A stretch of DNA of 64,000 nucleotides, taken from an uncultured bacterium. Lineage in GTDB: Bacteria; Patescibacteriota; Saccharimonadia; UBA4664. This document shows, piece by piece, positions 1 to 64,000 of this stretch; the first letter of the stretch is position 1; the number at the start of each line of letters is the position of its first letter. Where the stretch lies: positions 750,069-814,068 of the forward strand of contig CAVRET010000002.1 in assembly GCA_963720265.1 (NCBI GenBank), written 5' to 3'. Both the position numbers and the translations under genes were made by a program. The notes under the pieces are model-generated. The model was not told the origin of the DNA, did no database searches, and worked only from the letters and a program-made list of their open reading frames with translations.

Positions 1-138
1 CTTCAGCTGTGCCCGCACGAGTAGCACTGACCCCGCCAGCCCCACGAGTGCACCCAATATCGTGAGCCACGGCCGTGTGCCAAGCCGCAGGTCGGCCCAC
101 AATCCGGCCGATACCAATACCGCCGGGCACACAAACAT
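1..138 (-). CDS. partial membrane protein (N-terminal end; gene continues beyond window start)
   Basis: Minus-strand reading frame with ATG at 138 (plus-strand cat 136-138). It encodes MFVCPAVLVSAGLWADLRLGTRPWLTILGALVGLAGSVLLVRAQLK, a hydrophobic TM-like N-terminus, and runs off the window edge. Confidence 0.3.
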   Translation of the reverse strand, partial: MFVCPAVLVSAGLWADLRLGTRPWLTILGALVGLAGSVLLVRAQLK

Positions 139-280
139 GCGCCACGTCGTGTCAGCTATACTCACAATTAAACTCAGGGCGTTGTCCCGATCCTGCCGGG
201 GGCGCTCTGCCTGGGGTTCACTACTTCTCATTTACCGGCATCTTACCAGATTTAGCCTCACTTAGCAACGCCTAAGGGTC

Positions 281-1105
281 TTGATATTACGCGCTCAGCA
301 GGGCATCATACTCGCACCTATCGTCGTTCTCCACAATCAAAGAACAGGACCTGGCGACATGGATACTGGATCCTATGCATCAGTGGCACTAGGCACTTTC
401 TTTGATGAGCTCGTTCAGCTCATCAACGGCCCGGAACCCGAGGAACTCATCGACCTAACTGGCCGGCGAGTCGCCCCCCGGCTCATGGTTACCTTGCTAG
501 GGCCTGGGCCATACACGCCCGGCGGCGCAGACCCGCGGCTCAGGCCGGAGCTGGCCCGGCAGTTGCTCGATGACACGGCGTTTGCTCTCGAAGCGCTTTA
601 TGAGCATGCTTACCTCCGCCAAGGGCAGGTCGACCTGCACGCAAAGGATCGGCCCACAGCGGTGCATCTGGTGCTAGCGCACTGGGCCCGGGTCAAGTGT
701 ATGCATCTGGTCGCCAGTTATGGAGCCGCAATCCCGCTGGACGAGCGTATCGCAGCCGGAGCTCAGCTGCTCACGAGCCGTTTCGAGTACTGGCCCTTCA
801 AGATCACGGAAACAGGCATCAGCAAGCAGGCCATGATCTTGGCGCAAATCTTCTCACCACAGCAGGCGGGGGGCATGCAAAAGGTCTATCGCCTGCTCGG
901 CGCCGGACATCTCACCGATGCCTGTCTGACGCTCTGGAGATACGAGCACGGCTTCAGATTCCTAGACGACGAAGACCACCACGCGGCCGGGATGGCGTGG
1001 CTACAGTTCGCCCGGGCCCTGCAGGGCAAGCTACTGGAGGGAACCGGTCGCTCAGAGCCGCTACCGCAGTTGCTTGTGCCGCCCAGTTTGCACGCAGTCG
1101 GCTAG
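281..1105 (+). CDS. hypothetical protein (274 aa; start may be the internal Met near 359)
   Basis: Long ORF with protein-like composition and no family recognised. It is followed 20 nt after the stop by a REP-like hairpin. Confidence 0.5.
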   Translation: MILRAQQGIILAPIVVLHNQRTGPGDMDTGSYASVALGTFFDELVQLINGPEPEELIDLTGRRVAPRLMVTLLGPGPYTPGGADPRLRPELARQLLDDTAFALEALYEHAYLRQGQVDLHAKDRPTAVHLVLAHWARVKCMHLVASYGAAIPLDERIAAGAQLLTSRFEYWPFKITETGISKQAMILAQIFSPQQAGGMQKVYRLLGAGHLTDACLTLWRYEHGFRFLDDEDHHAAGMAWLQFARALQGKLLEGTGRSEPLPQLLVPPSLHAVG

Positions 1106-1127
1106 GCCTCACCAACGGTTCAAGCGA

Positions 1128-1172
1128 CCCATGAAGACGGCCCATGCCCCGCTTCATGGGTCGCTCTTCATA
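1128..1172. repeat. REP-like palindromic element, copy 1 (degenerate 3' arm)
   Basis: cccatgaagacggcccatgccccgcttcatgggtcgctcttc. The same element recurs at 12917-12960 with a perfect 14-bp stem (gaagacggcccatg / catgggccgtcttc). Both copies sit 10-25 nt downstream of a plus-strand stop codon. Confidence 0.5.
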
Positions 1173-1222
1173 TCCGGGGCCGGTCCGGCACAATTATCCC
1201 TGGATTTCCCAGATCAACAAGC

Positions 1223-1952
1223 TTGTGGTATAACTATCACATCAAGCCGGCCCCGACACCGGGAGGTGATCACATGGTTGGCCTTGAGCTCTCTCGTACT
1301 GCCAAATACTGCGCGGACGAAGTTGCCTGCTACCGGCGTCGACTGGAACTCTGGGCGCAGGACCTGTTTGATATGCTGCCCAGACGCATGCAGATAGCAA
1401 TAACGGTTGTCTTCTGCGTAGCCGTGCCTCTAATCCTGGTGCTGGTACTCGTGCTGCTCGAGGACATCTCGCCTTGGGTAGTGCGGTCATACGGTGCAGC
1501 GATGGGTGGCATGCAGCCTTGCCGCGATTTTTGGTGGCATGCCTAAGGAAATCATCGAGAATTTCCGCACCAAAACCGCTCCCAGGACGCTGCGAAAATT
1601 CCTATCCTGGGGATTCGCGGCCTACCTGATGCGCACGGTCTACGCCGGCTCTATCGGGGATTTTCTCACTGCCGTGGCCGCTCTACCCGGAGCCCTCGGC
1701 GCCGCCATTTTGCTCATACAGCAGTACATCTATCGGGCACCGCAAGTGGCGAACATTCCCGTGCGAGTGCAGCCTATGCCAGTTGAGGGAGATGGCGTCA
1801 CGTACATGTCCGTCGTAATAACCTGCGGGAGCTTGGCCGAAGCAGATGGGCAACCTGTTACCTGGGCGCGGCCGGGCGAACCGTTTTTTACCTTCGAGTG
1901 CTGGGAAGGGCGCACCACTGTGGGCACATACTGTCGCCAACTCGATCCGTAA
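1223..1952 (+). pseudogene. candidate frameshifted membrane-protein gene (ORFs 1223..1546 and 1494..1952 joinable)
   Basis: The two ORFs overlap in different frames at 1494-1546. An imperfect 28-bp tandem duplication (ggtggcatgc at 1505 and again at 1533) separates them. Removing 1505..1532 fuses them in frame (..AAMGG|MPKEII..). Confidence 0.3.
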
Positions 1953-2061
1953 AACGGCGAGGAGCGGTTGGCCCGTAAAAGAGGGTGGTGAATTCTGCCG
2001 AAGGAGACCACCCGCTTTTGCGGGCCTCCTTCATGCCCTGTGGTGGTAAACTACTAATGCT

Positions 2062-2643
2062 ATGACCGGACGCACACACGACGCCGCGGCTCTGACCGCG
2101 CTCATCATTGCCGCCATTCTGTACCCGCCGGGTAGTATTACGCTGGCAACGGCACTTATTGCTCTGTTGGCCAACCAAATCGGCGGCATCACGCCCGACA
2201 TCGACCAACCCACAGCCCCGTTCTGGCGCAACCTGCCGGCCGAGGGGTTCTTGGGTAGGCTATTCGATAAAGCAGCCGGCGGTCATCGTTTCCTCACGCA
2301 CTCAATCATTGGTGTGGCGGCGTTCTGTTGGCTGGCGCACTGGCTGCTGGTCTTTCTGCATCCCATTATGCCCCACGTGGACATCACGCTCGTGTGGTAC
2401 GCCTTTGTAATCGGCATTGTTAGTCACCTCATAATGGACACGTTCACCAAAGAGGGCGTGCCGTGGCTGCTGCCCATACCTATTAAATTTGGCCTGCCAC
2501 CCTTCAAAGACCTGCGCGTCACCACCGGTAAATCGGTCGAGATGTTCATTATTTTTCCCGGGCTGCTTGTGCTCGACGTTTGGCTGATTGCCCGGCACTA
2601 TCACGCGCTCGTGGCCTATCTGCACCTACATTTGCACTCATAA
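2062..2643 (+). CDS. membrane-bound metal-dependent hydrolase, YdjM/DUF457-like
   Basis: Multi-TM protein with HRFLTHS and HLIMDTF histidine motifs typical of the LexA-regulated YdjM family. Confidence 0.5.
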   Translation: MTGRTHDAAALTALIIAAILYPPGSITLATALIALLANQIGGITPDIDQPTAPFWRNLPAEGFLGRLFDKAAGGHRFLTHSIIGVAAFCWLAHWLLVFLHPIMPHVDITLVWYAFVIGIVSHLIMDTFTKEGVPWLLPIPIKFGLPPFKDLRVTTGKSVEMFIIFPGLLVLDVWLIARHYHALVAYLHLHLHS

Positions 2644-2725
2644 AATCTAAACAGTCAGCCGGTGGTTGGTGCGGGGCGCTTAAGGCCCCAGCACCAACCC
2701 ACCACAACACTTCGCACGACGAGCG

Positions 2726-3157
2726 CTACTCCTCGCACCTCCGCGCCTTGGCCTCGGCGGCCAGCACATAACGGTGCATCGGGAGTGAGCAGAGGTTCGG
2801 GTTGCTCATGGCGTAGACCATGAGCATGCGAGCGAGCGAGTTGAACGCGGCGTCCACGCTCCCGGCCGCGACCTCGTACGCGTAGGTGAACCAGTAATGG
2901 TCCGGCCACTGATGGTAGTTGAAGCGCCGGTGTCGAATCCTACTCATCGCACCGACCACCAGTCGACCGGTCACCAGGTCGATCTCCTCGACCCGGATCG
3001 CGAAGTTGGGATCGCCCAGCAAGGGGACCAGCTTCGCGCACGCTTCTCCTAGCGTCATCTGCGCCCAGCCGGCAAAACCGAAAGTCACGGAATTCTCGTA
3101 AGGGTGATGCGTGGCGGCGCAGGCAGTTACAGCGATCAAATCATCATTACCTTCCAT
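2726..3157 (-). CDS. hypothetical protein (143 aa)
   Basis: ORF with balanced composition. The antisense alternatives are Arg/Pro-rich, as expected for high-GC artefacts. Confidence 0.4.
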   Translation of the reverse strand: MEGNDDLIAVTACAATHHPYENSVTFGFAGWAQMTLGEACAKLVPLLGDPNFAIRVEEIDLVTGRLVVGAMSRIRHRRFNYHQWPDHYWFTYAYEVAAGSVDAAFNSLARMLMVYAMSNPNLCSLPMHRYVLAAEAKARRCEE

Positions 3158-3204
3158 GCCCGTCCTTTCCTCGTTGCTATTATGGTGGGCTGACTATTTG
3201 GATT

Positions 3205-4449
3205 TCAATTGGGTTCTGCCGGACCCGCGCCTCCTTTCCAGGAGAACGCGGGCCCGGCTTGTTCCATCACTTCGTGGCGAGCTTCCGGTCGGCGAACATC
3301 GCCGCGCAGGGCACGTCGGCCTTGTGGAGTTCCGTCGAGGAACACCGGCCGGCCGCCGAGCAGGAAGTCCGGCTGCTTGCCGTCGACCAGCGCTGGCGAC
3401 ACGATCACCGTGTCTCCGGGCGCCAGCTGCTCGCCGCGCGGCCCCTTGGGGTCGTGCCGCAGGATCACCGGACCTTTGGGGGTCTTGATGGTCACCTGCA
3501 GCGCGCGCCCACCGGGCATCGGCACCGGCTGCACCTTAAGGAATTCGATGTCCGCGTCCCGGAGCGCGAGCTCCAGATCGTGGTCGTATTCCATCATGTG
3601 CCGCCAGGTCAGGAGCACCGGCTCGCCGCCAATCGGCTCGGGCGGGCGGAAACCCCGCCGAAAGCCCTCGGCCAGCCAGCGCCAGCGAGCCGGAGTCTGC
3701 GCCGGACGATCCTTCCAGAACGTCTGGTGCATCTCGTGCCGCAGGTGCTGGAACAGCTCCACGCTCCGCCGCCCGCGCGCGTTGTAGCGCACGAGAACAT
3801 AGCCCTGCAGCACCAGGTTCCACGGGTGAAGCGAATTCACCCCCGCCGCGGCCTCGATCCGCATCGGGATCGGCAGGCCGAGGATCACCTGGAGCTGCTC
3901 TTCGCTGTCGATCATGTAGAGGTGCTTGACGACCTCGGCCATGACCTCGTTGAAGAGCTCCCGGTTGCTGAGCATGCTGGCCAGCGCCGCGTGGTGCTTC
4001 AGCACCTCGTGGGCGTTGTCCAGTGCCAGCTTGCGGGCGAAGTCGCGCAGCGCCTCGGGCGCACCACCGTAGAGCACCTGGGCCGACGCTTCGTCGTTCC
4101 AGAACGCCTGCCGGTGGTAGGAACGGAAGTGCCAGTTGTCGTGCGTCTGCGCGAGCCGTTCGAACAGGGCCCGCACCTCTTCACGGCTGTAGCCGGCCGC
4201 CAGCAGCTCCGGCACGTACTTGAGCCGGACGCCGTTGCCGTAGACCTCGTCGCCACCCCACTCCACGAGCGGAACCTCGACGAACTTCCGGCCCAGGCTG
4301 CCGAGCAGGTCGTCCGATGCGCCCAGTTCAAGCGCTTCGAACAGTACCCGCGCCGGCAGGTTGTCCTCGTCCGGATACCTCCGGCCGAGCTCTTCGCCGA
4401 CGGCCGCATCGCGCATGCGAACGATGGTCTCGTTGTCCATGTCGTTCAT
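3205..4449 (-). CDS. hypothetical protein (414 aa)
   Basis: Long ORF with acidic, diverse composition. The mirror plus-strand ORF 3259..4554 is Arg/Val-rich and looks like a GC artefact. A strong sigma70 promoter lies about 230 nt upstream at 4683-4711. Confidence 0.6.
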   Translation of the reverse strand: MNDMDNETIVRMRDAAVGEELGRRYPDEDNLPARVLFEALELGASDDLLGSLGRKFVEVPLVEWGGDEVYGNGVRLKYVPELLAAGYSREEVRALFERLAQTHDNWHFRSYHRQAFWNDEASAQVLYGGAPEALRDFARKLALDNAHEVLKHHAALASMLSNRELFNEVMAEVVKHLYMIDSEEQLQVILGLPIPMRIEAAAGVNSLHPWNLVLQGYVLVRYNARGRRSVELFQHLRHEMHQTFWKDRPAQTPARWRWLAEGFRRGFRPPEPIGGEPVLLTWRHMMEYDHDLELALRDADIEFLKVQPVPMPGGRALQVTIKTPKGPVILRHDPKGPRGEQLAPGDTVIVSPALVDGKQPDFLLGGRPVFLDGTPQGRRALRGDVRRPEARHEVMEQAGPAFSWKGGAGPAEPN

Positions 4450-4682
4450 GACGTCTCCTCCGATGTTTCGAACGAATGTTCTAAACTTGGCGCGGGACCA
4501 TCAGCCCCACACCTCGGATTCGCGCGCCGCGACGACAGACAGGTTGAAGTGTGAACTTGTCAGTCAGAAGGAGGTGAGGGGCGCCCTATGGCGCTCGTCC
4601 CAACGTCCTCTGAACCTACTCTTCATCGCGCCAGTCCCTCCCTTCAAGGTAGAATGTGGTTCTTGCGGATTTAGATCGCAAT

Positions 4683-4711
4683 ATTATAGCATGAAAATAA
4701 TAAATTATCAA
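4683..4711 (-). promoter_or_regulatory. sigma70-like promoter TTGATA-17-TATAAT (minus strand), long leader to CDS 3205..4449
   Basis: Minus-strand -35 TTGATA is plus 4706-4711 and -10 TATAAT is plus 4683-4688, with an exact 17-nt spacer. It lies in an AT-rich islet and IS982 IR-L starts 12 bp upstream. Confidence 0.4.
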
Positions 4712-4722
4712 TAGCCAACTTT

Positions 4723-5629
4723 CCCTGAATCTAAAAACCTAGCCAACTAGAAAACGAGCGGGCGCATACTGTTTCTTGTAAGAGAAAACAAACATGCAAC
4801 CACTCGCTCTCGAATCACATCATATCGTGGATTTATTTGTCGTCATAGACGACGCCGTAGCAGAACCGACCCGGCCGCAGGGTGGCCGGCCAAAACTTGT
4901 TCGTGACTCAGAAATCATTACCCTTTTAATCTGGAATTGTATATCGGATACGCGTCAGCGTACCCTTAAATCCATCTTTCATTGGGCCTTGTTGTACCAC
5001 CGTCGTGACGTGCCCAGGCTCGGTACATATGGGGCTTTTGTGGCCCATTGCCACCGTCTTTTGCCTCAACTTCTCGAGCTTTTGGGGCAGATGCTGGTTC
5101 CAGCCGAGATCCAGCTAGTAGATTCAACCAGGCTGCCGGTGTGCCGTAACCACCGGGCCGACAGTTACAAAGTGGCAGCCGGTCTGGCGGGCTGGGGTAA
5201 AAACTGGCAGGGCTTTTGGTTTGGATTTAAGTTGCACGCGGCGGTGGACGTGGAAGGGTGGCTTTCGGCCGTGACCTTTACTCCAGCTGACGTCTACGAC
5301 GGTCATGTGACGCCCGGGCTGGTACGGCCCGAAACTAAAATTGTAGTGGGCGACAGCCATTACGGCGACAAAATCGCCCGGGAAAAGCTTTGGCGCGAGC
5401 ATGGTGTAGTGGTTGTAGCACCGGTTCATTACCGGCAAGTTTCTCAAATTATGGCTTCGTGGCAACAAAAACTTCTTGCTGCACGAGTCAAAGTCGAATG
5501 CACATTTGACTACTTAAAAGAACATCTGAACTTAGTTAGTTCATTCCCGCGGAGCAAAAACGGCTATCTGCTCCATTACGTCAGGATTTTGCTGGGCTAC
5601 CAGATGGGACGGGGTTTTTAGATTCAGGG
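4723..5629 (+). mobile_element. IS982-family insertion sequence (about 907 bp)
   Basis: Perfect 17-bp terminal inverted repeats: ccctgaatctaaaaacc at 4723-4739 and ggtttttagattcaggg at 5613-5629. They enclose a single DDE transposase ORF, and IR-R overlaps the transposase stop codon. Confidence 0.7.
4794..5621 (+). CDS. IS982-family DDE transposase (275 aa)
   Basis: Length, single-ORF organisation and overall sequence are typical of IS982 transposases. It is bounded by the IS inverted repeats. Confidence 0.7.
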   Translation: MQPLALESHHIVDLFVVIDDAVAEPTRPQGGRPKLVRDSEIITLLIWNCISDTRQRTLKSIFHWALLYHRRDVPRLGTYGAFVAHCHRLLPQLLELLGQMLVPAEIQLVDSTRLPVCRNHRADSYKVAAGLAGWGKNWQGFWFGFKLHAAVDVEGWLSAVTFTPADVYDGHVTPGLVRPETKIVVGDSHYGDKIAREKLWREHGVVVVAPVHYRQVSQIMASWQQKLLAARVKVECTFDYLKEHLNLVSSFPRSKNGYLLHYVRILLGYQMGRGF

Positions 5630-5640
5630 TTAACACATCA

Positions 5641-5683
5641 CTTAACACAGCGAAGCCCCGGAATGGGGATCCGCTGTGTTAAG
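5641..5683. repeat. 12-bp perfect palindrome with nested GC hairpin abutting IS right end
   Basis: cttaacacagcg (5641-5652) and cgctgtgttaag (5672-5683) enclose ccccggaatgggg. It lies between IS982 IR-R and the stop of CDS 5727..6584. Confidence 0.4.
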
Positions 5684-5726
5684 CATGCGCATCACCCCTT
5701 CCAGGGCTGGTAAGTTGTGGCCGGTG

Positions 5727-6584
5727 TTACTCGTCGGCCGTCTCGCGTGGCACGCCGGCGACGTCAAGAACGGCGCCGATCAGTTGGTAGTCGGTCCCGA
5801 AAGGCCAAAACTGCGCACAGCCCCGCGCCCACGGCGGAGCCGGGACCTCGTGCGGCGAGTCGATTGGCTGCCAGGCGATGAACCGCACCCGGAGCCGGAC
5901 AGCGGCGATCAGGTGCCGAGTCGACGCATTGGTGGGTGCAATGTCCCCGTGCTCTCCCTGGATCTGCTCACGAACCAGCAGAACCGGTTCGACCCCGGCG
6001 CCCAGTAGCCTCTCGCATCGCTCGCTTGCATCGACTGCCGATTCGGCGAAGTAGGACTGGAGTTGGGTGCCGGGAACGGTCTGGGCCATGAGCTCGGACA
6101 GGTACTGGACATGATGGTCGTTTTCACTAGCTACCACCAGGCTCACCCGCGCGAGCGGCAGGCGCTGCCACCACAAATACTGGCGCTTCACCTCCGCGAA
6201 TACGAGTTCCAGGAGGCCGCTGGCGCTCTGGCCGAAATCGCCCCACCAGGCCTTGCCGAAGCCGGTCTGCTCATCCCACAGCACAACCGCCGGCTGAGAC
6301 CGAGCTCCCAGGCGCGATTCGTGCGGCTTGAACAGCCGCCAGTCGGGCGCCCCAGTACCAGGCGCGTGATCGTACGCGGCGTGGCCTACCGCTAGCCTAG
6401 CCTCCACGTCGCCGGGCCCCTCGTTTCCGATGTCAACGCGCTTAATCCGGCGCAAGCCGAGCTCGCGGTCAAGCTGCAGGTAGCCGAGCGGCAGTTCGCC
6501 ATGCGGGCCATTGATCGGTACAACGACACTACCAATCGGCCCCGCGGGGACCTCGCCCATTGCGACGTCGTGTCCATACAGCAT
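5727..6584 (-). CDS. hypothetical protein (285 aa)
   Basis: ATG at 6584 is preceded by GAGGAGA 7 nt upstream. The ORF-track start at 6644 is probably too long. No confident family assignment. Confidence 0.55.
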   Translation of the reverse strand: MLYGHDVAMGEVPAGPIGSVVVPINGPHGELPLGYLQLDRELGLRRIKRVDIGNEGPGDVEARLAVGHAAYDHAPGTGAPDWRLFKPHESRLGARSQPAVVLWDEQTGFGKAWWGDFGQSASGLLELVFAEVKRQYLWWQRLPLARVSLVVASENDHHVQYLSELMAQTVPGTQLQSYFAESAVDASERCERLLGAGVEPVLLVREQIQGEHGDIAPTNASTRHLIAAVRLRVRFIAWQPIDSPHEVPAPPWARGCAQFWPFGTDYQLIGAVLDVAGVPRETADE

Positions 6585-6677
6585 CGTCGTTCTCCTCTCA
6601 CGGTTCGGTGTCTGGTACGAACAAAAATGATAGCCTAGAAACAAGCAAAGTCAACCGCGGCTGTCAGCTGTCATACA

Positions 6678-7079
6678 TCAGCCCCGCTGCTCCAGCTCGC
6701 GGATCGCGCCGTGTCCCAGGCCAAAGTAATGCGCTACCTCGTGCCACACGGTTTGGTGCACCAGGCGCTCAAGCTCGGCTTCGTCTCGCGCCACCCACTC
6801 GTGCGGCCGCTGGAATATTGTAATCGTATCCGGCGCCACGCCGTTGTAACCATTACCACGAGCCGGCAAAGGAATGCCTTGATACAGGCCCAAAAGCGTA
6901 CCGCGCCCGTGCAATACTCCACCGGATGTCAGCTGCTGCCGGCTCGGCTCGTCCGCCACCAAAAACGCCACATTCTCGAGATGCGACTTAAACCGTTCCG
7001 GGATCTCGGCCACGGCCCGCTCCACCAGCGTCTGAAACTCATCTTCAGAAACATGAATCATGCACCCAGCATATATCAA
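6678..7079 (-). CDS. zincin-like metallopeptidase family protein (DUF1025/PF06262-like)
   Basis: About 130 aa with a C-terminal HEVAHYFG (HExxH) motif and an N-terminal VSEDEFQTLVERAV..LENV.FLV pattern characteristic of this small family. Confidence 0.65.
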   Translation of the reverse strand: MIYAGCMIHVSEDEFQTLVERAVAEIPERFKSHLENVAFLVADEPSRQQLTSGGVLHGRGTLLGLYQGIPLPARGNGYNGVAPDTITIFQRPHEWVARDEAELERLVHQTVWHEVAHYFGLGHGAIRELEQRG

Positions 7080-7139
7080 ATAAATAATTGCATTTCAGGT
7101 TGGTTCCGGGTGCCTTACTGGCCACCCGGAACCAACCGC

Positions 7140-7733
7140 TTACGGCTGGCACACAAACCGGTAGGTCCGGTCAACCAGCCGCTTCTTCCAGCCCTGCACA
7201 TGGCGGTTGAAGGTTGCCGTGAGCCGCCAGATTGCCGCCGGCGACAGGCTGTAATCTTCCACGATATCCGCTGATGCACCGGCGATCAGATGCATTTGCA
7301 GCTCGGCCTCAACGTTCACCGGGTTCACGACCATGACGATCGCCATGCCGGTGTCAGCTAGCCGGCTCAGGTGGTAGGCGCTGGGTGGTATGTCGGTATC
7401 CGCCGGCACCACAACGGCACGTCTGCCGGCTTTCGTCAGCGCGTCCGCAATCACCGAAGCCGTTTCCCAGTAGTCCCAGTGGTGGGCCGGCTGCCGCACC
7501 ACCAAAACCGGCCGGTCACCGGTCAGCTGCGCGATCTGCTCCGCCACTCTGCCGGCCTGAGCCCTGCCCTCCGTCGTAAGCTCCCACTCGCGGCGATCAG
7601 GACCGCCGGCCGCATCGCACGGCATCACCAGCAAGGCTTCGACGGTCCGCCGCTCTGGCATCGGCAGGGTACCACCGCTCACGGCAAACTGCAGCCGTTG
7701 AAACGCCGACCTCAGCCGGGCTTGACCCCACAT
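7140..7733 (-). CDS. hypothetical protein, paralog family A (member 1)
   Basis: Aligns with the downstream neighbour 7766..8302 (RTVEALLVMPCDAAGGPD vs KTLDVIMMVSPPGTGASGD; RPVLVV vs RPIVII; IPP vs YPP). The true start may be the internal Met near 7661. Confidence 0.5.
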   Translation of the reverse strand: MWGQARLRSAFQRLQFAVSGGTLPMPERRTVEALLVMPCDAAGGPDRREWELTTEGRAQAGRVAEQIAQLTGDRPVLVVRQPAHHWDYWETASVIADALTKAGRRAVVVPADTDIPPSAYHLSRLADTGMAIVMVVNPVNVEAELQMHLIAGASADIVEDYSLSPAAIWRLTATFNRHVQGWKKRLVDRTYRFVCQP

Positions 7734-7765
7734 CTCAGGCCTCCTCTCGATTGGCCTCAGAAAAA

Positions 7766-8302
7766 TCAGAACACGTACTGGCGTGACTCCTCGCGTGCGA
7801 CCGTGCCACCGGCCTCGCCCTGTGCGACCATCATGTAGGTCGCAGTGAGCATGACCACGGAGCCGGGCAGCAACTCGGCGTCCTGCAAGTCGATACCGCC
7901 GCGGGCCAGGTCACTGCCGATGTGCTCCGAACTTGCCACTAGCACGATCACTCCACCGAGCTGCTCGAGATACGGATACATGTTCTCTTGCAGCGGAGGA
8001 TAGATATGGTCGTGCGTCATCCTGACGTCGCAGCCGGCGACCTGCATGCGCTCCAGGACCTGCTGTGCCGCCTGTCCATGGAACGCCGGCGCCAGGCCGC
8101 CGTTTATGATCACGATCGGCCGCTGATTGGCCAACTCGACGATCCTCTGTACCGCCCGGTCGAAGATCGCGGCGCTGTCGCCGACGAGCTGCCAGTTGGG
8201 AACGTCGCCGGACGCACCGGTTCCCGGCGGCGATACCATCATGATGACATCGAGGGTCTTTGTGGTGCCGTGCGTCGTGGACTCTGCCGCTGCACTCGTC
8301 AT
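7766..8302 (-). CDS. hypothetical protein, paralog family A (member 2)
   Basis: 178-aa ORF with an alpha/beta-like pattern (RPIVIINGG..GGVIVLVASSEHIG). It is preceded by the conserved promoter module and AAGGGAG RBS. Confidence 0.6.
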   Translation of the reverse strand: MTSAAAESTTHGTTKTLDVIMMVSPPGTGASGDVPNWQLVGDSAAIFDRAVQRIVELANQRPIVIINGGLAPAFHGQAAQQVLERMQVAGCDVRMTHDHIYPPLQENMYPYLEQLGGVIVLVASSEHIGSDLARGGIDLQDAELLPGSVVMLTATYMMVAQGEAGGTVAREESRQYVF

Positions 8303-8363
8303 CGTACGCTCCCTTGTTCGCTGGATCGAGAATACCTGCTGTTGTTCGCTTGGCGTGAATAAT

Positions 8364-8392
8364 ATTAAATACTAATATAATAGATGAGTCAA
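8364..8392 (-). promoter_or_regulatory. sigma70-like promoter TTGACT-17-TTTAAT (conserved cassette module, copy 1)
   Basis: Minus-strand -35 is plus 8387-8392 and -10 is plus 8364-8369, with an exact 17-nt spacer. It is followed by the conserved ATTATTCACGCC motif and is homologous to the modules at 9026 and 9697. Confidence 0.5.
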
Positions 8393-8396
8393 TGAG

Positions 8397-8443
8397 ACAA
8401 AAAATCACCGGTGGCCGCGCATACGTTCACGCGCGGCCACCGG
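8397..8443 (-). terminator. intrinsic terminator (13-bp GC stem, 10-nt loop, U6 tract on minus strand)
   Basis: ccggtggccgcgc-atacgttcac-gcgcggccaccgg is followed on the minus strand by UGAUUUUUUG. It lies 30 nt downstream of the stop of CDS 8472..8990. Confidence 0.6.
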
Positions 8444-8471
8444 CTACTTCACGAACCCCCCACTTGGTGAT

Positions 8472-8990
8472 TCAACTGGCCCGCGGCGGCCCGGGCTCCG
8501 GATCCGGCTCCGCGAACATCGTCTCCACCACAATGAGAACGGCGCCTCCTCCAGGCAAGTAGATGTGCAGGAACGGCAGCCCCGCGTCGACACCGAGCTT
8601 CGCGCATAGGCCGCGGGCAGCTAGCTTGACCGCGGCCGGCTCCAGCGGACCGGCCACGACCACCATCCCGCGCTTACCAGGCTCGAGCGACTCGAATCCG
8701 GCAAGCGATGCGAAGGATTCGCCCGGATTCTCCTCGGGCACCGCGATGGTGTAGTCGACATAGGCTCGCCGGGCGGCCGCTTCTTCTACTTGACTCATGC
8801 CCTGCGGCAGTCGCAGTAGCCGCGACAACCGCAGGGTCACGAAGCGGGAGCCCGGGTCAATATCTACTACCTTGGGGTTACCCAGGCGGTGTATCTTGGC
8901 CAGCAGCGTCAGAGCCGCCTCTTTCGTTAGCTTCCCTTCTGCCAGCTGTTGCCGACCCGGGCCGTGCACTGTTACTAGCAATGCGTCCAT
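8472..8990 (-). CDS. hypothetical protein, paralog family B (member 1)
   Basis: 172 aa starting MDALLVTVHG and containing AYVDYTIAVPEEN. It is paralogous to 9156..9659 (MKLVVTVYG / EYDYTFAVAEGG). Confidence 0.6.
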   Translation of the reverse strand: MDALLVTVHGPGRQQLAEGKLTKEAALTLLAKIHRLGNPKVVDIDPGSRFVTLRLSRLLRLPQGMSQVEEAAARRAYVDYTIAVPEENPGESFASLAGFESLEPGKRGMVVVAGPLEPAAVKLAARGLCAKLGVDAGLPFLHIYLPGGGAVLIVVETMFAEPDPEPGPPRAS

Positions 8991-9025
8991 CGCCCCATCC
9001 TTCCACTCGTTTGGGCGTAAAGAAT

Positions 9026-9054
9026 ATTAAATACTAAATTAAAACCCTAATCAA
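9026..9054 (-). promoter_or_regulatory. sigma70-like promoter TTGATT-17-TTTAAT (cassette module, copy 2)
   Basis: Minus-strand -35 is plus 9049-9054 and -10 is plus 9026-9031, with a 17-nt spacer. The downstream leader GGAAGGATGGGGCGATG matches copy 3. Confidence 0.45.
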
Positions 9055-9055
9055 T

Positions 9056-9100
9056 AATACAACCATCACCGGGGCCGCGCATATCAGCACGCGGCCCCGG
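9056..9100 (-). terminator. terminator-like hairpin (11-bp stem; compensatory changes relative to copies 1 and 3)
   Basis: ccggggccgcg / cgcggccccgg with a 10-nt loop. The paired positions changed together relative to copy 1 (T to G in the 5' arm and A to C in the 3' arm). The downstream tract on the minus strand is U-rich but less clean. Confidence 0.5.
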
Positions 9101-9155
9101 TTGTCTCGCCGTCCAGCCTGGGACCACGAGTGATTCACTCCGCCGTTTCCGATCG

Positions 9156-9659
9156 CTACTCGGGCTGACGCCACACGATCACCAGAACGCTGGCATCGGC
9201 CAGGCGGATCACGCGATAGTCATAAGGGGTCAGGCTCATCTCGGCCGCCAGCCTGCGCGCAGGAACCCAGAGCTGCGATTCCGCCAGGCGGGTACCGTTG
9301 AGCACCGAGATGCCGCGCTCCTGCGGGATGAGCAGTTTGAATCCGACCAGCCCCGGTCCCAGCCCAACCGGCCGCCCGCCCTCCGCCACTGCGAAGGTGT
9401 AGTCGTACTCCGGGAACTCGGTCAGTGCGTCGACGAGCTGGACCATGCCCGTCCGCGTTGCCAGGAGCTCTGAGCTGTGCAGGGCTACAAATTGATCGGG
9501 GTAGGCCGCGCTCACGTCCTGGGACCCCGCGCTGCCTACGAGCGCAAGCGTCCCCATGGCCAGCTCGAACGGCATCACGCCGCAAAAGAGCGGAACGCTG
9601 GAGTCGGTGTCGGGAATGCCGTACACCGTCACCACGAGCTTCATCGCCGTGTCATTCAT
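9156..9659 (-). CDS. hypothetical protein, paralog family B (member 2)
   Basis: The start is assigned to ATG at 9659 (MNDTAMKLVV...) by homology of its leader CGAAGGGATGTGGCGATG to copy 2. The longer ORF-track start at 9695 lies inside the conserved promoter element. Confidence 0.6.
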   Translation of the reverse strand: MNDTAMKLVVTVYGIPDTDSSVPLFCGVMPFELAMGTLALVGSAGSQDVSAAYPDQFVALHSSELLATRTGMVQLVDALTEFPEYDYTFAVAEGGRPVGLGPGLVGFKLLIPQERGISVLNGTRLAESQLWVPARRLAAEMSLTPYDYRVIRLADASVLVIVWRQPE

Positions 9660-9696
9660 CGCCACATCCCTTCGTGTGTGCTGAGGCGTGAACAAT

Positions 9697-9725
9697 ATTA
9701 AATGCCCATATAGTCACTCGGTCAA
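9697..9725 (-). promoter_or_regulatory. sigma70-like promoter TTGACC-17-TTTAAT (cassette module, copy 3)
   Basis: Minus-strand -35 is plus 9720-9725 and -10 is plus 9697-9702, with a 17-nt spacer. The -35 box directly abuts the U-tract of the upstream terminator. Confidence 0.5.
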
Positions 9726-9771
9726 CAAAAAAACACCGGTGACCGCGAATACGTTCGCGCGCGGCCACCGG
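9721..9771 (-). terminator. intrinsic terminator (12-bp stem with one mismatch, U7 tract on minus strand)
   Basis: ccggtgaccgcg..cgcggccaccgg is followed on the minus strand by UGUUUUUUUG. It lies downstream of the truncated paralog 9965..10279. Confidence 0.6.
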
Positions 9772-9964
9772 TTCTTCATCTGCACCCCTCTGAGCCGTTC
9801 TGGTCCTGGGCTTACATCGGCGTCCACTTTCGTACGACAACTATGGCTGCGCCGCTGGGCAGGGGGATTACCTCTACATCCGGGTTCCCGAATCCGATGC
9901 TTGCCGCGTCGGCCAGCTCGCGGACGATCTGGGCGAGCGCCACAGGGTTGGGCGCGTTGGCCAC

Positions 9965-10279
9965 CTACTTGTAAGCCCACTCGCCGGTGAGCATGTGGAT
10001 CTGTCCGTCCCCGTCACTCACCTCATGCTCGAAGATGTACTCAAACAAACCGAACTGCCCCACGTCAGTGCGCGTCTCGCCAACCGGCAGCTCGATTAGC
10101 TCCGGCAAGCGCACCGAGTAGACACTGCCATCCCGCCGCTGCCCGTCGCAGAAGGGGTGATTGCTCACACGCGCGAAGTAGGGGAAGACGTCACCGGCGC
10201 CCATCCGGGCAGTCCCGACCAGCATGGATGCCACTTGGCCATCAGGGTCGATCCCCAGGATGGTCACGTTTACAGGCAT
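9965..10279 (-). CDS. truncated family-B paralog (104 aa; covers only the N-terminal part; possible gene remnant)
   Basis: VNVTILGIDPDGQ.. and FEYIFEHEV align to MKLVVTVYGIPDTD.. and EYDYTFAVAE of family B. There is a GAGAGGAG RBS 9 nt upstream and a TTGAAA-17-GATAAT promoter. Confidence 0.45.
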   Translation of the reverse strand: MPVNVTILGIDPDGQVASMLVGTARMGAGDVFPYFARVSNHPFCDGQRRDGSVYSVRLPELIELPVGETRTDVGQFGLFEYIFEHEVSDGDGQIHMLTGEWAYK

Positions 10280-10329
10280 GTCGAAAAACTCCTCTCGTCT
10301 CGGCAGTCAGGTACGATTCGCGGGACACA

Positions 10330-10358
10330 ATTATCCACCAAAATGAAGCATTTTTCAA
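10330..10358 (-). promoter_or_regulatory. sigma70-like promoter TTGAAA-17-GATAAT for 9965..10279
   Basis: Minus-strand -35 is plus 10353-10358 and -10 is plus 10330-10335, with an exact 17-nt spacer. It sits in an AT-rich divergent intergenic region. Confidence 0.35.
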
Positions 10359-10388
10359 CTTTTTGAGTAAAGCCTTACAATCTATACC

Positions 10389-10925
10389 ATGACCACTTCA
10401 GCTGTTACCCGTTCCACCCAATCCGATGCCCAATGGCGTGCCGAAATTAGCACCTTCATCCGCCAAGCTAGCCGCAGCTTGCGCCCGCTCCTCATCGACT
10501 ACCTCTTCGACCCCGACACCGGCGAACTCGTGCCCCAGCGCCTCTACCGCTACCACGTCTACGATGATTACTTAACCCGCGACCGCGACGACTTCGAATT
10601 CGGCTTCGACCTCATCACGCGCGCCGAGCACATCACGAAACCGCGCTCCTATGGCGTTTACATCATCGAGCTCGACAACAACAAAAACCACCTCTACGTC
10701 GGCCAAACCTGGTACGAGCCGCACGAGCGTCTAGCACAGCACAACACCGGCTTCGCGGCCTTCCACGCCGCCCGCCCGTTCAAGCGCGGCAGCCGGGGAG
10801 TCCTCCGCCCGGATCTCTACTCGCACCTCCCGCGCTTCCGCTCTCAATCCCAAGCCGAAGAACTCGAAGCCCGCGTCGCCCATGAACTCACACGCCAAGG
10901 CTTCCGCGTCGAGGGCGGGCACTAA
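10389..10925 (+). CDS. GIY-YIG nuclease family protein
   Basis: YGVYIIELDNNKNHLYVGQT followed by ERLAQHNTG matches the GIY-YIG core (GIY...YIG...R..H N.G) of YhbQ/Slx1-like small nucleases. It also has an N-terminal extension of about 80 aa. Confidence 0.6.
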   Translation: MTTSAVTRSTQSDAQWRAEISTFIRQASRSLRPLLIDYLFDPDTGELVPQRLYRYHVYDDYLTRDRDDFEFGFDLITRAEHITKPRSYGVYIIELDNNKNHLYVGQTWYEPHERLAQHNTGFAAFHAARPFKRGSRGVLRPDLYSHLPRFRSQSQAEELEARVAHELTRQGFRVEGGH

Positions 10926-10987
10926 GGTAACAAAGTCTAATACGAATAATTATAAAACGGCAGGTAAAGCTGTTGAAGCGGACACGC

Positions 10988-11016
10988 TTGAGGTGGTAGT
11001 GAAACAAGAAGATAAT
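10988..11016 (+). promoter_or_regulatory. sigma70-like promoter TTGAGG-17-GATAAT for the DUF2283-cupin genes
   Basis: -35 at 10988-10993 and -10 at 11011-11016, with an exact 17-nt spacer. The ATG at 11059 has GGAG 9 nt upstream. Confidence 0.4.
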
Positions 11017-11058
11017 AAAGCTCATCATTATTACGGAATATTTCTTGGAGTCGGAGTC

Positions 11059-11265
11059 ATGAAGATTACCTACGACAAACAGGCGGATGCGGCTTACATT
11101 AAGCTGACCAATAAGGCCAAATGCCAGGTTAGTCGCAAGGTGTCTGAAGACGTCATGGTTGACTATGCCGAAGGTGGTACGGTGGTGGGTATTGAGATTT
11201 TGGACGCTTCAAAGAACATGCCGCTATCGGTTAAACAGACCCAAGTGCCGATCGAAAGCGCTTAG
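11059..11265 (+). CDS. DUF2283 family protein (68 aa)
   Basis: MKITYDKQADAAYIKL...VVGIEILDASK is the hallmark DUF2283 pattern. The ORF-track upstream extension to 10882 is low-complexity and overlaps the promoter. Confidence 0.6.
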   Translation: MKITYDKQADAAYIKLTNKAKCQVSRKVSEDVMVDYAEGGTVVGIEILDASKNMPLSVKQTQVPIESA

Positions 11266-11284
11266 ATAACCATAAGGAGCACGC

Positions 11285-11623
11285 ATGGCAGCACCAACCA
11301 AATCGAATTTCGCAAAACCCGACCAAACAATGCACCCGACCGAAAACATGACAGTCGATACGGTGGAGCTCGGCGGCCACACGTTCTATCGCGTTACCAT
11401 CCAGCCAGGCTGGCGCTGGACCAAAGACCTGGCACCCGTCGTCGGCACCAAGACCTGCCAGATGGACCACCTACTTTATATCCTGAGCGGCCGGGTGGCC
11501 GCACGCGCCGATAGCGGCGAGGAAGTGGAATTTGCGGGCGGCGACTTAGCCAGCATCCCACCCGGCCACGACGGTTGGACCGTCGGCGACGAGCCGGCCG
11601 TCTGGATCGAAATCCCGCACTGA
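11285..11623 (+). CDS. cupin domain protein
   Basis: About 110 aa with beta-barrel-like motifs (GWRW...HLLYILSGRV...GD...IPPGH) consistent with a small cupin. Confidence 0.55.
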   Translation: MAAPTKSNFAKPDQTMHPTENMTVDTVELGGHTFYRVTIQPGWRWTKDLAPVVGTKTCQMDHLLYILSGRVAARADSGEEVEFAGGDLASIPPGHDGWTVGDEPAVWIEIPH

Positions 11624-11647
11624 GCCCGGTGCGACGGTAGCCTAACC

Positions 11648-12040
11648 CTAAAACTCCAGCCTAAACGTGGGGTGGTCGGTGAGATCGGGTAGCTGGTCAA
11701 AGTATTGGTTCACCTCACGGCCGACCCGCCGGCGGTAGTGGGCCACCACCCGCTCGCGCTCCGGACCCGATACCTCCACCACTGTAAACGGGTTTTTAAC
11801 CCAGCCGCGCCGTAGCTCGCCACGCCCGGCGGCGCGCAGATTGCGCACCCAATCGCTGTCGCCGCGCGTTGAAACCACGTATTTTTTACCCTCAACCGTC
11901 ACGGGTATCACGGCCGCCACCCTCACCACGCCGCTGCGACGGCCGGGAATTGCCACTGCCGGCGCACCAATTCGGGCCAGGAAATTATTCAGTTTGCGCG
12001 CTTTGCCATCCGGTTTGATATATTTGCGCGAATCCGCCAT
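11648..12040 (-). CDS. nitroreductase-family deazaflavin (F420H2)-dependent oxidoreductase (DUF385)
   Basis: About 130 aa with RIGAPAVAIPGRRSG..VIPVTVEGKKYVVSTRGDSDWVRNL, the characteristic F420H2-dependent reductase family signature. Confidence 0.7.
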   Translation of the reverse strand: MADSRKYIKPDGKARKLNNFLARIGAPAVAIPGRRSGVVRVAAVIPVTVEGKKYVVSTRGDSDWVRNLRAAGRGELRRGWVKNPFTVVEVSGPERERVVAHYRRRVGREVNQYFDQLPDLTDHPTFRLEF

Positions 12041-12134
12041 CCCAGATTTCCTTACTCAGTTACATTATGCACCAAAGAGGCGTCATTGCTTTTATATATT
12101 GTTTTTGTTCTAATATATCGACGCACATATAAAT

Positions 12135-12908
12135 GTGAATAAATCCTACGACGGGATCGGTGGTTGCATGACCGCGATCAACTACGAGTCCTACGATCGG
12201 GCCGTCTTGGCGTCAGTTGCCAAGTTTCTGGTGGACCTGACCCGTACCGCCGACGCACAGCTCACGCCCCGCGAAATCGTTGCGAAGTACAACGCTGTCG
12301 TGCCGCTGCTGAGATTGATTGCGACGGTTAAAACGTGCTCGCCCAGCACCATCCTCGACACTGTGCTTACGTTCCTGGCACAGCAGTGGCGCGCTGAACA
12401 GGGCCGCTGGCACAGCGAAAAGGGATCGGCGAACGACGACGCCTGCCATCTGTGGTTCTGGTACGGCGGGCTCGAAGGCGACATCCTGTGGGCACGGGTG
12501 AAGAAGGTGCCGGTCCAGGAGCGGCTGTACGTCATGGTGGAGCTGCTCGACGGGCTCGACCCAGACTGGCGGAAGTACGTCAAGCGCAGCTGGTGCCGGA
12601 GCGGAGTGCCAATCGTCTGCCAGGTGTTCCTGAATGGTGAAGCCACATCAATTCACCTGGTGCTGAAGCTCTGCCTCCGCCTCGGCATGTCCGAGCTGAG
12701 CTTGTCAGACCGAGACTGGTACAAAAGCGTCCAATGGCTCGCCCTCCGCGGACTCATCGCCCGCGACCTGCGAGCGGGAACCGGCGGGCGGGAGTTCGAC
12801 CGTAAACTGGCACTCGCCTGGTGGGAAGAGGCGCGCACGGGCCGCCCCAACCGCCGGGCGGTCCGCCGCACCTCGCCACTACCGATTCTCGCCAGGCGAA
12901 CCGCCTGA
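12135..12908 (+). CDS. hypothetical protein (257 aa)
   Basis: Long ORF with no recognised family. It is followed immediately by the REP-like hairpin. Confidence 0.5.
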   Translation: MNKSYDGIGGCMTAINYESYDRAVLASVAKFLVDLTRTADAQLTPREIVAKYNAVVPLLRLIATVKTCSPSTILDTVLTFLAQQWRAEQGRWHSEKGSANDDACHLWFWYGGLEGDILWARVKKVPVQERLYVMVELLDGLDPDWRKYVKRSWCRSGVPIVCQVFLNGEATSIHLVLKLCLRLGMSELSLSDRDWYKSVQWLALRGLIARDLRAGTGGREFDRKLALAWWEEARTGRPNRRAVRRTSPLPILARRTA

Positions 12909-12916
12909 CACCCGAC

Positions 12917-12960
12917 GGCCCATGAAGACGGCCCATGCCCGCTTCATGGGCCGTCTTCGT
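12917..12960. repeat. REP-like palindromic element, copy 2 (perfect 14-bp stem)
   Basis: cccgacggcccatgaagacggcccatg-cccgctt-catgggccgtcttcgt. The motif gacggcccatg occurs twice directly and once inverted. It is the same element as 1128-1172 and creates spurious MKTAHA.. ORFs on both strands. Confidence 0.55.
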
Positions 12961-13006
12961 ATATATGCACATGCCTGGTTCGTGTGCGCTTTGTTACGAT
13001 GGTCAC

Positions 13007-13765
13007 ATGTCAGAACCACTCACCATCCTCATCACCGGCGCCAGCTCCGGGTTTGGCGAAGCCACCGCCCGCCTACTGGCCGAATCCGGCCACAATCTCG
13101 TGCTCGTGGCCCGGCGCAAAGACCGGCTCGATAAGCTCGCGAAAGAGCTCAAAACCAACGTCCACACCGCGTCCTGCGACATCACCAAGCGCGCCGATGT
13201 GGAGCGCCTCTTCGAGAATCTCCCACCCGCCTTCGCCGACATCGACGTGCTCATAAATAACGCCGGCCTGGCACTCGGCGCCGACCCCATGCCCAAAGCC
13301 GGCCTCGACGATTGGGAGACCATGGTCGACACCAACATCAAAGGCCTCCTGTACCTCACCCACCGCGCCGTCCCGCGCCTGATCGAAAAGGGCAGCGGGC
13401 TCATTGTAAACCTCGGCTCGGTCTCGGCCTTTTTGCCGTACAAAGGCTCAAACGTCTACGGCGCCACCAAGGCCTTTGTTCGCCAATTTTCGCGCAACCT
13501 GCGCACCGATCTGGCCGGCACCGGTGTAAAAGTTACCAACATTGAACCCGGCATGGCCCTGACCGAATTCTCCACTGTGCGCTATGCTGGCGACCAGCAG
13601 AAATTCGACGATTACTACAAAGGCACGTACCCGCTTCAACCCGAAGACGTCGCCCGCACTATCGTCTGGGCCATCGACCAACCGGCCCACGTCAACATTG
13701 ACAACATCGAGGTATGGCCGCTCGATCAAACCTACGGCGGCGCGGCCGTGCACCGCCGGAAGTAA
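13007..13765 (+). CDS. SDR-family NAD(P)-dependent oxidoreductase
   Basis: N-terminal ILITGASSGFGEATAR (TGxxxGxG), NNAG, and a downstream catalytic Y-x3-K (YGATK). About 253 aa from ATG at 13007. Confidence 0.8.
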   Translation: MSEPLTILITGASSGFGEATARLLAESGHNLVLVARRKDRLDKLAKELKTNVHTASCDITKRADVERLFENLPPAFADIDVLINNAGLALGADPMPKAGLDDWETMVDTNIKGLLYLTHRAVPRLIEKGSGLIVNLGSVSAFLPYKGSNVYGATKAFVRQFSRNLRTDLAGTGVKVTNIEPGMALTEFSTVRYAGDQQKFDDYYKGTYPLQPEDVARTIVWAIDQPAHVNIDNIEVWPLDQTYGGAAVHRRK

Positions 13766-13774
13766 CGTCGCCAA

Positions 13775-13809
13775 TAAAAAACGCCGGCACAGGTCCGGCA
13801 TTTTTTATT
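13775..13809. terminator. bidirectional terminator between convergent genes
   Basis: aaaaaa-cGCCGGcacaggtCCGGCa-ttttttatt: a short GC stem flanked by an A-tract and a T-tract. Confidence 0.45.
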
Positions 13810-13819
13810 CCAGCGATCT

Positions 13820-14350
13820 CTAGTTTGAGAACGGGCTGGCGTTGTTGGCGATCTGGAACCATTGCTGGCTCGCGGTACTCGCGTTGCAGGCGTTTTCATC
13901 GAGCTGTACGCCCACTACTGATGAATCGAGGCACTTGCCGGTAGCGACATTGAAGAACTCATTGCCGTTTACGATCACGAAGCGCTGGGCTGCCACAATC
14001 CCGTTGCAGGCAGCCAAGTTAATTGGGTTTCCGGCCGCCGTGGTGCTGTTTAAGCACTGAAACGATCCCGCCTTAGTGTCTTCAAGCGTATACGCAATCT
14101 GGGTGCCGTCGTAGTAACCGGCCCGGTTAATGTAAAACTTTTGGTTAAGCAGACCATTACAGTTGTCCAAAAGCACCTTTGAGCCGCTCGTAAAGCCACT
14201 CACTTCCATGCAAATGCCCGAGGTTGGGCTGCCAACTGACCATGCGCCGCTCGGAGGAGTGGTGGCCTCGGCTGTCAGCGGAGCGAGCCCGGCGGCGACT
14301 CCCATTACTGCTGTAAATATCCCGGCCATTGCTATGCGGTCAAGCCTCAT
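13820..14350 (-). CDS. secreted ricin-type beta-trefoil lectin domain protein
   Basis: N-terminal signal peptide (MRLDRIAMAGIFTAVMGVAAGLAPLTAEA). It carries repeated C..L.. and QxW-like elements (QQWFQ, QRFVI, QKFYI). The start at 14350 has AGGAGG 7 nt upstream. Confidence 0.6.
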   Translation of the reverse strand: MRLDRIAMAGIFTAVMGVAAGLAPLTAEATTPPSGAWSVGSPTSGICMEVSGFTSGSKVLLDNCNGLLNQKFYINRAGYYDGTQIAYTLEDTKAGSFQCLNSTTAAGNPINLAACNGIVAAQRFVIVNGNEFFNVATGKCLDSSVVGVQLDENACNASTASQQWFQIANNASPFSN

Positions 14351-14490
14351 GAGCATTCCTCCTGTCTTAATTGGGTCCATCTTTGAGGTTAGCCCTTATA
14401 GAAGAGCAGTGTCAATTTAGAGCCATAATCAGTTTGGGCAAATGGCCAAAAATTTGTCAAAAGCACCACTTATGCATTGTGGATAAGCTA

Positions 14491-14519
14491 TTGACAAAAG
14501 CGTAATAATACCTGATAAT
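14491..14519 (+). promoter_or_regulatory. consensus sigma70 promoter TTGACA-17-GATAAT
   Basis: -35 at 14491-14496 and -10 at 14514-14519, with an exact 17-nt spacer. A near-duplicate of the -35 region (TTGTCAAAAGCAC) sits about 40 bp upstream. Confidence 0.5.
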
Positions 14520-14587
14520 TGTACGTTGCAGTAGTACAATCGCACGGTGAAATTCCATCACGGAAAATCCCAGAGGAGAGTATCTGC

Positions 14588-15082
14588 ATGACCGATATCT
14601 GCAGCGAAGTCGAGCCGATCCAGGTCTTCATGATCGACGGTAAGCTCGATGTCAGTGCGCTTGGCAGAAGGAGTAACAGGCGACTCGGTGAGCTAATCAG
14701 TCATACCGGGCGCTTCGTAGCAGCGAGACAAAAGGAACGCCGCCGACTTGGCTGGCAGCTCCGGGACGTCTGGCGCCGATGCCGGCACCTGCCGCAACGG
14801 CAAAGCCCGTTCCAGAGCGCCGCCATAATGGCGTTCTCGTACTTCACTGAGCTTCACCAGATCGTCACCGAGTCCGGCAAGGTCCTGACCGGCGAAGCCA
14901 ACCGGCGCGCCTGGGTTGCCTACCTCGTCACTCAGATCGAAGGATCGACCGAAGCGGAGCTATTGCAACTCCTTCTGCTGCCAACGAATGCGGCGGCGGA
15001 AGAGGCTGAGCTCGACATCGTCACACAAGACGACAGCTATCTCAATGGCCTGCTCGCGACCTCAGAGAGACTATCGGTCTGA
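14588..15082 (+). CDS. hypothetical protein (164 aa)
   Basis: ATG at 14588 with a GAGGAGAG RBS, downstream of the consensus promoter. No family recognised. Confidence 0.45.
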
Positions 15083-15227
15083 CCACAATTTGGCCCCGGG
15101 CAATCCGCCCGGAGCTTTAAGCCGCCGGCGCTGCAGCTCCCGTCCACTGCAGCGCCGGCCCGGACCCAAGTTCACTGGCCAAATCACCAGCGAGTTTAGG
15201 GCCGGGAAGTGCTATTATCAAGCCATA

Positions 15228-15455
15228 ATGAGTACAGCCAAACGACTTTACCGCTCCCGGTCCGACCGCTTTATCGCCGGCGTTTGCGGTGGCATTGCCG
15301 AATACCTCGACCTCGACTCCACGCTGATCCGCTTAGTCGCACTCGTGCTCGTGTTTGCCGGCGCTGGAATTCTTGCCTACTTGATCGCTTGGGTAATTAT
15401 GCCGGAAGAACCGGTAAGCAATGATACTAAGGAGGGCACTGTCGCCAAAAGTTAG
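15228..15455 (+). CDS. PspC domain-containing membrane protein
   Basis: [37 protein letters not shown] is the canonical PspC domain signature, followed by a TM helix. Confidence 0.65.
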
Positions 15456-15526
15456 CAAAAACCCCATTGCAACGCCCGCCCGGGCATGGCATGATTGCGG
15501 CCTAACTGAAGCAAAGGAACCGCAAT

Positions 15527-15943
15527 ATGAGCCAATTGTTTATCAATCCCTACATTAACTTTCAGGGCCACGCCAGAGAGGCCATGGAATTTTATCAGAA
15601 GGCACTCGGCGGCCAGCTCGACCTGCAAGCCGGCGTCGCCGGCCAGGCGCCCAAACCGGCCGGGCCAAACGACCCCGTCATGCACGCCCGGCTCGAGTCC
15701 GACGGCGCCATTATCATGGGCACTGACGGCATGCCCGAGTATCCGACCACCAAGGGCGACGACTTTGCCATAGCGCTCGGCGGCTCTGACGAAGAGCGCC
15801 TTACCAAGGCTTTCGAGATGCTAGGCGAGGGCGGCAAGATCAAGCAGCCGCTTACGAAAGCCGACTGGGGCGATATGTTCGGCTGGCTCGAGGACAAATT
15901 TGGCATCAACTGGATGGTCAATATCAGCAAAGGCAACAATTAA
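15527..15943 (+). CDS. VOC (glyoxalase-fold) family protein, PhnB-like
   Basis: 138 aa (PYINFQGHAREAMEFYQKALGG..) with a two-module glyoxalase-like pattern. The paralog lies immediately downstream. Confidence 0.65.
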   Translation: MSQLFINPYINFQGHAREAMEFYQKALGGQLDLQAGVAGQAPKPAGPNDPVMHARLESDGAIIMGTDGMPEYPTTKGDDFAIALGGSDEERLTKAFEMLGEGGKIKQPLTKADWGDMFGWLEDKFGINWMVNISKGNN

Positions 15944-16012
15944 TAGGAGGAAACAGCAATAGCGGACGCAAAACTGGACCCCTATATCGCGCGTGACGGC
16001 GACACCAAGCCA

Positions 16013-16393
16013 ATGCTCGAGTTTTACCACGGCATCTTGGGTGGCCAGCTCGACCTGCAGACCTACGGGCAATCGCCCATGCCGGCACCCGATAGTCATA
16101 AAGATAAGATCCTCCACGGCGTGCTCGAGGCCGGCGACCATATCACCATTATGGCCGCCGATTCACCGCCGGACATGCCGTTATCAAGCACCCATTCCAA
16201 CATCAGCCTCAGCCTCACGGGCCCGGACGAAGACACACTAAAAAAGGCCTTCGACGCCCTGGCGGACGGGGGCAAGATTACCATGCCCCTCGAAAAGCAA
16301 TTTTGGGGTGATCTGTTTGGCATGGTCGACGACAAATTCGGCACTCACTGGATGATTAACATCGGCGCAGGCGAACCGCAGCCCAAAGCCTAG
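16013..16393 (+). CDS. VOC family protein, PhnB-like paralog (start probably upstream of the first ATG)
   Basis: Paralogous to 15527..15943. Homology (KLDPYIARDGDTKPMLEFYH vs LFINPYINFQGHAREAMEFYQ) extends about 15 codons upstream of ATG 16013, in an open frame with AGGAGG at 15945-15950 but no ATG. Confidence 0.6.
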   Translation: MLEFYHGILGGQLDLQTYGQSPMPAPDSHKDKILHGVLEAGDHITIMAADSPPDMPLSSTHSNISLSLTGPDEDTLKKAFDALADGGKITMPLEKQFWGDLFGMVDDKFGTHWMINIGAGEPQPKA

Positions 16394-17262
16394 AGCGCGT
16401 GCAGCTTGGGCAGCACTGATTTGCCAAGCTCATCGTAGGCCGCGAGATCCGGATCAGGGCCGTTGCGCAAAATGATATGCGACACGCCCAGCTTGGCCAT
16501 TGCTGCGGCTTGGCCAAGCAGCTCGTCCGGCTGCTTCGCGGCTGTCACCACGTCCATGCCGCCCAATGAGGTCTTTTCAATTTCATCAAAGTTGCGGCCC
16601 ACCTCATCACAATGGCGCCGCAGTACGTCCATCTTGTGCGCGAGCTCGGTCCCGCCAAAGAAGTTGCAGGCGTCACCGTACTGCGCCACCAGGCGCAGCG
16701 TCTTTTGCTCGCCACCACCACCAACCAGGATCGGCGGATGCGGCTTTTGCACAGCCTGTGGGCTGTTGAGCGGCCGCTCCAGGTTGTAGTGCTTGCCATG
16801 AAACGGCGTCTCATCTCCGGCCCACATCTGCTTTGCGATCTTAAGCGTTTCTTCCAGCTTCTCAAACCGTCCACCGGCCAGTGGTCGTGGCAAGCCCAAT
16901 GCCACGGCCTCATCCTCGTTCCAACCGGCGCCGACACCAAAATACGCCCGCCCGCCGGAGAGCACATCGAGCGTGGTCACGGCCTTTATAAGTAGCGCCG
17001 GCTCGCGGTAAATTACGCCGGTCACCATGGTACCAAGCATCACCTTCTTGGTAACTCCGGCCATAAAGCCGAGCGTTGTGTAGGCCTCGAGCATTGGATC
17101 GGTCGCCGGGCCTAGGTGGCCGATTTGCAAGAAGTGGTCCATAACCCATTCGCTGTCGAATCCGACTTCATCGGCCTTACCCGCAATGCCGCGCAGTGTT
17201 GCACCAATTTTCTCCGTCCCGCCCGGCCAGTCAAACCGGTTAATTTGCAGTCCTACTTTCAT
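16390..17262 (-). CDS. LLM-class (luciferase-like) flavin/F420-dependent oxidoreductase
   Basis: 290 aa with TIM-barrel LLM motifs (FDSEWVMDHF...GVGAGW...PPILVGGGGE). The stop overlaps the start of the upstream fgd by ATGA. Confidence 0.7.
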   Translation of the reverse strand: MKVGLQINRFDWPGGTEKIGATLRGIAGKADEVGFDSEWVMDHFLQIGHLGPATDPMLEAYTTLGFMAGVTKKVMLGTMVTGVIYREPALLIKAVTTLDVLSGGRAYFGVGAGWNEDEAVALGLPRPLAGGRFEKLEETLKIAKQMWAGDETPFHGKHYNLERPLNSPQAVQKPHPPILVGGGGEQKTLRLVAQYGDACNFFGGTELAHKMDVLRRHCDEVGRNFDEIEKTSLGGMDVVTAAKQPDELLGQAAAMAKLGVSHIILRNGPDPDLAAYDELGKSVLPKLHAL

Positions 17263-18266
17263 CGTCCCTCCTTTGCTTGCTTAAATTCGGCCGCCTGCGC
17301 GCGCAGCTTGGGCAACACCTCGTGCCCTAACAGCCTGATCGTGTCCCCCTGTTCAACCGAGGTGGTTTGAATGCCCAAAATATCCGGTTGCAACCGCCTC
17401 GCCAGCTCGCCGTAAACCGCCACGTAATCATCCGCGGTTTGGACCCGGTGGTATTGGCCGAGTACTTGGTCGCGCGGCAACTCGTCGGCTGCCTGCCGCA
17501 ATTTAGCCGGGTCAATCTCCGAGTCGCGGTTGGGCGCCCTCAAGCCGCGCCATGGTTTGAGGGCTTCCCATGCCTCATCGTCGTTACTGCCACGTATCGT
17601 CCACTGAGACGCCACAATCGTAGGTGCCGGGCGCTTAGCCTCCACCGCCACAGCGCGAGCGGGCTCCACAACCTTCTGAATCACATCGTCGGTATCTTTG
17701 ACGCTCAGAATCAACCCGTCCGTGATCCGGGCTGCCAGTTTGGCCGACTTTGGGCCGGCCGCCGACATGTATATCGGCACTCGGTGCATTGGTGGGCTAT
17801 ACAACTTAGCTCCCACCGTTTTGTAATACCGGCCGCTAGAATCGACCCGCTCACCGTCAAGTAATCGGCGCATGATCGTAATGGCCTCTTCCATGCGCGC
17901 CGCCCGTTCTGCGTAACCAGGAAACGGATAGCCCAGCGCCCCCTCGCTCCGGCCCGTGCCCACTCCCAGGGCAAACCGCCCACCGCTTAAGCGATCCACC
18001 GTTGCCGCGGCCTGCGCCACCACGGCCGGGTGCATATGCCACAGCGGCGTCACCACGGCGGTTAGAAGTTCAAGTTTGTCAGTCGTCTGTGCGATTGCCG
18101 CCAGCGTTGACCATACAAATCCGGCCGCACCGACGTCGTCGACCCATGGGTGGAAATGGTCGCTCACCGCCACGCCGTCGAACCCATGCGCTTCCGCCAG
18201 CCGTGCGTGCTCCACGAGCTCTTCAGGCTGAAATTGTTCGTGTCCCAGGTACAAATATATCTTCAT
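17259..18266 (-). CDS. fgd: F420-dependent glucose-6-phosphate dehydrogenase (LLM family)
   Basis: Start at ATG 18266 (MKIYLYLGHEQFQPEELVEHARLAEAHGFDGVAVSDHFHPW). It aligns closely with mycobacterial Fgd1 (..[53 protein letters not shown] motifs). Confidence 0.65.
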   Translation of the reverse strand: MKIYLYLGHEQFQPEELVEHARLAEAHGFDGVAVSDHFHPWVDDVGAAGFVWSTLAAIAQTTDKLELLTAVVTPLWHMHPAVVAQAAATVDRLSGGRFALGVGTGRSEGALGYPFPGYAERAARMEEAITIMRRLLDGERVDSSGRYYKTVGAKLYSPPMHRVPIYMSAAGPKSAKLAARITDGLILSVKDTDDVIQKVVEPARAVAVEAKRPAPTIVASQWTIRGSNDDEAWEALKPWRGLRAPNRDSEIDPAKLRQAADELPRDQVLGQYHRVQTADDYVAVYGELARRLQPDILGIQTTSVEQGDTIRLLGHEVLPKLRAQAAEFKQAKEGR

Positions 18267-18315
18267 ACTTTCACTATACTCGGTAAAGCTGGGAGCATCC
18301 TGGTACAATCTTCCT

Positions 18316-18759
18316 ATGCGAACCACCGGTGAACGTAAACAACATTTGCTCGAACTCTTGGAGAGCGGCAAGCGTGATGTTTGGGTCGCTACCGCCGACA
18401 AAAACGGGCACCCGCATCTCGTGCCGTTCTCGTTCGGCTGGGACGGACGGCATGTAATTGTGGCAACGGAAGCTGCCTTTGTGACCGCCCGCAGCCTTGA
18501 AGTAACGCATCGCGCCCGGCTAGCCGTCGGTGACACCCGCGATGTAAACCTCATTGATGTGACGGCCAAAACCATCGCAATGTCTGACCTCGATCACGCG
18601 GTCGCCGACGACTTTGCGGCCCGCAACGGCTGGGATCCGCGTAAAGCCCGGGGAAGCTGGGTTTGGCTTGCCATGACCCCCGAGCGTATTCTGTGCTGGA
18701 ACAATGAGGCCGAGCTCGACGGCCGTACCGTTATGAAAAACGGCCGTTGGCTGACCTGA
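18316..18759 (+). CDS. pyridoxamine 5'-phosphate oxidase-like (PPOX/split-barrel) family protein
   Basis: 147 aa with a split-barrel-like pattern (WVATADKNGHPHLVPFSF...HVIVAT). Such proteins are often F420/FMN-binding. Confidence 0.55.
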   Translation: MRTTGERKQHLLELLESGKRDVWVATADKNGHPHLVPFSFGWDGRHVIVATEAAFVTARSLEVTHRARLAVGDTRDVNLIDVTAKTIAMSDLDHAVADDFAARNGWDPRKARGSWVWLAMTPERILCWNNEAELDGRTVMKNGRWLT

Positions 18760-18796
18760 CCTGGCTCCGGCCATCATAAAGGTATAGTCTGGTTGC

Positions 18797-19471
18797 ATGG
18801 CGATTCGATTTGTCAAAATTAGCTCACCCGACCCAGTGGTGGCCTATGTCGCCGATACGCTGAAGGCTCATCTAAATGCTGGTGAGCGGGTGCTTTGGCT
18901 GATCGCCGGCGGCTCGGTCATCAAGGTGGCGGTGCAGGTTGCAAAACAACTCGAAGGCACGCCACTAAGTGCGCTCACAGTTTCACTCACCGACGAGCGC
19001 CCCGGCTTTCCTGGGCACGCCGATTCCAACTGGGCTGGTCTGCTGGCTGCCGGTTTTGACGTAGCTGGTGCCCGTCGTCAGGCCATTCTCACCGGTGCTA
19101 GCACCAAATCCGATGTTGCCAGTTTTGCCCGTTTTCTCGACGTTGAGTTACGTGCCAATGAATTTCGCTTCGGCCTTTTTGGCGTTGGACCCGATGGCCA
19201 CACCGCCGGCCTTCCTGCCCGCACTGCAGCCATGACCACCACCGCAGCCGTAGCCGCGTATTACGAATCGGGCTCTTTCAAACGCCTATCAATGACGCCT
19301 GCGGCCATCGCCCGTCTCGACGAAGCCGTGGTCTACATGGTAGGAGCCGACAAGCATGAGCAGGTGGAGCGGTTTGCGAGGGACCTGCCATTTGTTGAAC
19401 AATCGGCTCAGGCGTTGAAATCGACGCCCAGCGTTACGGTATTTAATGACTACAAAGGAGATCCGGCATGA
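18797..19471 (+). CDS. pgl: 6-phosphogluconolactonase
   Basis: LIAGGSVIKV and LTDERPGFPGHADSNW motifs of the Pgl/NagB fold. Its stop overlaps the gnd start by ATGA. Confidence 0.65.
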   Translation: MAIRFVKISSPDPVVAYVADTLKAHLNAGERVLWLIAGGSVIKVAVQVAKQLEGTPLSALTVSLTDERPGFPGHADSNWAGLLAAGFDVAGARRQAILTGASTKSDVASFARFLDVELRANEFRFGLFGVGPDGHTAGLPARTAAMTTTAAVAAYYESGSFKRLSMTPAAIARLDEAVVYMVGADKHEQVERFARDLPFVEQSAQALKSTPSVTVFNDYKGDPA

Positions 19472-20376
19472 AACTTGGGTTTATTGGACTAGGACGCATG
19501 GGCGGCCACATGGTGACGCGGCTGGTAAAGGACGACCACGAGATCATCGTTGCCGGCCGCAATCCCGAGCACGTGGCGGCCGCGGCGACCGAGTCTGGCG
19601 CGATACCGGCGAAGGATTATGTCGACATGATAGCAAAGCTCGGTAAAGACCCCATTGTTTGGCTCATGGTGCCGCAAGCTGCGGTCGACGATCAGCTCGC
19701 CGAGCTAATACCGCACTTGCCAAAGGGCGCCGTTATCGTGGACGGCGGCAACTCCGACTTTCGCGAAACCCTGCGTCGCGCCAAATTCATCGAGAAACAA
19801 GGTTTCCACCTGGTTGATTGTGGTACGTCCGGCGGCATTTTAGGTGCCTCGGCCGGTTACTGCCTCATGGTTGGTGGCGACCCGCAAATTACTAGGCGCC
19901 TTGAGCCGGCGTTTACTTCCCTTGCCCAACGCGGGGGCTGGGGGCATTTCGGACCCACCGGCGCGGGACACTACATTAAAATGATTCACAACGCTGTCGA
20001 ATACGGCATGATGGAATCCTACGCCGAAGGTTATCGTTTGCTCCACGACGGGCAGAGCTTTCCCGGGCTCGACCTCGCAAAAATCGCTGAAGTCTGGCAA
20101 CACGGCAGCATTGTGGCCTCGGATCTCAACGGCTTGGCCGTCGGGATTTTCCGCGCCAACCCCGGGCTAGGCGGCATCGACGGCTACGTGGCCGAAACCG
20201 GCGAAGCCCGCTGGACGCTCGAGCAGGCCGCCTCAGAGAACATCAACTTGCCGGCCATTCAGTCGGCCATGGACGTACGCCGTGCCTCGCAAGCCGGGCA
20301 GGTGAACTTTGGCACCAAACTGCTGGCGGCGCTTCGCCAAGCCTTCGGCGGACACGCCATCGGGAAGCCACAGTAA
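19468..20376 (+). CDS. gnd: 6-phosphogluconate dehydrogenase (decarboxylating), short YqeC-like form
   Basis: N-terminal MKLGFIGLGRMGGHM Rossmann motif. The 6PGDH core (GTSGG, HNAVEYG, W..GSI) is present. About 300 aa. Confidence 0.7.
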   Translation: MKLGFIGLGRMGGHMVTRLVKDDHEIIVAGRNPEHVAAAATESGAIPAKDYVDMIAKLGKDPIVWLMVPQAAVDDQLAELIPHLPKGAVIVDGGNSDFRETLRRAKFIEKQGFHLVDCGTSGGILGASAGYCLMVGGDPQITRRLEPAFTSLAQRGGWGHFGPTGAGHYIKMIHNAVEYGMMESYAEGYRLLHDGQSFPGLDLAKIAEVWQHGSIVASDLNGLAVGIFRANPGLGGIDGYVAETGEARWTLEQAASENINLPAIQSAMDVRRASQAGQVNFGTKLLAALRQAFGGHAIGKPQ

Positions 20377-20378
20377 GC

Positions 20379-21788
20379 ATGGCGGGTCCAGAGTCCACAA
20401 CCGCCGAGCCGCTCATGTCTGGGTTGCTCGTAATTTTCGGTGTCACCGGCGACCTTGCTCACCGCTATCTCTTGCCGGCCCTCTACCAGCTCGAACGTAG
20501 GCAATTGCTGCCAGACGAGTTTGAAATTATTGGCGTCACCCGGCGCGGCGCCGAAGTCTCGGCTTTGCTAAAGGGCATTGAAGACGAACTCAAAACCACC
20601 GGCCACGAGACTGAGCCCGCCGTGCTCGCCCGCCTGGGCCGGCGCATGCGCATTGTCACCATGGACCCCACCAGCGCCCCCGACTACCTGCGGCTCAAGG
20701 CCACGCTCGACAAGCTCGAGGACGAGCGCGGCGTCTGCCTCAACCGGCTGTTTTATCTCTCAATTCCGCCCGGGATTTACGGTCCTGTGGTTGATCTGCT
20801 CGGCAGCTCCGGCCTAGGCGCGGGCTGCCAGCACGGCACGGCCGATTCGCGCCTCATGGTTGAAAAACCCTTCGGCTATGATCTCGCCTCCGCCACCGAG
20901 CTGGTTGAGCGCCTGCATAAGAGCTTCAAAGAGTCGCAAATTTTTCGCATCGATCACTATCTGGCCAAAGAGACTGCTCAAAACATTCTCACCTTTCGCT
21001 TTGCCAACCCCATCTTTCAATCCATCTGGAATCGTGAGCATATTACCAGCCTCACCATTGCGGCGGCCGAAGCTATCGGTATCGAAGGCCGGGCGGCATT
21101 TTACGATCCGGTCGGAGCATTGCGCGATTTTGTTCAGAACCACCTCATGCAATTGCTTGCCATAACCACCATGGATGTGCCACGCGTTGTTAATGCAGGC
21201 TCGGTACATATGGAAAGATTACGGCTTCTTGAAGCCGTTAAGCCTATCCCGCCAAACGAAGTTGTCGATCTTGCCACTCGCGGCCAGTATCGCGGCTACC
21301 GTGATGAGGTTGCCAACCCCGATTCCATTACCGAAACGTTCGCCCGTCTCAAGTTGCAAATTGACAACAACGCCTGGCGGGGTGTACCCATCGTGCTGCA
21401 AACCGGTAAAAGGCTCAATGAACGCTCCACCCATATCACACTCACATTTGGTGGCGACAGCCGCGAGCCAGCCAACACGCTGACATTCCGCATCCAACCA
21501 AACGAAGGCATCGCGCTCGAACTCCTGGCCAAAGAGCCCGGCTTTGACCAGCGCACGCGGCCGGTCGAAATGGCCTTTGATTACGCCGGCAGCTTTGGTC
21601 CCGATTCGCAGCCCAACGCCTACGAGCACGTTTTGCTCGATGGCATTCGCGGCGACCAGACCCTCTTTACCACTAGCGACGAAGTGTTGGCCTCTTGGCG
21701 GATTGTCGACGCAGTGGTAGGGGAGTGGTCCAAATCCGGTGACGGCCTCATTATCTACGAACCCGGCACGCCGGCTGATGCAATCTAA
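20379..21788 (+). CDS. zwf: glucose-6-phosphate 1-dehydrogenase
   Basis: IFGVTGDLAHRYLLPALY (GxxGDLA NADP site) and RIDHYLAKE (active-site RIDHYLGKE motif). 469 aa, 2 nt after the gnd stop. Confidence 0.85.
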   Translation: MAGPESTTAEPLMSGLLVIFGVTGDLAHRYLLPALYQLERRQLLPDEFEIIGVTRRGAEVSALLKGIEDELKTTGHETEPAVLARLGRRMRIVTMDPTSAPDYLRLKATLDKLEDERGVCLNRLFYLSIPPGIYGPVVDLLGSSGLGAGCQHGTADSRLMVEKPFGYDLASATELVERLHKSFKESQIFRIDHYLAKETAQNILTFRFANPIFQSIWNREHITSLTIAAAEAIGIEGRAAFYDPVGALRDFVQNHLMQLLAITTMDVPRVVNAGSVHMERLRLLEAVKPIPPNEVVDLATRGQYRGYRDEVANPDSITETFARLKLQIDNNAWRGVPIVLQTGKRLNERSTHITLTFGGDSREPANTLTFRIQPNEGIALELLAKEPGFDQRTRPVEMAFDYAGSFGPDSQPNAYEHVLLDGIRGDQTLFTTSDEVLASWRIVDAVVGEWSKSGDGLIIYEPGTPADAI

Positions 21789-21885
21789 TAAGTCCGTCAG
21801 CTTTACAATAGTCGCAGAGGATTGTAGAATCATCTTCGTCCAACGTATGTCCGCCTAGCGGACCCGATTTGGCCCGGGAGGGTCG

Positions 21886-22617
21886 ATGACGATAAGTCAA
21901 AGCGGTGAGCGAGTAGAATCCGACTCCCGACTCACATGGTCGGTGTTCGGCGCACTGCTCGTCTCAATCGATGCCGGCGTGGTGTTCTCGCTCATAAGTT
22001 TGCACTACGTCTATACCGGGTCGTTGCCCTGGTTCACGGTGATATTCACAACGGTCGGCGGCTTCGCCCTCGCTGGGCCCTGGAAGCGGATAATACCGCG
22101 TCTACACCTGCTCGTCCGCATACTGGGTGTGGCGGTCCTGGCCGTCATGGTCTGGCTCAACACTCTGAGCGGCGTGCAGCGCCACGACCAGCAGGCCCCG
22201 GCCCGGGCCATCGCAGCTCAGCAAGCCGCCGTACGCGCGAGCGCCGCGGCCTCAATCGCGTCGGTCAATGCGGTCTACCAGAGTCAGCTCAACCAGGCGA
22301 CCACCGCTGCCACAAACCAACTCGCGACCCAGGGCTTCGTCAGCGATTTCAGTGGCGACCCGCCAGATGTAACGCTCAGCAACCTGACCTCTGGCACTGT
22401 CACCATCTACATCGCCGTCGGATACGCTCGCTTCCAGCCGGTCGTGCCGATCGAGAAGATCAACGGCCGCTGGGTGGCCGGCTGTCCGACCACTGCGCCC
22501 GGCGTCATGTACCCGCTCGACGGCCCGAACAACCAGGTGGCGATTAGCCTGAACGATTCCGGCCACTGTCCGGCCGGTATCGCACCGCCGTCGTCTCGGG
22601 CCCCTCCGCAGGGCTAA
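21886..22617 (+). CDS. hypothetical membrane protein
   Basis: N-terminal TM helices followed by a Gln/Ala-rich region and a Cys-containing C-terminal domain. Confidence 0.45.
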   Translation: MTISQSGERVESDSRLTWSVFGALLVSIDAGVVFSLISLHYVYTGSLPWFTVIFTTVGGFALAGPWKRIIPRLHLLVRILGVAVLAVMVWLNTLSGVQRHDQQAPARAIAAQQAAVRASAAASIASVNAVYQSQLNQATTAATNQLATQGFVSDFSGDPPDVTLSNLTSGTVTIYIAVGYARFQPVVPIEKINGRWVAGCPTTAPGVMYPLDGPNNQVAISLNDSGHCPAGIAPPSSRAPPQG

Positions 22618-22900
22618 CGCTGCCAGCCGAAGAGACCCCGGCCGTGCCGCATAACGGGCGCGGCTGGGAGGCTTAAGTAATTATCAAAAAAATACGTATT
22701 GACGTACGCATTCCGGTTGTGCTAAGAACTAAGTAGATAGTCGAGGTGGAGCAAGATCAAAATGCAAAAGTTGAGTTTGCTCCTTTTGCTGGGTACTGCA
22801 GGTATCAAATAATCGAGCTTCAGGGACTATCGCTGAGACGGGCCGCATGCGGTCCGTTCTCTGTTTGGCCTAAATTTGCCAGCTTTTATAAAATAGAAGT

Positions 22901-23467
22901 ATGACAAACACCCACCCAACCCAATCACCGGCCAGGACCGAAACTATCGTGCTCGGCGGTGGCTGCTTCTGGTGCCTCGATGCTGTATACCGGCGAGTCG
23001 AGGGCGTAATTCGCGTCGTATCAGGCTACGCCGGCGGCCACACTCCCGACCCGAGCTATTGGCGCGTTGCTTCCAAGACCACCGGCCATGCCGAAGTCGT
23101 GCAGGTCACGTTCGACCCATCCGTCATCAGCCTCCGCGACATCCTCGACATTTTTTGGACACTTCACGATCCGACCACCAAAGACCGCCAGGGCTATGAC
23201 ACTGGCCCGGAATATCGTTCCACCATCTTGTATCAAGGTGAAGAGCAGTGGCGGGTAGTGGAGGCCTCGCTGGAAGCTGCCGGCAAGCTCTGGGCGGCCC
23301 CAATTGTGACCGAGATAAAACCGCTGGAAGCCTTTTATGAAGCCGAAGCCGAAAACCAAGACTTTTATAACAGTGGTCAGCGTCCTGATTATTGCGAGAT
23401 TGTCATTAACCCAAAACTGGCCAAGCTCCGGGCTGCCTTCGCCGCCCGCCTCAAACCCGGCGCGTGA
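22901..23467 (+). CDS. msrA: peptide-methionine (S)-S-oxide reductase
   Basis: GGGCFWCLDAVY active-site motif near the N-terminus, followed by GYAGG and HDPTT conserved blocks. Confidence 0.85.
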   Translation: MTNTHPTQSPARTETIVLGGGCFWCLDAVYRRVEGVIRVVSGYAGGHTPDPSYWRVASKTTGHAEVVQVTFDPSVISLRDILDIFWTLHDPTTKDRQGYDTGPEYRSTILYQGEEQWRVVEASLEAAGKLWAAPIVTEIKPLEAFYEAEAENQDFYNSGQRPDYCEIVINPKLAKLRAAFAARLKPGA

Positions 23468-23507
23468 CAGCGTGATATAGTAGTGGCACTTGTAGCTGGA
23501 AACGCTC

Positions 23508-24062
23508 GTGAAACGCTCACCCTCCAAATTACACATCTGGCTTGCTAGCTGCTTCATGAGTATTGTGCTGGTCGGGTTGGTGTATGGCGTCGTGCAGCAA
23601 AATTACCGTGAGGCAGCCAATGATCCGCAGATTCAACTGGCCGAAGATGCGGCGGCCGCCCTCAATGCTGGGCACTCGCCGGCAAGCCTCGTGTTTGCCA
23701 CTCAGGTGAATATGAGCGCGAGCCTGGCCCCGTCCATCATTATTACCGACCAAAACCGCCACGTGTTGGCGAGCTCCGGTGAGCTGAACGGCAGTGTGCC
23801 GCTGCCGCCGGCCGGAACATTCGAAGCGGCAGCCGCGGGCCACGGAAAATACACCGATATCCCACACGAGGATCGAGTGACGTGGCAGCCGGCCGCCGGC
23901 ATCCGTGAAGCGGCCGTAATCGTACCGTGGAACGGCGGCTACGTGGTAGCGGCTCGCAACCTGCGCGAAGTCGAAAACCGTACCTCCCGACTCGGCGAGG
24001 ACTGCGCTGCAGCGTTAATCGTCCTGTTGGCAGGCCTAAGTGTTATATTTTGGTTCGCCTAA
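23508..24062 (+). CDS. hypothetical membrane-anchored protein
   Basis: TM helices at both N- and C-termini. No family recognised. Confidence 0.45.
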   Translation: MKRSPSKLHIWLASCFMSIVLVGLVYGVVQQNYREAANDPQIQLAEDAAAALNAGHSPASLVFATQVNMSASLAPSIIITDQNRHVLASSGELNGSVPLPPAGTFEAAAAGHGKYTDIPHEDRVTWQPAAGIREAAVIVPWNGGYVVAARNLREVENRTSRLGEDCAAALIVLLAGLSVIFWFA

Positions 24063-24067
24063 CGACG

Positions 24068-24868
24068 ATGACCGTATCGCCGCCGCTCATAGATTTGACC
24101 GAATCCGCGAACCTCCCCCTCGTGCACGTCGGCGGCAAGGCAGCCGCGCTCGGCCGTCTCGTAACCTTGGGAGCGCCGGTGCCGCCGGGATTTGTCGTGC
24201 CGCCCGAGGTTGACCTCGTTACCCACTCCAAGGCCATTCAAGATGCGCTAGCGGAGCTTAACGCAGGGCACGTGGCTGTTCGCTCATCAGCTGCGGGCGA
24301 GGATTCCGAGACCCAATCCTGGGCCGGCCAGTTTGAAAGCTACCTGTACGTGTCGCCGGCCGCAGTGTCGTCCCGCATTGCGGATTGCCGCGCCTCCGGC
24401 AGCACCGCCCGGGCTCGGACCTACGCTAACGGCGCCAATATGCCGGTAGCCGTCGTCGTACAAGCTATGGTCGCATCGGACGCCGCGGGGGTGCTTTTCA
24501 CCGTCAATCCAGTCACCAAAAATCCCAATGAGCTCATGATCGAGGCCGTTTGGGGCCTGGGCGAGCTCCTCGTCCAAGGTCTCGCCACGCCCGATAATTA
24601 CCTTGTGGCCAAGCTCACTGGTGAGCTCATGGATCAAACCATTGCGCCCAAGACCGTTATGATGACAGGTACTGACACCGGTCCAGCTGAGCGACCGGTG
24701 CCGGCAGCCCGCCGCACTCAGGCCGCACTCACGCCGCCTCAGCTCACCCAGCTTACCGCCCTGGCGGTGAACCTCGAGCGTAGTTTCGGCCACCCGCTCG
24801 ACATCGAATTTGCCTATGCTAGGGGAAAGCTTTACATTTTACAGGCTCGCCCTATTACTACGCTATAA
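24068..24868 (+). CDS. PEP/pyruvate-binding (PPDK_N-type) domain protein, N-terminal part of a split PEP-utilising enzyme
   Basis: VAVRSSAAGEDSETQSWAGQFESYL signature of the PEP-synthase / rifampicin-phosphotransferase N domain. It ends with LQARPITT as these domains do, with a TAA stop 12 nt before the next ATG. Confidence 0.6.
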   Translation: MTVSPPLIDLTESANLPLVHVGGKAAALGRLVTLGAPVPPGFVVPPEVDLVTHSKAIQDALAELNAGHVAVRSSAAGEDSETQSWAGQFESYLYVSPAAVSSRIADCRASGSTARARTYANGANMPVAVVVQAMVASDAAGVLFTVNPVTKNPNELMIEAVWGLGELLVQGLATPDNYLVAKLTGELMDQTIAPKTVMMTGTDTGPAERPVPAARRTQAALTPPQLTQLTALAVNLERSFGHPLDIEFAYARGKLYILQARPITTL

Positions 24869-24880
24869 CCGAGTATCATC

Positions 24881-25987
24881 ATGCCTCAATCCGACCAGGC
24901 TGAATTCTACCGCAAACAAATCTCACTCACTGAGTGGCTTGGCAATATGGACCATCCCGACACCGCGGTACTCCGCCGGGAAGATTTTGAAAAATATGAC
25001 CGCCTTGAGGTTCTGTGCCAAACCATTGGGCTGCCCTATGGCCGCCCCCGGCAGTTTCCGGCGGGTGCTGTGGCGGCGCGCGATCCCGAGTTTGAGACCT
25101 ACGTTCACGACCATGCCTCAGACCTCTGCATGATCCGTATTGTGCCGCATGATCCCGGCAATCCCAAGTTCCGCATGCGTGGCAAGACCATTGCTGAGGC
25201 TATTGAATGGTTTAAGCAACAAGCCGTTGACCCGGCCCGCTACGACATCTATCTGGTCCCGCACGCCGAGGATCACAGCTGGGGTACCATTTTTGTCGTC
25301 AACCAGCACGGCGTGTTTGGAGAAACCATCAACGGCGAGCACAACAAACTCACGCAGGGTTTATACGAAGCCGACGAGCACCCGGCCACTTTCAGCTCCA
25401 ACTTCGTCGATTGGCACTTCGATCCAAGCAACGCCGAGGCTGCAGCCTATATTCGCGGACTCATCGCCAAACTCAAGGTCGATGATCCCGAAAGTCGCGA
25501 CAAATTAACCGCCAAGCTAGGTGCTAGCTTTGCCCACGACTATCTTTGCGGCTACTTCGAAACCACTTGCTCGCGCACGCTTGGAACCTCGTTTCTCGAC
25601 TACAGTCCGGCGCTTGGGCGGCTATACGAGGATTTTGTCGAGCACGTTAGTCCGGCGCACGGTCGGGCGCTCGTGCGTGGCCAAGCCGGGAGCCCGGGTA
25701 CTGCTACCGGCCGTGTCCACATTGTCATGCCTGATCAAGTCGCCACCGCCCACCTTGAGCCGGACGAAATCCTAGTCTGCCGCATGACGACACCCGATTA
25801 TCTCCCGGTTATGCAACAAGCTGCGGCCATTGTTACGGATCTGGGCGGTACCCTCTCGCATGCCGCTATTGTAGCCCGCGAGCTCCACAAACCGTGTCTC
25901 ACCGCCACCGGCACTGCCACCACCGCGCTCAAGCCCGGCCAAACCGTCACAGTCGATGCCGACGCCGGCCTCGTCCGCAAAGCCTGA
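24881..25987 (+). CDS. PEP-utilising enzyme mobile (phosphohistidine swivel) domain protein, C-terminal part
   Basis: C-terminal GRVHIV...DEILVCRMTTPDYLPVMQQAAAIVTDLGGTLSHAAIVARELHKPCLTATG, including the catalytic His in the GG.LSHAAIVARE motif. Confidence 0.6.
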   Translation: MPQSDQAEFYRKQISLTEWLGNMDHPDTAVLRREDFEKYDRLEVLCQTIGLPYGRPRQFPAGAVAARDPEFETYVHDHASDLCMIRIVPHDPGNPKFRMRGKTIAEAIEWFKQQAVDPARYDIYLVPHAEDHSWGTIFVVNQHGVFGETINGEHNKLTQGLYEADEHPATFSSNFVDWHFDPSNAEAAAYIRGLIAKLKVDDPESRDKLTAKLGASFAHDYLCGYFETTCSRTLGTSFLDYSPALGRLYEDFVEHVSPAHGRALVRGQAGSPGTATGRVHIVMPDQVATAHLEPDEILVCRMTTPDYLPVMQQAAAIVTDLGGTLSHAAIVARELHKPCLTATGTATTALKPGQTVTVDADAGLVRKA

Positions 25988-26058
25988 AGGCCGTTTCACT
26001 ATCCATCTCACAGACAACCAACCTACAATGGGCTTACGGGTAATCAAGAAGACTGTTC

Positions 26059-26319
26059 ATGCGAACCATCGGCTCCAAGTATCAAATCCAGGGCGACGTC
26101 ATGTGCACCTCAAACGGCCAACCCATACCGGCTGATGAGCCACTTATGTTATTCCGCGGCCGCGACCGTTTACTCCCGGCTCTGCTCGATTATTACCTGC
26201 AACTGCGCCAGCAAAGCGGCATGACGCCTGAGCAGCTTGCCGACCTACAAGCCCAGGTAGATGCCATCAAACAATGGCAGGCCAGTTACCCCGACCGACT
26301 CAAAATGCCGACCAAATAG
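26059..26319 (+). CDS. hypothetical small protein (86 aa)
   Basis: ORF convergent with the regulator gene. An operator-like half-site GTTTCACTAT lies at 25993-26002 upstream. Confidence 0.35.
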   Translation: MRTIGSKYQIQGDVMCTSNGQPIPADEPLMLFRGRDRLLPALLDYYLQLRQQSGMTPEQLADLQAQVDAIKQWQASYPDRLKMPTK

Positions 26320-26321
26320 GC

Positions 26322-27026
26322 CTAATAGCTGTCCATCTCCATCGTCACCTCACTCATCTGAAGACTCTCAGACATCGAAGTCTCAATCATTTCAACTGAG
26401 CCCCGCATGGTTTTTGGTGACTTTCGAAGCTCATCAAGGGTTAGCCAAATGTTTTTGTTACCCTTAATACCAATCTCTTTAAACGTACCGCTGACGTACT
26501 GCGCGCTGAAAATAAAGAAGAATTTATCCTGTACGATTCGGCCGATGTACTTGTCTTTGTAGTGGGCGAGTCCACACAGTTTAACGGTGCACTCAAATCC
26601 CGCCTGCTCACGCATGGCCCGCTTAGCGGCGTCAGCCACGTCTTCGCCAAAGAACACCTTGTCACCCGGACTGCCATATGTCCCCCTATAAGGCACGATC
26701 ATCCGCTCTTGCATTAAGAAGTAGCGCTGCCCGTTTTCCATTTTCGAAAGATGTACTCGCACAGCCAAAAAACCCTGAACAATAAAGCTGTTCTTGTTCG
26801 GATACAGCATGATAGCTCGGCTCCGGCCCAATACAGACAGTGTGTACATTCCGTCAGCTTGCTTTTCGATCAACCCATACTTCTTTAGCTGTCGTAAATG
26901 GTACGAAAACTGGTCGCTCGGAACGTTGTCCACATTGATCTCGGCAAAGCGCAAGCTGTCACGCAAAAACAGCTGGCGCATAATGCCCATCTGAATATCG
27001 TTATTAATATCACGGTCTTGCTGCAT
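26322..27026 (-). CDS. winged-HTH plus NUDIX fusion protein (putative Nudix-type transcriptional regulator)
   Basis: N-terminal wHTH (FSYHLRQLKKYGLIEKQADGMYTLSVLG) and a C-terminal Nudix fold with box GDKVFFGEDVADAAKRAMREQAG. GC is lower than surrounding DNA. A palindromic site abuts TATAAT just upstream. Confidence 0.6.
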   Translation of the reverse strand: MQQDRDINNDIQMGIMRQLFLRDSLRFAEINVDNVPSDQFSYHLRQLKKYGLIEKQADGMYTLSVLGRSRAIMLYPNKNSFIVQGFLAVRVHLSKMENGQRYFLMQERMIVPYRGTYGSPGDKVFFGEDVADAAKRAMREQAGFECTVKLCGLAHYKDKYIGRIVQDKFFFIFSAQYVSGTFKEIGIKGNKNIWLTLDELRKSPKTMRGSVEMIETSMSESLQMSEVTMEMDSY

Positions 27027-27060
27027 AAGGACATTATTGTATACCGGGCGTCAAATTATA

Positions 27061-27076
27061 GTGAAACGCCCTTCAC
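27061..27076. promoter_or_regulatory. palindromic operator-like site GTGAA-N6-TTCAC, immediately followed (minus strand) by TATAAT, upstream of regulator gene
   Basis: gtgaaacgcccttcac. On the minus strand it reads GTGAAGGGCGTTTCAC-TATAAT (plus attata at 27055-27060), 28 nt before ATG 27026. It overlaps the stop codon of the NUDIX gene. Confidence 0.45.
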
Positions 27077-27522
27077 TACCTGGGACGCAGTCGCAGCCAA
27101 GCCCGAATCGCATCCGGCTCTGGACCCATTACATCGTACACATCGATTTCATCTGGATTCACCCATCGGAAATCATCGTGTTCATCACTGAGAGTGACCG
27201 TTTTCGAAACGCATCTGCAAGATAGAAACATTGCCACAATATGGTGCGCCTGTCCGGAAATCACCGGAAACCATTCACCCACAAACACTGGATGCCCAAT
27301 CTCGATTTCCAGCCCGGTTTCTTCCCGCACCTCTCGCCTTAAGCCGTCAAAAAAAGGTTCGCCGGGGGTAATGCGCCCACCGGGGACATGGTATCGGCCG
27401 TGGTTGGTACCTTCCTTGTATGTTGTTGCCTCACGCAATATCAACAGCTTACCTTCAGTATTCATGATCAGCGCTTTGGCAGCGACTCTTTGGCGGATGC
27501 TTTCTGAAGTTGGCATGGCCAA
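27076..27522 (-). CDS. NUDIX hydrolase
   Basis: Perfect Nudix box GGRITPGEPFFDGLRREVREETGL. The start is either ATG 27516 or TTG 27522. A TAATATTATTT element lies immediately upstream, giving a near-leaderless arrangement. Confidence 0.7.
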   Translation of the reverse strand: MAMPTSESIRQRVAAKALIMNTEGKLLILREATTYKEGTNHGRYHVPGGRITPGEPFFDGLRREVREETGLEIEIGHPVFVGEWFPVISGQAHHIVAMFLSCRCVSKTVTLSDEHDDFRWVNPDEIDVYDVMGPEPDAIRAWLRLRPR

Positions 27523-27566
27523 ATAATATTACGACACAATTCTCCGATATAGTGAAGGTCTGTTAA

Positions 27567-27582
27567 GTGAAGGGCGTTTCAC
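27567..27582. promoter_or_regulatory. second copy of GTGAA-N6-TTCAC operator-like palindrome, upstream of NUDIX gene
   Basis: gtgaagggcgtttcac is the exact reverse complement of the site at 27061-27076. It lies 45-60 nt upstream of the NUDIX start. A partial repeat CTTCACTATATC sits between it and the -10-like TAATAT. Confidence 0.45.
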
Positions 27583-27676
27583 CAAAGTCGGTTATAATGG
27601 CGCCATGATGCGAACCGTGCTCTTTGTCCCAATCGCATAAGCATAACCAGTAATGCTCTGGTAGAATAAGCCTACC

Positions 27677-28870
27677 ATGAACACCACTGCGGAGCCGCCT
27701 ACGGCAACTGTCATACCAGGTGCCACCAGCGATCGCGACCGCTACATCAAGCTGGTTGAAGACGCCACGGGCACACCTTTTCGGCCCGGCAACCAATTTA
27801 CCATCCTACAAAACGGCGACGAAATCTTCCCAGCTATGCTTGCGGGCATCCGCTCAGCCAAGTCGAGCATCGAGTTTGTAACCTATGTGTATTGGCATAG
27901 CCGCATTGCCAACGATTTTGCCGAAGCCCTGGCCGAGCGCGCCCGTGCCGGAGTGCGGGTACGGTTGCTCGTCGACGCCATCGGCGGCGCCATCATGAAT
28001 TCGCGTACCGTTTGGCAGCTTGAGCGCTCAGGCGTTAAACTGGCCTGGTTCCGTCCCGCCCGCTTCCAATATTTGTCCAAGCTCAACAATCGCACCCACC
28101 GCAAGCTGCTCGTAATCGACGGCGCCCTTGGCTTTACCGGCGGCGTGGGCATTGCCGACCAATGGGCCGGCCACGCTGACACCTCCGGTCATTTCCGCGA
28201 AACCCACTGCCAAATTATCGGGCCGGCCTGCGCCGATCTCCATGCCTCGTTTGCCGAAAGCTGGCTTGACGCCACCCACGAACGGCTGAAACCCCCGACC
28301 GCACTCGAGCCCGTAGGCAACATTGCTGTTCACACCACCAACTCCACCGCCGGCCGCCGCCCCACCGCGATTGGGCGGCTGTTTTTAAACATTATCGCCT
28401 CGGCTCGCCACAGGCTATGGATTACCACCGCCTATTTTGTACCCAACGAATACTTCATCGCCGCTCTGTCGGCCGCTGCTGCCCGCGGTGTAGAGGTGCG
28501 TGTGCTGACCAACGGTCCGCAGTCAAACCACAAAGTTACGCAACTCGCCGGCCGCGCCACCTATGCCCCTCTGCTCGCCGCCGGCGTCCGCTTATACGAA
28601 TACCAAGGCACCGTGCTCCACTCCAAAGTGCTCACGGCCGATAGCGCCTGGGCCACCATTGGCACCACCAACCTCGACGATCGCTCACTCATCCTCAACG
28701 ACGAGGTTAATGTCTCAACTGTTGATCCCGGCATCGTAAGCGCCCTTGACCGCCAATTTGAGGCCGACGTGAGCCGGGCCCGGGAAGTGCATGCGCCTCA
28801 TTGGGCCGCCCGCAGTTGGCCGGGCCGCGTGGCCGAAACCACTGCCGGCCTTTTCCGCCACCAACTGTAA
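27677..28870 (+). CDS. cls: cardiolipin synthase / phospholipase D family protein
   Basis: Two HKD motifs: HRKLLVIDGALGFTGGVGIADQW and HSKVLTADSAWATIGTTNLDDRS. About 397 aa. Confidence 0.75.
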   Translation: MNTTAEPPTATVIPGATSDRDRYIKLVEDATGTPFRPGNQFTILQNGDEIFPAMLAGIRSAKSSIEFVTYVYWHSRIANDFAEALAERARAGVRVRLLVDAIGGAIMNSRTVWQLERSGVKLAWFRPARFQYLSKLNNRTHRKLLVIDGALGFTGGVGIADQWAGHADTSGHFRETHCQIIGPACADLHASFAESWLDATHERLKPPTALEPVGNIAVHTTNSTAGRRPTAIGRLFLNIIASARHRLWITTAYFVPNEYFIAALSAAAARGVEVRVLTNGPQSNHKVTQLAGRATYAPLLAAGVRLYEYQGTVLHSKVLTADSAWATIGTTNLDDRSLILNDEVNVSTVDPGIVSALDRQFEADVSRAREVHAPHWAARSWPGRVAETTAGLFRHQL

Positions 28871-28931
28871 AGCCGCATTTCAGGCAAAAAGTACCGAGTA
28901 ATGCTACACTCGTTTCGTTAGAGGAAAACGA

Positions 28932-29826
28932 CATGTCAAAGAAAATTACCAAAGCTGTAATCGCTGCCGCCGGCCTCGGTACCCGCTTTTTACCCATGAC
29001 TAAGGCTTTGCCCAAAGAAATGCTGCCCATCATCGACAAGCCCATCATCCAATACGTGGTTGAAGAAGCCGTGGCGGCCGGCATCACCGACGTCATTATC
29101 GTGGGCTCGGCCCACAAGCGCGCCATTGAAGATCATTTCGACCATTCACACGAGCTCGAGGCCAAGTTGACTCGCGACGGCAAGACCGAGGTTGTGGAAG
29201 AACTTACTCGCATCGCCGAGCTGGCAAATTTTGTCTACCTCCGCCAAAAACCAGTTTACAGCGGCAACGCTATCCCGATCTTAAATGCTGCCCACTTGCT
29301 CAACGACGACCCGTTTCTTTACCTGTATGCCGACGACTTTTTCCTGTCCGAAACCCCGCGCGCGGTCAGTCTCGTGCGAGCGTACGAAGAACACGGCAAG
29401 TCCGTCATTGCGTTAGCCCCCATGCCGCGCGAACGGGCCGCTAGCTATGGTATTGCCGATGTGCGAGAGGAGATATCACCGGGGCTGTTTCATGTCGCCG
29501 CCCTGGTCGAAAAACCCATGCCGGAAGACGCCCCGCACAAGGACGGCAATATTTACGTTTCCACTTCGGGCATGGCCTTAACGCCCGACATTATTCCAAT
29601 CCTGCACGAGCAACAGCCCGACCCGCGCAACGGCGAATTATGGGTCAGCCAAGCCGTCAACACATTGGCTAGCCGCGACACGGTCTATGGCCAGGTCATC
29701 GAAGGCCGCTGGCACGACGCCGGTAATAAAGAGAAATACCTTGAGGCCATTGTGGACGTCGCACTCGCCGATCCAGCCATTGCTCCGGTTTTCCGTGAAT
29801 ATCTAAAGGGTAAACTCGGAGCATAA
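28932..29826 (+). CDS. galU: UTP--glucose-1-phosphate uridylyltransferase
   Basis: KAVIAAAGLGTRFLPMTKALPKEMLPIIDKPIIQYVVEEA is the canonical GalU N-terminus. ATG at 28932; the ORF-track upstream extension is unlikely. Confidence 0.85.
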
Positions 29827-29861
29827 GCGTGTTCCCAGCAACAGGGAGTATAATCCCAACC

Positions 29862-30029
29862 ATGAGCAATAAGCGCCTCATCTGGCTGGGCGCCGGCGTC
29901 GGCGGCACCATTGGCAGTTTTGTACCCGCGATCTGGGGCGGCAGTCTGCTCGGCGGCTGGAGCATTCTCCTTTCCACCATCGGCGGCCTGGTCGGTATCT
30001 GGGCAGCCTATAAATATATCCACCGCTAA
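29862..30029 (+). CDS. small Gly-rich membrane protein (55 aa)
   Basis: MSNKRLIWLGAGVGGTIGSFVPAIWGGSLLGGWSILLSTIGGLVGIWAAYKYIHR is a two-TM small protein. The start is uncertain. Confidence 0.3.
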   Translation: MSNKRLIWLGAGVGGTIGSFVPAIWGGSLLGGWSILLSTIGGLVGIWAAYKYIHR

Positions 30030-30032
30030 GTC

Positions 30033-30302
30033 ATGGCTACCGCATCGGGCCCAACCGTCAAAATTTATACCACCAGCTGGTGCTCATTCTGTCGCGCCGA
30101 GAAGAAATTTCTTAACCAGCATGGCGTGGCCTATGATGCCCTCGACGTCGAAGCCGATCCCAAAGCAAGCGCCGAGCTGGCGAATCTTTCGCATCAGCTC
30201 GGCGTACCGTTTACGGTCATAATCAAACCCGACAGCTCCGTTGCCACAGTGCTCGGCTTCGACCGGGTGCGCATCTCGACTGTACTTGGCATTAGTAATT
30301 AG
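30033..30302 (+). CDS. glutaredoxin-family protein (NrdH/Grx-like)
   Basis: KIYTTSWCSFCRAEKKFLNQHGVAY shows the CxxC thioredoxin-fold active site in glutaredoxin context. Confidence 0.65.
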   Translation: MATASGPTVKIYTTSWCSFCRAEKKFLNQHGVAYDALDVEADPKASAELANLSHQLGVPFTVIIKPDSSVATVLGFDRVRISTVLGISN

Positions 30303-30325
30303 GGTCTAAACTGAGAGCCCGCCCA

Positions 30326-30589
30326 TTACATCGGCTGGTGCCGAAACGCCCGCACCAGTCCCAAAAGAATCACCGCACCCAAAATAGCCGTCAGTAGCGT
30401 CGGAACATTAAAGCCGGTCGTCGTTGGGGTCCCCAGCAACTCAAGCACAAAGCCCCCGATAATCGCACCGAGAATCCCCACGACCACATTCATCCAGTTA
30501 TTCACGCGCGCGTCCATGCCGGTGATGAGCGACGCAACCCAGCCGGCTATCGCGCCTAAAATAATCCACGTCACAATTGTCCAGAACAT
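30326..30589 (-). CDS. GlsB/YeaQ/YmgE family stress-response membrane protein
   Basis: MFWTIVTWIILGAIAGWVASLITG...VVGILGAIIGGFV is the family hallmark (transglycosylase-associated protein). Confidence 0.7.
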   Translation of the reverse strand: MFWTIVTWIILGAIAGWVASLITGMDARVNNWMNVVVGILGAIIGGFVLELLGTPTTTGFNVPTLLTAILGAVILLGLVRAFRHQPM

Positions 30590-30718
30590 GCTTATCCTCC
30601 TGTCTCACAATTAGTTGATAATGCTTTCCATAGGGTACCGTAGCAAATGGGCCGGTCGAAATGGGCATTTTGCCAATTCCATAAGCCCAGCCTCATTCTC
30701 CCGTGATATAATGCGCCA

Positions 30719-31252
30719 ATGAGCTATCCATTCAACCACATCCCATTTGGCAAACAAGGCGAGTTCGTCACCACCGTTATTGAGATTCCAAGAGATTCTA
30801 TGCTCAAAGTCGAGTGGCGCCGTCACGAAGAATACTTTGTGCTCGACCGCGTTGAGCCCGGTATTTTTGCCAAACCAGTCAGCTACGGCTTTATCCCGCA
30901 AACCCTGGACGCCGACGGCGACGAGCTCGACACCCTCGTAGTTACTGAAGAGCCGCTGCCGATGGGGCTGGTGATCCAGGAGGCGCGCGTCATCGGCATG
31001 GTAGACTTTCAAGACAACGGCGACGATGACTACAAAATTATTTGCGTGCCCGTCGACGATCGCAATCGCGGCCCCATCAAGCACGTCGACGAGCTCGGCG
31101 AGCAATGGAAGCGCCAAATTACTTACCACTTTGATCACTACAAAGACTTAAAAAAAGGCGGCACCAAAGTGCGCGGCATCTTGGGCCCAGACGAGGCCTG
31201 GAAAATCATTGCCGAATGCGTGCAACGCGCCCAGGCCGAAAAATGGTGGTAA
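30719..31252 (+). CDS. ppa: inorganic pyrophosphatase
   Basis: DADGDELDTLVV and the surrounding family-I PPase motifs (YGFIPQTL, KIICV). 177 aa. Confidence 0.8.
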   Translation: MSYPFNHIPFGKQGEFVTTVIEIPRDSMLKVEWRRHEEYFVLDRVEPGIFAKPVSYGFIPQTLDADGDELDTLVVTEEPLPMGLVIQEARVIGMVDFQDNGDDDYKIICVPVDDRNRGPIKHVDELGEQWKRQITYHFDHYKDLKKGGTKVRGILGPDEAWKIIAECVQRAQAEKWW

Positions 31253-31259
31253 GTAAGGT

Positions 31260-31685
31260 TTGTCCCCGATCGATTTAGCGCACATTCTCAACCGCACCAG
31301 CCGCGCCGTTGGTGCGCTCGTAACCAGACCAGACGGCCGCCTGCTCATGGTGCGCGATCGCCTGCGGCGCGAATGGTCGTACCCGGCCGGCTACGTTGAC
31401 CGCGGCGAGCAGCCGCTCGAAGCCGCCCTTCGCGAGCTGCGCGAGGAGGTCAACATCCGCCTCACGTCCGACCGTCTTGAATTCGCCGGCACCCGGGTTA
31501 TCAAACGTCCCTTAGGAAAGCTTGAATTCACTACCTACCGGGCGGGCGTCACCACAGAAGAAATCGCGAATCTCAAACTCCAAGCCATCGAGCTTACCGC
31601 CTACAAATGGGTCACGCCGGATGAAGCCCTTGAGCTCACCTCTGCCCGCCTCCGGCCGCGCCTGCGCGAACTACTGTCAGCCTAA
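31260..31685 (+). CDS. NUDIX hydrolase
   Basis: Nudix box GYVDRGEQPLEAALRELREEVNI. Confidence 0.65.
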   Translation: MSPIDLAHILNRTSRAVGALVTRPDGRLLMVRDRLRREWSYPAGYVDRGEQPLEAALRELREEVNIRLTSDRLEFAGTRVIKRPLGKLEFTTYRAGVTTEEIANLKLQAIELTAYKWVTPDEALELTSARLRPRLRELLSA

Positions 31686-32185
31686 GACGCTCGTTCTAAC
31701 TGTTCCCGAGCAGCAGCCACAGCGCTAAGCACGTGGCCCCGATTTTTACTTTCCGGCAGAGTTTCTTCAGTAAACCAGCCAATTTCCGCAATCTCGCTCG
31801 TGGGCTGAATTTGATCCCTCGCCACGCGGCCAGCAAAAATATAACGCGCTGAAACACCGTCGTCATTTACAAGTTCATCAACGGCGACCAAGCCAACATC
31901 GGTAGCCGCCAAGCCGATCTCTTCCTCAAGCTCCCGCGCCGCCGCCCCGTCCGGCGCTTCGGCCTGACCTTGCGCATGATCGAACTTACCGCCAGGCAAC
32001 TTCCAATTTTCTGTATCGTCGGCCTCAGTTAAAGCCAAAAATGATTCCGGATCCTCAAGATCAAAAAGCACGATCCTGACACTATCAGTCGGGCGGCGAA
32101 CTTCGGGCGATGTATCTCCATTTGCTGGCCGTTCCTGTTCGACCGGGTGCTCAGCCTCAAAATGCTCATTCATGGGCTCAAGCAT
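31682..32185 (-). CDS. NUDIX hydrolase
   Basis: Nudix box GGKFDHAQGQAEAPDGAAARELEEEIGL. The start is assigned to the internal ATG at 32185 (MLEPMNEHF) to avoid overlap with the divergent gene. Confidence 0.55.
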   Translation of the reverse strand: MLEPMNEHFEAEHPVEQERPANGDTSPEVRRPTDSVRIVLFDLEDPESFLALTEADDTENWKLPGGKFDHAQGQAEAPDGAAARELEEEIGLAATDVGLVAVDELVNDDGVSARYIFAGRVARDQIQPTSEIAEIGWFTEETLPESKNRGHVLSAVAAAREQLERAS

Positions 32186-32307
32186 ATCATGCCACCCGCA
32201 GCCGTTGACCGCACGGCCGGCCGCTGATCTTGTTGACGTTATCTCATCGCATGGGATTGATCCTATACCGTGTCGCATCTCGTACCCTCGGAAGGGAGGT
32301 TAACGAC

Positions 32308-32760
32308 ATGGTCATATCGCTCCTCACCTTGGCAGCCGGAATACTGCTGATAGTAATCGGAGAACCTGGCAGGTGGCGATCCTGCGCTGGCGGGGCCCTT
32401 ACCCTCCTCGGGGTCGTTTTTCTCTTCGACAGCTTTCCTGTGGCCGCAAGGGGATTCTTTGCCAGCGCCGGTAACTCCCTGGCCCACTGGTGGGACGCCG
32501 CTTTCAGAGGAGGGCCAGGTTTCAGCCCGACCGGCTTCGTCGTATTTGTCGTCGGGATCGGCCTCCTCATCCTTGGTTTGCGCAAGGTCAAGGGTAAAAA
32601 CTTGGTGGCAGTGTGCATCGGCGCCGGGCTCCTGCTCGCCATCGGTGCATTGGCGGCATCTTTCCCCGAGTTCGGAACCGCTACGTTGAACCTGGCGGTA
32701 GGGCTCTGGAAAGAGCTTGTGACTGCCTGGAAAGTCACATTTTCCGGCAAAACCTTCTAG
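32308..32760 (+). CDS. hypothetical membrane protein
   Basis: Four predicted TM helices. The start is likely MVISLLTLAAGILLIV. Confidence 0.4.
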   Translation: MVISLLTLAAGILLIVIGEPGRWRSCAGGALTLLGVVFLFDSFPVAARGFFASAGNSLAHWWDAAFRGGPGFSPTGFVVFVVGIGLLILGLRKVKGKNLVAVCIGAGLLLAIGALAASFPEFGTATLNLAVGLWKELVTAWKVTFSGKTF

Positions 32761-32921
32761 TTGCGACCGTCACGCCATCGACACCGGACCGATACCTATT
32801 CGCCCCAGCCCCGCGCCGCCGAGCCTTACCGCTTGGCGGCCGGGGCGCGACTTTTGAGCGTAACTTGCTTTAAACTACTTTTGCTTATATGGTTGAACCA
32901 ACAAAGGATCAACACAAAGAC

Positions 32922-33932
32922 ATGAGCTACAAAATTGCCATTAACGGCTTCGGCCGCATCGGCCGCAACGCCTTCAAGATTGCCCGCCAGCATCCCGAGC
33001 TGGAGGTGGTCGCCATCAACGACCTCACGGTGCCGTCCACGCTGGCGCACTTACTAAAGCACGATTCCAATTACGGCGCCTACCACGAAGACGTGTCGGC
33101 CGATGAGAAAAACCTCATTGTTGGTGGAGATAAAATCCAGGTAATCGCCGAAAAAGACCCTTCGGCGCTGCCATGGGGCGACCTTGGCGTCGACGTCGTT
33201 ATTGAGTCCACCGGCCGCTTCACTCACCACGACGATCTGCAAAAACACATCGACGCCGGCGCCAAAAAGGTCGTACTGTCAGCTCCGGAAAAAGACGATC
33301 ACACTCACGATACCATTGTGATCGGCGCCAACGAGGATACGCTTGAGCCGCACCACACCATCGTTGATAACGCTTCTTGTACTACTAACTGCATTGCTCC
33401 AATTATGGCTGTGTTAACGTCTAAACTCGGCGTTGAAAAATCCCTCATGACCACCGTCCACAGCTATACCGCCAGCCAAGCCCTTCAGGACGCGCCCAAC
33501 AAGGACCTGCGCGAAGGCCGCAACGCCGCGGAAAACATCGTTCCCACCACCACCGGCGCCGCCATTGCCGCCGCTCTCACCGTGCCCGCACTCAAAGAAA
33601 AATTCGACGGCCTCTCAATTCGCGTCCCCACGCCGGTCGTCTCCATTTCCGACATCACGCTCGTCGCCAAGCGCGATACTACGGTGGAAGAGGTCAACGA
33701 AATTCTGAAAAAAGCCGCCGCCGAGCCCCGCTACCAGGGCATTCTGGACTACACCGACGAAGAACTCGTTAGTTCCGATTTCATCGGCAACCCGCATTCG
33801 GCCATCGTGGATTCAAAACTTACCAAGGTCGTGGGCGGCAACCTCGTGAAAGTGGTGGCCTGGTACGACAACGAATGGGGCTACTCCAATCGCCTGGTTG
33901 AACAAGTCTTAAACGTTGCGAAAGCGAACTAG
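32922..33932 (+). CDS. gap: type I glyceraldehyde-3-phosphate dehydrogenase
   Basis: INGFGRIGRN N-terminal motif and ASCTTNCIAP active-site block with the catalytic Cys, plus the WYDNEWGYS C-terminal motif. Confidence 0.9.
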   Translation: MSYKIAINGFGRIGRNAFKIARQHPELEVVAINDLTVPSTLAHLLKHDSNYGAYHEDVSADEKNLIVGGDKIQVIAEKDPSALPWGDLGVDVVIESTGRFTHHDDLQKHIDAGAKKVVLSAPEKDDHTHDTIVIGANEDTLEPHHTIVDNASCTTNCIAPIMAVLTSKLGVEKSLMTTVHSYTASQALQDAPNKDLREGRNAAENIVPTTTGAAIAAALTVPALKEKFDGLSIRVPTPVVSISDITLVAKRDTTVEEVNEILKKAAAEPRYQGILDYTDEELVSSDFIGNPHSAIVDSKLTKVVGGNLVKVVAWYDNEWGYSNRLVEQVLNVAKAN

Positions 33933-34017
33933 ATAATTCAATCAACACTGCCGGTGGACGGGAGCGTCTAGCGCCCCCGTCCACCGGCTTGAGAAAGGTC
34001 GTCGTGCTCCACCTTCC

Positions 34018-34368
34018 TCAGGGCGATGAGGGTAGAGTCTCGCCCGCGGGTTCATGGCTAACCAGCGACAGCAGCGTCGCGAGCGCGTCCGCCCGCTCAT
34101 CGGGCCTCGTGTAATAGAGGCAGGGTTTATGGACCGTCCAGGTGCTATCGCCCGCGCGAACAATAGCAAAAAGCCAGTTTCCGTGACCGACACTGAATAC
34201 GCAGTGAACAACACGAACCTCAGCATTGCCCACTTCACCGGACGACACCGGATTGGCCATAGCCGGCGTGCCACCAATCGTGACAGCTACGCCTCCGGTT
34301 GTTGGTAGCTCAGCTAGTTCGAGAGGCAGCAGGCCTTCAAGCCTGACGTACATCTGCAGAATTGACAT
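34018..34368 (-). CDS. hypothetical protein (116 aa)
   Basis: ATG 34368 with GAAGGAGTGG 6 nt upstream. There is an alternative antisense ORF on plus. Low confidence. Confidence 0.3.
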   Translation of the reverse strand: MSILQMYVRLEGLLPLELAELPTTGGVAVTIGGTPAMANPVSSGEVGNAEVRVVHCVFSVGHGNWLFAIVRAGDSTWTVHKPCLYYTRPDERADALATLLSLVSHEPAGETLPSSP

Positions 34369-34484
34369 GTAAATTCCACTCCTTCGGCAAATCTGTGCAC
34401 CGGCCAGCCTATTATAAGCGATAGGTGTGAAGTGCAGCTGTAAACAACTTGCCCTAAACCTTCAAGTTACGCATACTGCTTATC

Positions 34485-34934
34485 ATGAAAGTTTTTATTG
34501 GCGCCGATCACGCCGGCTACGAGCTCAAAAACGTTATGCGTGAGCACTTGCATCACGCGGGGCACAAAGTGGTTGACGTTGGCGCCAAGACCCTTGACGA
34601 GGACGACGATTATCCTCGCTATGCCTATGCTATGGCGGCCAAAATACTTGGTGAGGAAGACGATGACGCCCACGGCATCCTCCTGTGCGGCTCGGGGCAA
34701 GGCATGAGCATGGCCGCCAACCGCGTCAACGGCGTGCGCGCCGCCCTGGCCTGGAACGTCCAATCTGCCGCGTCTGCCAAAGAAGACGACAACGCCAACG
34801 TGCTGGTGCTGCCGGCCCGCTTCATCACCGACTACGCCGCCATTGAAATGGTCGACGCTTGGCTCGAAGCCAAATTTAAAAAAGATCCCAAATACCTCCG
34901 CCGCCTCGACGAGCTGGAGGAACTTTATGGCTAG
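34485..34934 (+). CDS. rpiB: ribose-5-phosphate isomerase B
   Basis: MKVFIGADHAGYELK start and a catalytic-Cys context LLCGSGQGMSMAANR. 149 aa. Confidence 0.85.
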   Translation: MKVFIGADHAGYELKNVMREHLHHAGHKVVDVGAKTLDEDDDYPRYAYAMAAKILGEEDDDAHGILLCGSGQGMSMAANRVNGVRAALAWNVQSAASAKEDDNANVLVLPARFITDYAAIEMVDAWLEAKFKKDPKYLRRLDELEELYG

Positions 34935-35565
34935 CGTCGCGCCCACGATTCTCGCCGCCACGCCCGAGGATTACGCCCGCCGCATCAACAACGTCAAACC
35001 TTTCGCTACCCGCCTCCACATCGACATTGCTGACGGCGTGTTCGAAGATCAGAAGTCTGTGGGATTATCCCAAATCTACGACATTGACGGCGTACCGTTC
35101 GATTTGCACCTCATGATGAATCACCCCGAAGGTCAATTTGAAGCCATCTGTGAGCTAGGCCCGCAGCTCGTCATTACGCACTTTGAAGCGCCGTTCGACC
35201 ACGAGGCCTTTTTCAAGCAACTCCGCGAGGTCGACATCAAAGTCGGCTTGGCGCTTAAGACCGAAACTACCGTTGAGCAAGCTAAGGATATGCTGGCGAA
35301 TATCGACCATCTCGTTGTCTTCACCGGCAAACTCGGCCACAACGGCGGTGAGTTCCGCGCCGACTGCCTGGATAAAATCGCTCAGGCCAGGGCCATTAAT
35401 GCAAATCTCGAAATCGGCGTCGATGGTGGCATTAACCAGGAAACCGCCCGCACCGCCATCGCAGCCGGCGCCGACCTGCTCGACGTTGGCAGCTTTATTC
35501 ACGACTCCGACGACCCCGAAATCGCCTACATCGCGATCCAGGCCATTGCCGAAGGCACGAGCTAA
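34926..35565 (+). CDS. rpe: ribulose-phosphate 3-epimerase family protein
   Basis: PTILAA (ILSAD-like) start, HIDIADGVF (HxDxMDGxF) metal-binding motif, and DGGIN near the C-terminus. The start overlaps the rpiB stop by 9 nt. Confidence 0.65.
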
Positions 35566-35633
35566 CTCAGCCGGGCCAAACCAACAAAAAAAGGGGTTCT
35601 AGGCCATAAACCAAGCCTAGAACCCCTCTTGTG

Positions 35634-36668
35634 TCATGCCGCAGCCGGCGCCAGAATCGTCGCCGCCAAATACGGCAGTACCATCTCAGGCTCCCCCAGC
35701 TGCCTCACGTAGTACGCAGGCGTTTTGCCGCGCAGCTCCGCCGCCGCCCGCTCGTACCAGCCTTCAAGGCGCGAGTCCGCCTCGCACCACTCTTGGATTA
35801 GCAGCATGGCCCGGTGCTCGGTCACATAGAGCGACCAATCGGCGGCTCCGGAGTACACCAAGAGTAGCAGGTCGATGAGCCACCGCCGTGGTTGGTCGTC
35901 GTCGGGCGGCACATAATCGCCATCCTCGTCACGCCTGCGTAGCAACGCATCGAACTTGACCGCTGGCGGCGCGTACTCCGCCGCCAGCTCATACGGCGGC
36001 TCGCTGCCGTCAAGGAAGTCCAGCAACTGCCGGATGAATGCGCGTTCAGTGAGAACGTCGCCTATCGTCTGTACCAACGCGTCGTCGGCTCGCAGCTTGA
36101 GCGGGTCGTTAGGCCCGGTATCGAGATCGCTGTGCTCAAGCGTAAACCAGAAACCGCCCGCCGACCGTCCGATGCCGATGTTGTGGATCACCAGGCCGCC
36201 GCTGCCGCCGCCCTCCACCGTCGCCGTGCACCAGATCACAAGCATGCGGATATTCGGCTGAGCCGGCATGGGGCTTATAGCCCTTTCGAAGCCGCTCAGA
36301 ACGACAGTGAAATGCTCAGCTTGTTCAGACCTTGGAACCTGCTGCTCAGGTGCATCGAGTCCAGCTCGCAGATCCGTGATTACACGCTCTGCAGTACCTG
36401 GTCCGCCGTTTACCATGTCATATCCGCGCGGGTCAAACCTGGTTGAGCCGGCGATGCCCAGGTTCAGCTGTCTGCCACCGAGGAATCTGATGGCTCGGGC
36501 AGGGCGACGACGGTGCAGGTACTGGTAAGCCTCACCCTTTGTGAGATTCGCAGCCAGCTCGCCCCAGCCGGTGCGCTCCAGCGCCGCCGCTGCCGCAGGA
36601 AGCAACACGGCATTCGCATGCAGGGCTATCAACACGTCAACGCTTACCAAGCCCTCGATCGAAATCAT
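35634..36668 (-). CDS. hypothetical protein (344 aa)
   Basis: ATG 36668 with a GGGAGGTGG RBS. No family recognised. Confidence 0.5.
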   Translation of the reverse strand: MISIEGLVSVDVLIALHANAVLLPAAAAALERTGWGELAANLTKGEAYQYLHRRRPARAIRFLGGRQLNLGIAGSTRFDPRGYDMVNGGPGTAERVITDLRAGLDAPEQQVPRSEQAEHFTVVLSGFERAISPMPAQPNIRMLVIWCTATVEGGGSGGLVIHNIGIGRSAGGFWFTLEHSDLDTGPNDPLKLRADDALVQTIGDVLTERAFIRQLLDFLDGSEPPYELAAEYAPPAVKFDALLRRRDEDGDYVPPDDDQPRRWLIDLLLLVYSGAADWSLYVTEHRAMLLIQEWCEADSRLEGWYERAAAELRGKTPAYYVRQLGEPEMVLPYLAATILAPAAA

Positions 36669-36777
36669 CTTCCACCTCCCAGAGACTGCCGTAACGGTTG
36701 GGCTAAGGCAAAAATTATGACACATATACGCAAGGAGTTCCATACATCTCGCCAAAAGTCGACATTGCGGCTATGCT

Positions 36778-37647
36778 TTGGTTATGACCCACAAACAGCT
36801 CGAACTCCAGGCCGACCAAATCCGCGAAGATATCATCAAGATGCTGGTTGAGGCGGGGAGTGGGCATGCCGCCGGACCTTTGGGCCTCGCCGATATCTTT
36901 ACCGCCCTCTATTTCGAAATTCTTAACCACCGCCCCAAAGAACCGGATTGGCCGGACCGCGACCGCCTTATTCTCTCAAACGGCCACACCGTACCGGTGC
37001 GCTACGCCACTATGGCTCGGGCCGGCTACTTCCCGGTCTCGGAGTTGAAAACCCTGCGCAAATTCGGTTCCCGCCTCCAGGGTCACCCCGAACGGGTGCG
37101 CCTGCCTGGCCTCGAAACTACCTCCGGCCCGCTCGGATCCGGTCTCTCGCAAGCCGCTGGCATGGCGCTTGCCCTGCGCATGGACGGCCGCACCAACCGC
37201 GTCTACTGCATCACCGGCGACGGCGAGCTCGACGAGGGGAATGTCTGGGAAGCAGCCCTGTTTGCACCCAACAAAAAGCTCAACAACCTCACCGTTATCG
37301 TCGACCGCAACAACATTCAGATCGACGGCCCCACCGAGCGCGTCATGCCGCTTGGTGACCTAGCCGAGAAGTGGGCCGCCTTTGGCTGGCACGTTATCGA
37401 GATCGACGGCCACAACTTCGAGGCCATCATTGCCGCGTGCAACCTGGCCAAAGCTGTGGTGGAACGCCCCACCGTCATCATTGCCCACACTATCCCGGGC
37501 AAGGGCGTCGACTTCATGCAATATGATTACCACTGGCACGGCTACTTCGCCGACGTGCCGGGTGCGCCCAAGGCCAGCGACCAGGCCCGGGTAGCGCTAC
37601 ACGAACTCCGCACTCTGGCCGGCCGGATCAGGAGCGAACATGAGTAA
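36778..37647 (+). CDS. transketolase, N-terminal (TPP-binding) subunit
   Basis: GSGHAAGPLGLADIF..., SNGH, and GDGELDEGNVWEAA (GDG...E...N ThDP-binding motif). 289 aa, the split form. Confidence 0.85.
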   Translation: MVMTHKQLELQADQIREDIIKMLVEAGSGHAAGPLGLADIFTALYFEILNHRPKEPDWPDRDRLILSNGHTVPVRYATMARAGYFPVSELKTLRKFGSRLQGHPERVRLPGLETTSGPLGSGLSQAAGMALALRMDGRTNRVYCITGDGELDEGNVWEAALFAPNKKLNNLTVIVDRNNIQIDGPTERVMPLGDLAEKWAAFGWHVIEIDGHNFEAIIAACNLAKAVVERPTVIIAHTIPGKGVDFMQYDYHWHGYFADVPGAPKASDQARVALHELRTLAGRIRSEHE

Positions 37648-37927
37648 GGCCAAGACCCACAAGCAGGCCGCGTCCGTCGCAGCGCCGATGTGGCAGTTCT
37701 ATGCGGCTTGGCCGGCTACCTTGGCCTTGGTGGTGACGGTCTGGTATGCGGCGCCCTTTCTATGGCTCATGCTGCTGCCGATCTTATTTAATATCATCGT
37801 TACGCTAACCATTGTTACGGTCAGGTCCAGCCGCACCAAGCTCTTGCTCCTAGCAGCTTGCTATCTTAATCTGGCTGTTATGATTGAGTTCATGCTGCAC
37901 TATTGCCTGTTAAACATGTGTACATGA
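37640..37927 (+). CDS. small hydrophobic membrane protein (95 aa)
   Basis: An ORF overlapping the tkt-N stop by 8 nt, with three TM-like segments. Support is weak beyond its position. Confidence 0.3.
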   Translation: MSKAKTHKQAASVAAPMWQFYAAWPATLALVVTVWYAAPFLWLMLLPILFNIIVTLTIVTVRSSRTKLLLLAACYLNLAVMIEFMLHYCLLNMCT

Positions 37928-38385
37928 GATCCGGCGGAACGCTTAAGTTTGCACTTGCCGCCATCGTAGTCGTCATTGTAGTGGGCGGTCTGGCCGTGGG
38001 CATATTCACCTGGATGTCGCACAAACAGGCCGACACTCGTACCGCCCTGGAAAGCGGCTATGCCACGCAGCCGCTTGGCGCGCCGTTTGTACTCGAATCC
38101 AAAGCCTGGAACGCCGGCCCGGAACAGTGGCAATACAACTACACTGCCAATGTAAATCCGGCCGCGGCTATCATCGCGGCCAAAGCCCAGCTCGGCCGCG
38201 GCGCCTACCAAGTCGACGCCAATCAACCGGATGTCATTAATAATGCTGCCGGCACCGCGACGTTGTATCGTGACCTCATCACTGAAGATGTTGCCTTGAC
38301 TATGCATATCCAGCCTCCCGCAGCCCAAGGCTCAGCCCCGATCACGATTGCAACCGTCACCCTCAGCTCACTCGCGGGCCAGTAG
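37924..38385 (+). CDS. membrane-anchored hypothetical protein
   Basis: N-terminal TM (LKFALAAIVVVIVVGGLAVGIF) followed by a soluble domain. The start is probably MRSGGT. Confidence 0.4.
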   Translation: MRSGGTLKFALAAIVVVIVVGGLAVGIFTWMSHKQADTRTALESGYATQPLGAPFVLESKAWNAGPEQWQYNYTANVNPAAAIIAAKAQLGRGAYQVDANQPDVINNAAGTATLYRDLITEDVALTMHIQPPAAQGSAPITIATVTLSSLAGQ

Positions 38386-38423
38386 CATTAGCATTTTGCC
38401 AGGCCAGGCCGTATCATAATGCC

Positions 38424-39413
38424 ATGATCGACCCCCAGCAACATCTCACGCCGGACCTCGCAAGTCCGGAAATCAAGCAAGAACCGATCCGGGCTGGATT
38501 TGGCCGCGGCCTGCTCGAAGCCGCCCACCACGACAAAAACATTGTGGCGCTCTGCGCCGACCTTACCGAATCAACCAAAATGAACGAATTTGCGAAGAGC
38601 TACCCTGAACGCTTTGTGGAAATCGGCATCGCCGAACAAAATCTCGTTACGGTCGCCGCCGGCATGGCGCTGGCTGGCAAAACGCCGTTCGTGTCCAGCT
38701 ACGCCGCGTTTTCGCCCGGCCGCAACTGGGAGCAAATCCGCACTACAATCTGCCTCAACCAGACAAACGTTAAAATCGTGGGCAGCCACGCGGGTGTATC
38801 AGTTGGGCCGGACGGTGCCACACACCAGATGCTCGAGGATATTGCCCTCATGCGCGTTCTACCCGGCATGACCGTGGTCGTCCCGACGGACTCGGTTGAG
38901 GCGTTTAAGGCTACCCAGGTGCTCGCTGCCTATCGTGGTGCCGCCTATGTGCGCTTGGCGCGGGAAAAATCGCCCGTGATCACTACGGAACAATCGCCGT
39001 TTTCGCTTTCCAAGGCCCAAATTCTCCGCCACGGTTGCGATCTCACCATTGTTGCCTGTGGCACTCTCGTGTATCAGGCCCTCATGGCCGCCGAAAGCCT
39101 GGCCGCACATCACCAGCTCGAGGTTGAGGTAATTAATGCCGCCGTTATCAAGCCGCTCGATGTTGTCACGATTGTAGCCAGTGCCAAACGCACTGGGGCT
39201 GTGCTTACGGCCGAGGAACATCAAATTACCGGAGGCCTAGGCGGCGCCGTGGCCGAGGCTCTGGCCGATCACTATCCAGTACCCATGGCTCGCGTTGGTT
39301 TGAATGACCGCTTCGGCGAGTCCGGCCGCCCAGACGAGCTCCTCGAACACTTTGGCCTCACCGCGCCTCACATTGCGGACCGCGCCCGCGAACTCCTAAA
39401 ACGCAAAGCCTAA
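38424..39413 (+). CDS. transketolase, C-terminal (pyrimidine-binding) subunit
   Basis: FVEIGIAEQNLVTVAAGMAL..., SHAGVSVGPDGATHQ, and EDIALMR motifs of the transketolase central/C domains. 329 aa. Confidence 0.85.
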   Translation: MIDPQQHLTPDLASPEIKQEPIRAGFGRGLLEAAHHDKNIVALCADLTESTKMNEFAKSYPERFVEIGIAEQNLVTVAAGMALAGKTPFVSSYAAFSPGRNWEQIRTTICLNQTNVKIVGSHAGVSVGPDGATHQMLEDIALMRVLPGMTVVVPTDSVEAFKATQVLAAYRGAAYVRLAREKSPVITTEQSPFSLSKAQILRHGCDLTIVACGTLVYQALMAAESLAAHHQLEVEVINAAVIKPLDVVTIVASAKRTGAVLTAEEHQITGGLGGAVAEALADHYPVPMARVGLNDRFGESGRPDELLEHFGLTAPHIADRARELLKRKA

Positions 39414-39462
39414 GTTAAAAATTCCTCTTGGCCAGATCAGGAAGATAGCGTAAGCTAATCCC

Positions 39463-39855
39463 ATGTCCAAAGGGGAAATCCAGTATCTCGTGACCTTTGC
39501 TGCCGGCATCGCCGCTTTTTGGCTGAGCGGACAGGCGGTGGCACAGCTTGCGGATCCGCACCTCGGCCATTTTATTGCCGAGGCCTGGCATCTCAGCGTT
39601 ACGCTCGGTGTATATGGTCTGTGCATGGCCGCGCTAGCAGTATTGATATATGGTCGGTCCAGAAATGCTAAGGCCATCATTGTAGCCGCCGTCTGTGCCG
39701 TCATTCTGGCGGCAGTCGGAGCTCAACTTCTATTGCATTTAATCGGGCTCGTGCACACCAAACAAGACCTCGGCTTCTTCACGTTCGCAGCCTACCTTCT
39801 CTACGGCCTGTTCTACGTCGTGTCAGCTGCCGTTGGCCGCCGCTTCGCGCGGTAG
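39463..39855 (+). CDS. hypothetical membrane protein (four TM)
   Basis: Hydrophobic 130-aa ORF. Confidence 0.4.
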   Translation: MSKGEIQYLVTFAAGIAAFWLSGQAVAQLADPHLGHFIAEAWHLSVTLGVYGLCMAALAVLIYGRSRNAKAIIVAAVCAVILAAVGAQLLLHLIGLVHTKQDLGFFTFAAYLLYGLFYVVSAAVGRRFAR

Positions 39856-39926
39856 TCGTACCTAGTCATTATTTACACTCATTGGTAAAGCGGTTATGGT
39901 AAGGCCATACTAACTGGTACGTATTC

Positions 39927-40496
39927 ATGTCGTCTGCAGGGCTCATCAACCTCGTTAAAACCCGCATCGCTCATATCGGCCTGATTATAGCCGCGAGCGT
40001 TTGGATCGCCGGCGGAATCTTCATGGCCGGGGCCGCTCAGGCCGCCGGCTCTGGCACGCTTACCCTCACTCCGGCCTCCGGCACCTATACGGTCGGCCAG
40101 GCCATCGTCGTTTCGGTCTATGCCAACACCGGCGGCGCGCCCATTAATGCCGTTGAGGCCGATGTCGCATACCCGCAGCAAAAACTGCAGTTTGAGAGCC
40201 TAGATACGAGTGCCTCAGCCTTCAGCATTGCCGCCGCCGGCTCAGGGTCAGGCGGGACTGTTCAGGTTGCACGAGGGAATATTCAACCGGTCACGGGCCG
40301 TGTGCTCGTGGCAGTCATCAACTTTAAAGTTATAGCAGCCGGCTCAGCCGCTTTGCATTTTCTGGCTTCGTCAGCACTCGTTACCAGCACAGACAATACT
40401 AACGCGCTCGGCAGCACTTCCGGTGCTGCATACACGTTGACGCAAACTCAGCCTGCCCGTCATTTTCAAGGCTTTCGTTTTCGCCTCTATTTTTAG
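39927..40496 (+). CDS. cohesin-domain protein with signal anchor
   Basis: TLTLTPASGTYTVGQAIVVSVYANTGGAPINAVEADVAYPQQKLQFESLD...GTVQVARGN...VAVINFKVIAAGSAALHF fits the cohesin beta-sandwich pattern. It is paralogous to the domains in 41461..42567 and 45690..47174. Confidence 0.55.
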   Translation: MSSAGLINLVKTRIAHIGLIIAASVWIAGGIFMAGAAQAAGSGTLTLTPASGTYTVGQAIVVSVYANTGGAPINAVEADVAYPQQKLQFESLDTSASAFSIAAAGSGSGGTVQVARGNIQPVTGRVLVAVINFKVIAAGSAALHFLASSALVTSTDNTNALGSTSGAAYTLTQTQPARHFQGFRFRLYF

Positions 40497-40517
40497 CAAG
40501 GTGCTACACTAAAACAC

Positions 40518-41402
40518 ATGAAGCCTACCATTGTTGCCGCCCGCGCCATGTATGAACGCACGCGCAAAGAACACTTTGCGCTCGGTGCGTTCAATATCGA
40601 CAACCAAGAGACGCTCGTCGCAGTAGCCAGGGCTGCAGCTGCTAAAAAAGCTCCGGTGCTGGTCGAGGTTTCGAATGATGAGGCCGGCATGATCGGCCTG
40701 TCCAACATCCGCTGCTTAGTTGACAACTACCGGGCCGAGTATGGCTTACAAATGTTCGTCAATCTTGACCACTCGCCCAGTGTCGAGGCCGCCAAAGCCG
40801 GTATTGATGCCGGCTTTGAGTTCATTCACATCGACATTTCGCAAGCCAACCACGACGCCACCCTCGATGACATCATTGCTGCCACCAAGGAAGTGGTGGC
40901 GTACGCCAGAACCACCGGCGCGCTGGTGGAGAGCGAGCCGCACTATTTCGGCGGCGGCTCCAACGACTTCGACGGCCCGATCGATTACGAAACCATTAAA
41001 AAATTCTTCACAAAACCGGATGAAGCAGCCAAGTTTGTGGCCGCCACCGGGATTGACACGTATGCCGCCGCCGTCGGCAACCTGCACGGTCACTATCCGG
41101 TACCCAAAGAACTGCACCTCGACCTGCTCCAGCAAGTCCGCGATGCCTTGACGTGCGCAATCTCGCTCCACGGCGGCTCCGACACGCCGCTTGAGCAATT
41201 CGTGCAGGCTGTGAACATTGGCGTGTCCAAAGTCAACATCAACTCTGATATGCGCCACGCCTACCGCACAACACTTGAGGCCCAGCTCGCTGCCAATCCG
41301 CATCAGTCGGCCGTTATCAAACTCGTGGGGCCGGTCATCGACGCTGTCCAGGCGGTTGTCGAAACCAAAATTGATGCCTTTGGCTCAGCCGGTCGTTCCT
41401 AA
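40518..41402 (+). CDS. fba: class II fructose-bisphosphate aldolase
   Basis: FNIDNQETL, VNLDHS, SLHGGSD and HGHYP motifs (zinc-binding His residues) of class II FBA. 294 aa. Confidence 0.85.
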   Translation: MKPTIVAARAMYERTRKEHFALGAFNIDNQETLVAVARAAAAKKAPVLVEVSNDEAGMIGLSNIRCLVDNYRAEYGLQMFVNLDHSPSVEAAKAGIDAGFEFIHIDISQANHDATLDDIIAATKEVVAYARTTGALVESEPHYFGGGSNDFDGPIDYETIKKFFTKPDEAAKFVAATGIDTYAAAVGNLHGHYPVPKELHLDLLQQVRDALTCAISLHGGSDTPLEQFVQAVNIGVSKVNINSDMRHAYRTTLEAQLAANPHQSAVIKLVGPVIDAVQAVVETKIDAFGSAGRS

Positions 41403-41460
41403 GAAAAAGCTTTACGGCCGGTCCTATACTGGTTATGCTATAACAAAAGAACTACCATCT

Positions 41461-42567
41461 ATGAGACGTTATCACTTGCTTCCCTCGATTACTCGTCCCA
41501 AAACCTTTCTCAGCCTTATTCTCAGCACCATTGCCGCAGTGGCAATGGTGGGCGCCGGCGGACTTACCAACTATGCGCAAGCTAGCGGCTCAGCCACGCT
41601 CTATTTCACACCATCATCAGGCACGTATACCGTTGGCCAGACGCTGACCGTCACAATCTATACCAACACTGGCGGCGATCCGGTCAATGCAGTTGAGGCC
41701 GACTTTTCGTATCCCACCTCAACACTGACATTCCAAAGCATTGACGGTAGCAGCTCGGCCTTCGGCATCTCGGCCTCTCAAACCGGTGGTGGTGGTACGG
41801 TTAAAATCGCCCGTGGCAACACGAGCGGACTTACCGGCACAGAGCTCGTGGCGGTTGTGCATTTCACGGTCAGCGCTGCCGGCTCAGGATCACTGAGCTA
41901 TCTCGGCTCGTCCGCGGTGGTACGCAGCACCGATAACCAAAACGTCCTCAGCTCCACTTCCGGCGCCAGCTTTACCCTTGCGGCCGCGTCAACGCCGACT
42001 TCCACGCCCAAGCCTTCAGGCTCCACTCACACTCCCACACCGGCTCCAAGCAGCGGCAGCAAGACCAGTCCCACCCCGAAGCCGTCATCATCCGCCTCGC
42101 CAACGCCCTCAGCCGCCGCCGGCACAACAAGTAACACGCCCAGCCCAACGCCCATCAGTATTAATACCTCGCCCACCCCGGCGCCATCACACAGCTCGAC
42201 CAAAATCTTGGGCATTGCCGCCCTTGGCATTCCGATTCTAGCCCTCCTCGTCCTTGGTGCATTTATTCTCAGCCGCTCGCACATCCCGAGTGTGGCGTCA
42301 CACGGCGCTGACAGCGACGCATTGCCTCTCACCCCGCCCGTTACGCCGTCTGCTCCGACCATGCCGGTAAACGGCACAGCATTGCCGCCCACGCCACCAC
42401 CACCGTCGCCACAGGCACCAGTGCCACCAAGCCAGCCAGTCCCGCCAAGCCAGCCGGCGCCACCGAGCCAAACCACCCCGCCAAGTGGGCCCACCCCGCC
42501 GGCCGCCCAGCCGCCAAACCAGACATTTTACCCGGACGCCAACTCCAAGCACGACGGCCCCGCATGA
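41461..42567 (+). CDS. membrane-anchored cohesin-domain protein with Pro/Thr/Ser-rich linker (scaffoldin-like)
   Basis: Signal peptide, a cohesin-like domain (ATLYFTPSSGTYTVGQTLTVTIYTNTGGDPVNAVEADFSY...), and a long PT/S linker. It also has a TM helix (ILGIAALGIPILALLVLGAFIL) and a Pro-rich tail. Its stop overlaps the next start by ATGA. Confidence 0.6.
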   Translation: MRRYHLLPSITRPKTFLSLILSTIAAVAMVGAGGLTNYAQASGSATLYFTPSSGTYTVGQTLTVTIYTNTGGDPVNAVEADFSYPTSTLTFQSIDGSSSAFGISASQTGGGGTVKIARGNTSGLTGTELVAVVHFTVSAAGSGSLSYLGSSAVVRSTDNQNVLSSTSGASFTLAAASTPTSTPKPSGSTHTPTPAPSSGSKTSPTPKPSSSASPTPSAAAGTTSNTPSPTPISINTSPTPAPSHSSTKILGIAALGIPILALLVLGAFILSRSHIPSVASHGADSDALPLTPPVTPSAPTMPVNGTALPPTPPPPSPQAPVPPSQPVPPSQPAPPSQTTPPSGPTPPAAQPPNQTFYPDANSKHDGPA

Positions 42568-45500
42568 CGCCTAGACTCATCTCTCCCCGTCACGGACAGG
42601 GATTGAAGAGCATGCTTGCCCAACAAAAAGCGCTCTCCTGGGCAACTTTGGTCCCGCTCGTGGCGTTGTGTGTAGTGGTTGGCCTCGTCCTCAGGCCCCA
42701 TTCGCGTGCTGATCAAGTGGATGGGGTAAATTACGAAATCTGCAACGAAGGGTCGCAATATCTTACCAGTCCCTGGACGTACGATGCGCTGGCCAGTGGC
42801 AGCCAAAGTTATACAGTGGCACAGTACGAGGCGCTGTCCGGGTATGGCACGACCTTACCGCCACTGCCTTCATACATTTCGTCCCAGGACTCAACGACTG
42901 AAGCGGCCGTCATCTATGCGCCTGGCAGCACAGTCAATGAGCCGGCCTACAATTTCCCAAACACGCCCATCGTGTCCTTTTTTGAAGGCGGCGCCTATAA
43001 CGACATTGGCTTTGATAGTGTAAGCGGCGATCAGTTCATCGGTGGATCGGCGGCCGGCTATCCGGAGCCCGCGTTTGACGACGGCGGTAATGCCGAGGGC
43101 ATTGATGGGCAAAATGCCACTTTTGATTTTTCAGGCGGAGCCAGCACACTTACCGCTACCGCAAACTCCGGAGCGACGACCATTACGACCGCCGACGCCA
43201 TTCCCGGCTACATTGCCGATCTTACCTTTACCGACGGTTCCACCTACCCGATTGGCAACGTTTCGGGGACAACAATCACGCTGGACTCGCCTCTAACGAG
43301 CAGCGAGTCAGCCGGTAGCGCTGTCTGGGCCAACCGCCAGGCGCCGATTGGCAAGGTGGCATCAGGTGCCAGCCAGGGCGCCACGAGTGTTACGCTCGAC
43401 AGCTCAGCGCTGCCGCTCGTGCAATACGGCAACATTCGAATTGGCGCCGATAATTACACACTCAGTTCGGTCTCGGGTAACCAGTCCGGCTACACGGTCG
43501 GTGTGCCAGGCTTGGATACGGCCTTGGCAGCGGGCACGCCGATCTACTACGACGGCATGGCCGGAGATGTGACTGTCTCGTATCTGAATATTAACAACGA
43601 CCAGCACACCACCACCGGTACCATTTACACCGGTTCCGGCTGGACCATAACCCACGACAACATTCACGACGGCTACTCGAAAGGACCCGGGTACGGCGTT
43701 GCCCTTTACGGTGGCGACGAAGGCACGATTGAGTACAACTGCTTATCCAAAATGGGGGACTATGGCGAGAACATTTTTGGCACCGGCAGCAAATTTGACT
43801 ACAACGAGGTCTACGAATCAAATTACCAGCCCGACCCCGGTTGCGGCTGCTCCGGCGGCGGTAAATGGTGGGGCACGCTCAACTCCGACATCGTAGACAA
43901 CGCCTTCGTTAACGATGGAATCGGCGACAGTGGTTTTGCCATCTGGCTCGACAACGGGAACACCGGCACACTCATATCCGGCAACTTCTTCAACCAAACG
44001 GCCGGCCCGGCCATTTCGAGCGAAACAGGATTCAACCTCGATATTACCGACAACCTGTTCGAGAATGACAACTGGGGGACCGGTGACGGCTGCGGTAACT
44101 CTAATTGTACTGGCGACGTTGGCTTAAATAGCTCCGGCGGCTTCAATATACCCGGCAGCCGCTACAATAACCAGATTAGTATTTCCGATAACCAGTTCAT
44201 TGACGACTGGGGCGGTGTCGGCATCTGGCAATCCGGTGCTCGTTCCTGTGAGAACTCAGGTGAAGGCTGGCCTCAGGATGCCCCGTACTGCTCCGGCGGC
44301 TTCCCGAATTCCTCCAACACGTCAAACGGCGGCCAGTACTATTTCTCTCATATTGCTGACACTCAATATGGCGGCGCTTCCAACGCGGTCGTACAAGCCG
44401 CCTCGTCCGGCAGTACAACGCTTCTGGTCAACGGCTCCATGGCTACGGATGATCAAATCGGCATCGGCGACCCGGCTTCCACCACCACAGCGAGCACCAC
44501 GGATGTCACCTCACTCGCCGGCTCGCAAACGATCAACGCCGCCTCCACCACCGGTTTCCCGAGTTCAGGCCAGTTGCGCGTCGGGACATCAGCGGCCTGG
44601 AGCGACGCCGGCGGCAGCTATACCGGCGCCATCCTAAGCTACACTGGCACAACCGGCACGAGTTTCACCGGTGTGTCGCTCGTGCGCGGCTCCGGCACCC
44701 TAGCCGGCCCCATCCTACAAGTGCAGCCATACAAAATCACGGGTGAAACTTGCTACGCCAACGATTGCGCGCTTACTATCACACCGGGCCTCAGCGCCTC
44801 TGCGGCCGCCGGCGCCGAGGTGAGTAACGCCGGCACCTGCCAGCTCTATGCCACCAGCGCCGCCACGCCGACGAGCCCTCTAGCCCCCAATGGCACCTCG
44901 TACTTTGACGGCTGCCAGTGGGGGACCAAGAACATTAGCATCACCAGCAACAACTTCATCTTCGATCCGACCACCATGGCGGCCAGCGCCCCACTGAGCG
45001 GTGGCAAAACCACCACCTCCTGTACCGCCGACCACAACAACGACTGCGGCACCAACTTCATGGCCTACCAGGAGGCCGGCGAACCACCGTTCAGTACCTT
45101 CATCGGCGGCAACGCCATGTACTCAAACTCTGCCCTCACCTCCTGTCCGTCGTGGGATTCCGGCTGTTCATCCAGCCCTCTCAAAAACATTAACGCCCTA
45201 TCCAACCCGCCCGACGCGCCGGCAAATAACGGTGAGGCAGCGAATAACGACGTGTGGTCAGATAACACCTATTCCGGACCGTGGGCCTGGAATGCCTACT
45301 CATATGGCGGCTGTGACGAGCCGAGCGACCCCACCACCAACAAGAGCATGCCGGCCGGCGCCTGCAGTGTTGACTTCTCCGACTGGCAAACCGACTGGCA
45401 ACAGGATGCCGGCAGCACCTACTCTGCCAGTCCTCAGCCGACACCCACCACCACGGCTACCCCGACCGTCTCGGCCACTCCAACCCCGAGCGCTACCCCC

Positions 45501-45677
45501 TCGTCTTCGCCCTCGGGCACAACAGGCGACCTCAACAACGATGGCCAAGTCAATATCTTCGACCTTTCTATTCTCCTCAGCGACTGGGGTACCAATAATG
45601 CCACTGCCGACCTTAACCACGACGGCACGGTGAATGTTTTCGACCTTTCCATTCTTCTCAGCCATTGGGGGACCTAG
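42564..45677 (+). CDS. dockerin-bearing right-handed parallel beta-helix protein (putative polysaccharide-active enzyme)
   Basis: C-terminal tandem dockerin repeats DLNNDGQVNIFDLSILLSDWG and DLNHDGTVNVFDLSILLSHWG (DxNxDGxVNxxD calcium loops). The centre holds PbH1-like beta-helix repeats (NAFVNDGIGDSGFAIWLDNGNTGTLISGNFF...). N-terminal signal/TM. Confidence 0.7.
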   Translation: MTPRLISPRHGQGLKSMLAQQKALSWATLVPLVALCVVVGLVLRPHSRADQVDGVNYEICNEGSQYLTSPWTYDALASGSQSYTVAQYEALSGYGTTLPPLPSYISSQDSTTEAAVIYAPGSTVNEPAYNFPNTPIVSFFEGGAYNDIGFDSVSGDQFIGGSAAGYPEPAFDDGGNAEGIDGQNATFDFSGGASTLTATANSGATTITTADAIPGYIADLTFTDGSTYPIGNVSGTTITLDSPLTSSESAGSAVWANRQAPIGKVASGASQGATSVTLDSSALPLVQYGNIRIGADNYTLSSVSGNQSGYTVGVPGLDTALAAGTPIYYDGMAGDVTVSYLNINNDQHTTTGTIYTGSGWTITHDNIHDGYSKGPGYGVALYGGDEGTIEYNCLSKMGDYGENIFGTGSKFDYNEVYESNYQPDPGCGCSGGGKWWGTLNSDIVDNAFVNDGIGDSGFAIWLDNGNTGTLISGNFFNQTAGPAISSETGFNLDITDNLFENDNWGTGDGCGNSNCTGDVGLNSSGGFNIPGSRYNNQISISDNQFIDDWGGVGIWQSGARSCENSGEGWPQDAPYCSGGFPNSSNTSNGGQYYFSHIADTQYGGASNAVVQAASSGSTTLLVNGSMATDDQIGIGDPASTTTASTTDVTSLAGSQTINAASTTGFPSSGQLRVGTSAAWSDAGGSYTGAILSYTGTTGTSFTGVSLVRGSGTLAGPILQVQPYKITGETCYANDCALTITPGLSASAAAGAEVSNAGTCQLYATSAATPTSPLAPNGTSYFDGCQWGTKNISITSNNFIFDPTTMAASAPLSGGKTTTSCTADHNNDCGTNFMAYQEAGEPPFSTFIGGNAMYSNSALTSCPSWDSGCSSSPLKNINALSNPPDAPANNGEAANNDVWSDNTYSGPWAWNAYSYGGCDEPSDPTTNKSMPAGACSVDFSDWQTDWQQDAGSTYSASPQPTPTTTATPTVSATPTPSATPSSSPSGTTGDLNNDGQVNIFDLSILLSDWGTNNATADLNHDGTVNVFDLSILLSHWGT

Positions 45678-45689
45678 CGGGAAACACTA

Positions 45690-47174
45690 ATGAAAATCAC
45701 ACGTTTACATCCAGACACCCTTCTAAAGCACGGCAGTCGGATACAGACCGGGGTCTTAAGCCTGGTTGTGGCAGCCGTAGTGGTGGCCGGCGCCTACGTT
45801 GTGAGCCACAGTTTTGCCGACACCAACCAGCTGTACCTTAGTCCGTCCAGCGGCACCGTGCTGCAGGGCAATACGGTCAGCGTGGCAATCCATGAAGATT
45901 CCGGCACGACGGGCGTCAACGCCGTCCAGGCCAACCTAAGTTATGATCCGGCTGAATTTGAATTCGAAAGCATCGATGCCAGTAACAGTGCGTTTGGTGT
46001 AGAGGCCGAGTCCACCGGCGGCAACGGCACTGTAACCATTGCCCGCGGCGTCACCGGCGGCAGCGCCCCACTCACTGGCGATCAGCTGGTGGCCACGGTT
46101 ACGTTCACGGCTTTAGGCAGTGGCGTGAGCGGAGATATTAACTTCGCCAGTGGTTCGGCCGTCGTATCGGCATCCGACAACACCAACATTGTCCAGTCAA
46201 CCGCCGGCGCCAGCTTCGATCTCACCGCACCGGCCACGCCGACGCCCACACCTACGCAAACTCCAGCGCCCACCGCCACCCCAACGCCGGCTCCCGCGCC
46301 CACACCCACAGCCACTCCCACGCCTGCGCCCGCGAGCGCCGGCACCATCTACCTCAATCCTGCCAGCGGTACGATCACAAATGGCTCCGACCTGATCTTT
46401 GATATCCACGAAGACTCCGGTTCCACGCCGGTCAACGCCGTCCAGGCCAACTATGATTATTCCACCAGTGATTTCCAATATGTTTCAATTTCAGCCGCAA
46501 ATAGCGACTTTGCGGTCGAAGCCCAAACCTCGGGCGATAACGGCCAAATCCGCATTGCCCGCGGCGTCACCGGCGGCAGCGCCCCACTCACCGGCGACCA
46601 CATTGTGGCAACAGTCACGCTCAAAGCCGTTACTAGTGGTACCGCCGCCCTCACGGCCGCTTCCGGCTCGGCAATCGTCAGCTCCGACACTAATTCCAAT
46701 ATTCTCAGCAGTCAAACCGGCGGTAGCTACACGCTCACCGGCGGAACCGGTAGTAGTACAAGCACAACACCCGCGCCAACACCAAAACCTTCGTCACCCA
46801 CCCCGGTTTCAATTACCGGCGGCAGCGAACCCATTCCGGTGAGCGACACCATCCAACTCTCGAGCCCATCCCTTAGCTCTAGCGCCGCCACTACTTACAC
46901 GCTCGACGGGCAAAGCGTTAGCGGCGACACCGTCGACACCTCTGATCTGAGCGACGGCGACCACACCATTACCGCTACCCAAACCGTGAATGGCAAGACT
47001 ACTGAGGTCAAACAAACCATCTCGGTCCACAACAAGTCGGCCGGGTCCAATCCCTTCACGGTCGTTTTGGGTGCTGCCAAGCCGGCCTTGCCCTATATCG
47101 TGGTCGTAGTGATCGTAATACTGCTGGCAACCGCCGGCTTCGTGTTCATCCGCCGCGGACCAACCGGGATCTAG
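45690..47174 (+). CDS. membrane-anchored protein with two cohesin domains (scaffoldin-like)
   Basis: Two repeats of the cohesin-like module (GTVLQGNTVSVAIHEDSGTTGVNAVQANLSYDPAEFEFESID..; GTITNGSDLIFDIHEDSGSTPVNAVQANYDYSTSDFQYVSI..) separated by a TP-rich linker. C-terminal TM anchor. Confidence 0.6.
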   Translation: MKITRLHPDTLLKHGSRIQTGVLSLVVAAVVVAGAYVVSHSFADTNQLYLSPSSGTVLQGNTVSVAIHEDSGTTGVNAVQANLSYDPAEFEFESIDASNSAFGVEAESTGGNGTVTIARGVTGGSAPLTGDQLVATVTFTALGSGVSGDINFASGSAVVSASDNTNIVQSTAGASFDLTAPATPTPTPTQTPAPTATPTPAPAPTPTATPTPAPASAGTIYLNPASGTITNGSDLIFDIHEDSGSTPVNAVQANYDYSTSDFQYVSISAANSDFAVEAQTSGDNGQIRIARGVTGGSAPLTGDHIVATVTLKAVTSGTAALTAASGSAIVSSDTNSNILSSQTGGSYTLTGGTGSSTSTTPAPTPKPSSPTPVSITGGSEPIPVSDTIQLSSPSLSSSAATTYTLDGQSVSGDTVDTSDLSDGDHTITATQTVNGKTTEVKQTISVHNKSAGSNPFTVVLGAAKPALPYIVVVVIVILLATAGFVFIRRGPTGI

Positions 47175-47423
47175 CTGTGGCAAGAATTAATAATGTAAAA
47201 GTAATGACCTACAAAAAGCAAAGATCACAATTCATGTCTCCGTCCAGGCACTTGCCGCAGCCGCGGTAATTCTAGGGTCGGTCCTTATATCAAAGGACAA
47301 ACTTACTGTTGCGGCATCCGAAATCCTGCTGCTGGTCGTGCTGTACGGTAGTTCCCGGGGCAGGCAAAGAAAAACCAAGTAGCCATTGCCGGATTCAAAA
47401 AGGGATCAATTACAGGGTTTTCA

Positions 47424-50400
47424 CTACTGCGTCACAAAGTAGCTGTATTTGTAGGTAGTAGCACCAGACAAGTTGTTGCTGTTGGTTTCAAGGCTAAAGC
47501 CCGTGGTTGACGGCGACGTGTAATACTGCAGCGCCGAACCATTGGCTGCGGCCGGCGTCAGTACCACGTTGGGTGTAGCACCAAACACATTGGAAAACGT
47601 AATATCAGCCAAATCACCGGCCGCCGAGCATGGCCCCGCACCGGTCGTAATAGTAATCGTGCCGCTGGTATCATCGCCGGTCACACTCACACTGGCAGTC
47701 CCGCTGCAATTCGCCGCCGCTCCGGCCGCAATGCCGGGCGTGCTGCCGCCGGTAATAATATGGCCGTCAACCGTTAGGTTGGCCGTCACCACGAGCGAGC
47801 TGACCGTAACCGTCATGGTCGTGGTATCGGCTGTCAGCACTGCTGCGCCCATTTGATTTTGAACCTGGAAAGCCGAGGTCGAATCAGTCGGAGTTTTAAT
47901 GAGCGTTTGCCCCAGCCCACTCACCTCAAACACGGATTGATCCGCGGCGTTGCGAATCATTACTCCCTCATCCGCGGTGTTCTGCACCGTCAGCACCGTA
48001 GCCGATTTTGTCACAATGTTGGCCCCAGTCACGTTCGACCCTTCGCGGCCGATTGTCCAAGCTGTATCCGACGGCCCGTTAAGGTAAATCGCCTGGTTGT
48101 TATCCAGCGAAACGTTGCCGTTTGCGATCTGCAAAGCTTGCTGCGGCGCCGACGTGCCGATACCAACATTGCCGCTGCGGTCAATTACCAGGCTGTCGCT
48201 TAGGCTATCGGTCGTAGAATCTGCCACCGGATTAATCGGCACACCAATGTCGGCCCAATCGGCGGTATCAACAAACCAGCTCATATCAACATTACCGCCG
48301 GTGCCGGGCGCATCAGCGCCGCCCTCGCCGTACACCGACGATGTATTTGGCAGGTACCACATTTGGCTCTGAGTGTCGGCGCTGTAGAGGCTGCTATTGT
48401 TGTTCGTCACACCAATCGCATCGACTACCAATTGCGATGTGCTGGTCGTGGGCACCAAAAGATTCGTTGCCTGGTAACCGGTTGTGGTACCGCTAGCCGT
48501 GGCAAACGTGCCCAGCGGCGTGGTTTGATCAACGTTGTAGAACGTGGCCGCACCAATCGAGCCGGTGCCGGCTGAACTCATGGTGGCAACGATATCATAG
48601 CTACCACTCGGCGGATTCAAAAGGTACCACAGCTCAACATGCGCGCCCACCGGATCAACCACCTGCGGCGAGTTTTTGGCTGCAATCTGCGTCAGCGCCA
48701 AGCCGTTATAGGTGACCGCGGTGAATGTGCGCTGCTGATTCGTCTCAACTTGCACTAGCATCAACCGGTTACTTTCGGAGCCGGTTGTAAAGCCGCTTAG
48801 GGTAACCGTGCTGCTGCCAAAGCTTGCAATCTCCCCCGTGTTATCAACGGTTACCGCGCTAGCGCCGGGCTTAGCGGTCCGGAAGATAAACGAGCCCGAG
48901 CCGGCAGCACCAGTGCCGTTAGAAGCGTCGAATGTAATATTGCCGCCACTGGCGTTGGTGCCCGTCGCCTCCCCACCGCGCACGGTCAAATCTTGCGGCG
49001 TTCCATCTTGCCCCAAAATAATCGCCATATCGGTCGTATCTGCGGAAATAAGCGACGCTCCGGCGGCATTCTGGATCGCAAAGGCGTCCGTTGAATCGGC
49101 CGGATCCTTAAACACTGCCGAACCCTCAACGTCTAAGTTGGCACTTGGCGTGGTGGTACCGATGCCAACCGATGCGGTGCTACCGGTAAAGAAGCCGGAG
49201 TCGGCAGCCAGCGTCTGAGACTGGATGGAATTGAGCGCAGTTGGTATGACTGCTACTTCGGCGATTTCGCCGGTAAACGGACCGTTAAAGGGGTCGTCGC
49301 CAATATACCACGAGCCCGTGTAGCTCTGAGGTGTATTGTACGAAGGGTTCGAGGCTACCAATTGGCCGTCTACGTAGAGATACATGCCGGCGCTGGACAC
49401 GCTGGCAACCGCGATATGCCAACTGCCGTCATTGACGGCCGCCGAACTTGTAATTACTTCGTTGCCAAGAATGTTGTTATAAATGCGGAAATTCAACTTG
49501 CCGCTGCCGTCAATAAAGAGTTCCCTATCATGTGCAGCGCCGCCAACGCCGCCGATCAGCTCGCCCTCGTTAGTGGTATTAAACATTACGACCTGGCTAA
49601 ACGTTGTCGGCAGGGTTGCGGAATTCGCCGTCGTAATTTCACTCGGGCTGGCTGAATTAAATGCCATCGCTGGTTGTGTATTGTCGCACGAGAATGGGCC
49701 CGGGGTCTGGTTCGTGGTGACATTCGAGAGCGTGCCGGTGTTGTTATTGCCCGAGCTGTCGGCTCCCGTAGCACCGGTATCATCAAGCTTCCAATACGCG
49801 TCAGGCGCAAAACTGTCCACATAGTTCTCATAAGTGGAGACTCCACAGTTGGTGGGTGCGTTAACAGTTAGGGTGCCGTTACCCGAATCAAAGTTTAGCG
49901 ACGGATTACCGCTGGCATTTTGAACCTGGAAAGCCGAAGACGAATCAGTGCCGGGCTGAACGATCACGCTTCCACCCGCGCCGGTCCCGGCAGCGGCCCC
50001 GCTTTGCAATACCAAGTTGCCGCCGTTGCCATTGCCGCCGGCGTTCCCGGCCGCAATCGTCAAATCACCGCCAGTCCCACCGGAGCCGGCAATCTTCCAA
50101 GTCGAACTGGTAGCGGCTGTAATGTCGAGCGCGCCGGTGGTAGTGGTGTAACTAGCGCCGCCGGACGTAGCGGCAATATTTGCACCGCTAATGTTAATAA
50201 AACCACTGCCGCCACTGATGTTCACGCCGCCGCCATAAATCGAGGTCGGCGCGAGCATTGCGGAGTTGCCAATAGTTATTTCTTGCGCGTTCGTGGCGCC
50301 CAGGTCGAGCGCTGCCGTCGCCGAAGACGAACTAAGATCAGTAATCGTAACGTCATCAATGTAGTGCACCTCCCCAATAGTCTGGGCGTCGTTGGCTGAG

Positions 50401-51752
50401 AAGTAATAGCCCATCTCCGTTGCACCCACCGGCGCCGTTAATACGCCTACGACTTTGCGCCAACCGGTTGAAATATCCGTAACCGTCCCGAAGTCCTGCG
50501 TCGAAATTGCGCCGCCGCCGTAATATCCGTTACTTGACCATGTCACTCCGGCGGTGATGTTGTCCGAGTTTGTGGCCGCCCGCACCCAAGCCTCAACGGC
50601 GTAGGTATGGCCCTGGGTAACCGGAATAATCATTGGTGGATTTGTTATACCGTCTGCGGTTTCCCATCTCGGAAAGTAGTTGCTGCCAACGGCGATTGAC
50701 AAGCTGTGGGTACCGCTGTGGGCCTGGGCATTCGTTTGGGTTATAACCGAATTGTCGCCAAAGATGCCGTCGCCCATGTTGTCAATGCCGTCCTCGAATG
50801 TCTTATCGTCGATCAAGGTGCCTGATAGCACGCTATTTCCGGTATCAATTGAGACATTGCCGGCCGCTGTCGTGGACGAATCTCCGGACTGGAGGGTAAT
50901 ATTACCGCTCGAGCCGGTGCTGCTGCCGGTGATAATGGCGACATCTCCGGTACCACCTTGCAACAATGCGGCACTGGCACCCTCGGCTGAACCCAAACTC
51001 ACATTTTCCACGCCGTTGCCGGTACTCAGGTTGTTGCCGCTTTGAGTCACCATTGAGCTGCCAAGCGTCGTGGCATCGGTGAAGTAGGCGAGTGATCCCG
51101 CGGTTCCGCCCACGGCCGCCACTCCGCCGCCCGCGCTGTTAGTTACGTTCGTAACATCGGTAAGATTGGTGACGTTTGTGGTATTGCCGGCCTGGTTCGT
51201 TACATTTGTGACATTGTTGGTCACATTACCGCCGCCCAGCAGATTTAAGAACTGCTTACCGTTGTAATACTCCAGTACGTTACCGGTCTGATCATAATAC
51301 AGCTCACCGGCGACCGCCGAGGTCGGCTGCGAGCTCGGTACAAGCACGATCGGGCCGGTGACGTTAAGCTGGCCGTTGACAGTCAACTGCCGGCCGCCAG
51401 CTGTCTGCCCGGCTGCCAGCGACTGGCTAACGTCTGCCAGTGGCACTGATTGCGAGGTCGGCAATTGGGCAAGCAGCGCCGAGCTGGCCGCCGGCGGATT
51501 GTTCGCCGCTGAGGCCACAAAATACACGCCGGCCCCAAACGCCGCAATGATGAGCGCAAACCCGGCCATGCGCTGAAGTGACATGAACGGCTTTTTGTCG
51601 CTCGGCCGGGGTGGTTGCGGGCTTGGGTGCGTCTCATCGGCTGACTGCACCGGTGTCGCCTCTGGCACGGCCTGTAGATTCTCCGGCTTCTCATACGTTG
51701 CGTCATGGTTGAGATCAATTGGCTGGTTTGAGCCTGGGGTAATATCGTTCAT
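47424..51752 (-). CDS. giant surface protein (1442 aa), paralog 2
   Basis: Start ATG 51752 overlaps the upstream stop by ATGA. N-terminal cytoplasmic stretch plus TM (FMSLQRMAGFALIIAAFGAGVYF), then an NVTNNVTNVTN repeat stalk and LamG-like lectin regions. The conserved C-terminal domain is shared with 51749..59131. Confidence 0.7.
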   Translation of the reverse strand: MNDITPGSNQPIDLNHDATYEKPENLQAVPEATPVQSADETHPSPQPPRPSDKKPFMSLQRMAGFALIIAAFGAGVYFVASAANNPPAASSALLAQLPTSQSVPLADVSQSLAAGQTAGGRQLTVNGQLNVTGPIVLVPSSQPTSAVAGELYYDQTGNVLEYYNGKQFLNLLGGGNVTNNVTNVTNQAGNTTNVTNLTDVTNVTNSAGGGVAAVGGTAGSLAYFTDATTLGSSMVTQSGNNLSTGNGVENVSLGSAEGASAALLQGGTGDVAIITGSSTGSSGNITLQSGDSSTTAAGNVSIDTGNSVLSGTLIDDKTFEDGIDNMGDGIFGDNSVITQTNAQAHSGTHSLSIAVGSNYFPRWETADGITNPPMIIPVTQGHTYAVEAWVRAATNSDNITAGVTWSSNGYYGGGAISTQDFGTVTDISTGWRKVVGVLTAPVGATEMGYYFSANDAQTIGEVHYIDDVTITDLSSSSATAALDLGATNAQEITIGNSAMLAPTSIYGGGVNISGGSGFINISGANIAATSGGASYTTTTGALDITAATSSTWKIAGSGGTGGDLTIAAGNAGGNGNGGNLVLQSGAAAGTGAGGSVIVQPGTDSSSAFQVQNASGNPSLNFDSGNGTLTVNAPTNCGVSTYENYVDSFAPDAYWKLDDTGATGADSSGNNNTGTLSNVTTNQTPGPFSCDNTQPAMAFNSASPSEITTANSATLPTTFSQVVMFNTTNEGELIGGVGGAAHDRELFIDGSGKLNFRIYNNILGNEVITSSAAVNDGSWHIAVASVSSAGMYLYVDGQLVASNPSYNTPQSYTGSWYIGDDPFNGPFTGEIAEVAVIPTALNSIQSQTLAADSGFFTGSTASVGIGTTTPSANLDVEGSAVFKDPADSTDAFAIQNAAGASLISADTTDMAIILGQDGTPQDLTVRGGEATGTNASGGNITFDASNGTGAAGSGSFIFRTAKPGASAVTVDNTGEIASFGSSTVTLSGFTTGSESNRLMLVQVETNQQRTFTAVTYNGLALTQIAAKNSPQVVDPVGAHVELWYLLNPPSGSYDIVATMSSAGTGSIGAATFYNVDQTTPLGTFATASGTTTGYQATNLLVPTTSTSQLVVDAIGVTNNNSSLYSADTQSQMWYLPNTSSVYGEGGADAPGTGGNVDMSWFVDTADWADIGVPINPVADSTTDSLSDSLVIDRSGNVGIGTSAPQQALQIANGNVSLDNNQAIYLNGPSDTAWTIGREGSNVTGANIVTKSATVLTVQNTADEGVMIRNAADQSVFEVSGLGQTLIKTPTDSTSAFQVQNQMGAAVLTADTTTMTVTVSSLVVTANLTVDGHIITGGSTPGIAAGAAANCSGTASVSVTGDDTSGTITITTGAGPCSAAGDLADITFSNVFGATPNVVLTPAAANGSALQYYTSPSTTGFSLETNSNNLSGATTYKYSYFVTQ

Positions 51753-54700
51753 TGTGCCACCCAATAGTTCCATTCATAGGTCGACGTATTCGACGGAGTT
51801 GTGCCGGTGCCAAGGTCAAAACTGGTGGGGGAAACAGTACTGTCGTCAACGTATGCGTTAAGTGCTGCGGCATTAGATCCGCCGGCCGTCAGCGTTACGT
51901 GCGGCGCAGCGCCAAACGCTGTCGCAAACGTGATGGTGGCAAGCTTCCCGCTGGCGGAGCAGCCCGACCCGGTCGTAATCGTAATGGTACCGCTCGTGTC
52001 ATCGCCGGCTACACTCACGGTTGGGCTGGTGCAAGCAGCGGTCCCGGCCGCAATCCCGGGCGTGCTCCCGCCGGTAATCACGTGACCGTCCACCGTTAGG
52101 TCGGCCGAAACGGTGAGCGCCGTCACGGTCACGATCATGTGAGTCGTGTCGGCGGTCAGCAACGGGGTATTGCCGGTATTCTGTACCACAAAGGCCGTCG
52201 CTGAATCGCTAGAGTTTTGGAACGTAGTCGCGCCGTTGCCGTCGATTGACACCACCGGAGTACCACCGTTGTTTTCGATCTGAAGCGTCTCAAACGGAGA
52301 GCTCGTCGATGCCACGTTTTGCAGCGTGAAGCTGTCGTACGCTGTCGCTGAGCCGTTCCAGTAATTACTCAAAAGCTGCAGGCCGTCAGAGTTTGCTGTC
52401 GGCACGAAAGAAGTGGCATTGGTGGGTGCTTGTAATTGCACGTCATGATCAACAGTGTCGACGTCAAATTCGGGTGCACCACCGCTGTCCATAACCCCGA
52501 ACGCGCCGAGTGAATTAACATACCCGACGCTCGTAGTGCCTGATACTTGTAGTGCGGAAACGGTCGGCGCGGTGTCGATACCCACCCGGCCATTAACCGT
52601 GTCCACGTCAATGACATCTGAGCCGGTGGCATCTTGCACCTGGAACGCAGATGTGGAATCAGTGCTATTTTGTAGGGTCGCTGCGCCGCTGGTCGTCAGG
52701 TTGAAGAGCGAACCGTGGAAGATGTCGCTCGTGCCACTGTACGAGCCGTAGATCGCCAAGTGGTAGTTGCCGTTGCCGTCATCGGTGCCGTTGCCAAACC
52801 AACTCGCATTCCAGGTACCAGGGGTTACACTGCCCTGGAAAAAGTCGGAGCCGCTGCCATCACACGTCGCGTAAAATACATCGCCTGAGCTCGACGTTCC
52901 GATGACCAGCCAGTAATTGGTACCGACCGTAACATTGAGCGGAGTATCGAGCGTAATATTGTTCCAGTTTGGACTGCCAGGCGACGGCGCAGTGATTGTC
53001 TGTGTGCCGGTGTGTTGGTCGAGGAGGGTTCCTGGCGTGCCCGCATTATCGCTGTAGATAGCCACGGAAAACGGGTCCCCGCCGCCGCTGTCAAACGCCA
53101 CGTTAAGCGACGTCAGCGTGCCGTTGGCCTGGGCCGTATACTGTGTTGTCTGGTCCTCGTTAGAGTTACTGTCATTGCACGAATTCGTCATACTGGCGAG
53201 ATTGTTGCCAATCACAACCGCTTGCTGAGCCGTTGCTGCTGAGTTGATGTTAAATGAATCGCCGGCATTTGGATTCACGCCCTCGTAGAAACTCGTGTTG
53301 GCATCAGCCAGTTGAATCGACGAATCGCCCGACCCCGCCTGCTGCACCGTTAGCTGCGAGGCGGTCGTAGTGTCGTTGTTGGACTGGACAACGACGCCGG
53401 TATTGCCCGAGGCCGCGCCGAGCGTGACCGTCTGGTTTGTTCCGTCCACCGAGATTAGGTTCACCCCGGCGGCAGTCTGCACCTGGAATGCGGTGCTGGT
53501 ATTGTTGGGGTCACGGAATAGCGCCGTACCTTCGTCGTCAATGTTGGCCTGCGGAGAAGTCGTGCCAACACCGATTGACGCCAGCTCAGCGTTATACACG
53601 CCCGCATCTGTCGCCAGCGTCTGAATCTGCGGTGCTGTAACAACCGAAAGCGAAACGGCAGCCTGCGAGATCTCGCCGTCAAAAGCGGTATTGCTCATAT
53701 TGGGCCAACTGGCGCCAAAGGAATTGCCGATCCACCAAGTGCCGTTGGTGTAGTCGGCCGGGTTATTGTAGCCGGGATTTGCCCCCACCAGCCGGCCGTC
53801 TAGGTATAAGAACAAGCCGCTGCTTGATTCAGTCACGACCGCCATGTGCCAATTGCCGTCTGCCACCGAGCCCGCACTTGATATTACCTGTACGCCCTGG
53901 CCGTTGTTGAAAATCCCTGCATACAGCCGGCCGTCTGTGCCGACGTACATCTCACGGTCCCAAGACGTTACGTTATCGCTAAACGATTCCAACACGCCGC
54001 TTCCGCCGTTGGTCTTAAACAATGCGATCTCGCTGTAGACATTCGGCGAATTGATTGCGTTTGGTGTGGTAATTTGGCTGTTGCTGGCGCTACTAAACAA
54101 CATCGCTGGATGGCTTGGGGCGCACGTGAATGCACCCGGTGTCTGGTCGGGCGTCACATTGGAAAGCGTGCCGTCGTTGCCGTTGCCGGAACTATCGACC
54201 GCGGTCGAGCCGGTGTCCTCCAGCTTCCAGTACGATGCCGGGCTCAAGCCGTTCATAGCGCTTACATAATCCGAATAATCACACCCGGCAGTATTATTAA
54301 CGATTAAATTACCGGTGTCATTTATGTCGTCGTTTGCCGTATCGGCCGTAAACAACGCATTGCCGGCAGCGTCCTGAATCTGGAAAGCTTGGGTTGAATC
54401 AGATGCATCTTGGAAATTGGCATCCCCACCAACATCTAGCGTATGGGTCGGATTCGAAGTGCCGACGCCGACGCCGTTGCTTCCGATAACCAGGCTATCA
54501 CTCAACGTGTCGGTTATAGAGTTAGAAGTCGGGTTAATTGGTACGCCAATGTCCGCCCAGTCGGCGTTGTTAACCGACCAGTTCATGTTGACCGTGCCAC
54601 CAGTACCAGGAGCATACGACCCGGCCGCCGGCCAATTGCCGCCGGACGGCGGTTGGTTCCAGATCTGAGTCTGGCCCGGGTTGACCGTCGGGTCATCGCC

Positions 54701-57700
54701 GTCTGTCCCAATGCCATCAACTACCAGCTGGGCCGCGCTGGTTGTCACAACATTAAGGCTCGTCGACTGCAATCCCGTGGTCGTGCCGCTGGCAGTCGCA
54801 ACCGTACCAAACGGCGTGGTTTGGTCCACATTGTAGTACGACGATGCACCGATCAGCATACCGGTACAGTTCGGAATGTTGGCCAATACGTCATGAGTGC
54901 CCGAGGGCGGGTTGAGCAGGTACCACATCTCAACATCAACCGAGTTATCCTTAACAGCCAATTGCGTCAGCGGGAAGCCATCGTAGCTGACCGAGGTATA
55001 GTTCACATCCGAGATGACCGTGACGACAAGCACACGGTTGGACTGGCTGCCCGTGGTAAAGCTCAATTTGGCCTCACCACAGTTGCCGTCGTCGCCAATC
55101 TCGTTGCCCGTGTTATCCAATGTCACTGCACTCCCGCTGGGCTTGGCCGTCCGGAATATAAATGAGCCCGACCCGCCGGCACCGGTGCCGTTCGAAGCAT
55201 CGAATGTAATGTTGGCACCGCTGGCGTTGGTGCCGGTGGCCGCCCCGCCCCTCACCGTGAGGTCGGTCGGCGTGTCGTCTTGACCAAACACAATAGCATT
55301 GTTTGTGGTGTCGGCGGTGAGCAATGAATTACCGGCAGAGTCTTGGATCTGGAAAGCAGTGGGTGAGTCAGTGGTGGACTGGACAAGATCAACGCTACCC
55401 AAATACTGAGTCACGCCGGATCCCTGAAAGGTGAGCAGGCCGCCACCGGTATTGCCGACGGTGACATCGTTGGCGTTCGCGGTACCGATGTCGACATTGG
55501 CGTTAGTATCCGCAAGAACGTCGATCCCGGCGCCGCCCCCCAGCAGGGATGTCAGGCCGGCTTGCTGATAGTTACCGATATTGATTGCCTGGGCGTTAGT
55601 AGCGCCGATATTTATGCTGGGCGAAGCAACAGTGGAAAGATCGGTGACGGTGGCGTCGTCAATGTACTGAATTTGGCCGTTTGTGCCATTGGACGCTGCA
55701 AACTGGAGGTCCATTTGCTCGTTTGGATGGCCGGGATTGACGGCCGGCGCCACGACATTACCGAAAAGATGGGTCCAGCCGGTAGTGGTGTCGGTGGCCG
55801 ACGCCCACGTTGTGGTGCCTGCCTGGCCATTCCACCATTGCACCTGGCCACTAATGGTCTCGGCAACGGTGTCGGCTCGAATCCAAGCAGACAGGGCGTA
55901 GATGTGACCTGGGGTCACCGTAGGTCCGAGTCCGCCCCCTTGTGTGGTGGCCCAGAGTCCTGAGCCTTGCTCAGTTACAGCGAGGCTGTGAGTACCGCCG
56001 TGGGCCTGGGCGGTGGATTGAGCGACCGACACATTAATGTAGTTGCCGAAGTTCTCGGTACTGCTCTCAAAGGTAAAGTCGCTGATTTGGGTGCCACTGG
56101 GAGTGTTGGCTCCGTTGTCGATGGTGACATTGCCGGAGTTGCCGGTGGATGAATCTCCGGTCTGGATGCCGATCCCGGCAGTGGTGCCGGTACCCGAGCC
56201 GGTGTTAATGGCAACGCCACCGGTACCGCCTTGAATCGTCACGCCGCCGGAACCGGCGTAAATTGAAGTGGTCGCAGCCCCATTAGTCGTACCAAGGGTA
56301 ACCGCTGAGTTGGTGGAGTCGACGCTGAGGAGTGTGTTACTGCCGGAGGCATTTTTAACCTGGAAAGCGCTTGTTGAATCAGAGGTCGGCTGGACAGTGA
56401 TGCTCGAGCCGGTATCAGTGATAGACGAATCGCCAACCGTCGTGCCCGAGCCGGTAAATTTGGCTAGCTTGTCGGCCGTGCCCGAGCCGCCGACCCCTCC
56501 ACCACCTCCGCCGATACTACAATTGCCGAGAGTAAACAAACATACCGTATCAGTCGTGCCACCTGGAATCGACGGGAACTGAATGGTAGCATTGCCGGTG
56601 CTGCTCGGGCTCAAACCCTGCAAAGCCACGGTTTGCGTCGTGCCTGCGTTGGCCAATGTAAGTTGTCCGGCCAAGCTCCCGGGAGTGCCAAGCACAACCT
56701 GGTCGGCGTTCGTATCCACGGTAAAAACACTATTCCCGGACGCATCCTGCACCTGAAATGCCTGGCTCGTATCAGTTGGATCCTGAAAAACCGCTGCTCC
56801 ATCCTGTGTCAGCGTGCCCGACGGTCCGATAATCGTCGCCGGGCCGTTGGTGGTGTAGCTGGCATACATCGAGTACAACGAGCCGGTAGACACTGAGCCG
56901 GACGGATACGTGGCCGGTAAGCCGTTGTCTGGGCCGCTTTGCCACGTGTTCGCGACCCCATCGACTGTGGCCGACGGGAAGCCGTTTGAGTAGGTGATGG
57001 TGTCGTTCCCATTGGCCCAAAACACTAACCAATAACTCGTGTTCGCGAGCACATTCACCGGGCTGGTCAGGCTCAACGTGTTCCAGCCCGACGGTGAAGT
57101 CAGCGTACCGATGCCGGTTGAACCGACGTAATTGCCGGGTACGCCGCCGTTATCGTCATAAATCGCGAGCTGATATTGATTGTTGGGTGACACCGTTTGG
57201 CCGACGCCAATGTAAACTGACATCGAGCCCAGCGTACCGGCCACGCCGGTGGTAAACTTAAATGCCGCTAGCGTTCCCGGAGTAATGGCCGACCCGACGT
57301 TGGATCCTTCGCTGGTGCTGCCCAGTGCCCCGCCCGCGCCCACGCCTAAGCTTACCTCGCGGTCGGTTGAATCAGCTGTTAGCAAATTAATCCCGCCCGC
57401 CGACTGCACTTGGAAATCGGTCGTCGTATCCGACTGTGGCTTCACAATCACACCCCCGGCGGTCCCGCCCCCGGCGCCGAGCGTAAGCGAACCGCTCGTG
57501 GTACTAAAGCTTGACGCTCCTGAACCGTCCACGGTAATCGCGCCGCCGTTCACGTCAATGTTCGCAGTCCCCGCGTTAAGGTTAATACCGCTGCCGCCGT
57601 CAATCGTTGTTGGCGCAACCTCGTTCATGTTCCCGATCGACACCACCTGAGCATTGTTCGCACCCAAATCAAGCTCAGACGAAGATGACCCCGAGCTAAG

Positions 57701-59131
57701 GTCGGTCACGGTGAGGTCATCAATGTACTGCGTGCCGTTGCTAGTACCACCCGTACCACCGATCCTGAATTGGCCTGTGATAGCACCAGCCGGAGCGACT
57801 CCGCTAGCGGTTAGCTGGGTCCAACCGGCAGTCGTTGTTGTAACAACCGGAAACGCTAGAAAGCTCGTATCAAACCCAAGGCCGCCGCCGCCCCAAATCA
57901 GCGCCCCGGTGATCGGCGTACCGGTCGTTGCGGCCTTCACCCACATGCTAATGAAGTAATGATGGCCCGCGGTTACGCTGACGTCATCCGGATTGTTCTG
58001 GAGAATACCCCAGAAGGCATTCCCAGTAACGGCCAAACTACAGTTACCGCTATGCGACACCGTGCAGTCTTGCGCCGTGGTCGAGGGCAGGATCCACGGC
58101 TCAATGCCGTCAATCCCAGTTTCAAAGTCGTTGTCCTGCACCACGGTGCCGCTCACAAATCCAGCTCCGGTATCGACCGTCACATTACCCGCCGCTGTGG
58201 TAGCGGAGGTGCCGCTTTCAAGCGTAATGTTACCGCTGGCCCCGGCCGCCGTTCCGGTGGTAAGGGCAAGCCCGCCGGTTCCGCCCTGCACCGACGTTGC
58301 CGCCGCTCCGTTACCCGAACCCACGGCCACACTCTGCACGCCGTTACCAGTGCCGACGTTCAGGATTGTGCCACCTACGTCAAGGGTTGTGCCGCTCTCG
58401 TTAATAAGCGAATCACTGAGGCTGTCGGCGGTTGCAAAGTAGGCCAAATCACCCGGCGTTCCGGTACCGGCCACGCCGCCGCCACCCCCGTTGGTAACAT
58501 TTGTCACATCTGTCAGATTGGTGACGTTGGTCGTATTGCCGGCTACATTGGTAACGTTGTTCGTTACATTGCCGCCACCCTGCAAGTTCACAAATTGCTT
58601 GCCGTTATAGTAGGACAGCAAGTTACTCGTCGAATCGTAATACAATTCGCCGGCTGTGGCACCTGTAGGCTGGGAACTTGGCACAAGCACCAACGGCCCA
58701 GCAACACTCAGCTGGCCGTTGACCGTGAGCTGCCGCGCGGTCGCTGATTGCGATGCCGACAAACTCTGGCTCAAAGCGGCCAGCGGGATCGATTGCGATG
58801 ATAATTCAGCAAGCGCGGTCGTGGTTGAGGCCACCGGCTTGCCCTGGGCCGAAGCATAAATGAGAGTGCCGATACCAAACGCGGCCACAATCAAAGCAAA
58901 TCCGCTCATGCGCTTAAGCGACATGAACGGCTTGTTACCCCCCGGCCGCTGTGGCGTAGGCGTCTGTTCCGACGCTTCCGGTGCCGCTCCTTCTCCTAGG
59001 CCAACCGGTAACGACTCTGCCTGCGGAATCGACGACAACCCAGCCGGTTCCGCTGCCGGATCCGACTGCGTAATCTCACGGTTACTTAGATCAACCGCGT
59101 GATTCGCACCCTTGGTAACGTCATTGTTCAT
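51749..59131 (-). CDS. giant surface protein (2460 aa), paralog 1
   Basis: Same N-terminal architecture (MNNDVT..., FMSLKRMSGFALIVAAFGIGTLIY), an NVT-repeat stalk, multiple Gly/Thr/Ser-rich beta-rich modules and LamG-like regions. The conserved C-terminal about 110 aa (TVDGHVITGGSTPGIAAG...) ends YEWNYWVAQ. Confidence 0.7.
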   Translation of the reverse strand: MNNDVTKGANHAVDLSNREITQSDPAAEPAGLSSIPQAESLPVGLGEGAAPEASEQTPTPQRPGGNKPFMSLKRMSGFALIVAAFGIGTLIYASAQGKPVASTTTALAELSSQSIPLAALSQSLSASQSATARQLTVNGQLSVAGPLVLVPSSQPTGATAGELYYDSTSNLLSYYNGKQFVNLQGGGNVTNNVTNVAGNTTNVTNLTDVTNVTNGGGGGVAGTGTPGDLAYFATADSLSDSLINESGTTLDVGGTILNVGTGNGVQSVAVGSGNGAAATSVQGGTGGLALTTGTAAGASGNITLESGTSATTAAGNVTVDTGAGFVSGTVVQDNDFETGIDGIEPWILPSTTAQDCTVSHSGNCSLAVTGNAFWGILQNNPDDVSVTAGHHYFISMWVKAATTGTPITGALIWGGGGLGFDTSFLAFPVVTTTTAGWTQLTASGVAPAGAITGQFRIGGTGGTSNGTQYIDDLTVTDLSSGSSSSELDLGANNAQVVSIGNMNEVAPTTIDGGSGINLNAGTANIDVNGGAITVDGSGASSFSTTSGSLTLGAGGGTAGGVIVKPQSDTTTDFQVQSAGGINLLTADSTDREVSLGVGAGGALGSTSEGSNVGSAITPGTLAAFKFTTGVAGTLGSMSVYIGVGQTVSPNNQYQLAIYDDNGGVPGNYVGSTGIGTLTSPSGWNTLSLTSPVNVLANTSYWLVFWANGNDTITYSNGFPSATVDGVANTWQSGPDNGLPATYPSGSVSTGSLYSMYASYTTNGPATIIGPSGTLTQDGAAVFQDPTDTSQAFQVQDASGNSVFTVDTNADQVVLGTPGSLAGQLTLANAGTTQTVALQGLSPSSTGNATIQFPSIPGGTTDTVCLFTLGNCSIGGGGGGVGGSGTADKLAKFTGSGTTVGDSSITDTGSSITVQPTSDSTSAFQVKNASGSNTLLSVDSTNSAVTLGTTNGAATTSIYAGSGGVTIQGGTGGVAINTGSGTGTTAGIGIQTGDSSTGNSGNVTIDNGANTPSGTQISDFTFESSTENFGNYINVSVAQSTAQAHGGTHSLAVTEQGSGLWATTQGGGLGPTVTPGHIYALSAWIRADTVAETISGQVQWWNGQAGTTTWASATDTTTGWTHLFGNVVAPAVNPGHPNEQMDLQFAASNGTNGQIQYIDDATVTDLSTVASPSINIGATNAQAINIGNYQQAGLTSLLGGGAGIDVLADTNANVDIGTANANDVTVGNTGGGLLTFQGSGVTQYLGSVDLVQSTTDSPTAFQIQDSAGNSLLTADTTNNAIVFGQDDTPTDLTVRGGAATGTNASGANITFDASNGTGAGGSGSFIFRTAKPSGSAVTLDNTGNEIGDDGNCGEAKLSFTTGSQSNRVLVVTVISDVNYTSVSYDGFPLTQLAVKDNSVDVEMWYLLNPPSGTHDVLANIPNCTGMLIGASSYYNVDQTTPFGTVATASGTTTGLQSTSLNVVTTSAAQLVVDGIGTDGDDPTVNPGQTQIWNQPPSGGNWPAAGSYAPGTGGTVNMNWSVNNADWADIGVPINPTSNSITDTLSDSLVIGSNGVGVGTSNPTHTLDVGGDANFQDASDSTQAFQIQDAAGNALFTADTANDDINDTGNLIVNNTAGCDYSDYVSAMNGLSPASYWKLEDTGSTAVDSSGNGNDGTLSNVTPDQTPGAFTCAPSHPAMLFSSASNSQITTPNAINSPNVYSEIALFKTNGGSGVLESFSDNVTSWDREMYVGTDGRLYAGIFNNGQGVQVISSAGSVADGNWHMAVVTESSSGLFLYLDGRLVGANPGYNNPADYTNGTWWIGNSFGASWPNMSNTAFDGEISQAAVSLSVVTAPQIQTLATDAGVYNAELASIGVGTTSPQANIDDEGTALFRDPNNTSTAFQVQTAAGVNLISVDGTNQTVTLGAASGNTGVVVQSNNDTTTASQLTVQQAGSGDSSIQLADANTSFYEGVNPNAGDSFNINSAATAQQAVVIGNNLASMTNSCNDSNSNEDQTTQYTAQANGTLTSLNVAFDSGGGDPFSVAIYSDNAGTPGTLLDQHTGTQTITAPSPGSPNWNNITLDTPLNVTVGTNYWLVIGTSSSGDVFYATCDGSGSDFFQGSVTPGTWNASWFGNGTDDGNGNYHLAIYGSYSGTSDIFHGSLFNLTTSGAATLQNSTDSTSAFQVQDATGSDVIDVDTVNGRVGIDTAPTVSALQVSGTTSVGYVNSLGAFGVMDSGGAPEFDVDTVDHDVQLQAPTNATSFVPTANSDGLQLLSNYWNGSATAYDSFTLQNVASTSSPFETLQIENNGGTPVVSIDGNGATTFQNSSDSATAFVVQNTGNTPLLTADTTHMIVTVTALTVSADLTVDGHVITGGSTPGIAAGTAACTSPTVSVAGDDTSGTITITTGSGCSASGKLATITFATAFGAAPHVTLTAGGSNAAALNAYVDDSTVSPTSFDLGTGTTPSNTSTYEWNYWVAQ

Positions 59132-59174
59132 CCGCTTCGGATATCCACCTCAAACGTAACTTTGATACCCCCTA

Positions 59175-59203
59175 ATTATCGCTTATGCTCAAGATAAGCA
59201 CAA
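59175..59203 (-). promoter_or_regulatory. sigma70-like promoter TTGTGC-17-GATAAT upstream of giant genes
   Basis: Minus-strand -35 is plus 59198-59203 and -10 is plus 59175-59180, with a 17-nt spacer. GAGGTGG lies upstream of ATG 59131. Confidence 0.35.
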
Positions 59204-59242
59204 GCGTATTTGAAGGCATTTTTGCGGGGTTTTAATGGATTT

Positions 59243-60094
59243 CTAATTAGTCCAAACCACGGCAACGGCCGCAGCCAAACTCACGAGCAATACGCCGCAA
59301 GCTGCGATCAGCACGTCGATGAGCGCCCGCAGCAGTGTTCTCCTGGCTAGTGGATTGCGCCCCAGCGACACAATTTCACTCCGAATCGAGGTTGTCAGCA
59401 TGACCACGGTAATAATAAAGCCGAGTACGAGCGCCAACGCCGCCAACAAGACCCGCACAGGCGCCACCTGGCGGCCCGCCAAAGAGTTGGCCGCCGACTG
59501 CAATACCGGCGGCACAATGGTCGATAAACTGCCGCTCTGGGCTGCCGGATAGTAAGTAACATTAACTGCCACCGGCACGAGACCGACTTTAATGCTCACC
59601 TGGTGGCCGTCTTTGCCCGACACCGTTCTGGTCGCAGTCGTCACCGAACTCAAGCTGGTCTGGGCCACACCGATTGTGGCGCCCGACTGCGTGGCTTTCA
59701 TGCCAATACCATCGAGTGGCGAGATGGTAATTTTGTCGCCCACGACCACGGGACCATTAATGTCACTCACGAGTGCTAGCGTCGAGCCGCTTACAACCAC
59801 CTGCACGCTATTTTTGCCCGCGTCTGATAACTCCACGAGCGGACTTTGGGCGGCCACACCCACAAGGTTCGTGGCAGTGGTGCCGGCCTGGGCCGGTTCC
59901 ACTGTGCCCGAGCCACTGGACGTTAAACTGAGCAGCGTACCCTGTGCGATATTGCTACTCGCAGCCGTGTAGCTTTGCGAAATTGCCCCAGTGCTAGCCG
60001 CACTCACCGGCATTGCCGGCCAATACAGAGACACAAATGTCACCTGCAGCATTCCCAAAGCCGCCCATTTCCACCACACTTTGACCTTTACCAT
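59243..60094 (-). CDS. exported protein with C-terminal membrane anchors (284 aa)
   Basis: Start ATG 60094 (MVKVKVWWKWAALGMLQVTFVSLYWPAMPVSAAS signal peptide), a beta-rich Ser/Thr/Gly body and two C-terminal TM segments. The ORF-track N-terminal extension is Gly/Val low-complexity. Confidence 0.5.
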   Translation of the reverse strand: MVKVKVWWKWAALGMLQVTFVSLYWPAMPVSAASTGAISQSYTAASSNIAQGTLLSLTSSGSGTVEPAQAGTTATNLVGVAAQSPLVELSDAGKNSVQVVVSGSTLALVSDINGPVVVGDKITISPLDGIGMKATQSGATIGVAQTSLSSVTTATRTVSGKDGHQVSIKVGLVPVAVNVTYYPAAQSGSLSTIVPPVLQSAANSLAGRQVAPVRVLLAALALVLGFIITVVMLTTSIRSEIVSLGRNPLARRTLLRALIDVLIAACGVLLVSLAAAVAVVWTN

Positions 60095-60203
60095 AAGCCC
60101 AAACTCACAATGCTTGTGGTTAACATTGTAGCGGTTATCGGAGAACAGCGAAACAAGTTTGCGTAAATTTGACGACCCCCACAGGTATTTGTAGCATGTC
60201 TGT

Positions 60204-60701
60204 ATGCGTGAGACAGGATTTGCCACCACAGCCGTAATGATAATTGTGGCCATACTACTTCTCGGAGCCATTGCATTTGTGGCCGTCCGCCGGCTGGATG
60301 TGAATCCGCTCGGCAGCCCTACGCCGCTCCCCACCCCCACTCCCACGCCGCAGGTTACGCCCACTCCAAACCAAACGCCGGCTGCCAACTCCTACGACGC
60401 CGGCCAGGCGTTCTCCCAGGTTCAAAGTTTCTATCAGGCCTACCAGCAAAACGCGCAGACACTATCCAAATACGTTTCGCCCCAGCTCGCCAGCCAACTA
60501 GGCGCCGGTGGTAACTCTGCTACCGGAGTATACTGCAGCTTCAACGTGCCCAGCTCCATGAGCTATGGTACGCCCACGTCGTCAGATAATGCCGCCACCA
60601 TCGTGACCGACGAGTCGTTTGTGAACAGCCCCGACGTCGACGTCACCCTGACAGTCAGCCTCTCCACGCTCCAAATTACCAACATTGCCTGCCCGCAATA
60701 A
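60204..60701 (+). CDS. membrane-anchored protein with TP-rich linker
   Basis: N-terminal TM (TTAVMIIVAILLLGAIAFVAV), then a PTPLPTPTPTPQVTPTP linker and a small globular domain. Confidence 0.5.
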   Translation: MRETGFATTAVMIIVAILLLGAIAFVAVRRLDVNPLGSPTPLPTPTPTPQVTPTPNQTPAANSYDAGQAFSQVQSFYQAYQQNAQTLSKYVSPQLASQLGAGGNSATGVYCSFNVPSSMSYGTPTSSDNAATIVTDESFVNSPDVDVTLTVSLSTLQITNIACPQ

Positions 60702-60714
60702 TCCCGCATGACCA

Positions 60715-60747
60715 TAACAAAACCGCTCACATTGTGAGCGGTTTTCG
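60715..60747. terminator. bidirectional intrinsic terminator
   Basis: aacaaaa-ACCGCTCAC-att-GTGAGCGGT-tttc: a 9-bp stem with an A-tract upstream and a T-tract downstream. Confidence 0.6.
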
Positions 60748-61396
60748 GATAATTGCTAGTTGAGGCCGCCGGCCTCCTCTGGGCTTGAACGGAAGCCCGC
60801 AGGGGAGGAGGCCGGCGACCGGCGAGAGGGGAGGTGGTCTGGACCCGGAGGTTAGATCCGGGTCGAGGGCGCAGGCGCCCCCAGGAGGGTCGGGTAGCGG
60901 CCGCGCAGTTCGTCGACCGACACGTTGTCCAGCGGACTCTCGTCCGCGGGCACCTGAACCGCGGGGTCACTCGAAGCGGTTGTGGTCATCATGTCTCCTT
61001 CGTGTTCTGGCCGAGGTTTACTTGATGCCGGGCGAAAGCTGATGCCGCCCTTGGGGCCTTGTCGCCGCCGCTTGATGGCGGAAGAGCGCGATCGTCGTGT
61101 GGATGATGGTGTAGATGATCGCCAGGGCCACTGCGTAAAAGGCAGCGGCGGAAGGCGTCAAACTAACAGCAAACACCACGATGATCACGACCAGGCAAGC
61201 TACAGACACTCGGTTCACCGGACGTCCCGTCCGGAGGTGATTGGCCGCGAACGCGACCACATCACGCTGTGAACCGAATGGAACGGGAGTGGGTGAAAGC
61301 ACGAGCGTGCTCCTTCTCTCGGGTTGTTGGCAAGCCGCCAGATAGGGGCTCGCTGCTCGCAAGCCGACCACTGTGGGCTCACTTACGATGCAAATA

Positions 61397-61425
61397 ATAT
61401 TAGCATAAGTACAATAAAAAGTCAA
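61397..61425 (-). promoter_or_regulatory. sigma70-like promoter TTGACT-17-TAATAT followed by ATTATTT (same family as cassette promoters)
   Basis: Minus-strand -35 is plus 61420-61425 and -10 is plus 61397-61402, with an exact 17-nt spacer. The downstream TAATATTATTTGCATCG resembles TTTAATATTATTCACGCC of the 8.3/9.0/9.7 kb modules. Confidence 0.4.
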
Positions 61426-61438
61426 TAGGTATATGGAG

Positions 61439-61466
61439 ACCGGGAGCCTAGGCGTTGGCTCCCGGT
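61439..61466 (-). terminator. 10-bp perfect hairpin immediately upstream of the -35 box (terminator-like, no clean U-tract)
   Basis: accgggagcc-taggcgtt-ggctcccggt lies downstream of membrane-protein gene 61542..62003. It has the same terminator-abutting-promoter layout as the paralog cassettes. Confidence 0.35.
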
Positions 61467-61541
61467 TGGTCCGAACGAATGCGAGGCGCGATCCGGCGCC
61501 GGATGCAGGTAAGCGCAAGGGCGCCGGGTGAAGTCGTGGTA

Positions 61542-62003
61542 TTACGCGGGAACCGGCTCTCGGAACCAGCCGGCAAGCGTCGCGCGCTTGTTCCAGATAA
61601 CCCAGAACGCCGTGGCCAGTACGATCAGCGCGAGAAGCAGCCACGGAGCCGGCGAAGACGCCGTGATCCAGCCGCCGGCGATGGCGGCGAACGCCACCGG
61701 GGCGCCGATCAGAAACATGATGCCAAGCGCGAGTGCGCCGAGGAGTTTGAGGGTGTCGCGCAGGTTGCGCGCGAGGGCGATGAGCTGGCGCCGGGCAATC
61801 AAAATGCCGGCAACCAACACGGCCAGGATCGGCGGAACCGGAGAATAACCATGCGTCCAGGCGTAGCCGATACCGGCTAGTGATGCTAGGCCAAGCACAG
61901 CGAGCACTGGGCACAGTGCGTCGAACAGCGCGGTGTAAAGCCGGCAGTAGCAGCGCACGTGCGGAACGGCGAAGGTATTGGCAGGTGCGGTCATGGCGGT
62001 CAT
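61542..62003 (-). CDS. hypothetical membrane protein
   Basis: Four to five TM helices. The start is likely MTAMTAPANTF. Confidence 0.4.
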   Translation of the reverse strand: MTAMTAPANTFAVPHVRCYCRLYTALFDALCPVLAVLGLASLAGIGYAWTHGYSPVPPILAVLVAGILIARRQLIALARNLRDTLKLLGALALGIMFLIGAPVAFAAIAGGWITASSPAPWLLLALIVLATAFWVIWNKRATLAGWFREPVPA

Positions 62004-62167
62004 GGCAGCCTCTTTCGCTCGGATGTCAGGCCGGACCACGGACGGGCCCGGGGACGTGCGTGAGTGAGTCTCACTTCTGCATACAATACAATCAAATCAT
62101 ATGTTTAACAATGGTACTAATATAATAACTTGGCCGGTGTGAGGCCCCGGTTGGGGCCTCACACCAT

Positions 62168-62791
62168 TCAGATGATCGAGCTAAGAAACTTGACGATTGG
62201 CTCTAGAACAAGGTCGCAGCGATTTGCGCCCGCCTGCACTATCAGACCAAGCAGCAATGCGACCAGCCCATACAGGCCGTTTAGGACCCATGGTGCACCA
62301 CTTGTCCAGCAGCCGACGAGCATCGCGGTAGCCAGACCGCCGAGAGCCAGCGAAAACCACGCCGCGGCTATGCCCGACACCAGCAGGCCTGCGGCTTCCA
62401 GCCATGATCGTCTCGGCGCTGCCGTGGACTTGTCCAGCTGCTCAGACTGAGTGACAAATTGTGTATGCAGTGCGGTCAGCGGGCCGTGAGCGGCCGTTTC
62501 AGCATCGGCGTCTTGCCCCCATTGCCAAGGTGCGGCCGGAGCATCATCCATCAGCGCTGTCGCTACCATGGTCAGGACGCCGCATACCGGAGGCACACCG
62601 GCCCATACCCACTTATCGGCTGGAAGCCACTGGCCCGTAATCGCTGAGTAGAGGTAGGTACAGGTCCCGATGACTATCAGAACCACACAAGCGGTGCCGG
62701 CGAGAATTGCAACTGCCAGCATTCCGAGGTCTGTAAGAACGTCCTGGTTTCGGCGTATCGGTGCAGGCAGTATACCGGCCATGCTATCCAC
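62168..62791 (-). CDS. hypothetical membrane protein (207 aa)
   Basis: Multiple TM helices. No family recognised. Confidence 0.45.
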   Translation of the reverse strand: MDSMAGILPAPIRRNQDVLTDLGMLAVAILAGTACVVLIVIGTCTYLYSAITGQWLPADKWVWAGVPPVCGVLTMVATALMDDAPAAPWQWGQDADAETAAHGPLTALHTQFVTQSEQLDKSTAAPRRSWLEAAGLLVSGIAAAWFSLALGGLATAMLVGCWTSGAPWVLNGLYGLVALLLGLIVQAGANRCDLVLEPIVKFLSSII

Positions 62792-62908
62792 CTTCTAAGG
62801 CTCGGGCGTTTTTAAGTTTCTGTACCGCAATTTATAGCACATTTCGGGCCTTCCATGTCGGTCCGCAAAATCTCTATCATTTCGTAACCACAACTGTTAT
62901 CATCAGAT

Positions 62909-63889
62909 ATGATGCCAGAGGTGAATGTCAAAATTATTACATTTGGCGCTGCCACTCAGGATGTTTTCCTGACCGGTAAGGCACTGCACGCCAGAAGAGA
63001 TGTGCGCAGCCGCGATTACGTTGAACAATTCCCGCTCGGCGCCAAAGTCGATGTCGAGCACGTCTACTTCGATACCGGCGGGGGCGCCACCAATGCGGCC
63101 GTAACATTTGCAAGGCAAGGGCTCGATGTATCGTACATTGGTAAAATTGGCCACGATCCCGCCGGCGCTGAGGTTATCCGCATCCTGCGCCGCGAGGGTG
63201 TTGACACCGGCCGGGTCGTCTACGATCCCAAACTCGGCACCGGCTATTCCGCCATTATGCTGGCATCCAATGGTGAGCGCACGGTACTGAACTATCGCGG
63301 CGCCAGCCACGAGCTCAAGGCCAAAGATATCCCTATCCGTATGCTCGAGGCCGATTGGTTCTACATTACGTCACTGGCCGGCAATATGGACTTGCTCTCG
63401 AAATTGCTCAAACACGCCAATCAGCGCGGTATCCAGGTCGCACTCGACCCGGGCAACGCTGAGCTAGCCCTCACCAAAAAAATGCGCGGGCTTCTGCCGC
63501 TCCTCACCGTACTCAAGGCCAATGCCGAGGAGCTACGCACACTGTTTGGTGGCGAGGATTTGCGCGACACCGTGCTGCGCGCCGCCGGCACTTGCCCCTA
63601 CGTGGTCGGCACCAATGGCCCGTCCGGCAGTTACGCCGCGGCCAGCGGCCGGCTCTACCAGGCGGGTCAGTATCAAAAAGTTAAGGTGGTAGACCGTCTC
63701 GGCGCCGGCGATGCCTTTGGTTCCGGCTTTGTGGCTGCCCTGGCCAGAGGCTTGTCCGTTGAAGACGCCCTGTCTCTCGGCAGTGCTAACGCTTCCGGCG
63801 TGGTTGCCCAAATCGGCGCCAAAACCGGCATTTTAAAAACCGGCCGCGTCAAACGCATGAAGCTAAAGATAACGGAGCCGCACCAATGA
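62909..63889 (+). CDS. PfkB-family carbohydrate kinase (ribokinase-like)
   Basis: N-terminal GG motif region (FDTGGGATNAAV) and C-terminal DRLGAGDAFGSGFVAAL (DTxGAGD PfkB signature 2). Confidence 0.75.
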   Translation: MMPEVNVKIITFGAATQDVFLTGKALHARRDVRSRDYVEQFPLGAKVDVEHVYFDTGGGATNAAVTFARQGLDVSYIGKIGHDPAGAEVIRILRREGVDTGRVVYDPKLGTGYSAIMLASNGERTVLNYRGASHELKAKDIPIRMLEADWFYITSLAGNMDLLSKLLKHANQRGIQVALDPGNAELALTKKMRGLLPLLTVLKANAEELRTLFGGEDLRDTVLRAAGTCPYVVGTNGPSGSYAAASGRLYQAGQYQKVKVVDRLGAGDAFGSGFVAALARGLSVEDALSLGSANASGVVAQIGAKTGILKTGRVKRMKLKITEPHQ

Positions 63890-64000
63890 CCAATCTCGGC
63901 CGCTTTCTTCAGGCCAAAGAACCGCTTTTTGATCACGCCCTGCACCAACTGGAGCTGGCCTCGCACCAAAAAGGGGTGGATGTGAAGCTGGCTGCGGAAA
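63886..64000 (+). CDS. partial CDS (N-terminus only), unknown function
   Basis: ATG 63886 overlaps the kinase stop by ATGA. It encodes MTNLGRFLQAKEPLFDHALHQLELASHQKGVDVKLAAE... and runs off the window. Confidence 0.35.
   Translation, partial: MTNLGRFLQAKEPLFDHALHQLELASHQKGVDVKLAAE

Follow-up and report, generated by a model that had tools for sequence, protein, structure and literature searches.

A hypervariable chromosomal slot between GIY-YIG and Zincin_1 genes holds a variable number of small orphan genes in soil bacteria

What kind of locus is formed by five small co-oriented genes of two families, A (A1, A2) and B (B1, B2, B3), which stand in tandem on the minus strand between a GIY-YIG and a Zincin_1 gene? 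They lie in a stretch of 64,000 nucleotides from an uncultured bacterium, here called the window, and their features are collected in Table 1. All five minus-strand ORFs (5/5) called in an initial annotation were confirmed at their coordinates, and the 32 bp gap between A2 and A1 indeed lacks an intergenic module. Each of the five genes has a Shine–Dalgarno sequence and a coding signature resembling that of the native neighbours (GC3 0.73–0.83, GC2 0.40–0.50). The proposed division into two families also holds. A1 and A2 are 25% identical over 160 aa (E=1.7e-7) and B1 and B2 33% over 142 aa (E=3e-9), B3 is tied to the B family through the metagenomic relative P0008, and no relatedness between A and B was detected by hhalign (probability 0.6–5%). 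The B family divides into two subtypes, I (B1, B2) and II (B3).

Table 1. Position of the array genes, their anchors and the regulatory elements (numbering of the window)
Feature	Position	Strand	Description
A1	7140..7733	-	A-family gene, 197 aa; 32 bp after A2; own Shine–Dalgarno sequence
A2	7766..8302	-	A-family gene, 178 aa; first of the A2-A1 pair
B1	8472..8990	-	B-family gene, subtype I, 172 aa
B2	9156..9659	-	B-family gene, subtype I, 167 aa
B3 (= B')	9812..10279	-	full-length B gene, subtype II, 155 codons, TAG at 9965..9967
Zincin_1 (PF06262) mini-metallopeptidase gene	6678..7061	-	downstream anchor of the slot, kept in every lineage
GIY-YIG domain gene	10389..10925	+	upstream anchor, conserved; divergent from B3
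Module 1	9685..9772	-	hairpin 9735..9772, T-run 9727..9733, -35 TTGACC 9720..9725, -10 TTTAAT 9697..9702
Module 1, conserved element	within 9685..9772	-	TTCACGCC
Module 2	9014..9100	-	hairpin 9069..9100, weak U-tract; -35 TTGATT 9049..9054, -10 TTTAAT 9026..9031
Module 3	8352..8444	-	predicted 17-bp-stem terminator 8407..8444, T-run 8399..8404, -35 TTGACT 8387..8392, -10 TTTAAT 8364..8369
B3 promoter-like site	10330..10358	-	TTGAAA-17-GATAAT, 10/12 consensus match; no hairpin upstream
Array-closing hairpin after A1	7098..7137	-	perfect 15-bp arms, -34 kcal/mol, no clean U-tract
DDE (IS982-type) transposase gene	4794..5621		

B3 had been described as truncated, a description that we reject. Its reading frame is broken by a single in-frame TAG on a conserved L/V column of the B family, and the 50-codon in-frame ORF past this stop (9812..9964) aligns to the B C-terminus. 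The alignment with P0008 (E=7e-16) crosses the stop, B3 matches a B HMM built without it (E=2e-15), and the post-stop fragment by itself gives E=1.5e-8. An independent Logan assembly has this TAG as well. Since B3 is full-length apart from this one stop codon, it is a recent pseudogene.

Relatives of the A and B genes on related soil-metagenome contigs occur only between GIY-YIG and Zincin_1 genes. Every relative found lies in this same slot. The slot belongs to a narrow soil-bacterial clade and its content varies from no gene (L071/L072, where GIY-YIG and Zincin_1 are back to back) through one (L073/L074), two (L068) and three (L064) to the five genes of the window; the ORFs are intact in several of these lineages. 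The flanking proteins are 82–92% identical between lineages (GIY-YIG 90% in L064 and 84% in L073), with a dN of 0.06–0.10 and a dS of 0.31–0.75, whereas the array proteins are only about 25–36% identical, which bears out the earlier view of a diversifying locus. Array dN (0.66–1.03) equals or exceeds flank dS for most genes, in a comparison set of about five lineages made up largely of short metagenomic contigs, where differential retention of old paralogues (the two B subtypes) could raise the apparent rates. Contigs L069 and L064, which have a common source (JGI metagenome 3300027648), show a sharp breakpoint. Identity of their DNA is ~50% within the A gene, jumps to >82% at its stop codon (82–93%), and is 97.2% over 1,771 nt beginning 5 nt past this stop; L069 is possibly chimeric beyond position ~837, and the jump in identity lies well inside its left part.

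A second characteristic of the locus is the ~90-nt module made up of a hairpin, a T-run and a promoter-like site, three copies of which separate array genes and which occurs nowhere else in the window. The copies are mutually 71–91% identical (n=3) and share a 20-nt core, TATTTAATATTNTTCACGCC, with three occurrences against 0.01 expected, all within the array. Modules of the form TTGAC(T/C)-17-TTTAAT had been proposed; base by base, the 17-nt spacer and the TTTAAT were verified, although the -35 upstream of B1 reads TTGATT. Because the second position of TTTAAT is not the A that is conserved in -10 hexamers, a generic scanner calls no promoter at these sites. The promoter-like site of B3 lies in the divergent intergenic region that it has in common with the GIY-YIG gene. 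The module hairpins fold with -27.6 to -37.8 kcal/mol (z -4.2 to -7.6). All three were correctly recognized, but the U-tract attributed to each is poor upstream of B1, and in all two of the four array hairpins lack a good one. Units built in this way, whose hairpins and promoters are recognisably homologous to those of the array, are found in the related lineages. The promoter/5′ UTR of module 1 is 73% identical to its counterpart at the L064 B gene, the modules of L064 are scored as promoters (TTGATT-17-TATAAT/TAAAAT, extended -10 TG) plus terminators, and a hairpin homologous to the array-closing one follows an A-like gene in both L064 and L069. In all six hairpins downstream of B genes (6/6) the sense strand folds better, with 1–5 G•U pairs against 0–1 on the antisense strand, which argues for a function at the RNA level. 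Together with the near-perfect GC stems and the T-runs, this bias points to terminators and not to attC sites. We infer from these signals that the array units are transcribed. As to how the array grew, the suggestion that complete transcription units had been duplicated stands in so far as the array consists of predicted whole units (promoter, Shine–Dalgarno sequence, ORF and terminator). However, gene and module were not simply copied together. Module 3, before A2, and module 1, before B2, have hairpins that are 91% identical, while the genes flanking the two are unrelated or about 20% identical.

Neither family has a match in Pfam, NCBIfam, PADLOC or PHROGs, and at the sequence level both are undescribed, as had been supposed. 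The B family is an orphan to an extreme degree: when 1.84 billion proteins were searched exhaustively with HMMER, two outside relatives were returned. The closest outside relative of B2 is P0009 (32.5% identity by BLAST), and each array protein of the window is a singleton cluster among 5.8 billion. With V6, G10 and G64 as its only invariant residues, B is an orphan alpha/beta family without conserved polar residues, whose predicted structure (pLDDT 45) allowed no fold to be assigned. The view that no family could be recognized does not extend to A, however, as the AlphaFold model of A1 matches the SixA/PGAM fold of the histidine phosphatase superfamily (SixA-like proteins PDB 1UJC, 2RFL, 3F2I and 4HBZ; MutT1 C-terminal domain, 3FJY). 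This match comes from one model and a two-sequence alignment, with a pLDDT of 68 (44–52 for the other four models), and A2 would share the fold by its homology to A1. At the sequence level no method connected A with histidine phosphatases: Pfam His_Phos gave no match at E<1, a PDB profile search found no phosphatase, and hhalign against SixA gave a probability of 4.7%.

SixA-like enzymes have a nucleophilic and a second catalytic His, and both are missing in 4/4 A members. At the RHG position the A-like protein of L064 has R-T-G, at the exact SixA spacing from RPL(S/T)xxG, A1 has VMPCD and A2 has VSPPG; no member has a His there, and the nucleophile-position residue varies between Thr, Cys/Met and Pro. 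In a low-confidence alignment the second His (SixA H108) is likewise missing (VISHLP in SixA corresponding to VVNPV, VASSE, VSDGS and VANGS), and of the phosphate-binding Arg residues the equivalent of Arg21 is present only in the L064 protein, with a Trp in A1 and A2. Going by the model, A is a SixA-like histidine-phosphatase fold minus the nucleophilic His. With no conserved polar residues in B and no nucleophilic His in A, both families are most likely non-catalytic proteins, and we infer that they act by binding.

Taken as a whole, the locus is in our view probably best explained as a hypervariable slot bounded by GIY-YIG and Zincin_1 that holds zero to five autonomous units for non-catalytic proteins and is subject to cassette turnover. 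Each transcription unit would consist of a sigma-70-like promoter, a Shine–Dalgarno sequence, a gene for a cytoplasmic protein of 150–200 aa and an RNA-hairpin terminator. In the course of its turnover, units of the slot would be duplicated, lost, inactivated by nonsense mutation (B3) or have their coding part replaced wholesale, while the short regulatory modules are kept and probably provide the homology for gain, loss and swap of cassettes, recombination presumably taking place at the modules. This explanation draws on direct observations, namely how the array is built, how its copy number varies, how strongly its genes diverge relative to the flanks, where identity breaks off sharply and which catalytic residues are absent, together with the A fold as seen in a model.

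One could object that the array has no function, its genes being neutral duplicates left to drift toward loss in a recombination-prone intergenic slot. The nonsense mutation in B3, the loss of the array in one lineage and the absence of conserved polar residues from any family would fit, as would the dN of 0.66 between B2 and P0009, which is about the flank dS and near the neutral expectation. We nevertheless consider this unlikely. Although the proteins differ at more than 60% of their amino acids, ORFs of 150–200 codons with Shine–Dalgarno sequences have stayed open in at least four lineages, the proteins can be aligned from end to end and keep hydrophobic and Gly positions, and promoters and terminators are conserved, with a strand-specific G•U bias. 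Moreover, the divergence of the A gene between L064 and L069 is above the local neutral level and ends at the stop codon, which drift in place cannot explain.

It is similarly improbable that the A and B proteins serve the adjacent Zincin_1 or GIY-YIG protein as inhibitor, chaperone, substrate or regulator; a nuclease/immunity or a protease/inhibitor pair would be examples of such a partnership. Their genes do always lie between these two, Zincin_1 is directly preceded by a B or A gene in four lineages, and the first B gene is divergent from GIY-YIG. A tightly co-evolving partner should, however, track its target, and A and B (25–36% identical) diverge far faster than the supposed partners, which are 85–90% conserved. 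L071 and L072 keep both anchors without an array, copy number ranges from 0 to 5, and more distant Zincin_1 genes (L077, L079-81) stand in unrelated contexts.

Much less plausible is a mobile-element cargo, be it integron- or rAID-like cassettes, phage morons or an IS-borne island. Such an origin could be suspected from the repeated sequences between co-oriented small orphan genes, from the moron-like promoter-gene-terminator units, from the IS982-type DDE transposase 1.5 kb from A1, the sole mobile-element gene near the array, and from an rve fragment adjoining Zincin_1 in L064. But no integrase or tyrosine recombinase was found around the array, the hairpins look like terminators rather than attC sites, each cassette has its own predicted promoter, and the transposase is not conserved at this position in other lineages. 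The accessory island that had been put forward is contradicted, in the mobile sense of the term, by syntenic chromosomal flanks 82–92% identical, native codon composition including GC3, and PHROGs, phage and plasmid database searches without a match; the locus is a hypervariable chromosomal slot and not a mobile island. Finally, the idea that the A proteins work as phosphatases or mutases through a non-canonical nucleophile, in a small metabolic or signalling operon, is very hard to uphold: the predicted fold, the RHG Arg and Gly and RPL(S/T)xxG segment retained in L064 and the Cys of A1 close to the RHG position are outweighed by a nucleophile-position residue that differs in every member, by the absent second His and the lack of a Pfam His_Phos match at E<1, and by an extreme divergence with strain-level replacement in a hypervariable, strain-specific family, whereas histidine phosphatases are conserved enzymes.

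If the hypervariable slot with autonomous units is accepted, the role of its products can be considered. The array proteins might neutralise fast-changing outside antagonists, such as competitor toxins or phage proteins, and would then be immunity- or defence-like; this is possible, and we propose it tentatively. The more specific immunity-protein or antitoxin array of the initial annotation found no direct backing, there being no adjacent toxin, secretion gene or recombinase and no match in the four databases, PADLOC defence models included. Within ±5 kb we found genes for Zincin_1, a stand-alone GIY-YIG protein (178 aa), DUF2283, a cupin, an SDR and the transposase, and no gene for a toxin that carries a trafficking domain such as Rhs, LXG, CDI or WXG100; large ORFs elsewhere in the window have CBM, Laminin_G, dockerin and cohesin domains and no toxin domains. 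It would be going rather far, and seems doubtful to us, to see here a recombinase-free polyimmunity or defence slot of a new kind, with modules that double as expression signals and homology joints and with two new protective folds, that of the orphan B family and that of a catalytically dead SixA-like domain. Were it true, the modules would enable strains to multiply, drop or exchange coding cassettes, and the SixA-like domain would decoy or inhibit toxins or phage proteins that enter the cell.

Polyimmunity loci are tandem arrays of unrelated small cytoplasmic families with lineage-specific expansion and pseudogenes, and the array resembles them in its mixture of unrelated small proteins, its lineage-specific expansion and its pseudogene. 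It differs in having no Imm/SUKH Pfam match and no adjacent toxin, Rhs, LXG, CDI or secretion gene. Such loci, with SUKH/Imm families, have reportedly been described in polymorphic-toxin systems by Zhang, Iyer and Aravind. The Bacteroidales AID/rAID-1 arrays (Ross et al., bioRxiv 10.1101/471110) likewise contain co-oriented small, fast-diverging genes with strain-variable content, separated by repetitive intergenic sequences (three copies here, 71–91%). However, the defining features of rAID-1 are a XerD-like tyrosine recombinase at the 5′ end, low GC and homology to known T6SS immunity genes, and it lies on mobile elements (bioRxiv 10.1101/471110). The array has no recombinase, its genes lack the homology to known cognate immunity genes seen in rAID-1 and have no homologues outside the slot, and it is chromosomal and native with a GC3 of 0.73–0.83. 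Integron arrays also have small co-oriented orphan ORFs, structured repeats between them and a variable number of cassettes, but they possess IntI, attC and promoterless cassettes in place of the terminator-promoter modules and the promoter-like site per unit found here, without IntI. Phage morons are autonomous promoter-gene-terminator units, as each array gene would be in silico, whereas the context of the array is not a prophage and PHROGs and phage-database searches gave no match. Replacement-type flexible genomic islands, for instance O-antigen or capsule loci, have a fixed position, conserved flanks and divergent content. The array shares with them the fixed slot, the conserved flanks, the sharp breakpoints and the divergent content between near-identical strains, in a slot that is tiny by comparison (0.5–3 kb) and encodes small soluble proteins instead of surface-polysaccharide pathways.

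All five minus-strand ORFs of the array were confirmed in place. By codon position all follow the GC1>GC2<GC3 profile that genuine genes show in this genome of ~60% GC. Their GC3 lies at 0.73–0.83, compared with 0.76 in the SDR gene nearby, and a Shine–Dalgarno (SD) sequence precedes each of them. The grouping into two families, made in the initial annotation, was upheld by pairwise BLAST, in which A1 and A2 are 25% identical over 160 aa (E=1.7e-7) and B1 and B2 33% identical over 142 aa (E=3e-9), with no match between A and B. A single superfamily uniting A and B is not supported, since the profile–profile (hhalign) probability rose only from 0.6 to 5% when members were added. Searches with jackhmmer from single seeds found no further A or B copies in the 64-kb window. 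The genome has many F420-type enzymes and a GC content of 58–60%; its relatives come from soil metagenomes.

Scans of the five proteins and their relatives against Pfam, NCBIfam, PADLOC and PHROGs gave no significant match, and the PDB sequence/profile matches of A and B (protocadherin, nitroreductase) were spurious. The AlphaFold model of A1, built from a 2-sequence alignment and with the best of five models alone usable (pLDDT 68, pTM 0.69), matches the histidine-phosphatase superfamily (Foldseek: SixA 2RFL, E=1e-6, probability 1.00). None of the sequence methods (Pfam, PDB sequence/profile, hhalign) linked A significantly to histidine phosphatases. The single segment aligned by hhalign between A and SixA (PDB 1UJB sequence) places RPLSPTG of L064-A, the A protein of the related soil-metagenome contig L064, on RPLTTNG, and counting back from it without gaps R35-T36-G37 of L064-A falls on R7-H8-G9 of SixA. 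None of the four A members has a histidine at the H8 position or at that of the second catalytic histidine. Since the A1 model is histidine-phosphatase-like and both catalytic histidines are missing, family A is best described as a putative SixA-like pseudo-phosphatase. For family B the model (pLDDT 45) was too poor for a usable fold; among seven members a Val and two Gly alone are invariant, and no signal peptide was seen by inspection. The proposal of an undescribed system is partly supported: by sequence both families are new, and the locus is hypervariable, but the fold of family A is recognisable, and inactivated.

B3 had been called truncated. It is in fact a full-length B gene, with 50 more in-frame codons beyond its TAG. 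Joining the two parts gives 155 residues that align with P0008, a metagenomic B protein, over the entire length (33% identity, E=7e-16); the post-stop fragment matches P0008 by itself (E=1.5e-8), and an HMM made without B3 matches both halves at the correct profile positions. Because the stop occupies a conserved Leu/Val column of the B alignment, a TTG>TAG change would be its simplest origin. The sequence, with the TAG, recurs at 100% identity over 12.7 kb in a Logan assembly made independently from run ERR11523669. Because TAG normally ends B2, the codon is not reassigned.

A repeat search revealed three copies of the intergenic hairpin/T-run/promoter module in the array, with promoter parts of 49 nt (71–76% identity) and hairpin parts of 47 nt (up to 91%). 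The module core occurs three times against 0.01 expected, always within the array, and the hairpins fold with −27.6 to −37.8 kcal/mol (z −4.2 to −7.6). The promoter reported as TTGAC(T/C)-17-TTTAAT is correct for two copies (TTGACC and TTGACT) but not for the third, which has TTGATT; in all three, 17 nt and TTTAAT follow. B3 has a promoter-like site, TTGAAA-17-GATAAT, and no hairpin upstream. The 32-bp gap between A2 and A1 is, as annotated, free of a module and holds an SD sequence alone. An Rfam scan of the window and array had no matches; the modules therefore represent no known RNA family. Among 185,579 species genomes scanned, none carried three copies, and the 62 single matches, in unrelated taxa, are close to the chance level estimated for the 17-base module pattern, so the module is not a widespread repeat. 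In L064, L068, L069 and L073 the genes are preceded by a GC hairpin, a T-run, a TTGA(C/T)N-17-TAnAAT promoter and an SD sequence, with hairpins and promoters recognisably homologous to those of the window; in L064 a scanner called terminators and two promoters (TTGATT-17-TATAAT and TTGATT-17-TAAAAT, both with an extended −10 TG).

The hairpins after B genes fold better as the sense than as the antisense strand in six of six cases (for example −29.1 versus −16.4 and −26.6 versus −13.8 kcal/mol), with 1–5 G•U pairs in the sense and 0–1 in the antisense strand. This asymmetry fits RNA terminators, unlike DNA recombination sites. The earlier idea that complete transcription units were duplicated needs amending, since the hairpins before A2 and B2 are 91% identical while B1 and B3, which lie upstream of these hairpins, are ~20% identical and A2 and B2, downstream, are unrelated. 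Copying or homogenisation of the modules has therefore gone on separately from that of the coding parts.

When 5.8 billion protein clusters were searched by word index, B1, an A profile and a B profile retrieved nothing beyond the proteins of the window itself, all of them singletons and all on a single NCBI contig of 1.1 Mb. With the B profile, an exhaustive HMMER search through 1.84 billion representatives added P0008 and P0009, both full-length relatives (E about 1e-6); one cadherin-like protein was judged spurious. Related lineages were gathered from the contigs of these two proteins and from metagenomes scanned with the conserved neighbour Zincin_1 as anchor, and jackhmmer from single seeds converges on exactly their A and B sets. 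L064, L066 and L067 are 99.99% identical to one another. Two old B subtypes can be distinguished (I: B1, B2, P0009; II: B3, P0008 and the contig proteins L068b and L073B), and A is confined to the three closest lineages.

Contents of the slot between the GIY-YIG and Zincin_1 genes
Lineage	Zincin_1 identity to window	Slot (GIY-YIG to Zincin_1)
Window		B3 (pseudogene), B2, B1, A2, A1
L069	87%	contig begins within A-like gene directly preceding Zincin_1
L064-67, L076	85%	B, 86-aa ORF, A-like
L071/L072	69-71%	empty; GIY-YIG to Zincin_1 about 30 bp
L073/L074	69%	one B gene
L068	66%	overlapping pair of B genes ahead of Zincin_1; contig stops short of GIY-YIG side
L077, L079-81	63-66%	genes upstream of Zincin_1 unrelated

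The 86-aa ORF of L064, possibly a third cassette family, is equipped with a terminator and a strong promoter of its own, TTGATT-17-TATAAT, in which the −10 is extended by TG. Its N-terminus is loosely B-like, but its reading as a 'mini-B' is not supported (E=0.014 in a four-sequence search, not significant). Contigs L070, L072, L075 and L084 end 125–214 nt upstream of Zincin_1, which may be the pattern expected where co-existing strains differ, or may be due to chance.

An accessory island had been suspected, but the locus is chromosomal and not a mobile island: the syntenic flanking proteins are 82–92% identical in L064 (GIY-YIG 90%, Zincin_1 85%, SDR 89%), with dN of 0.06–0.10 and dS mostly of 0.3–0.75. 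Between the same two genomes the best B pair is 32.5% identical (BLAST; dN 0.66), the A proteins have no BLAST match (dN about 1.0), and the sole alignable segments of array DNA are one promoter/5′ UTR (73% over 70 nt) and a hairpin fragment. L069 and the L064 genotype (L065/L076) occur in one common JGI metagenome (3300027648). Their identity is 97.2% across the 1,771 nt that begin 5 nt past the A-like stop codon, and 100% beyond position ~837, where L069 is possibly chimeric. Within the A-like gene the DNA is about 50% and the protein 41% identical, and at the stop codon the identity in 40-nt windows rises abruptly, from 0.47 to 0.82, in short metagenomic contigs but well to the left of ~837. 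Drift in place is ruled out by this abrupt rise and by an A-like dN (0.59) above the dS of the adjacent Zincin_1 (0.39). The A-like coding part would thus have been either replaced by recombination or subjected to strong diversifying selection.

Further features of the window and of L064
Sequence	Position	Strand	Feature
Window	2062..2619		conserved YdjM gene, 83% identical to L064
Window	2062..6644		second variable stretch, Zincin_1 to YdjM
Window	3205..4449	-	orphan ORF, no Pfam match
Window	4794..5621		DDE_Tnp_1_3 (IS982-type) transposase
Window	5727..6644	-	orphan ORF, no Pfam match
Window	9965-9967		TAG of B3
Window	10389..10925	+	GIY-YIG gene
Window	10882..11265	+	long DUF2283 ORF, overlapping GIY-YIG gene end
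Window	10925..11059		two L064 genes missing here
Window	from 11059		68-aa DUF2283 version
Window	11648..12040	-	F420H2-dependent quinone-reductase-like gene, 130 aa
Window	42564..59131		large-protein genes
L064	6525..6785		quinone-reductase-like gene, 86 aa
L064	8499..9383		two extra genes (75 aa; 194 aa, weak DUF5677 match) between DUF2283 and GIY-YIG
L064	10606..10866		86-aa ORF between B and A genes

The two extra L064 genes indicate that small genes are also gained and lost on the other side of GIY-YIG. In the second variable stretch two orphan ORFs flank the transposase; L064 has in their place a fragment of an rve integrase along with two different small ORFs. The start of the long DUF2283 ORF is probably wrong, as other assemblies call the 68-aa version, which shows 88% identity to L064. 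The remainder of the L064 quinone-reductase-like gene was found as a separate piece by tblastn, which suggests a frameshift or truncation. The ~85-residue N-terminal region of the GIY-YIG protein has no Pfam match and is conserved as well as the nuclease domain (whole protein 84% identical in L073). Farther away, a cohesin-domain protein comes after one of 1037 aa that ends in a C-terminal dockerin, and the other strand encodes a 1449-aa protein (Laminin_G_3, CBM_4_9) and a 2460-aa protein lacking any Pfam match; these may form a cell-surface assembly.

On the basis of its anatomy, the series of 0, 1, 2, 3 and 5 copies, the pseudogene, the two subtypes and the sharp breakpoint, we describe the slot as a birth-and-death, cassette-replacement locus. 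The conserved modules, 47–95 nt long, could provide the substrate for unequal or inter-strain homologous recombination. Fast turnover of non-catalytic soluble proteins beside slow neighbours argues against simple decay and against a dedicated partnership with GIY-YIG or Zincin_1 (PF06262, the 'mini-zincin' Acel_2062), the latter having no known function (PMC3890501). Of the functional readings we favour, tentatively, an immunity- or defence-like neutralising role, because the turnover resembles that of proteins facing fast-changing outside partners. Toxin, secretion, recombinase and phage genes are absent, as is any known defence or immunity family. A dead histidine phosphatase fold is not known in an immunity or defence role. 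Should the array proteins indeed neutralise outside partners, two new families would join the bacterial immunity and defence proteins, one of them a dead histidine phosphatase, with cassette shuffling in a poorly studied soil lineage that proceeds without a dedicated recombinase. Whatever its function, the locus is a clean natural chromosomal micro-hotspot where coding turnover outpaces the neutral divergence of the flanks while 90-nt regulatory modules are kept, useful for studying the origin, duplication and death of orphan genes. It also cautions annotators that recognisable pseudo-enzyme folds may hide in 'hypothetical protein' arrays.

Repeated intergenic sequences and rapid divergence are common to this array and to the rAID-1 orphan-immunity clusters of Bacteroidales, but none of the four traits defining rAID-1, namely a XerD-like recombinase, low GC, a mobile context and homology to known immunity genes (Ross et al., bioRxiv 10.1101/471110), is found here. 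The array likewise lacks the attC sites, IntI and promoterless cassettes that define integrons and the prophage context that defines phage morons. We place the locus in a known kind, the strain-variable arrays of small fast-evolving genes.

Follow-up and report, generated by a model that had tools for sequence, protein, structure and literature searches.

The locus raises the question of what two adjacent Nudix genes, one of them fused to a winged helix-turn-helix (wHTH) domain and each preceded by the same palindrome, are doing in a member of the Saccharibacteria. Saccharibacteria and other ultra-small CPR/Patescibacteria have very few transcription factors, and we know of almost none from these groups with a known DNA site or signal. 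We analysed a window of 64 kb, taken from a genome of about 1.1 Mb. Our preferred reading, to which we assign a probability of about 0.72, is that the fusion protein is a one-component transcription factor with a non-hydrolysing Nudix ligand pocket, which binds the palindrome as a dimer, represses its own gene and Nudix genes until a ligand relieves the repression, and has been inherited vertically.

The regulator gene, REG, lies at 26322..27026 on the minus strand and encodes 234 residues (assigned from the ORF, Pfam, an AF2 model, Foldseek and box statistics). Its neighbour on the same strand, NUDIX148 (27076..27516; ORF and Pfam), is a stand-alone Nudix hydrolase and the likely regulated enzyme. 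Both open reading frames named in the preliminary description exist. NUDIX148 had been given as 27076..27522 (148 residues), the frame being extendable to a TTG at 27522; we consider the ATG at 27516 (146 residues) the likelier start because the close ortholog in locus L039 aligns only from residue 3. The proposed order of domains in REG, wHTH then Nudix, is borne out by both Pfam and the AF2 model (pLDDT 89.7). Pfam locates NUDIX at residues 97–205 (E 3e-8, 34.2 bits against a cut-off of 21.1) and weak wHTH models at residues 7–68, all under cut-off: DUF7347 (E 1.9e-4, 22.0 bits against a gathering threshold of 27.6), HTH_20 (17.9 against 27) and HTH_5 (15.1 against 22), so that the profiles do not place REG in the ArsR/SmtB group. 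No NCBIfam family reaches cut-off for REG or NUDIX148. In the model, a winged helix with a β-hairpin wing spans residues 10–71 and the Nudix fold begins at about residue 86. Modelled alone, the wHTH resembles the AspA–DNA complex, CadC, MarR and YodB (TM 0.56–0.70, with weak E values of about 1e-2), and REG has weak sequence similarity to CadC (E 0.011). Foldseek matches the Nudix domain to MTH1 and to the NrtR Nudix domain (TM 0.70–0.74), including the form with ADP-ribose bound (3gz8, TM 0.70), as well as to AraR (5bs6). The predicted recognition helix, SDQFSYHLRQL (residues 37–47), is nearly invariant in homologs and no other stretch of the protein is as well conserved: S37, D38, Q39, Y42, H43, L44 and R45 are invariant in the REG alignment, and the motif SDQ[FL]xYHLRxL is found in 94 of 104 homologs.

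The Nudix box of REG is degenerate. It reads GEDVADAAKRAMREQAGF, with REUxEE changed to RAMREQ, and all 98 homologs in which a box could be located have R[A/N]Mxx[Q/E]; the first glutamate is replaced by A or N in every one, E stands at the second position in 21 of the 98, and at the third in 43, where a further 45 have Q. Judged from its sequence, REG is a probable gene switch, a DNA-binding domain joined to a catalytically dead Nudix domain, and its own clade may retain some residual hydrolase activity. It could be argued that REG works mainly as an enzyme, or as a Nudix protein directed to nucleic acid by a wHTH tether, and that the palindrome serves a different regulator or is an element of the promoter. 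Of the 74 full-length distant representatives whose box can be parsed, 43 have an intact REUxEE, which would fit such a view, as would the AAxRELxEETGL consensus of alignment A3 and the existence of Nudix enzymes with additional N-terminal domains, for example CDP-Chase and UDP-Xase. We regard it as very unlikely on the following grounds: the first catalytic glutamate is missing from every box located in the REG clade, CDP-Chase and UDP-Xase have a helix-loop-helix bundle at the N terminus in place of a wHTH, and the palindrome accompanies the gene in every genome examined (among them one with a 29%-identical relative in another context), a co-occurrence that we read as the signature of autoregulation. 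CDP-Chase and UDP-X diphosphatase (3q1p, 4hfq) were also considered as a model for the architecture of REG, being Nudix proteins of about 200 residues with an extra N-terminal helical domain to which Foldseek aligns REG over its full length, at an rmsd of 10–12 Å. In these proteins, which are enzymes, the helix-loop-helix forms a four-helix bundle and the box is intact (PMC3655063). REG has a wHTH and a degenerate box, its sequence contains neither the YXTP hinge nor the LPXLS motif described for them, and we rejected the assignment (PMC3655063).

NUDIX148 reads GGRITPGEPFFDGLRREVREETGL, a perfect GX5EX7REUXEEXGU box, and matches Pfam NUDIX with an E value of 1.1e-18 (67.9 bits), in agreement with the earlier description of a stand-alone Nudix protein with a perfect box; by sequence, it would be catalytic. 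Its closest named relatives are the NudI, NudG and MutT2-type (d)NTP pyrophosphohydrolases, likewise small single-domain Nudix proteins with a perfect box, and its best structure match in the PDB is 6dt3 (E 2.9e-12). Against the NudI equivalog model NF012016, it scores 46.4 bits, far short of the curated cut-off of 95. NUDIX148 orthologs (50–63% identity) adjoin the regulator in many loci and, more generally, in nearly all loci the gene next to the REG ortholog encodes a Nudix hydrolase, usually in divergent orientation. The description of the pair as a module of regulator and Nudix enzyme therefore stands.

The 16-mer GTGAAACGCCCTTCAC is found at 27061–27076 and its exact reverse complement at 27567–27582, as reported earlier. 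GTGAA-N6-TTCAC occurs twice in the 64 kb against an expectation of 0.06, and 1 of 100 shuffles reached two occurrences. We scanned the window with an operator matrix trained on other genomes only; there are four matches of at least 6 bits and all fall within 25982–27584. The top match, candidate operator site B, is a 20-bp palindrome, TAGTGAAACGCCCTTCACTA (27059..27078), that scores 20.4 bits (the maximum in 30 shuffles is 14.2) and overlaps the stop codon of NUDIX148, lying between that stop and the start of REG. Candidate site C, AAGTGAAGGGCGTTTCACCA (27565..27584, matrix score 15.6), sits in the divergent intergenic region between NUDIX148 and a cardiolipin synthase/PLD-like gene (27677..28870, plus strand; Pfam PLDc_2 6.4e-44). 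Its core is the exact reverse complement of the site B core, and the two share an identical spacer. An extra direct half-site, TAGTGAAGG (27550..27558, plus strand; scoring 15.3 with the matrix placed at 27550), is placed 7 nt from site C on the side proximal to the NUDIX148 start, and the layout of half-site, N7 and palindrome recurs in at least 11 further loci (among them L002, L004, L013, L014, L017, L018, L020, L021, L032, L038 and L039). A weak third site, A, GCCTGAAGGCCGTTTCACTA (25982..26001), overlaps the PEP-utilizer stop codon upstream of a small gene, and its right half is perfect while its left half is degenerate. Its matrix score of 8.0 bits is within the shuffle range and we rejected it as a significant match; we retain it as a weak site on account of conservation in L046, where CTGAA..CTTCACTAT, 22–23 nt, CTACAAT is kept upstream of a 65%-identical homolog of the small gene. 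The half-site noted before at 25993–26002, GTTTCACTAT, is present, but it does not stand alone, being part of a near-complete third copy at 25984–25999 with two mismatches to the 16-mer. This palindromic character, the extra half-site at site C and the degenerate box of REG had not been remarked on in the preliminary description.

Comparison of REG orthologs (41–79% protein identity, from Saccharibacteria MAGs and metagenomes) showed AGTGAAG-N4-CTTCACT ahead of every ortholog whose upstream region was also recovered (31 distinct sequences). The palindrome ends at a near-constant distance of about 32–37 nt before the start codon, and each position of AGTGAAG and CTTCACT carries 1.5–2.0 bits, against about 0 bits in the flanks. 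Exact matches to GTGAA-N6-TTCAC number 24 in the 47 fetched loci, and each of them precedes either the regulator or, in L001 and L039, the Nudix gene next to it; none occurs elsewhere in these loci. L039 has two sites with different spacers (TTGTTT and GAGAAT), one of them the equivalent of site C, and the half-sites are retained while the spacers drift. Even in a REG relative of 29% identity, which has an SDQ helix and lies among other genes, TCTAGTGAATTCTTCTTCACTAGA is kept at −57; for a family member with a TDQ helix the sequence is CTGAAGCCGGCTTCACT, and where the helix is SNL the palindrome is another one, TTGACTGACTTGCATTAGTCAA. In these few anecdotal cases, the recognition helix and the operator appear to change together. 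The identification of the palindrome as an operator, made in the preliminary description, is strongly supported by these comparisons.

We also asked whether the palindromes could be RNA hairpins (terminator or attenuator) and not protein-binding DNA, a reading to which site B lends itself, as it directly follows the NUDIX148 stop and, with its flanks, folds at −17.9 kcal/mol ahead of UAUAAUUU. However, the folding is no better than that of shuffled sequence (z = −1.6, −1.7, −1.5 and +1.1), the terminator scan makes no call, the element lies between divergent genes in most genomes, where terminators are needless, and it is the sequence of the half-sites that is conserved, not merely their pairing. 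We consider a hairpin extremely improbable and rejected it on the fold z-scores (about −1.5 to +1.1) and the terminator scan.

The arrangement of the promoter bears on the sign of regulation. On the minus strand, TATAAT does directly abut the first copy of the 16-mer, as had been noted, but its proposed role as the −10 box of a classical autorepression layout is not sustained: the hexamer is matched at 6 of 6 positions in the window only and at 1–5 of 6 in the other loci, whereas a −10-like hexamer, often with a preceding TG, is found 17–23 nt downstream of the palindrome in nearly all 31 distinct sequences. In the window, this predicted −10 box of the REG promoter is TACAAT (27036..27041, minus strand; promoter scan TTCACT-18-TACAAT); it follows the half-site TTCACT by 18 nt and precedes the ATG by about 9 nt, so that the leader would be very short. 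Counted from the predicted transcription start, the candidate operator ends at about −31 to −35, and its centre falls near −40 in the window and near −44 in most loci. The proposal that the right half-site TTCACT always serves as the −35 hexamer was discarded, as it is true only at a spacing of 17–18 nt and most loci have 20–23 nt; at the longer spacing, the 3′ end of the palindrome touches or runs into the −35 position. On these predicted positions, the candidate operator covers or abuts the −35 region.

The position would suit either sign of regulation, as the site centre, the TG-extended −10 box and the poor −35 hexamer would also fit an activator of the class II type. The same protein at the same operator, bound at about −40 to −44, could recruit RNA polymerase in the presence of ligand to promoters that have no good −35 hexamer, and so switch on its own gene and the Nudix hydrolase gene. 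Class II activators typically bind with the site centred at about −41 to −44, and in most loci, the palindrome ends 20–23 nt upstream of a −10-like box that is frequently TG-extended, with a poor hexamer at the −35 position. In the window and several other loci, however, TTCACT is the best −35-like hexamer, at a spacing of 17–18 nt, and a bound protein would therefore compete with sigma. Small one-component wHTH regulators on divergent promoters are, moreover, mostly repressors. The precedent of NrtR points the same way, since the experimentally characterised NrtR proteins bind their operators and are released by ligand (PMC2330246). In that family, ADP-ribose weakens the binding to DNA. We suggest that activation is rather unlikely.

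We have therefore framed our model around repression, which we consider the likeliest mode because the operator covers the −35 region. The model predicts that REG itself, rather than another factor, binds the palindrome, as a dimer that would set its two winged helices on the two half-sites of AGTGAAG-N4-CTTCACT; the half-site centres are 11 bp apart, about one turn of DNA, which would suit such a dimer. The Nudix domain, having lost hydrolysis, would provide a pocket for a small nucleotide-type ligand. Operators would then act in three places: site B for REG's own gene, site C with its extra half-site for NUDIX148, and the weak site A for the small gene. REG would repress its own gene and the Nudix hydrolase gene(s), and ligand binding would relieve this repression. 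The ligand is plausibly a substrate or product of the controlled hydrolase, which would make the system a substrate-induced nucleotide ‘house-cleaning’ or salvage loop, functionally similar to NrtR. The likeness of NUDIX148 to NudI, NudG and MutT2, together with the dCTP deaminase that adjoins two distant REG-family members, gives a hint that pyrimidine (d)NTPs may be the ligand.

NrtR (Rodionov et al. 2008, PMC2330246; 3gz5/3gz6/3gz8) and REG both join a Nudix fold of perturbed signature to a winged-helix domain, and in NrtR, the perturbed signature accompanies loss of hydrolysis and a role as ligand sensor (PMC2330246); in REG, the perturbation (RAMREQ) extends to all 98 homolog boxes. Both have a palindrome of about 20 bp upstream of their own or target genes, both are frequently linked to Nudix genes, and the Nudix domain of Bacteroides AraR (PMC4666351; 5bs6) is structurally like that of REG. 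However, the domain order is reversed, with the wHTH first in REG (Pfam 7–68 then 97–205; the AF2 model agrees), and the Pfam matches with E values up to 0.1 include no NrtR-type wHTH model; the REG wHTH instead resembles those of ArsR/CadC, AspA, MarR, YodB and DUF7347/HTH_45. The operator conserved in the 31 distinct upstream regions is unlike the NrtR motifs in sequence. REG loci contain no NAD genes and do not show the NAD/pentose regulon of NrtR: the neighbours and operator-bearing genes here are Nudix hydrolases, the small gene and possibly cls, whereas the NrtR family is associated with NAD, pentose and arabinose genes. ArsR/SmtB-type wHTH proteins (CadC 1u2w/3f72, HlyU, PagR, YodB, MarR) share the fold of REG residues 10–71 (TM 0.56–0.70) and typically bind as dimers to palindromes with half-sites one turn apart, but REG has neither the metal-site residues nor the ArsR-type dimerisation helices, and its effector domain is the C-terminal Nudix. 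REG appears to have been fused independently and to lie outside the NrtR family, and we suggest that a dead Nudix enzyme has probably been recruited twice as a ligand sensor, in the case of REG with the domains in reverse order and another type of DNA-binding domain.

The preliminary description remarked on the low GC content of the module and regarded it as probably horizontally acquired. The dip is real, as the 1500 bp from 26251 have a GC of 0.493, the minimum of the 64 kb (mean 0.583, sd 0.023) and about 3.9 sd below the mean. A recently acquired foreign islet, bringing its own regulator, enzyme and operators, would be consistent with this minimum, with the lowish GC3 of NUDIX148 (0.52; another Nudix gene has 0.50), with the gene order inside the module, which varies among close relatives, and with the identical spacer of the two operator copies, which suggests a recent local duplication or inversion. 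Nevertheless, the module is found at the same chromosomal place, cls/GalU to PEP-utilizer/PMSR/G6PD, in L038, L039, L046 and L047, with regulators at 72% and 79% identity in L038 and L039; the REG family occurs throughout Saccharibacteria, and the flank gene tables contain no integrase, transposase or tRNA gene. The GC1/GC2/GC3 values of REG are 0.50/0.33/0.60, the first two being the lowest in the window and the third within the range of the other genes, and the deficit recurs in REG orthologs of other high-GC genomes (L038 −0.094, L039 −0.071, L013 −0.028). The deficit sits mainly at codon positions 1 and 2, and the low GC of the module probably reflects for the most part the conserved amino acid composition of REG. 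Because the same palindrome (18–20 bp) precedes the switch gene in about 35 related genomes, the module looks inherited rather than imported. We conclude on these comparisons that a foreign islet is improbable, and take the module to be vertically inherited within Saccharibacteria.

The wHTH-Nudix architecture extends well beyond REG, with at least 256 clusters at 50% identity (E<1e-10). The DUF7347/HTH_45 plus NUDIX architecture in Pfam has the same two-domain layout: among 100 distant relatives and the window protein (about 230 residues each), 97 have NUDIX, 57 DUF7347 (E up to 1e-3) and 48 HTH_45, and many close REG homologs have a precomputed PF24038 match. Our search of the literature on wHTH-Nudix proteins, including those of Saccharibacteria, Patescibacteria and the candidate phyla radiation, and on DUF7347 found no description of the family. 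Intact REUxEE is the largest recognisable class among 125 full-length distant representatives (43, with a further 51 having no parsable box), and because the box is intact, some of these relatives are perhaps active enzymes; they may represent a transition from enzyme to sensor. It is tempting, if doubtful, to see in wHTH-Nudix proteins a large undescribed family of one-component regulators in which members with intact boxes are enzyme-repressors that destroy their own effector, and the Saccharibacteria clade has become purely a sensor, for a metabolite of the nucleotide pool. Where gene contexts were examined, the family members belonged to small genomes of the Saccharibacteria/Patescibacteria type. 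Were this correct, the Saccharibacteria clade would sense possibly a pyrimidine (d)NTP or a host-derived damaged nucleotide and control Nudix ‘sanitising or salvage’ enzymes, and would be among the few conserved metabolic switches of these epibiotic nucleotide auxotrophs. Sequence alone here supplies a conserved protein–operator pair (AGTGAAG-N4-CTTCACT), a target class (Nudix hydrolases) and a testable sensor domain, and with them a direct way into experiments on how organisms that rely on hosts for nucleotides regulate their genes and control their nucleotide pools.

Two further genes may belong to the regulon. The cls-like gene is divergent from NUDIX148 and shares with it the intergenic region that holds site C, and in L038, a cls-like gene comes immediately after the divergent Nudix gene, in the same orientation; no conserved promoter geometry was seen for it, and it is no more than a possible target. 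The small gene (26059..26319, plus strand; ORF), which encodes 86 residues, is convergent with REG and is a possible extra member; it has no match in Pfam or NCBIfam. It appears to be lineage-specific, as there are four homologs, including the window's own protein, among 5.8 billion proteins, and both homolog contexts examined (L046 and L047) are the same gene neighbourhood.

At the core of the locus are two minus-strand ORFs. REG (26322..27026, 234 aa) encodes the winged-helix–Nudix protein, and NUDIX148 (27076..27522, 148 aa) encodes a hydrolase made up of a plain Nudix domain (Pfam) with a canonical Nudix box, GGRITPGEPFFDGLRREVREETGL. The likelier start of NUDIX148 is the ATG at 27516, since the alignment with the ortholog in the close relative L039 (83% identity) begins at residue 3. 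Homologs carry the annotation Candidatus Saccharibacteria or Saccharimonadales, which assigns the window to a small genome of the Saccharibacteria (CPR). The 16-mer GTGAAACGCCCTTCAC is found at 27061-27076, before REG (site B), and its exact reverse complement at 27567-27582, before NUDIX148 (site C); GTGAA-N6-TTCAC has no match in the 64 kb other than this pair (0.06 expected). A third copy with two mismatches, at 25984-25999 (site A), includes what the preliminary description had called a half-site. The window has a GC content of about 58%, and its minimum is the 1.5 kb around REG (0.493 vs a mean of 0.583, sd 0.023). ORF calls, repeat counts and the GC scan confirmed in every detail the genes, the 16-mer pair and the GC dip first described.

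To evaluate the palindrome we compared 13 loci from species-representative genomes, 23 metagenome loci, the two close relatives L038 and L039, and several distant relatives. The element TAGTGAAG-N4-CTTCACTA precedes every REG ortholog that has upstream sequence (31 distinct upstream sequences, with proteins 41-79% identical to REG of the window), and its end lies 32-37 nt from the true REG start codon. In the resulting profile, the positions of AGTGAAG and CTTCACT each carry 1.5-2.0 bits and the flanks about 0-0.4 bits. The 47 loci scanned contain 24 exact GTGAA-N6-TTCAC matches, every one of them in front of the regulator gene or, in the case of L001 and L039, in front of the Nudix gene next to it; these loci have no match elsewhere. 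Frequent occurrence in coding regions, which the preliminary description regarded as incompatible with an operator, was not seen within the available sequence (the window and the 47 loci). A scoring matrix trained solely on other genomes gave four matches of at least 6 bits in the window, all inside 25982-27584: site B (20.4 bits), site C (15.6), an extra half-site window beside site C (15.3) and site A (8.0). The maximum per shuffle, over 30 shuffles, reached up to 14.2 bits and exceeded 8 in about half of them. The two operators of L039 have kept their half-sites and have unrelated spacers (TTGTTT and GAGAAT), the pattern that would be expected of a protein-binding site. Comparative genomics strongly supports the core of the original proposal, a predicted module of a regulator, a Nudix enzyme and their operator.

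In REG, Pfam assigns residues 97-205 to a NUDIX domain and matches winged-helix models weakly at residues 7-68. The AlphaFold2 model (27 homologs as input, pLDDT 89.7) has a winged helix at residues 10-71, arranged helix-strand-helix-helix and then beta hairpin, after which come a linker and the alpha/beta sandwich of a Nudix fold. This Nudix fold can be superposed on MTH1, on the Shewanella NrtR Nudix domain with ADP-ribose (3gz8) and on Bacteroides AraR. Modelled alone, the N-terminal domain gives TM scores of 0.56-0.70 to the AspA-DNA complex, CadC, MarR, YodB, PagR and HlyU, at weak Foldseek E-values (about 1e-2); its closest sequence match is CadC/ArsR (E 0.011). The most conserved stretch of REG is SDQFSYHLRQL, the predicted recognition helix. 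The Nudix box is degenerate, reading ...GEDVADAAKRAMREQAGF in the window. In none of the 98 homologs with a locatable box is the box arginine followed by the glutamate (A in 46, N in 39). Of the same 98, only 21 keep E at the next catalytic position, and at the last one 45 have Q and 43 have E.

NrtR is functionally the closest known system, as it likewise has a dead Nudix sensor (predicted here for REG), a winged helix, a palindromic operator and linkage to Nudix genes. REG nevertheless departs from NrtR in three defining features, namely the order of its domains, the kind of DNA-binding domain and the genes that make up the regulon, and is best described as predicted to work like NrtR without being a member of that family. 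CDP-Chase and UDP-Xase have in common with REG only an N-terminal extra domain joined to a Nudix domain; where REG has a winged helix, those two carry a helix-loop-helix bundle. A literature search found nothing on the wHTH-Nudix architecture or on DUF7347. The module is of moderate general interest, and for research on CPR bacteria it is of real practical use.

The promoter geometry required one revision. The TATAAT abutting site B had been taken as evidence of an autorepression layout; this is not borne out, as the hexamer is peculiar to the window (other loci match 1-5 of 6 at that position) and a conserved -10-like box lies further downstream. We rejected the TATAAT as the -10 box; it more plausibly belongs to the outer portion of an extended palindrome, TTCACTA. 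Going downstream from the right half-site, nearly all loci have a -10-like hexamer after 17-23 nt (most commonly 22 nt), often with TG in front of it. The hexamer of the window, at 27041..27036, is TACAAT, 18 nt past TTCACT, and a promoter scan returned the same pair. Because of this position, the operator covers or abuts the -35 region, its centre falling near -40 in the window and near -44 in the majority of loci. Such a placement fits repression by occlusion and would also be compatible with a class-II-type activator. We suggest that repression relieved by a ligand is the more likely mode (probability roughly 0.5), because of the NrtR precedent and because, in several promoters, no hexamer resembles a -35 box better than TTCACT does; that the predicted regulator acts as an activator seems unlikely.

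Site A precedes an 86-aa small gene (26059..26319), which has four homologs, its own protein counted, in 5.8 billion proteins; the protein is without a known domain. Two homolog contexts (L046, 3001-3261; L047, 3001-3255) show the same neighbourhood as the window, with a PEP-utilizer gene, the regulator and a cardiolipin-synthase-like gene (cls), in high-GC Saccharibacteria-like genomes. The intergenic sequence of L046 has drifted and has kept CTGAA, CTTCACTAT and, 22 nt beyond, CTACAAT; the window has the same elements before the small gene with a gap of 23 nt. In both, half of an operator and a -10 box are conserved ahead of the small gene. Since these features are conserved in L046 and their spacing is that of the common regulator promoters, site A is probably functional but weak. 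L047 encodes a 244-aa wHTH-Nudix paralog (2184-2918) whose recognition helix differs (SDLYNYHLQYL). The small gene comes next, and between the two genes lies a related yet distinct palindrome, CCGAAGACCTCTTCTC (2923-2942).

In nearly all loci the regulator has a Nudix hydrolase gene directly upstream, as a rule in divergent orientation. One type of neighbour is a NUDIX148 ortholog (50-63% identity) with a single palindrome; the other is a more distant Nudix protein (27-35%) with an extra direct half-site, CTAGTGAAGG-N7-palindrome. The very same kind of extra half-site accompanies site C, at 27550-27558. Gene order in the two close relatives indicates how the arrangement of the window came about. 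The order in L038 (72% identity) is cls(-), Nudix(-), half-site and palindrome, REG(+), NUDIX148 ortholog(+); L039 (79%) has the order of the window, cls(-), palindrome and half-site, NUDIX148(+), palindrome, REG(+). These layouts therefore place the hydrolase between two inverted operator copies in the lineage of the window. The copies at 27061-27076 and 27567-27582 are in opposite orientation and identical even in the non-palindromic 6-nt spacer, which differs between the copies of L039. The shared spacer points to a recent event in this lineage, whether local duplication, inversion or gene conversion, as their source. Site C lies in an intergenic region shared with the cls gene, which in L038 follows the divergent Nudix gene on its downstream side; cls may be a further target of the operator.

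The preliminary description also regarded the locus as probably horizontally acquired, for which we find no support. REG has the lowest GC1 (0.50) and GC2 (0.33) in the window, and its GC3 (0.60) is within the range of the other genes. Its orthologs also fall below their flanks in other high-GC relatives (L038 -0.094, L039 -0.071, L013 -0.028); in low-GC genomes they are no different from the flanks. Taken together with the synteny with relatives, the codon-position pattern speaks against a foreign islet and in favour of vertical descent of a gene whose composition is conservative.

At E<1e-3 an exhaustive HMMER search found 748 cluster representatives, of which 256 reached E<1e-10; most are about 230 aa long and align over both domains. 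Domain scans of 101 family sequences matched NUDIX (97), DUF7347 (57) and HTH_45 (48). The alignment of this wider family has the consensus AAxRELxEETGL. An intact REUxEE box is present in 43 of 125 distant members, and 51 of the 125 were not parsable. A 29%-identical member in L041 (SDQ helix, 37% GC, different gene context) has TCTAGTGAATTCTTCTTCACTAGA at -57; members with TDQ and TDH helices have close variants of the motif upstream, and one with an SNL helix has a different palindrome, TTGACTGACTTGCATTAGTCAA. These few, anecdotal cases fit recognition helix and operator changing together. Two distant members (26-29% identity) adjoin dCTP deaminase genes (L040, 3001-4270; L041, 498-3705). 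This adjacency and the NudI/NudG/MutT2-like character of NUDIX148 make pyrimidine (d)NTP metabolism a candidate context, as a lead only. The deaminase-adjacent member in L041 has an intact Nudix box (RELLEE) and a GTGAA-type palindrome; in the L040 member the box is degenerate and the palindrome is another one.

Counting REG and NUDIX148, a stretch of 6 kb holds at least four genes with a Nudix domain. The others are a 112-aa gene (about 31347..31685, plus strand) and a 198-aa gene (31682..32278, minus strand) with a low GC3 of 0.50; the matrix scan of the window gave no operator-like match near either, and an inorganic pyrophosphatase gene (30719..31252) adjoins them. On the other side of the locus, a gene for the PPDK_N (ATP-grasp) part only (24068..24868) is adjacent to one for the PEP-utilizers mobile domain only (24881..25987), with no gene for a PEP/pyruvate-binding domain beside them; the split pair is kept in relatives (L047). 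Two very long minus-strand ORFs of 1449 aa (47424..51773) and 2460 aa (51749..59131) lie back to back with a 25-nt overlap.

Follow-up and report, generated by a model that had tools for sequence, protein, structure and literature searches.

The window that we analysed, a 64-kb stretch of DNA, contains a run of plus-strand genes that encode three cohesin proteins, a dockerin-bearing beta-helix protein and an aldolase. The first gene (39927..40496) encodes a 189-amino-acid (aa) cohesin protein. It is followed by fba (40518..41402), whose product matches the class II fructose-bisphosphate aldolase family TIGR01859 of NCBIfam (E 4e-55, below the equivalog cut-off), then by the genes of a 368-aa type-I membrane cohesin protein (41461..42567), a 1037-aa beta-helix/dockerin protein, referred to here as the cargo (42564..45677), and a 494-aa bivalent membrane cohesin protein (45690..47174). 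The four cohesin and cargo ORFs have the strand and the coordinates given in a preliminary description of this DNA, and the same 189-, 368- and 1037-aa products appear in an independent public annotation of an identical contig, the end of which cuts the fourth gene. In a six-frame scan of the window with custom HMMs and a dockerin regular expression, four cohesin modules and a single dockerin were found and no more. The fba gene does lie within the locus, as had been noted, and is the sole interleaved gene, between the first and second cohesin genes; its position is a matter of conserved synteny, outside the functional display system, and the order tktC-fba-cohesin recurs in the relatives L006-L008/L011 and L020. 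The locus had also been placed between transketolase subunits, but both transketolase halves (36778-37647 and 38424-39413) are upstream of it.

The proposal that three genes encode cohesin-like modules, one, one and two of them respectively, is supported by our data, and all four modules are mutually homologous. Pfam Cohesin (PF00963) recognises the 494-aa protein in two stretches (44.8 bits against a cut-off of 24.1, E 1.8e-11), whereas neither the 189-aa nor the 368-aa protein matches PF00963 even at E<1, so that Pfam itself identifies two of the modules and leaves the other two proteins under its threshold. The modules of these two proteins are 57% identical to one another and 38-57% identical to the two modules that pass, and a profile built from all four retrieves the sequences of solved cohesins weakly (E 0.2). 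The predicted structure points the same way: AlphaFold (AF2) models aa 45-175 of the 368-aa protein as a beta-sandwich, with pLDDT >90 across most of it, and the top 47 Foldseek matches of the model in the PDB are cohesins without exception, including type I cohesins and the non-cellulosomal one of Archaeoglobus fulgidus (2xdh).

The three cohesin proteins differ in architecture. The smallest has an N-terminal hydrophobic signal by hydropathy (aa 13-38, with an AQA↓A site) and a single module at about nt 40035-40451 (custom HMM E 2e-66); it has no linker and no C-terminal transmembrane (TM) helix and would thus be a free or N-terminally held cohesin. Its gene is missing from the syntenic relative L006. 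In the 368-aa protein a signal peptide (nt 41500-41571) and the cohesin (nt 41572-42006) are followed by a Pro/Thr/Ser linker (nt 42007-42192), a TM helix (about nt 42193-42294; the AF2 model has a helix at aa 257-272) and a Pro-rich cytoplasmic tail that ends in the conserved motif NQTFYPD.NSK, and its orthologues in L006-L008/L011 and L020 keep both this architecture and the position after fba. The 494-aa protein has a signal (nt 45732-45821), a first cohesin (nt 45810-46250), a TP linker, a second cohesin (nt 46323-46769; custom HMM E 1e-69 and 4e-70 for the two), a small membrane-proximal beta domain (about nt 46806-47033) and, by hydropathy, a C-terminal TM helix (nt 47055-47162) before the tail RRGPTGI, an arrangement shared by P0127, P0130 and P0144. 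The C-terminal helices of the two larger proteins agree with the membrane anchoring that had been suggested for them.

The cargo begins with a signal peptide, hydrophobic at nt 42624-42704, with a conserved H-S-x-A site; its family retains an H-S/T-x-A signal-peptidase-like site. The body (about nt 42708-45425) is a Cys-rich, multidomain, right-handed beta-helix, with 16 cysteines invariant across the family, and a Pro/Thr linker (nt 45426-45521) leads from it to the dockerin (aa 987-1037, nt 45522..45674). That the protein ends in a tandem dockerin was confirmed by Pfam Dockerin_1, which matches aa 988-1031 above its cut-off (32.4 bits against 22.9, E 1.1e-7). The two calcium-loop/helix segments, DLNNDGQVNIFDLSILLSDWGT and DLNHDGTVNVFDLSILLSHWGT (nt 45528-45593 and 45609-45674, plus strand), are identical at 18 of their 22 residues and are separated by a 5-aa linker, and both, as read from the sequence, have D/N at loop positions 1, 3, 5, 9 and 12. 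Sequence matches of the dockerin in the PDB include the cellulosomal 2y3n_B and 1daq and Clostridium perfringens 2jnk/2ozn, the last aligning with a single one-residue gap.

Cohesin and dockerin genes are linked in relatives. Our survey covered 66-68 unique metagenome loci and was seeded with the cohesin only. Up to 1.5 kb from a cohesin, dockerin ORFs numbered 2.38 per 10 kb; at distances above 6 kb the figure fell to 0.09 per 10 kb, making them about 25-fold denser beside this cohesin subfamily than farther off. Of the 35 loci that span 5 kb or more, 28 have a dockerin ORF no more than 3 kb from the cohesin. Dockerin-only ORFs lie 500 nt or less from a cohesin ORF at 27 loci, sharing its strand in 26 of 28 cases, and ORFs that combine both modules occur at 20 loci. 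The top 137 cohesin representatives have a TM helix after the last cohesin in 69 cases, a dockerin in 22 and both in none, the pattern expected if anchors and adaptors are distinct proteins. This linkage, together with the module identities, folds and topology signals set out above, is the observed basis of our interpretation.

These observations make it probable that the locus specifies a cohesin-dockerin display system of a non-cellulosomal kind, anchored in the membrane. The host, a soil bacterium with a small genome, is probably a member of Candidatus Saccharimonadales (Patescibacteria/CPR). This assignment is an indirect one, made from the names of two relatives and from contig sizes of about 1.1 Mb; some homologues carry other taxon labels or have neighbours untypical of CPR, heme synthesis genes among them. 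The cargo would be exported by the Sec route via its cleavable signal peptide and, once outside, would fold into a multidomain right-handed beta-helix, rich in disulfides, that acts on polysaccharide. Its internally symmetric, calcium-binding dockerin would plug non-covalently into one of the four cohesin modules encoded beside it, an interaction that we predict to be calcium-dependent. Two of the three cohesin proteins, as type-I membrane proteins, would hold their cohesins off the membrane on long Pro/Thr-rich stalks and so keep the enzyme on the cell surface instead of letting it diffuse away, and the bivalent 494-aa protein would have room for two dockerin proteins. Such a dockerin plug and cohesin socket would be a non-cellulosomal means of holding a putative polysaccharide-cutting enzyme at the surface. 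Relatives would apply the same kit to proteases and glycosidases, the cargos encoded in their loci being extracellular hydrolases and binding proteins: S8 subtilases, an M12 metalloprotease, a GH5-like enzyme (L017) and Big_7/FN3/NHL proteins. The word minimal, used of this system in the preliminary description, may mislead, because relatives own adaptors as well as scaffoldins in which as many as 9 cohesins are combined.

The true partner or partners of the four cohesins and the one dockerin may be encoded elsewhere. There is some chance, which we judge to be small, that the modules are genuine and the neighbours non-cognate, the dockerin binding another cohesin or a non-cohesin ligand while the local cohesins take other dockerin proteins, and adjacency reflecting no more than a shared surface-protein neighbourhood. 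The excess of cohesins over dockerins in the window would fit this, as would L006, which has an anchored cohesin after fba and no dockerin gene within 10 kb, and P0002, a close dockerin-bearing homologue, and the three tandem dockerin-bearing paralogues of L004, around which the available DNA contains no cohesin. Dockerins without detectable cohesins are also common, according to a noncellulosomal survey as it is cited in PMC10066038. Set against these cases are the strong enrichment of dockerin ORFs within 1.5 kb, most of them 500 nt or less from the cohesin and sharing its strand, and the presence of close cohesin genes on both sides of the dockerin gene in the window, which favour a cognate pair.

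The cargo had been described as pectate-lyase-like; the right-handed beta-helix stands, but the likeness to pectate lyase exists only at the level of the fold. No Pfam, NCBIfam or CAZy-type catalytic family matches the protein, and we identified no catalytic motif specific to any family. In structure it comes closest to phage capsule depolymerases (7vul, 7w1c), tailspikes, GH110 (9beh) and GH87 (alpha-1,3-glucanase, 7c7d) hydrolases, the Vibrio RbmB lyase (9ozd) and PL6 alginate lyases, with the AlgG/AlgE4 epimerases as further comparators, at 8-16% identity; the non-enzymes NosD, the PfbA adhesin and Vag8 also appear. Beyond these comparators the cargo has highly conserved N- and C-terminal domains, many disulfide cysteines and the dockerin. 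Orthologues that lack a dockerin lie in surface-polysaccharide biosynthesis clusters with Wzy_C, Wzz, glycosyltransferase and heptose-nucleotide genes. Fold and orthologue context together suggest a depolymerase-like or glycan-modifying protein whose substrate may be a glycan of the cell's own surface or, alternatively, a host bacterium's envelope or EPS.

The want of a catalytic family or motif, and the giant Laminin_G_3/CBM_4_9 surface proteins encoded by neighbouring genes, would also suit an adhesin or receptor-binding protein, the cohesin-dockerin link then mounting an attachment device, for example one that joins an episymbiont to host-cell glycans. A comparable case may be SEML1_0315, a cell-envelope dockerin protein of the cultured Saccharibacterium Southlakia epibionticum that Tn-seq found to be essential for epibiotic growth, for which Wang et al. 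2023 propose adhesion or degradation and speculate that it targets host glycans (PMC10633639). It belongs to the same candidate class as the window's host and is given no cohesin partner in that paper, where the word cohesin occurs 0 times. We nevertheless find an attachment role rather unlikely, since the best structural matches are enzymes, the orthologues sit in polysaccharide biosynthesis and processing clusters and the cargos of related loci are mostly hydrolases.

Clostridial cellulosomes offer the best-matching cohesins. The type I pairs of C. acetobutylicum (CaCohA2-Doc0917, 6kgc-6kgf), C. cellulolyticum (1g1k, 2vn5/2vn6) and C. thermocellum (2ccl) have the same cohesin fold (best Foldseek matches, E 5e-10 to 1e-7, TM 0.68-0.74 on target; sequence identity of the window cohesin to solved cohesins is 6-21%) and a likewise duplicated calcium-loop/helix dockerin, and the internal symmetry of the window dockerin resembles that of type I dockerins with dual binding modes. 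The window dockerin is more compact, with its 5-aa inter-segment linker and 44 aa against 51 profile positions. It is very improbable that the locus encodes a true, if small, cellulosome that degrades plant cell walls. Cohesin and dockerin modules are present, one related locus has a GH5-like dockerin enzyme and a neighbouring giant protein has a CBM_4_9 domain, but no CBM3 or multi-cohesin scaffoldin was found, nor any SLH module or sortase signal in the three cohesin proteins, the anchors being C-terminal TM helices instead, and the window has no cellulase, its cargo being a beta-helix outside any assigned family and tied to surface-polysaccharide clusters. Proteases and Ig-like proteins make up most of the related cargos, and a genome of about 1.1 Mb, probably of CPR origin, is atypical of cellulolytic specialists; the original placement outside a classical cellulosome was therefore sound. 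It is hardly credible that the beta-helix gene is left over from a prophage, as a tailspike or depolymerase, for although the top Foldseek matches are phage capsule depolymerases and tailspikes, none of the four proteins matches PHROG, the cohesin pattern was not found in IMG/VR viral contigs, the neighbours are housekeeping and surface-protein genes, and the cargo, with its Sec signal and dockerin, belongs to a chromosomal family of >100 close homologues.

The display system that we favour has non-cellulosomal counterparts, and the statement that such systems are experimentally undescribed was too strong, given the solved structures 2xdh, 2jh2, 2vo8 and 2ozn/2jnk from A. fulgidus and C. perfringens. 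A. fulgidus, an archaeal thermophile unlike the window's host, is likewise non-cellulolytic and has a cohesin and a dockerin that stand alone, and its cohesin 2xdh is the sixth-best structural match with the highest identity (21%) among the top matches. To our knowledge there is no evidence in A. fulgidus for a membrane-stalk architecture or a linked cargo-gene neighbourhood. Its cohesin and dockerin serve as a working binding pair (PMC12484212). The glycoside hydrolase (toxin) complexes of C. perfringens (cohesin X82 plus dockerin; 2ozn/2jnk, 2jh2, 2vo8, 2w1n) are also non-cellulosomal and join secreted glycan-degrading enzymes; their dockerin is equally compact and Foldseek recovered their cohesins. 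There, both modules are on large soluble enzymes that assemble together, whereas the window's cohesins are on dedicated small membrane anchors.

The genome had been called high-GC and F420-containing. The measured GC content is about 57-60%, and the second attribute goes back to two luciferase-like oxidoreductases, one of which is above the cut-off of NCBIfam TIGR03560. The reported ATGA overlap between the stop of the 368-aa cohesin gene and the start of the cargo gene exists with the ATG at 42564 but not with the later start at 42612, where the NCBI/ENA record begins the cargo (M17, 1021 aa). Homologue N-termini slightly favour the longer, 1037-aa form, and the suggested co-translation of the two genes hinges on which start applies. 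With either start the cargo gene has a cohesin gene close by on each side: the upstream one overlaps it or ends 45 nt before it, and the downstream one begins after a gap of 12 nt.

The cohesin and dockerin modules of the window lie in four forward-strand genes, all of which are present as open reading frames where the preliminary description had placed them. Three encode the cohesin proteins, of 189 aa (39927-40496), 368 aa (41461-42567) and 494 aa (45690-47174), and the fourth (42564-45677) encodes the cargo, a 1037-aa beta-helix protein with a C-terminal dockerin. A six-frame scan of the 64 kb window with a four-module HMM and a dockerin regular expression found exactly four cohesin modules and one dockerin. 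The same gene calls (189, 294, 368 and 1037 aa) occur on an identical 12.2 kb public contig; in a mechanical ORF list the 368-aa gene starts farther upstream, at a TTG (41218), and would then overlap fba (40518-41402, forward strand).

Both modules of the 494-aa protein match Pfam Cohesin (PF00963; 44.8 bits against a cut-off of 24.1, E 1.8e-11). The family assignment proposed earlier for all three proteins holds by this test for the 494-aa protein but not for the other two taken alone: neither the 189-aa nor the 368-aa protein has a PF00963 match of its own, even at E<1. Over about 145 residues, with 33 invariant columns, their modules share 38-57% identity with the two passing modules, and their orthologues carry precomputed PF00963 matches. 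A four-module profile made marginal matches to PDB sequences (E 0.12-0.95), so that a fold search was needed to establish cohesin identity. The AlphaFold (AF2) model of the 368-aa protein, whose module is the one of the four that was modelled, contains a beta-sandwich at aa 45-175, the greater part of which has pLDDT above 90, as well as a helix at aa 257-272. When this model was compared with the PDB using Foldseek, the top 47 matches were all solved cohesins (E to 4.8e-10, TM-score on the target 0.64-0.78), bearing out the cohesin-like fold that had been suggested; they include the type I cellulosomal cohesins 6kgf, 1g1k and 2vn5, the Archaeoglobus fulgidus cohesin 2xdh and cohesins of Clostridium perfringens. 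The Pfam and fold results thus place the modules among the cohesins.

Each of the four proteins opens with a hydrophobic stretch that leads into an AxA-type site. Hydropathy further shows a C-terminal transmembrane helix in the 368-aa protein, where the AF2 model has it too, and in the 494-aa protein, in agreement with the membrane anchoring previously assigned to both. The 368-aa protein consists of a signal, a cohesin, a Pro/Thr/Ser stalk of approximately 60-70 aa, the transmembrane helix and a Pro-rich tail of approximately 90 aa. In the bivalent 494-aa protein the signal is followed by a cohesin, a TP linker, a second cohesin, a linker, a small beta domain, the transmembrane helix and the short tail RRGPTGI. 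A signal and a cohesin make up the whole 189-aa protein, which is taken to be soluble. Both anchored architectures were found again among database relatives. The tail of the 368-aa protein (42295-42564) is predicted to be cytoplasmic and ends in the motif NQTFYPD.NSK, which is kept in five orthologues (P0121, P0122, P0132, P0134 and P0135); its conservation may reflect a partner inside the cell or a function in sorting.

The dockerin at the end of the cargo is a tandem module, as had been proposed. Pfam Dockerin_1 (PF00404) matches aa 988-1031 with 32.4 bits (cut-off 22.9; E 1.1e-7), and the NCBIfam model dockerin_GC scores 27.5, just under its cut-off of 29. The module is made of two 22-residue segments that are identical at 18 of 22 positions and are separated by five residues. 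Both calcium loops, D-L-N-N-D-G-Q-V-N-I-F-D and D-L-N-H-D-G-T-V-N-V-F-D, have D or N at the ligand positions 1, 3, 5, 9 and 12, and in the AF2 model helices occupy aa 998-1006 and 1025-1033 (pLDDT about 90). Among PDB sequences it aligns with dockerins of cellulosomes and also with the compact C. perfringens dockerin 2jnk/2ozn, in that case with one gap of one residue. A 51-aa dockerin query against a large protein database returned 22 short fragments, none of them from the 1.1 Mb contig that encodes identical proteins.

We consider that the locus probably encodes a system for membrane-anchored display of the cargo. The cargo would be exported via Sec and would fold outside the cell, where its dockerin is expected to bind, in a calcium-dependent manner, to a cohesin carried on a Pro/Thr stalk and held by a transmembrane helix. 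A putative glycan-active beta-helix enzyme would thereby stay attached to the cell surface, and two cargos may fit on the bivalent 494-aa protein.

The genes for the proposed partners are closely spaced. The 368-aa gene and the cargo gene are at most 45 nt apart whichever cargo start is used, and the 494-aa cohesin gene begins 12 nt past the stop of the dockerin gene; the stretch from dockerin through stop to cohesin, 45519-46235, is in one reading frame. The ATGA overlap that was described between the 368-aa stop and the cargo start exists if the cargo begins at the ATG at 42564 (1037 aa) but disappears with the start in the NCBI/ENA record, M17 at 42612 (1021 aa). The two candidates leave 62 or 46 residues before a conserved Cys motif, for which the homologue median is 57, and homologues have long basic n-regions; these N-termini mildly favour a start at 42564. 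A scan of 36.5-47.6 kb for promoter and terminator consensus sequences gave nothing above shuffled expectation.

Adjacent cohesin and dockerin genes could in principle be neighbours that are not cognate partners, an explanation that we regard as unlikely. Linkage was assessed in a metagenome scan that used the cohesin as its sole seed and returned 78 loci, 66-68 of them unique. Per 10 kb, these loci had 2.38 dockerin ORFs in the zone up to 1.5 kb from a cohesin module, 0.4 between 1.5 and 6 kb away and 0.09 at distances above 6 kb. A dockerin ORF lay within 3 kb of a cohesin in 28 of the 35 loci of at least 5 kb, and a dockerin-only ORF lay within 500 nt of a cohesin ORF in 27 loci, on the same strand for 26 of 28 such ORFs. 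All ten neighbouring cargos matched Pfam Dockerin_1, nine above the cut-off and one at 20.0 against 22.9 bits; among them were two S8 subtilases, one M12 metalloprotease, a GH5-like enzyme that also has FN3 domains, and Big_7/CARDB/NHL proteins. In one related locus (L054, 3-9798) four dockerin proteins in a row, among them an S8 subtilase with FG-GAP repeats, stand immediately upstream of a cohesin gene.

An exhaustive profile search for the cohesin subfamily found 6,131 representative clusters at E<=1e-3, of which 2,238 remain at E<=1e-10. Among the best 137 representatives, 69 have a transmembrane helix after the last cohesin and 22 contain a dockerin, and no representative has both. Adaptor-like ORFs, in which a cohesin is N-terminal and a dockerin C-terminal, occur in 20 of the scanned loci, and many such proteins are of about 500 aa (in L024, L036, L046 and others). 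A working cohesin-dockerin network would be expected to be divided in this way into anchors, adaptors and cargos. A 2276-aa member of the same subfamily (P0198) has nine cohesin modules and, together with the adaptor-like proteins, suggests hierarchical assemblies far beyond the 'minimal' system of the window.

The cargo adopts a right-handed parallel beta-helix of the kind found in pectin-lyase-fold enzymes. With the dockerin set aside, its body has no Pfam match (to E 1), no NCBIfam match (to E 0.01) and no PDB sequence match; hence the term 'pectate-lyase-like' is correct at the level of fold but does not extend to membership of a PL or GH sequence family. The cargo's family is strongly conserved, with upwards of 100 clusters that share 52-71% identity with the cargo over most of its length, and the majority, of about 950 aa, lack a dockerin; a dockerin-like C-terminus is present in 26 of the 120 cargo-family matches listed, and FN3/Big_7 tails are present in others. 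The family has 16 invariant cysteines, a feature that fits an extracellular location. Two dockerin-less orthologues, on contigs of 1.13 Mb and 0.80 Mb, lie inside surface-polysaccharide clusters that encode SIS and HAD heptose-phosphate enzymes, a GHMP kinase with a nucleotidyltransferase, glycosyltransferases, Wzy_C, Wzz and a heparinase II/III-like protein. This gene context points to a role for the cargo in glycan processing. The cargo might instead be an adhesin and not an enzyme, a possibility that we rate as low and that would be compatible with display on anchored cohesins.

A true cellulosome is very improbable. A multi-cohesin scaffoldin with a cellulose-binding CBM3 is absent: no protein of the window has more than two cohesins, and the cohesin proteins carry no CBM. 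No SLH or sortase-related Pfam match was found, and the anchors are C-terminal transmembrane helices. The classical cellulosome was rejected on these features, and the locus lies, as first described, outside that context: it shares with cellulosomes modules of the cohesin and dockerin families but lacks their defining scaffoldin and cell-wall anchoring. The sole dockerin cargo of the window is a beta-helix protein without a family match, and the cargos of related loci are mostly proteases and Ig-like proteins, with one GH5-like enzyme. The idea that the beta-helix gene is a prophage remnant was also rejected and is more improbable still, since the four proteins had no PHROG matches and the cohesin pattern had no match in viral contigs.

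Cohesin-dockerin pairs are best known from cellulosomes and have elsewhere been mainly a bioinformatic curiosity, with a few structural studies. The proposed membrane-anchored display system has its nearest functional analogues in two non-cellulosomal pairs, those of A. fulgidus and C. perfringens, for which structures have been solved. The A. fulgidus pair has also been used as a working pair (PMC12484212), so the statement that minimal systems are 'experimentally undescribed' was too strong. The locus and its relatives stand apart in that their cohesins are on dedicated single-pass membrane proteins, in that proteases, glycanases and a depolymerase-like beta-helix serve as the dockerin cargos, and in the tight linkage of cohesin and dockerin genes; the cohesin subfamily has 2,238 representative clusters at E<=1e-10. 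We found no description of cohesins in Saccharibacteria in the searchable literature. The only literature link there between Saccharibacteria and such modules is SEML1_0315, a dockerin-domain protein of Southlakia epibionticum that is essential by Tn-seq and has been proposed to target host glycans; the paper makes no mention of cohesin (PMC10633639).

These observations allow a broader proposal, which we make tentatively. The window may be one instance of a large cohesin-dockerin network, perhaps typical of soil Saccharibacteria and perhaps of other small-genome bacteria, in which membrane-anchored, long-stalk cohesin 'sockets' with a conserved cytoplasmic FYP-motif tail, cohesin-dockerin adaptors and interchangeable dockerin cargos (depolymerase-like beta-helices, subtilases, metalloproteases and GH5 enzymes) would arm the surface of an epibiont so that it can fasten onto the envelope of its bacterial host, strip it or digest it. 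Such a network could be the missing receptor side of the essential S. epibionticum dockerin protein. If the bacteria are Saccharibacteria, as indirect evidence suggests, the network would offer a concrete and testable account of how epibionts of very small cell and genome size place extracellular enzymes on their surface and swap them, and candidate partners for the essential dockerin protein of a cultured member. The compact dockerin and small cohesins may also provide new orthogonal parts for designer protein display.

Proteins identical to those of the locus are encoded on a contig of 1,108,292 bp, and relatives on contigs of 1.13 and 1.15 Mb; two relatives are named Candidatus Saccharimonadales, and a cargo scan of GTDB genomes found at least two loci. 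On this indirect evidence the host is probably a Saccharibacterium. Rfam and tRNA scans of the whole window were empty, with no rRNA, tRNA or marker gene. One Candidatus Saccharimonadales locus (L004, 1-8492) has three dockerin-tipped beta-helix paralogues in a row. The closest non-identical cargo homologue, P0002, is 71% identical and bears a dockerin; its neighbours, which are unusual for CPR bacteria, are genes for porphobilinogen deaminase, HEM4, TatA/TatC and an MFS transporter. A few other homologues bear the label Trebonia or Gammaproteobacteria. These neighbours and labels may stem from horizontal transfer between soil bacteria or from mis-binning.

Upstream of the locus are pentose-phosphate and glycolytic genes (6PGL, 6PGD, G6PD, GAPDH, rpe and a split transketolase). 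The locus had been described as embedded between the transketolase subunits; in fact both halves are upstream, and the interleaving with glycolytic genes is confined to fba, which separates the first two cohesin genes. The order tktC-fba-anchored cohesin is kept in two further lineages (loci L006-L008/L011 and L020). In the syntenic relative L006 an orthologue of the window's giant minus-strand surface protein directly follows the cohesin gene, so the window has three extra genes, for the beta-helix-dockerin protein, the bivalent cohesin and the 189-aa cohesin. The interleaving looks like compact-genome gene order and not like functional coupling. Between the genes for the N- and C-terminal transketolase subunits (36778-39413) are two small membrane-protein genes (37640-37927 and 37903-38385), an arrangement also present in relatives L001 and L006.

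Two consecutive minus-strand genes for giant surface proteins, of 1449 aa (47424-51773; Laminin_G_3 and CBM_4_9 domains) and 2460 aa (51749-59131), overlap by 25 nt and converge on the cohesin-dockerin locus. Neither protein contains a dockerin or a cohesin, and they look like paralogues because both match a single 1077-aa L006 orthologue. Elsewhere in the window, an IS982-family transposase gene (4794-5621, forward strand) matches NCBIfam NF033520 at E 5e-35 with 121 bits, slightly under the 130-bit cut-off. Two adjacent minus-strand genes encode luciferase-like oxidoreductases: the product of 16390-17262 passes the cut-off of NCBIfam TIGR03560, a family of F420-dependent LLM enzymes (280 against 231 bits), and that of 17259-18575, with 209.1 bits, falls just below the 210.4 needed for TIGR03557. 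In a CPR-type genome of about 1.1 Mb one would not expect F420-dependent enzymes, and the pair therefore bears on the taxonomic placement.
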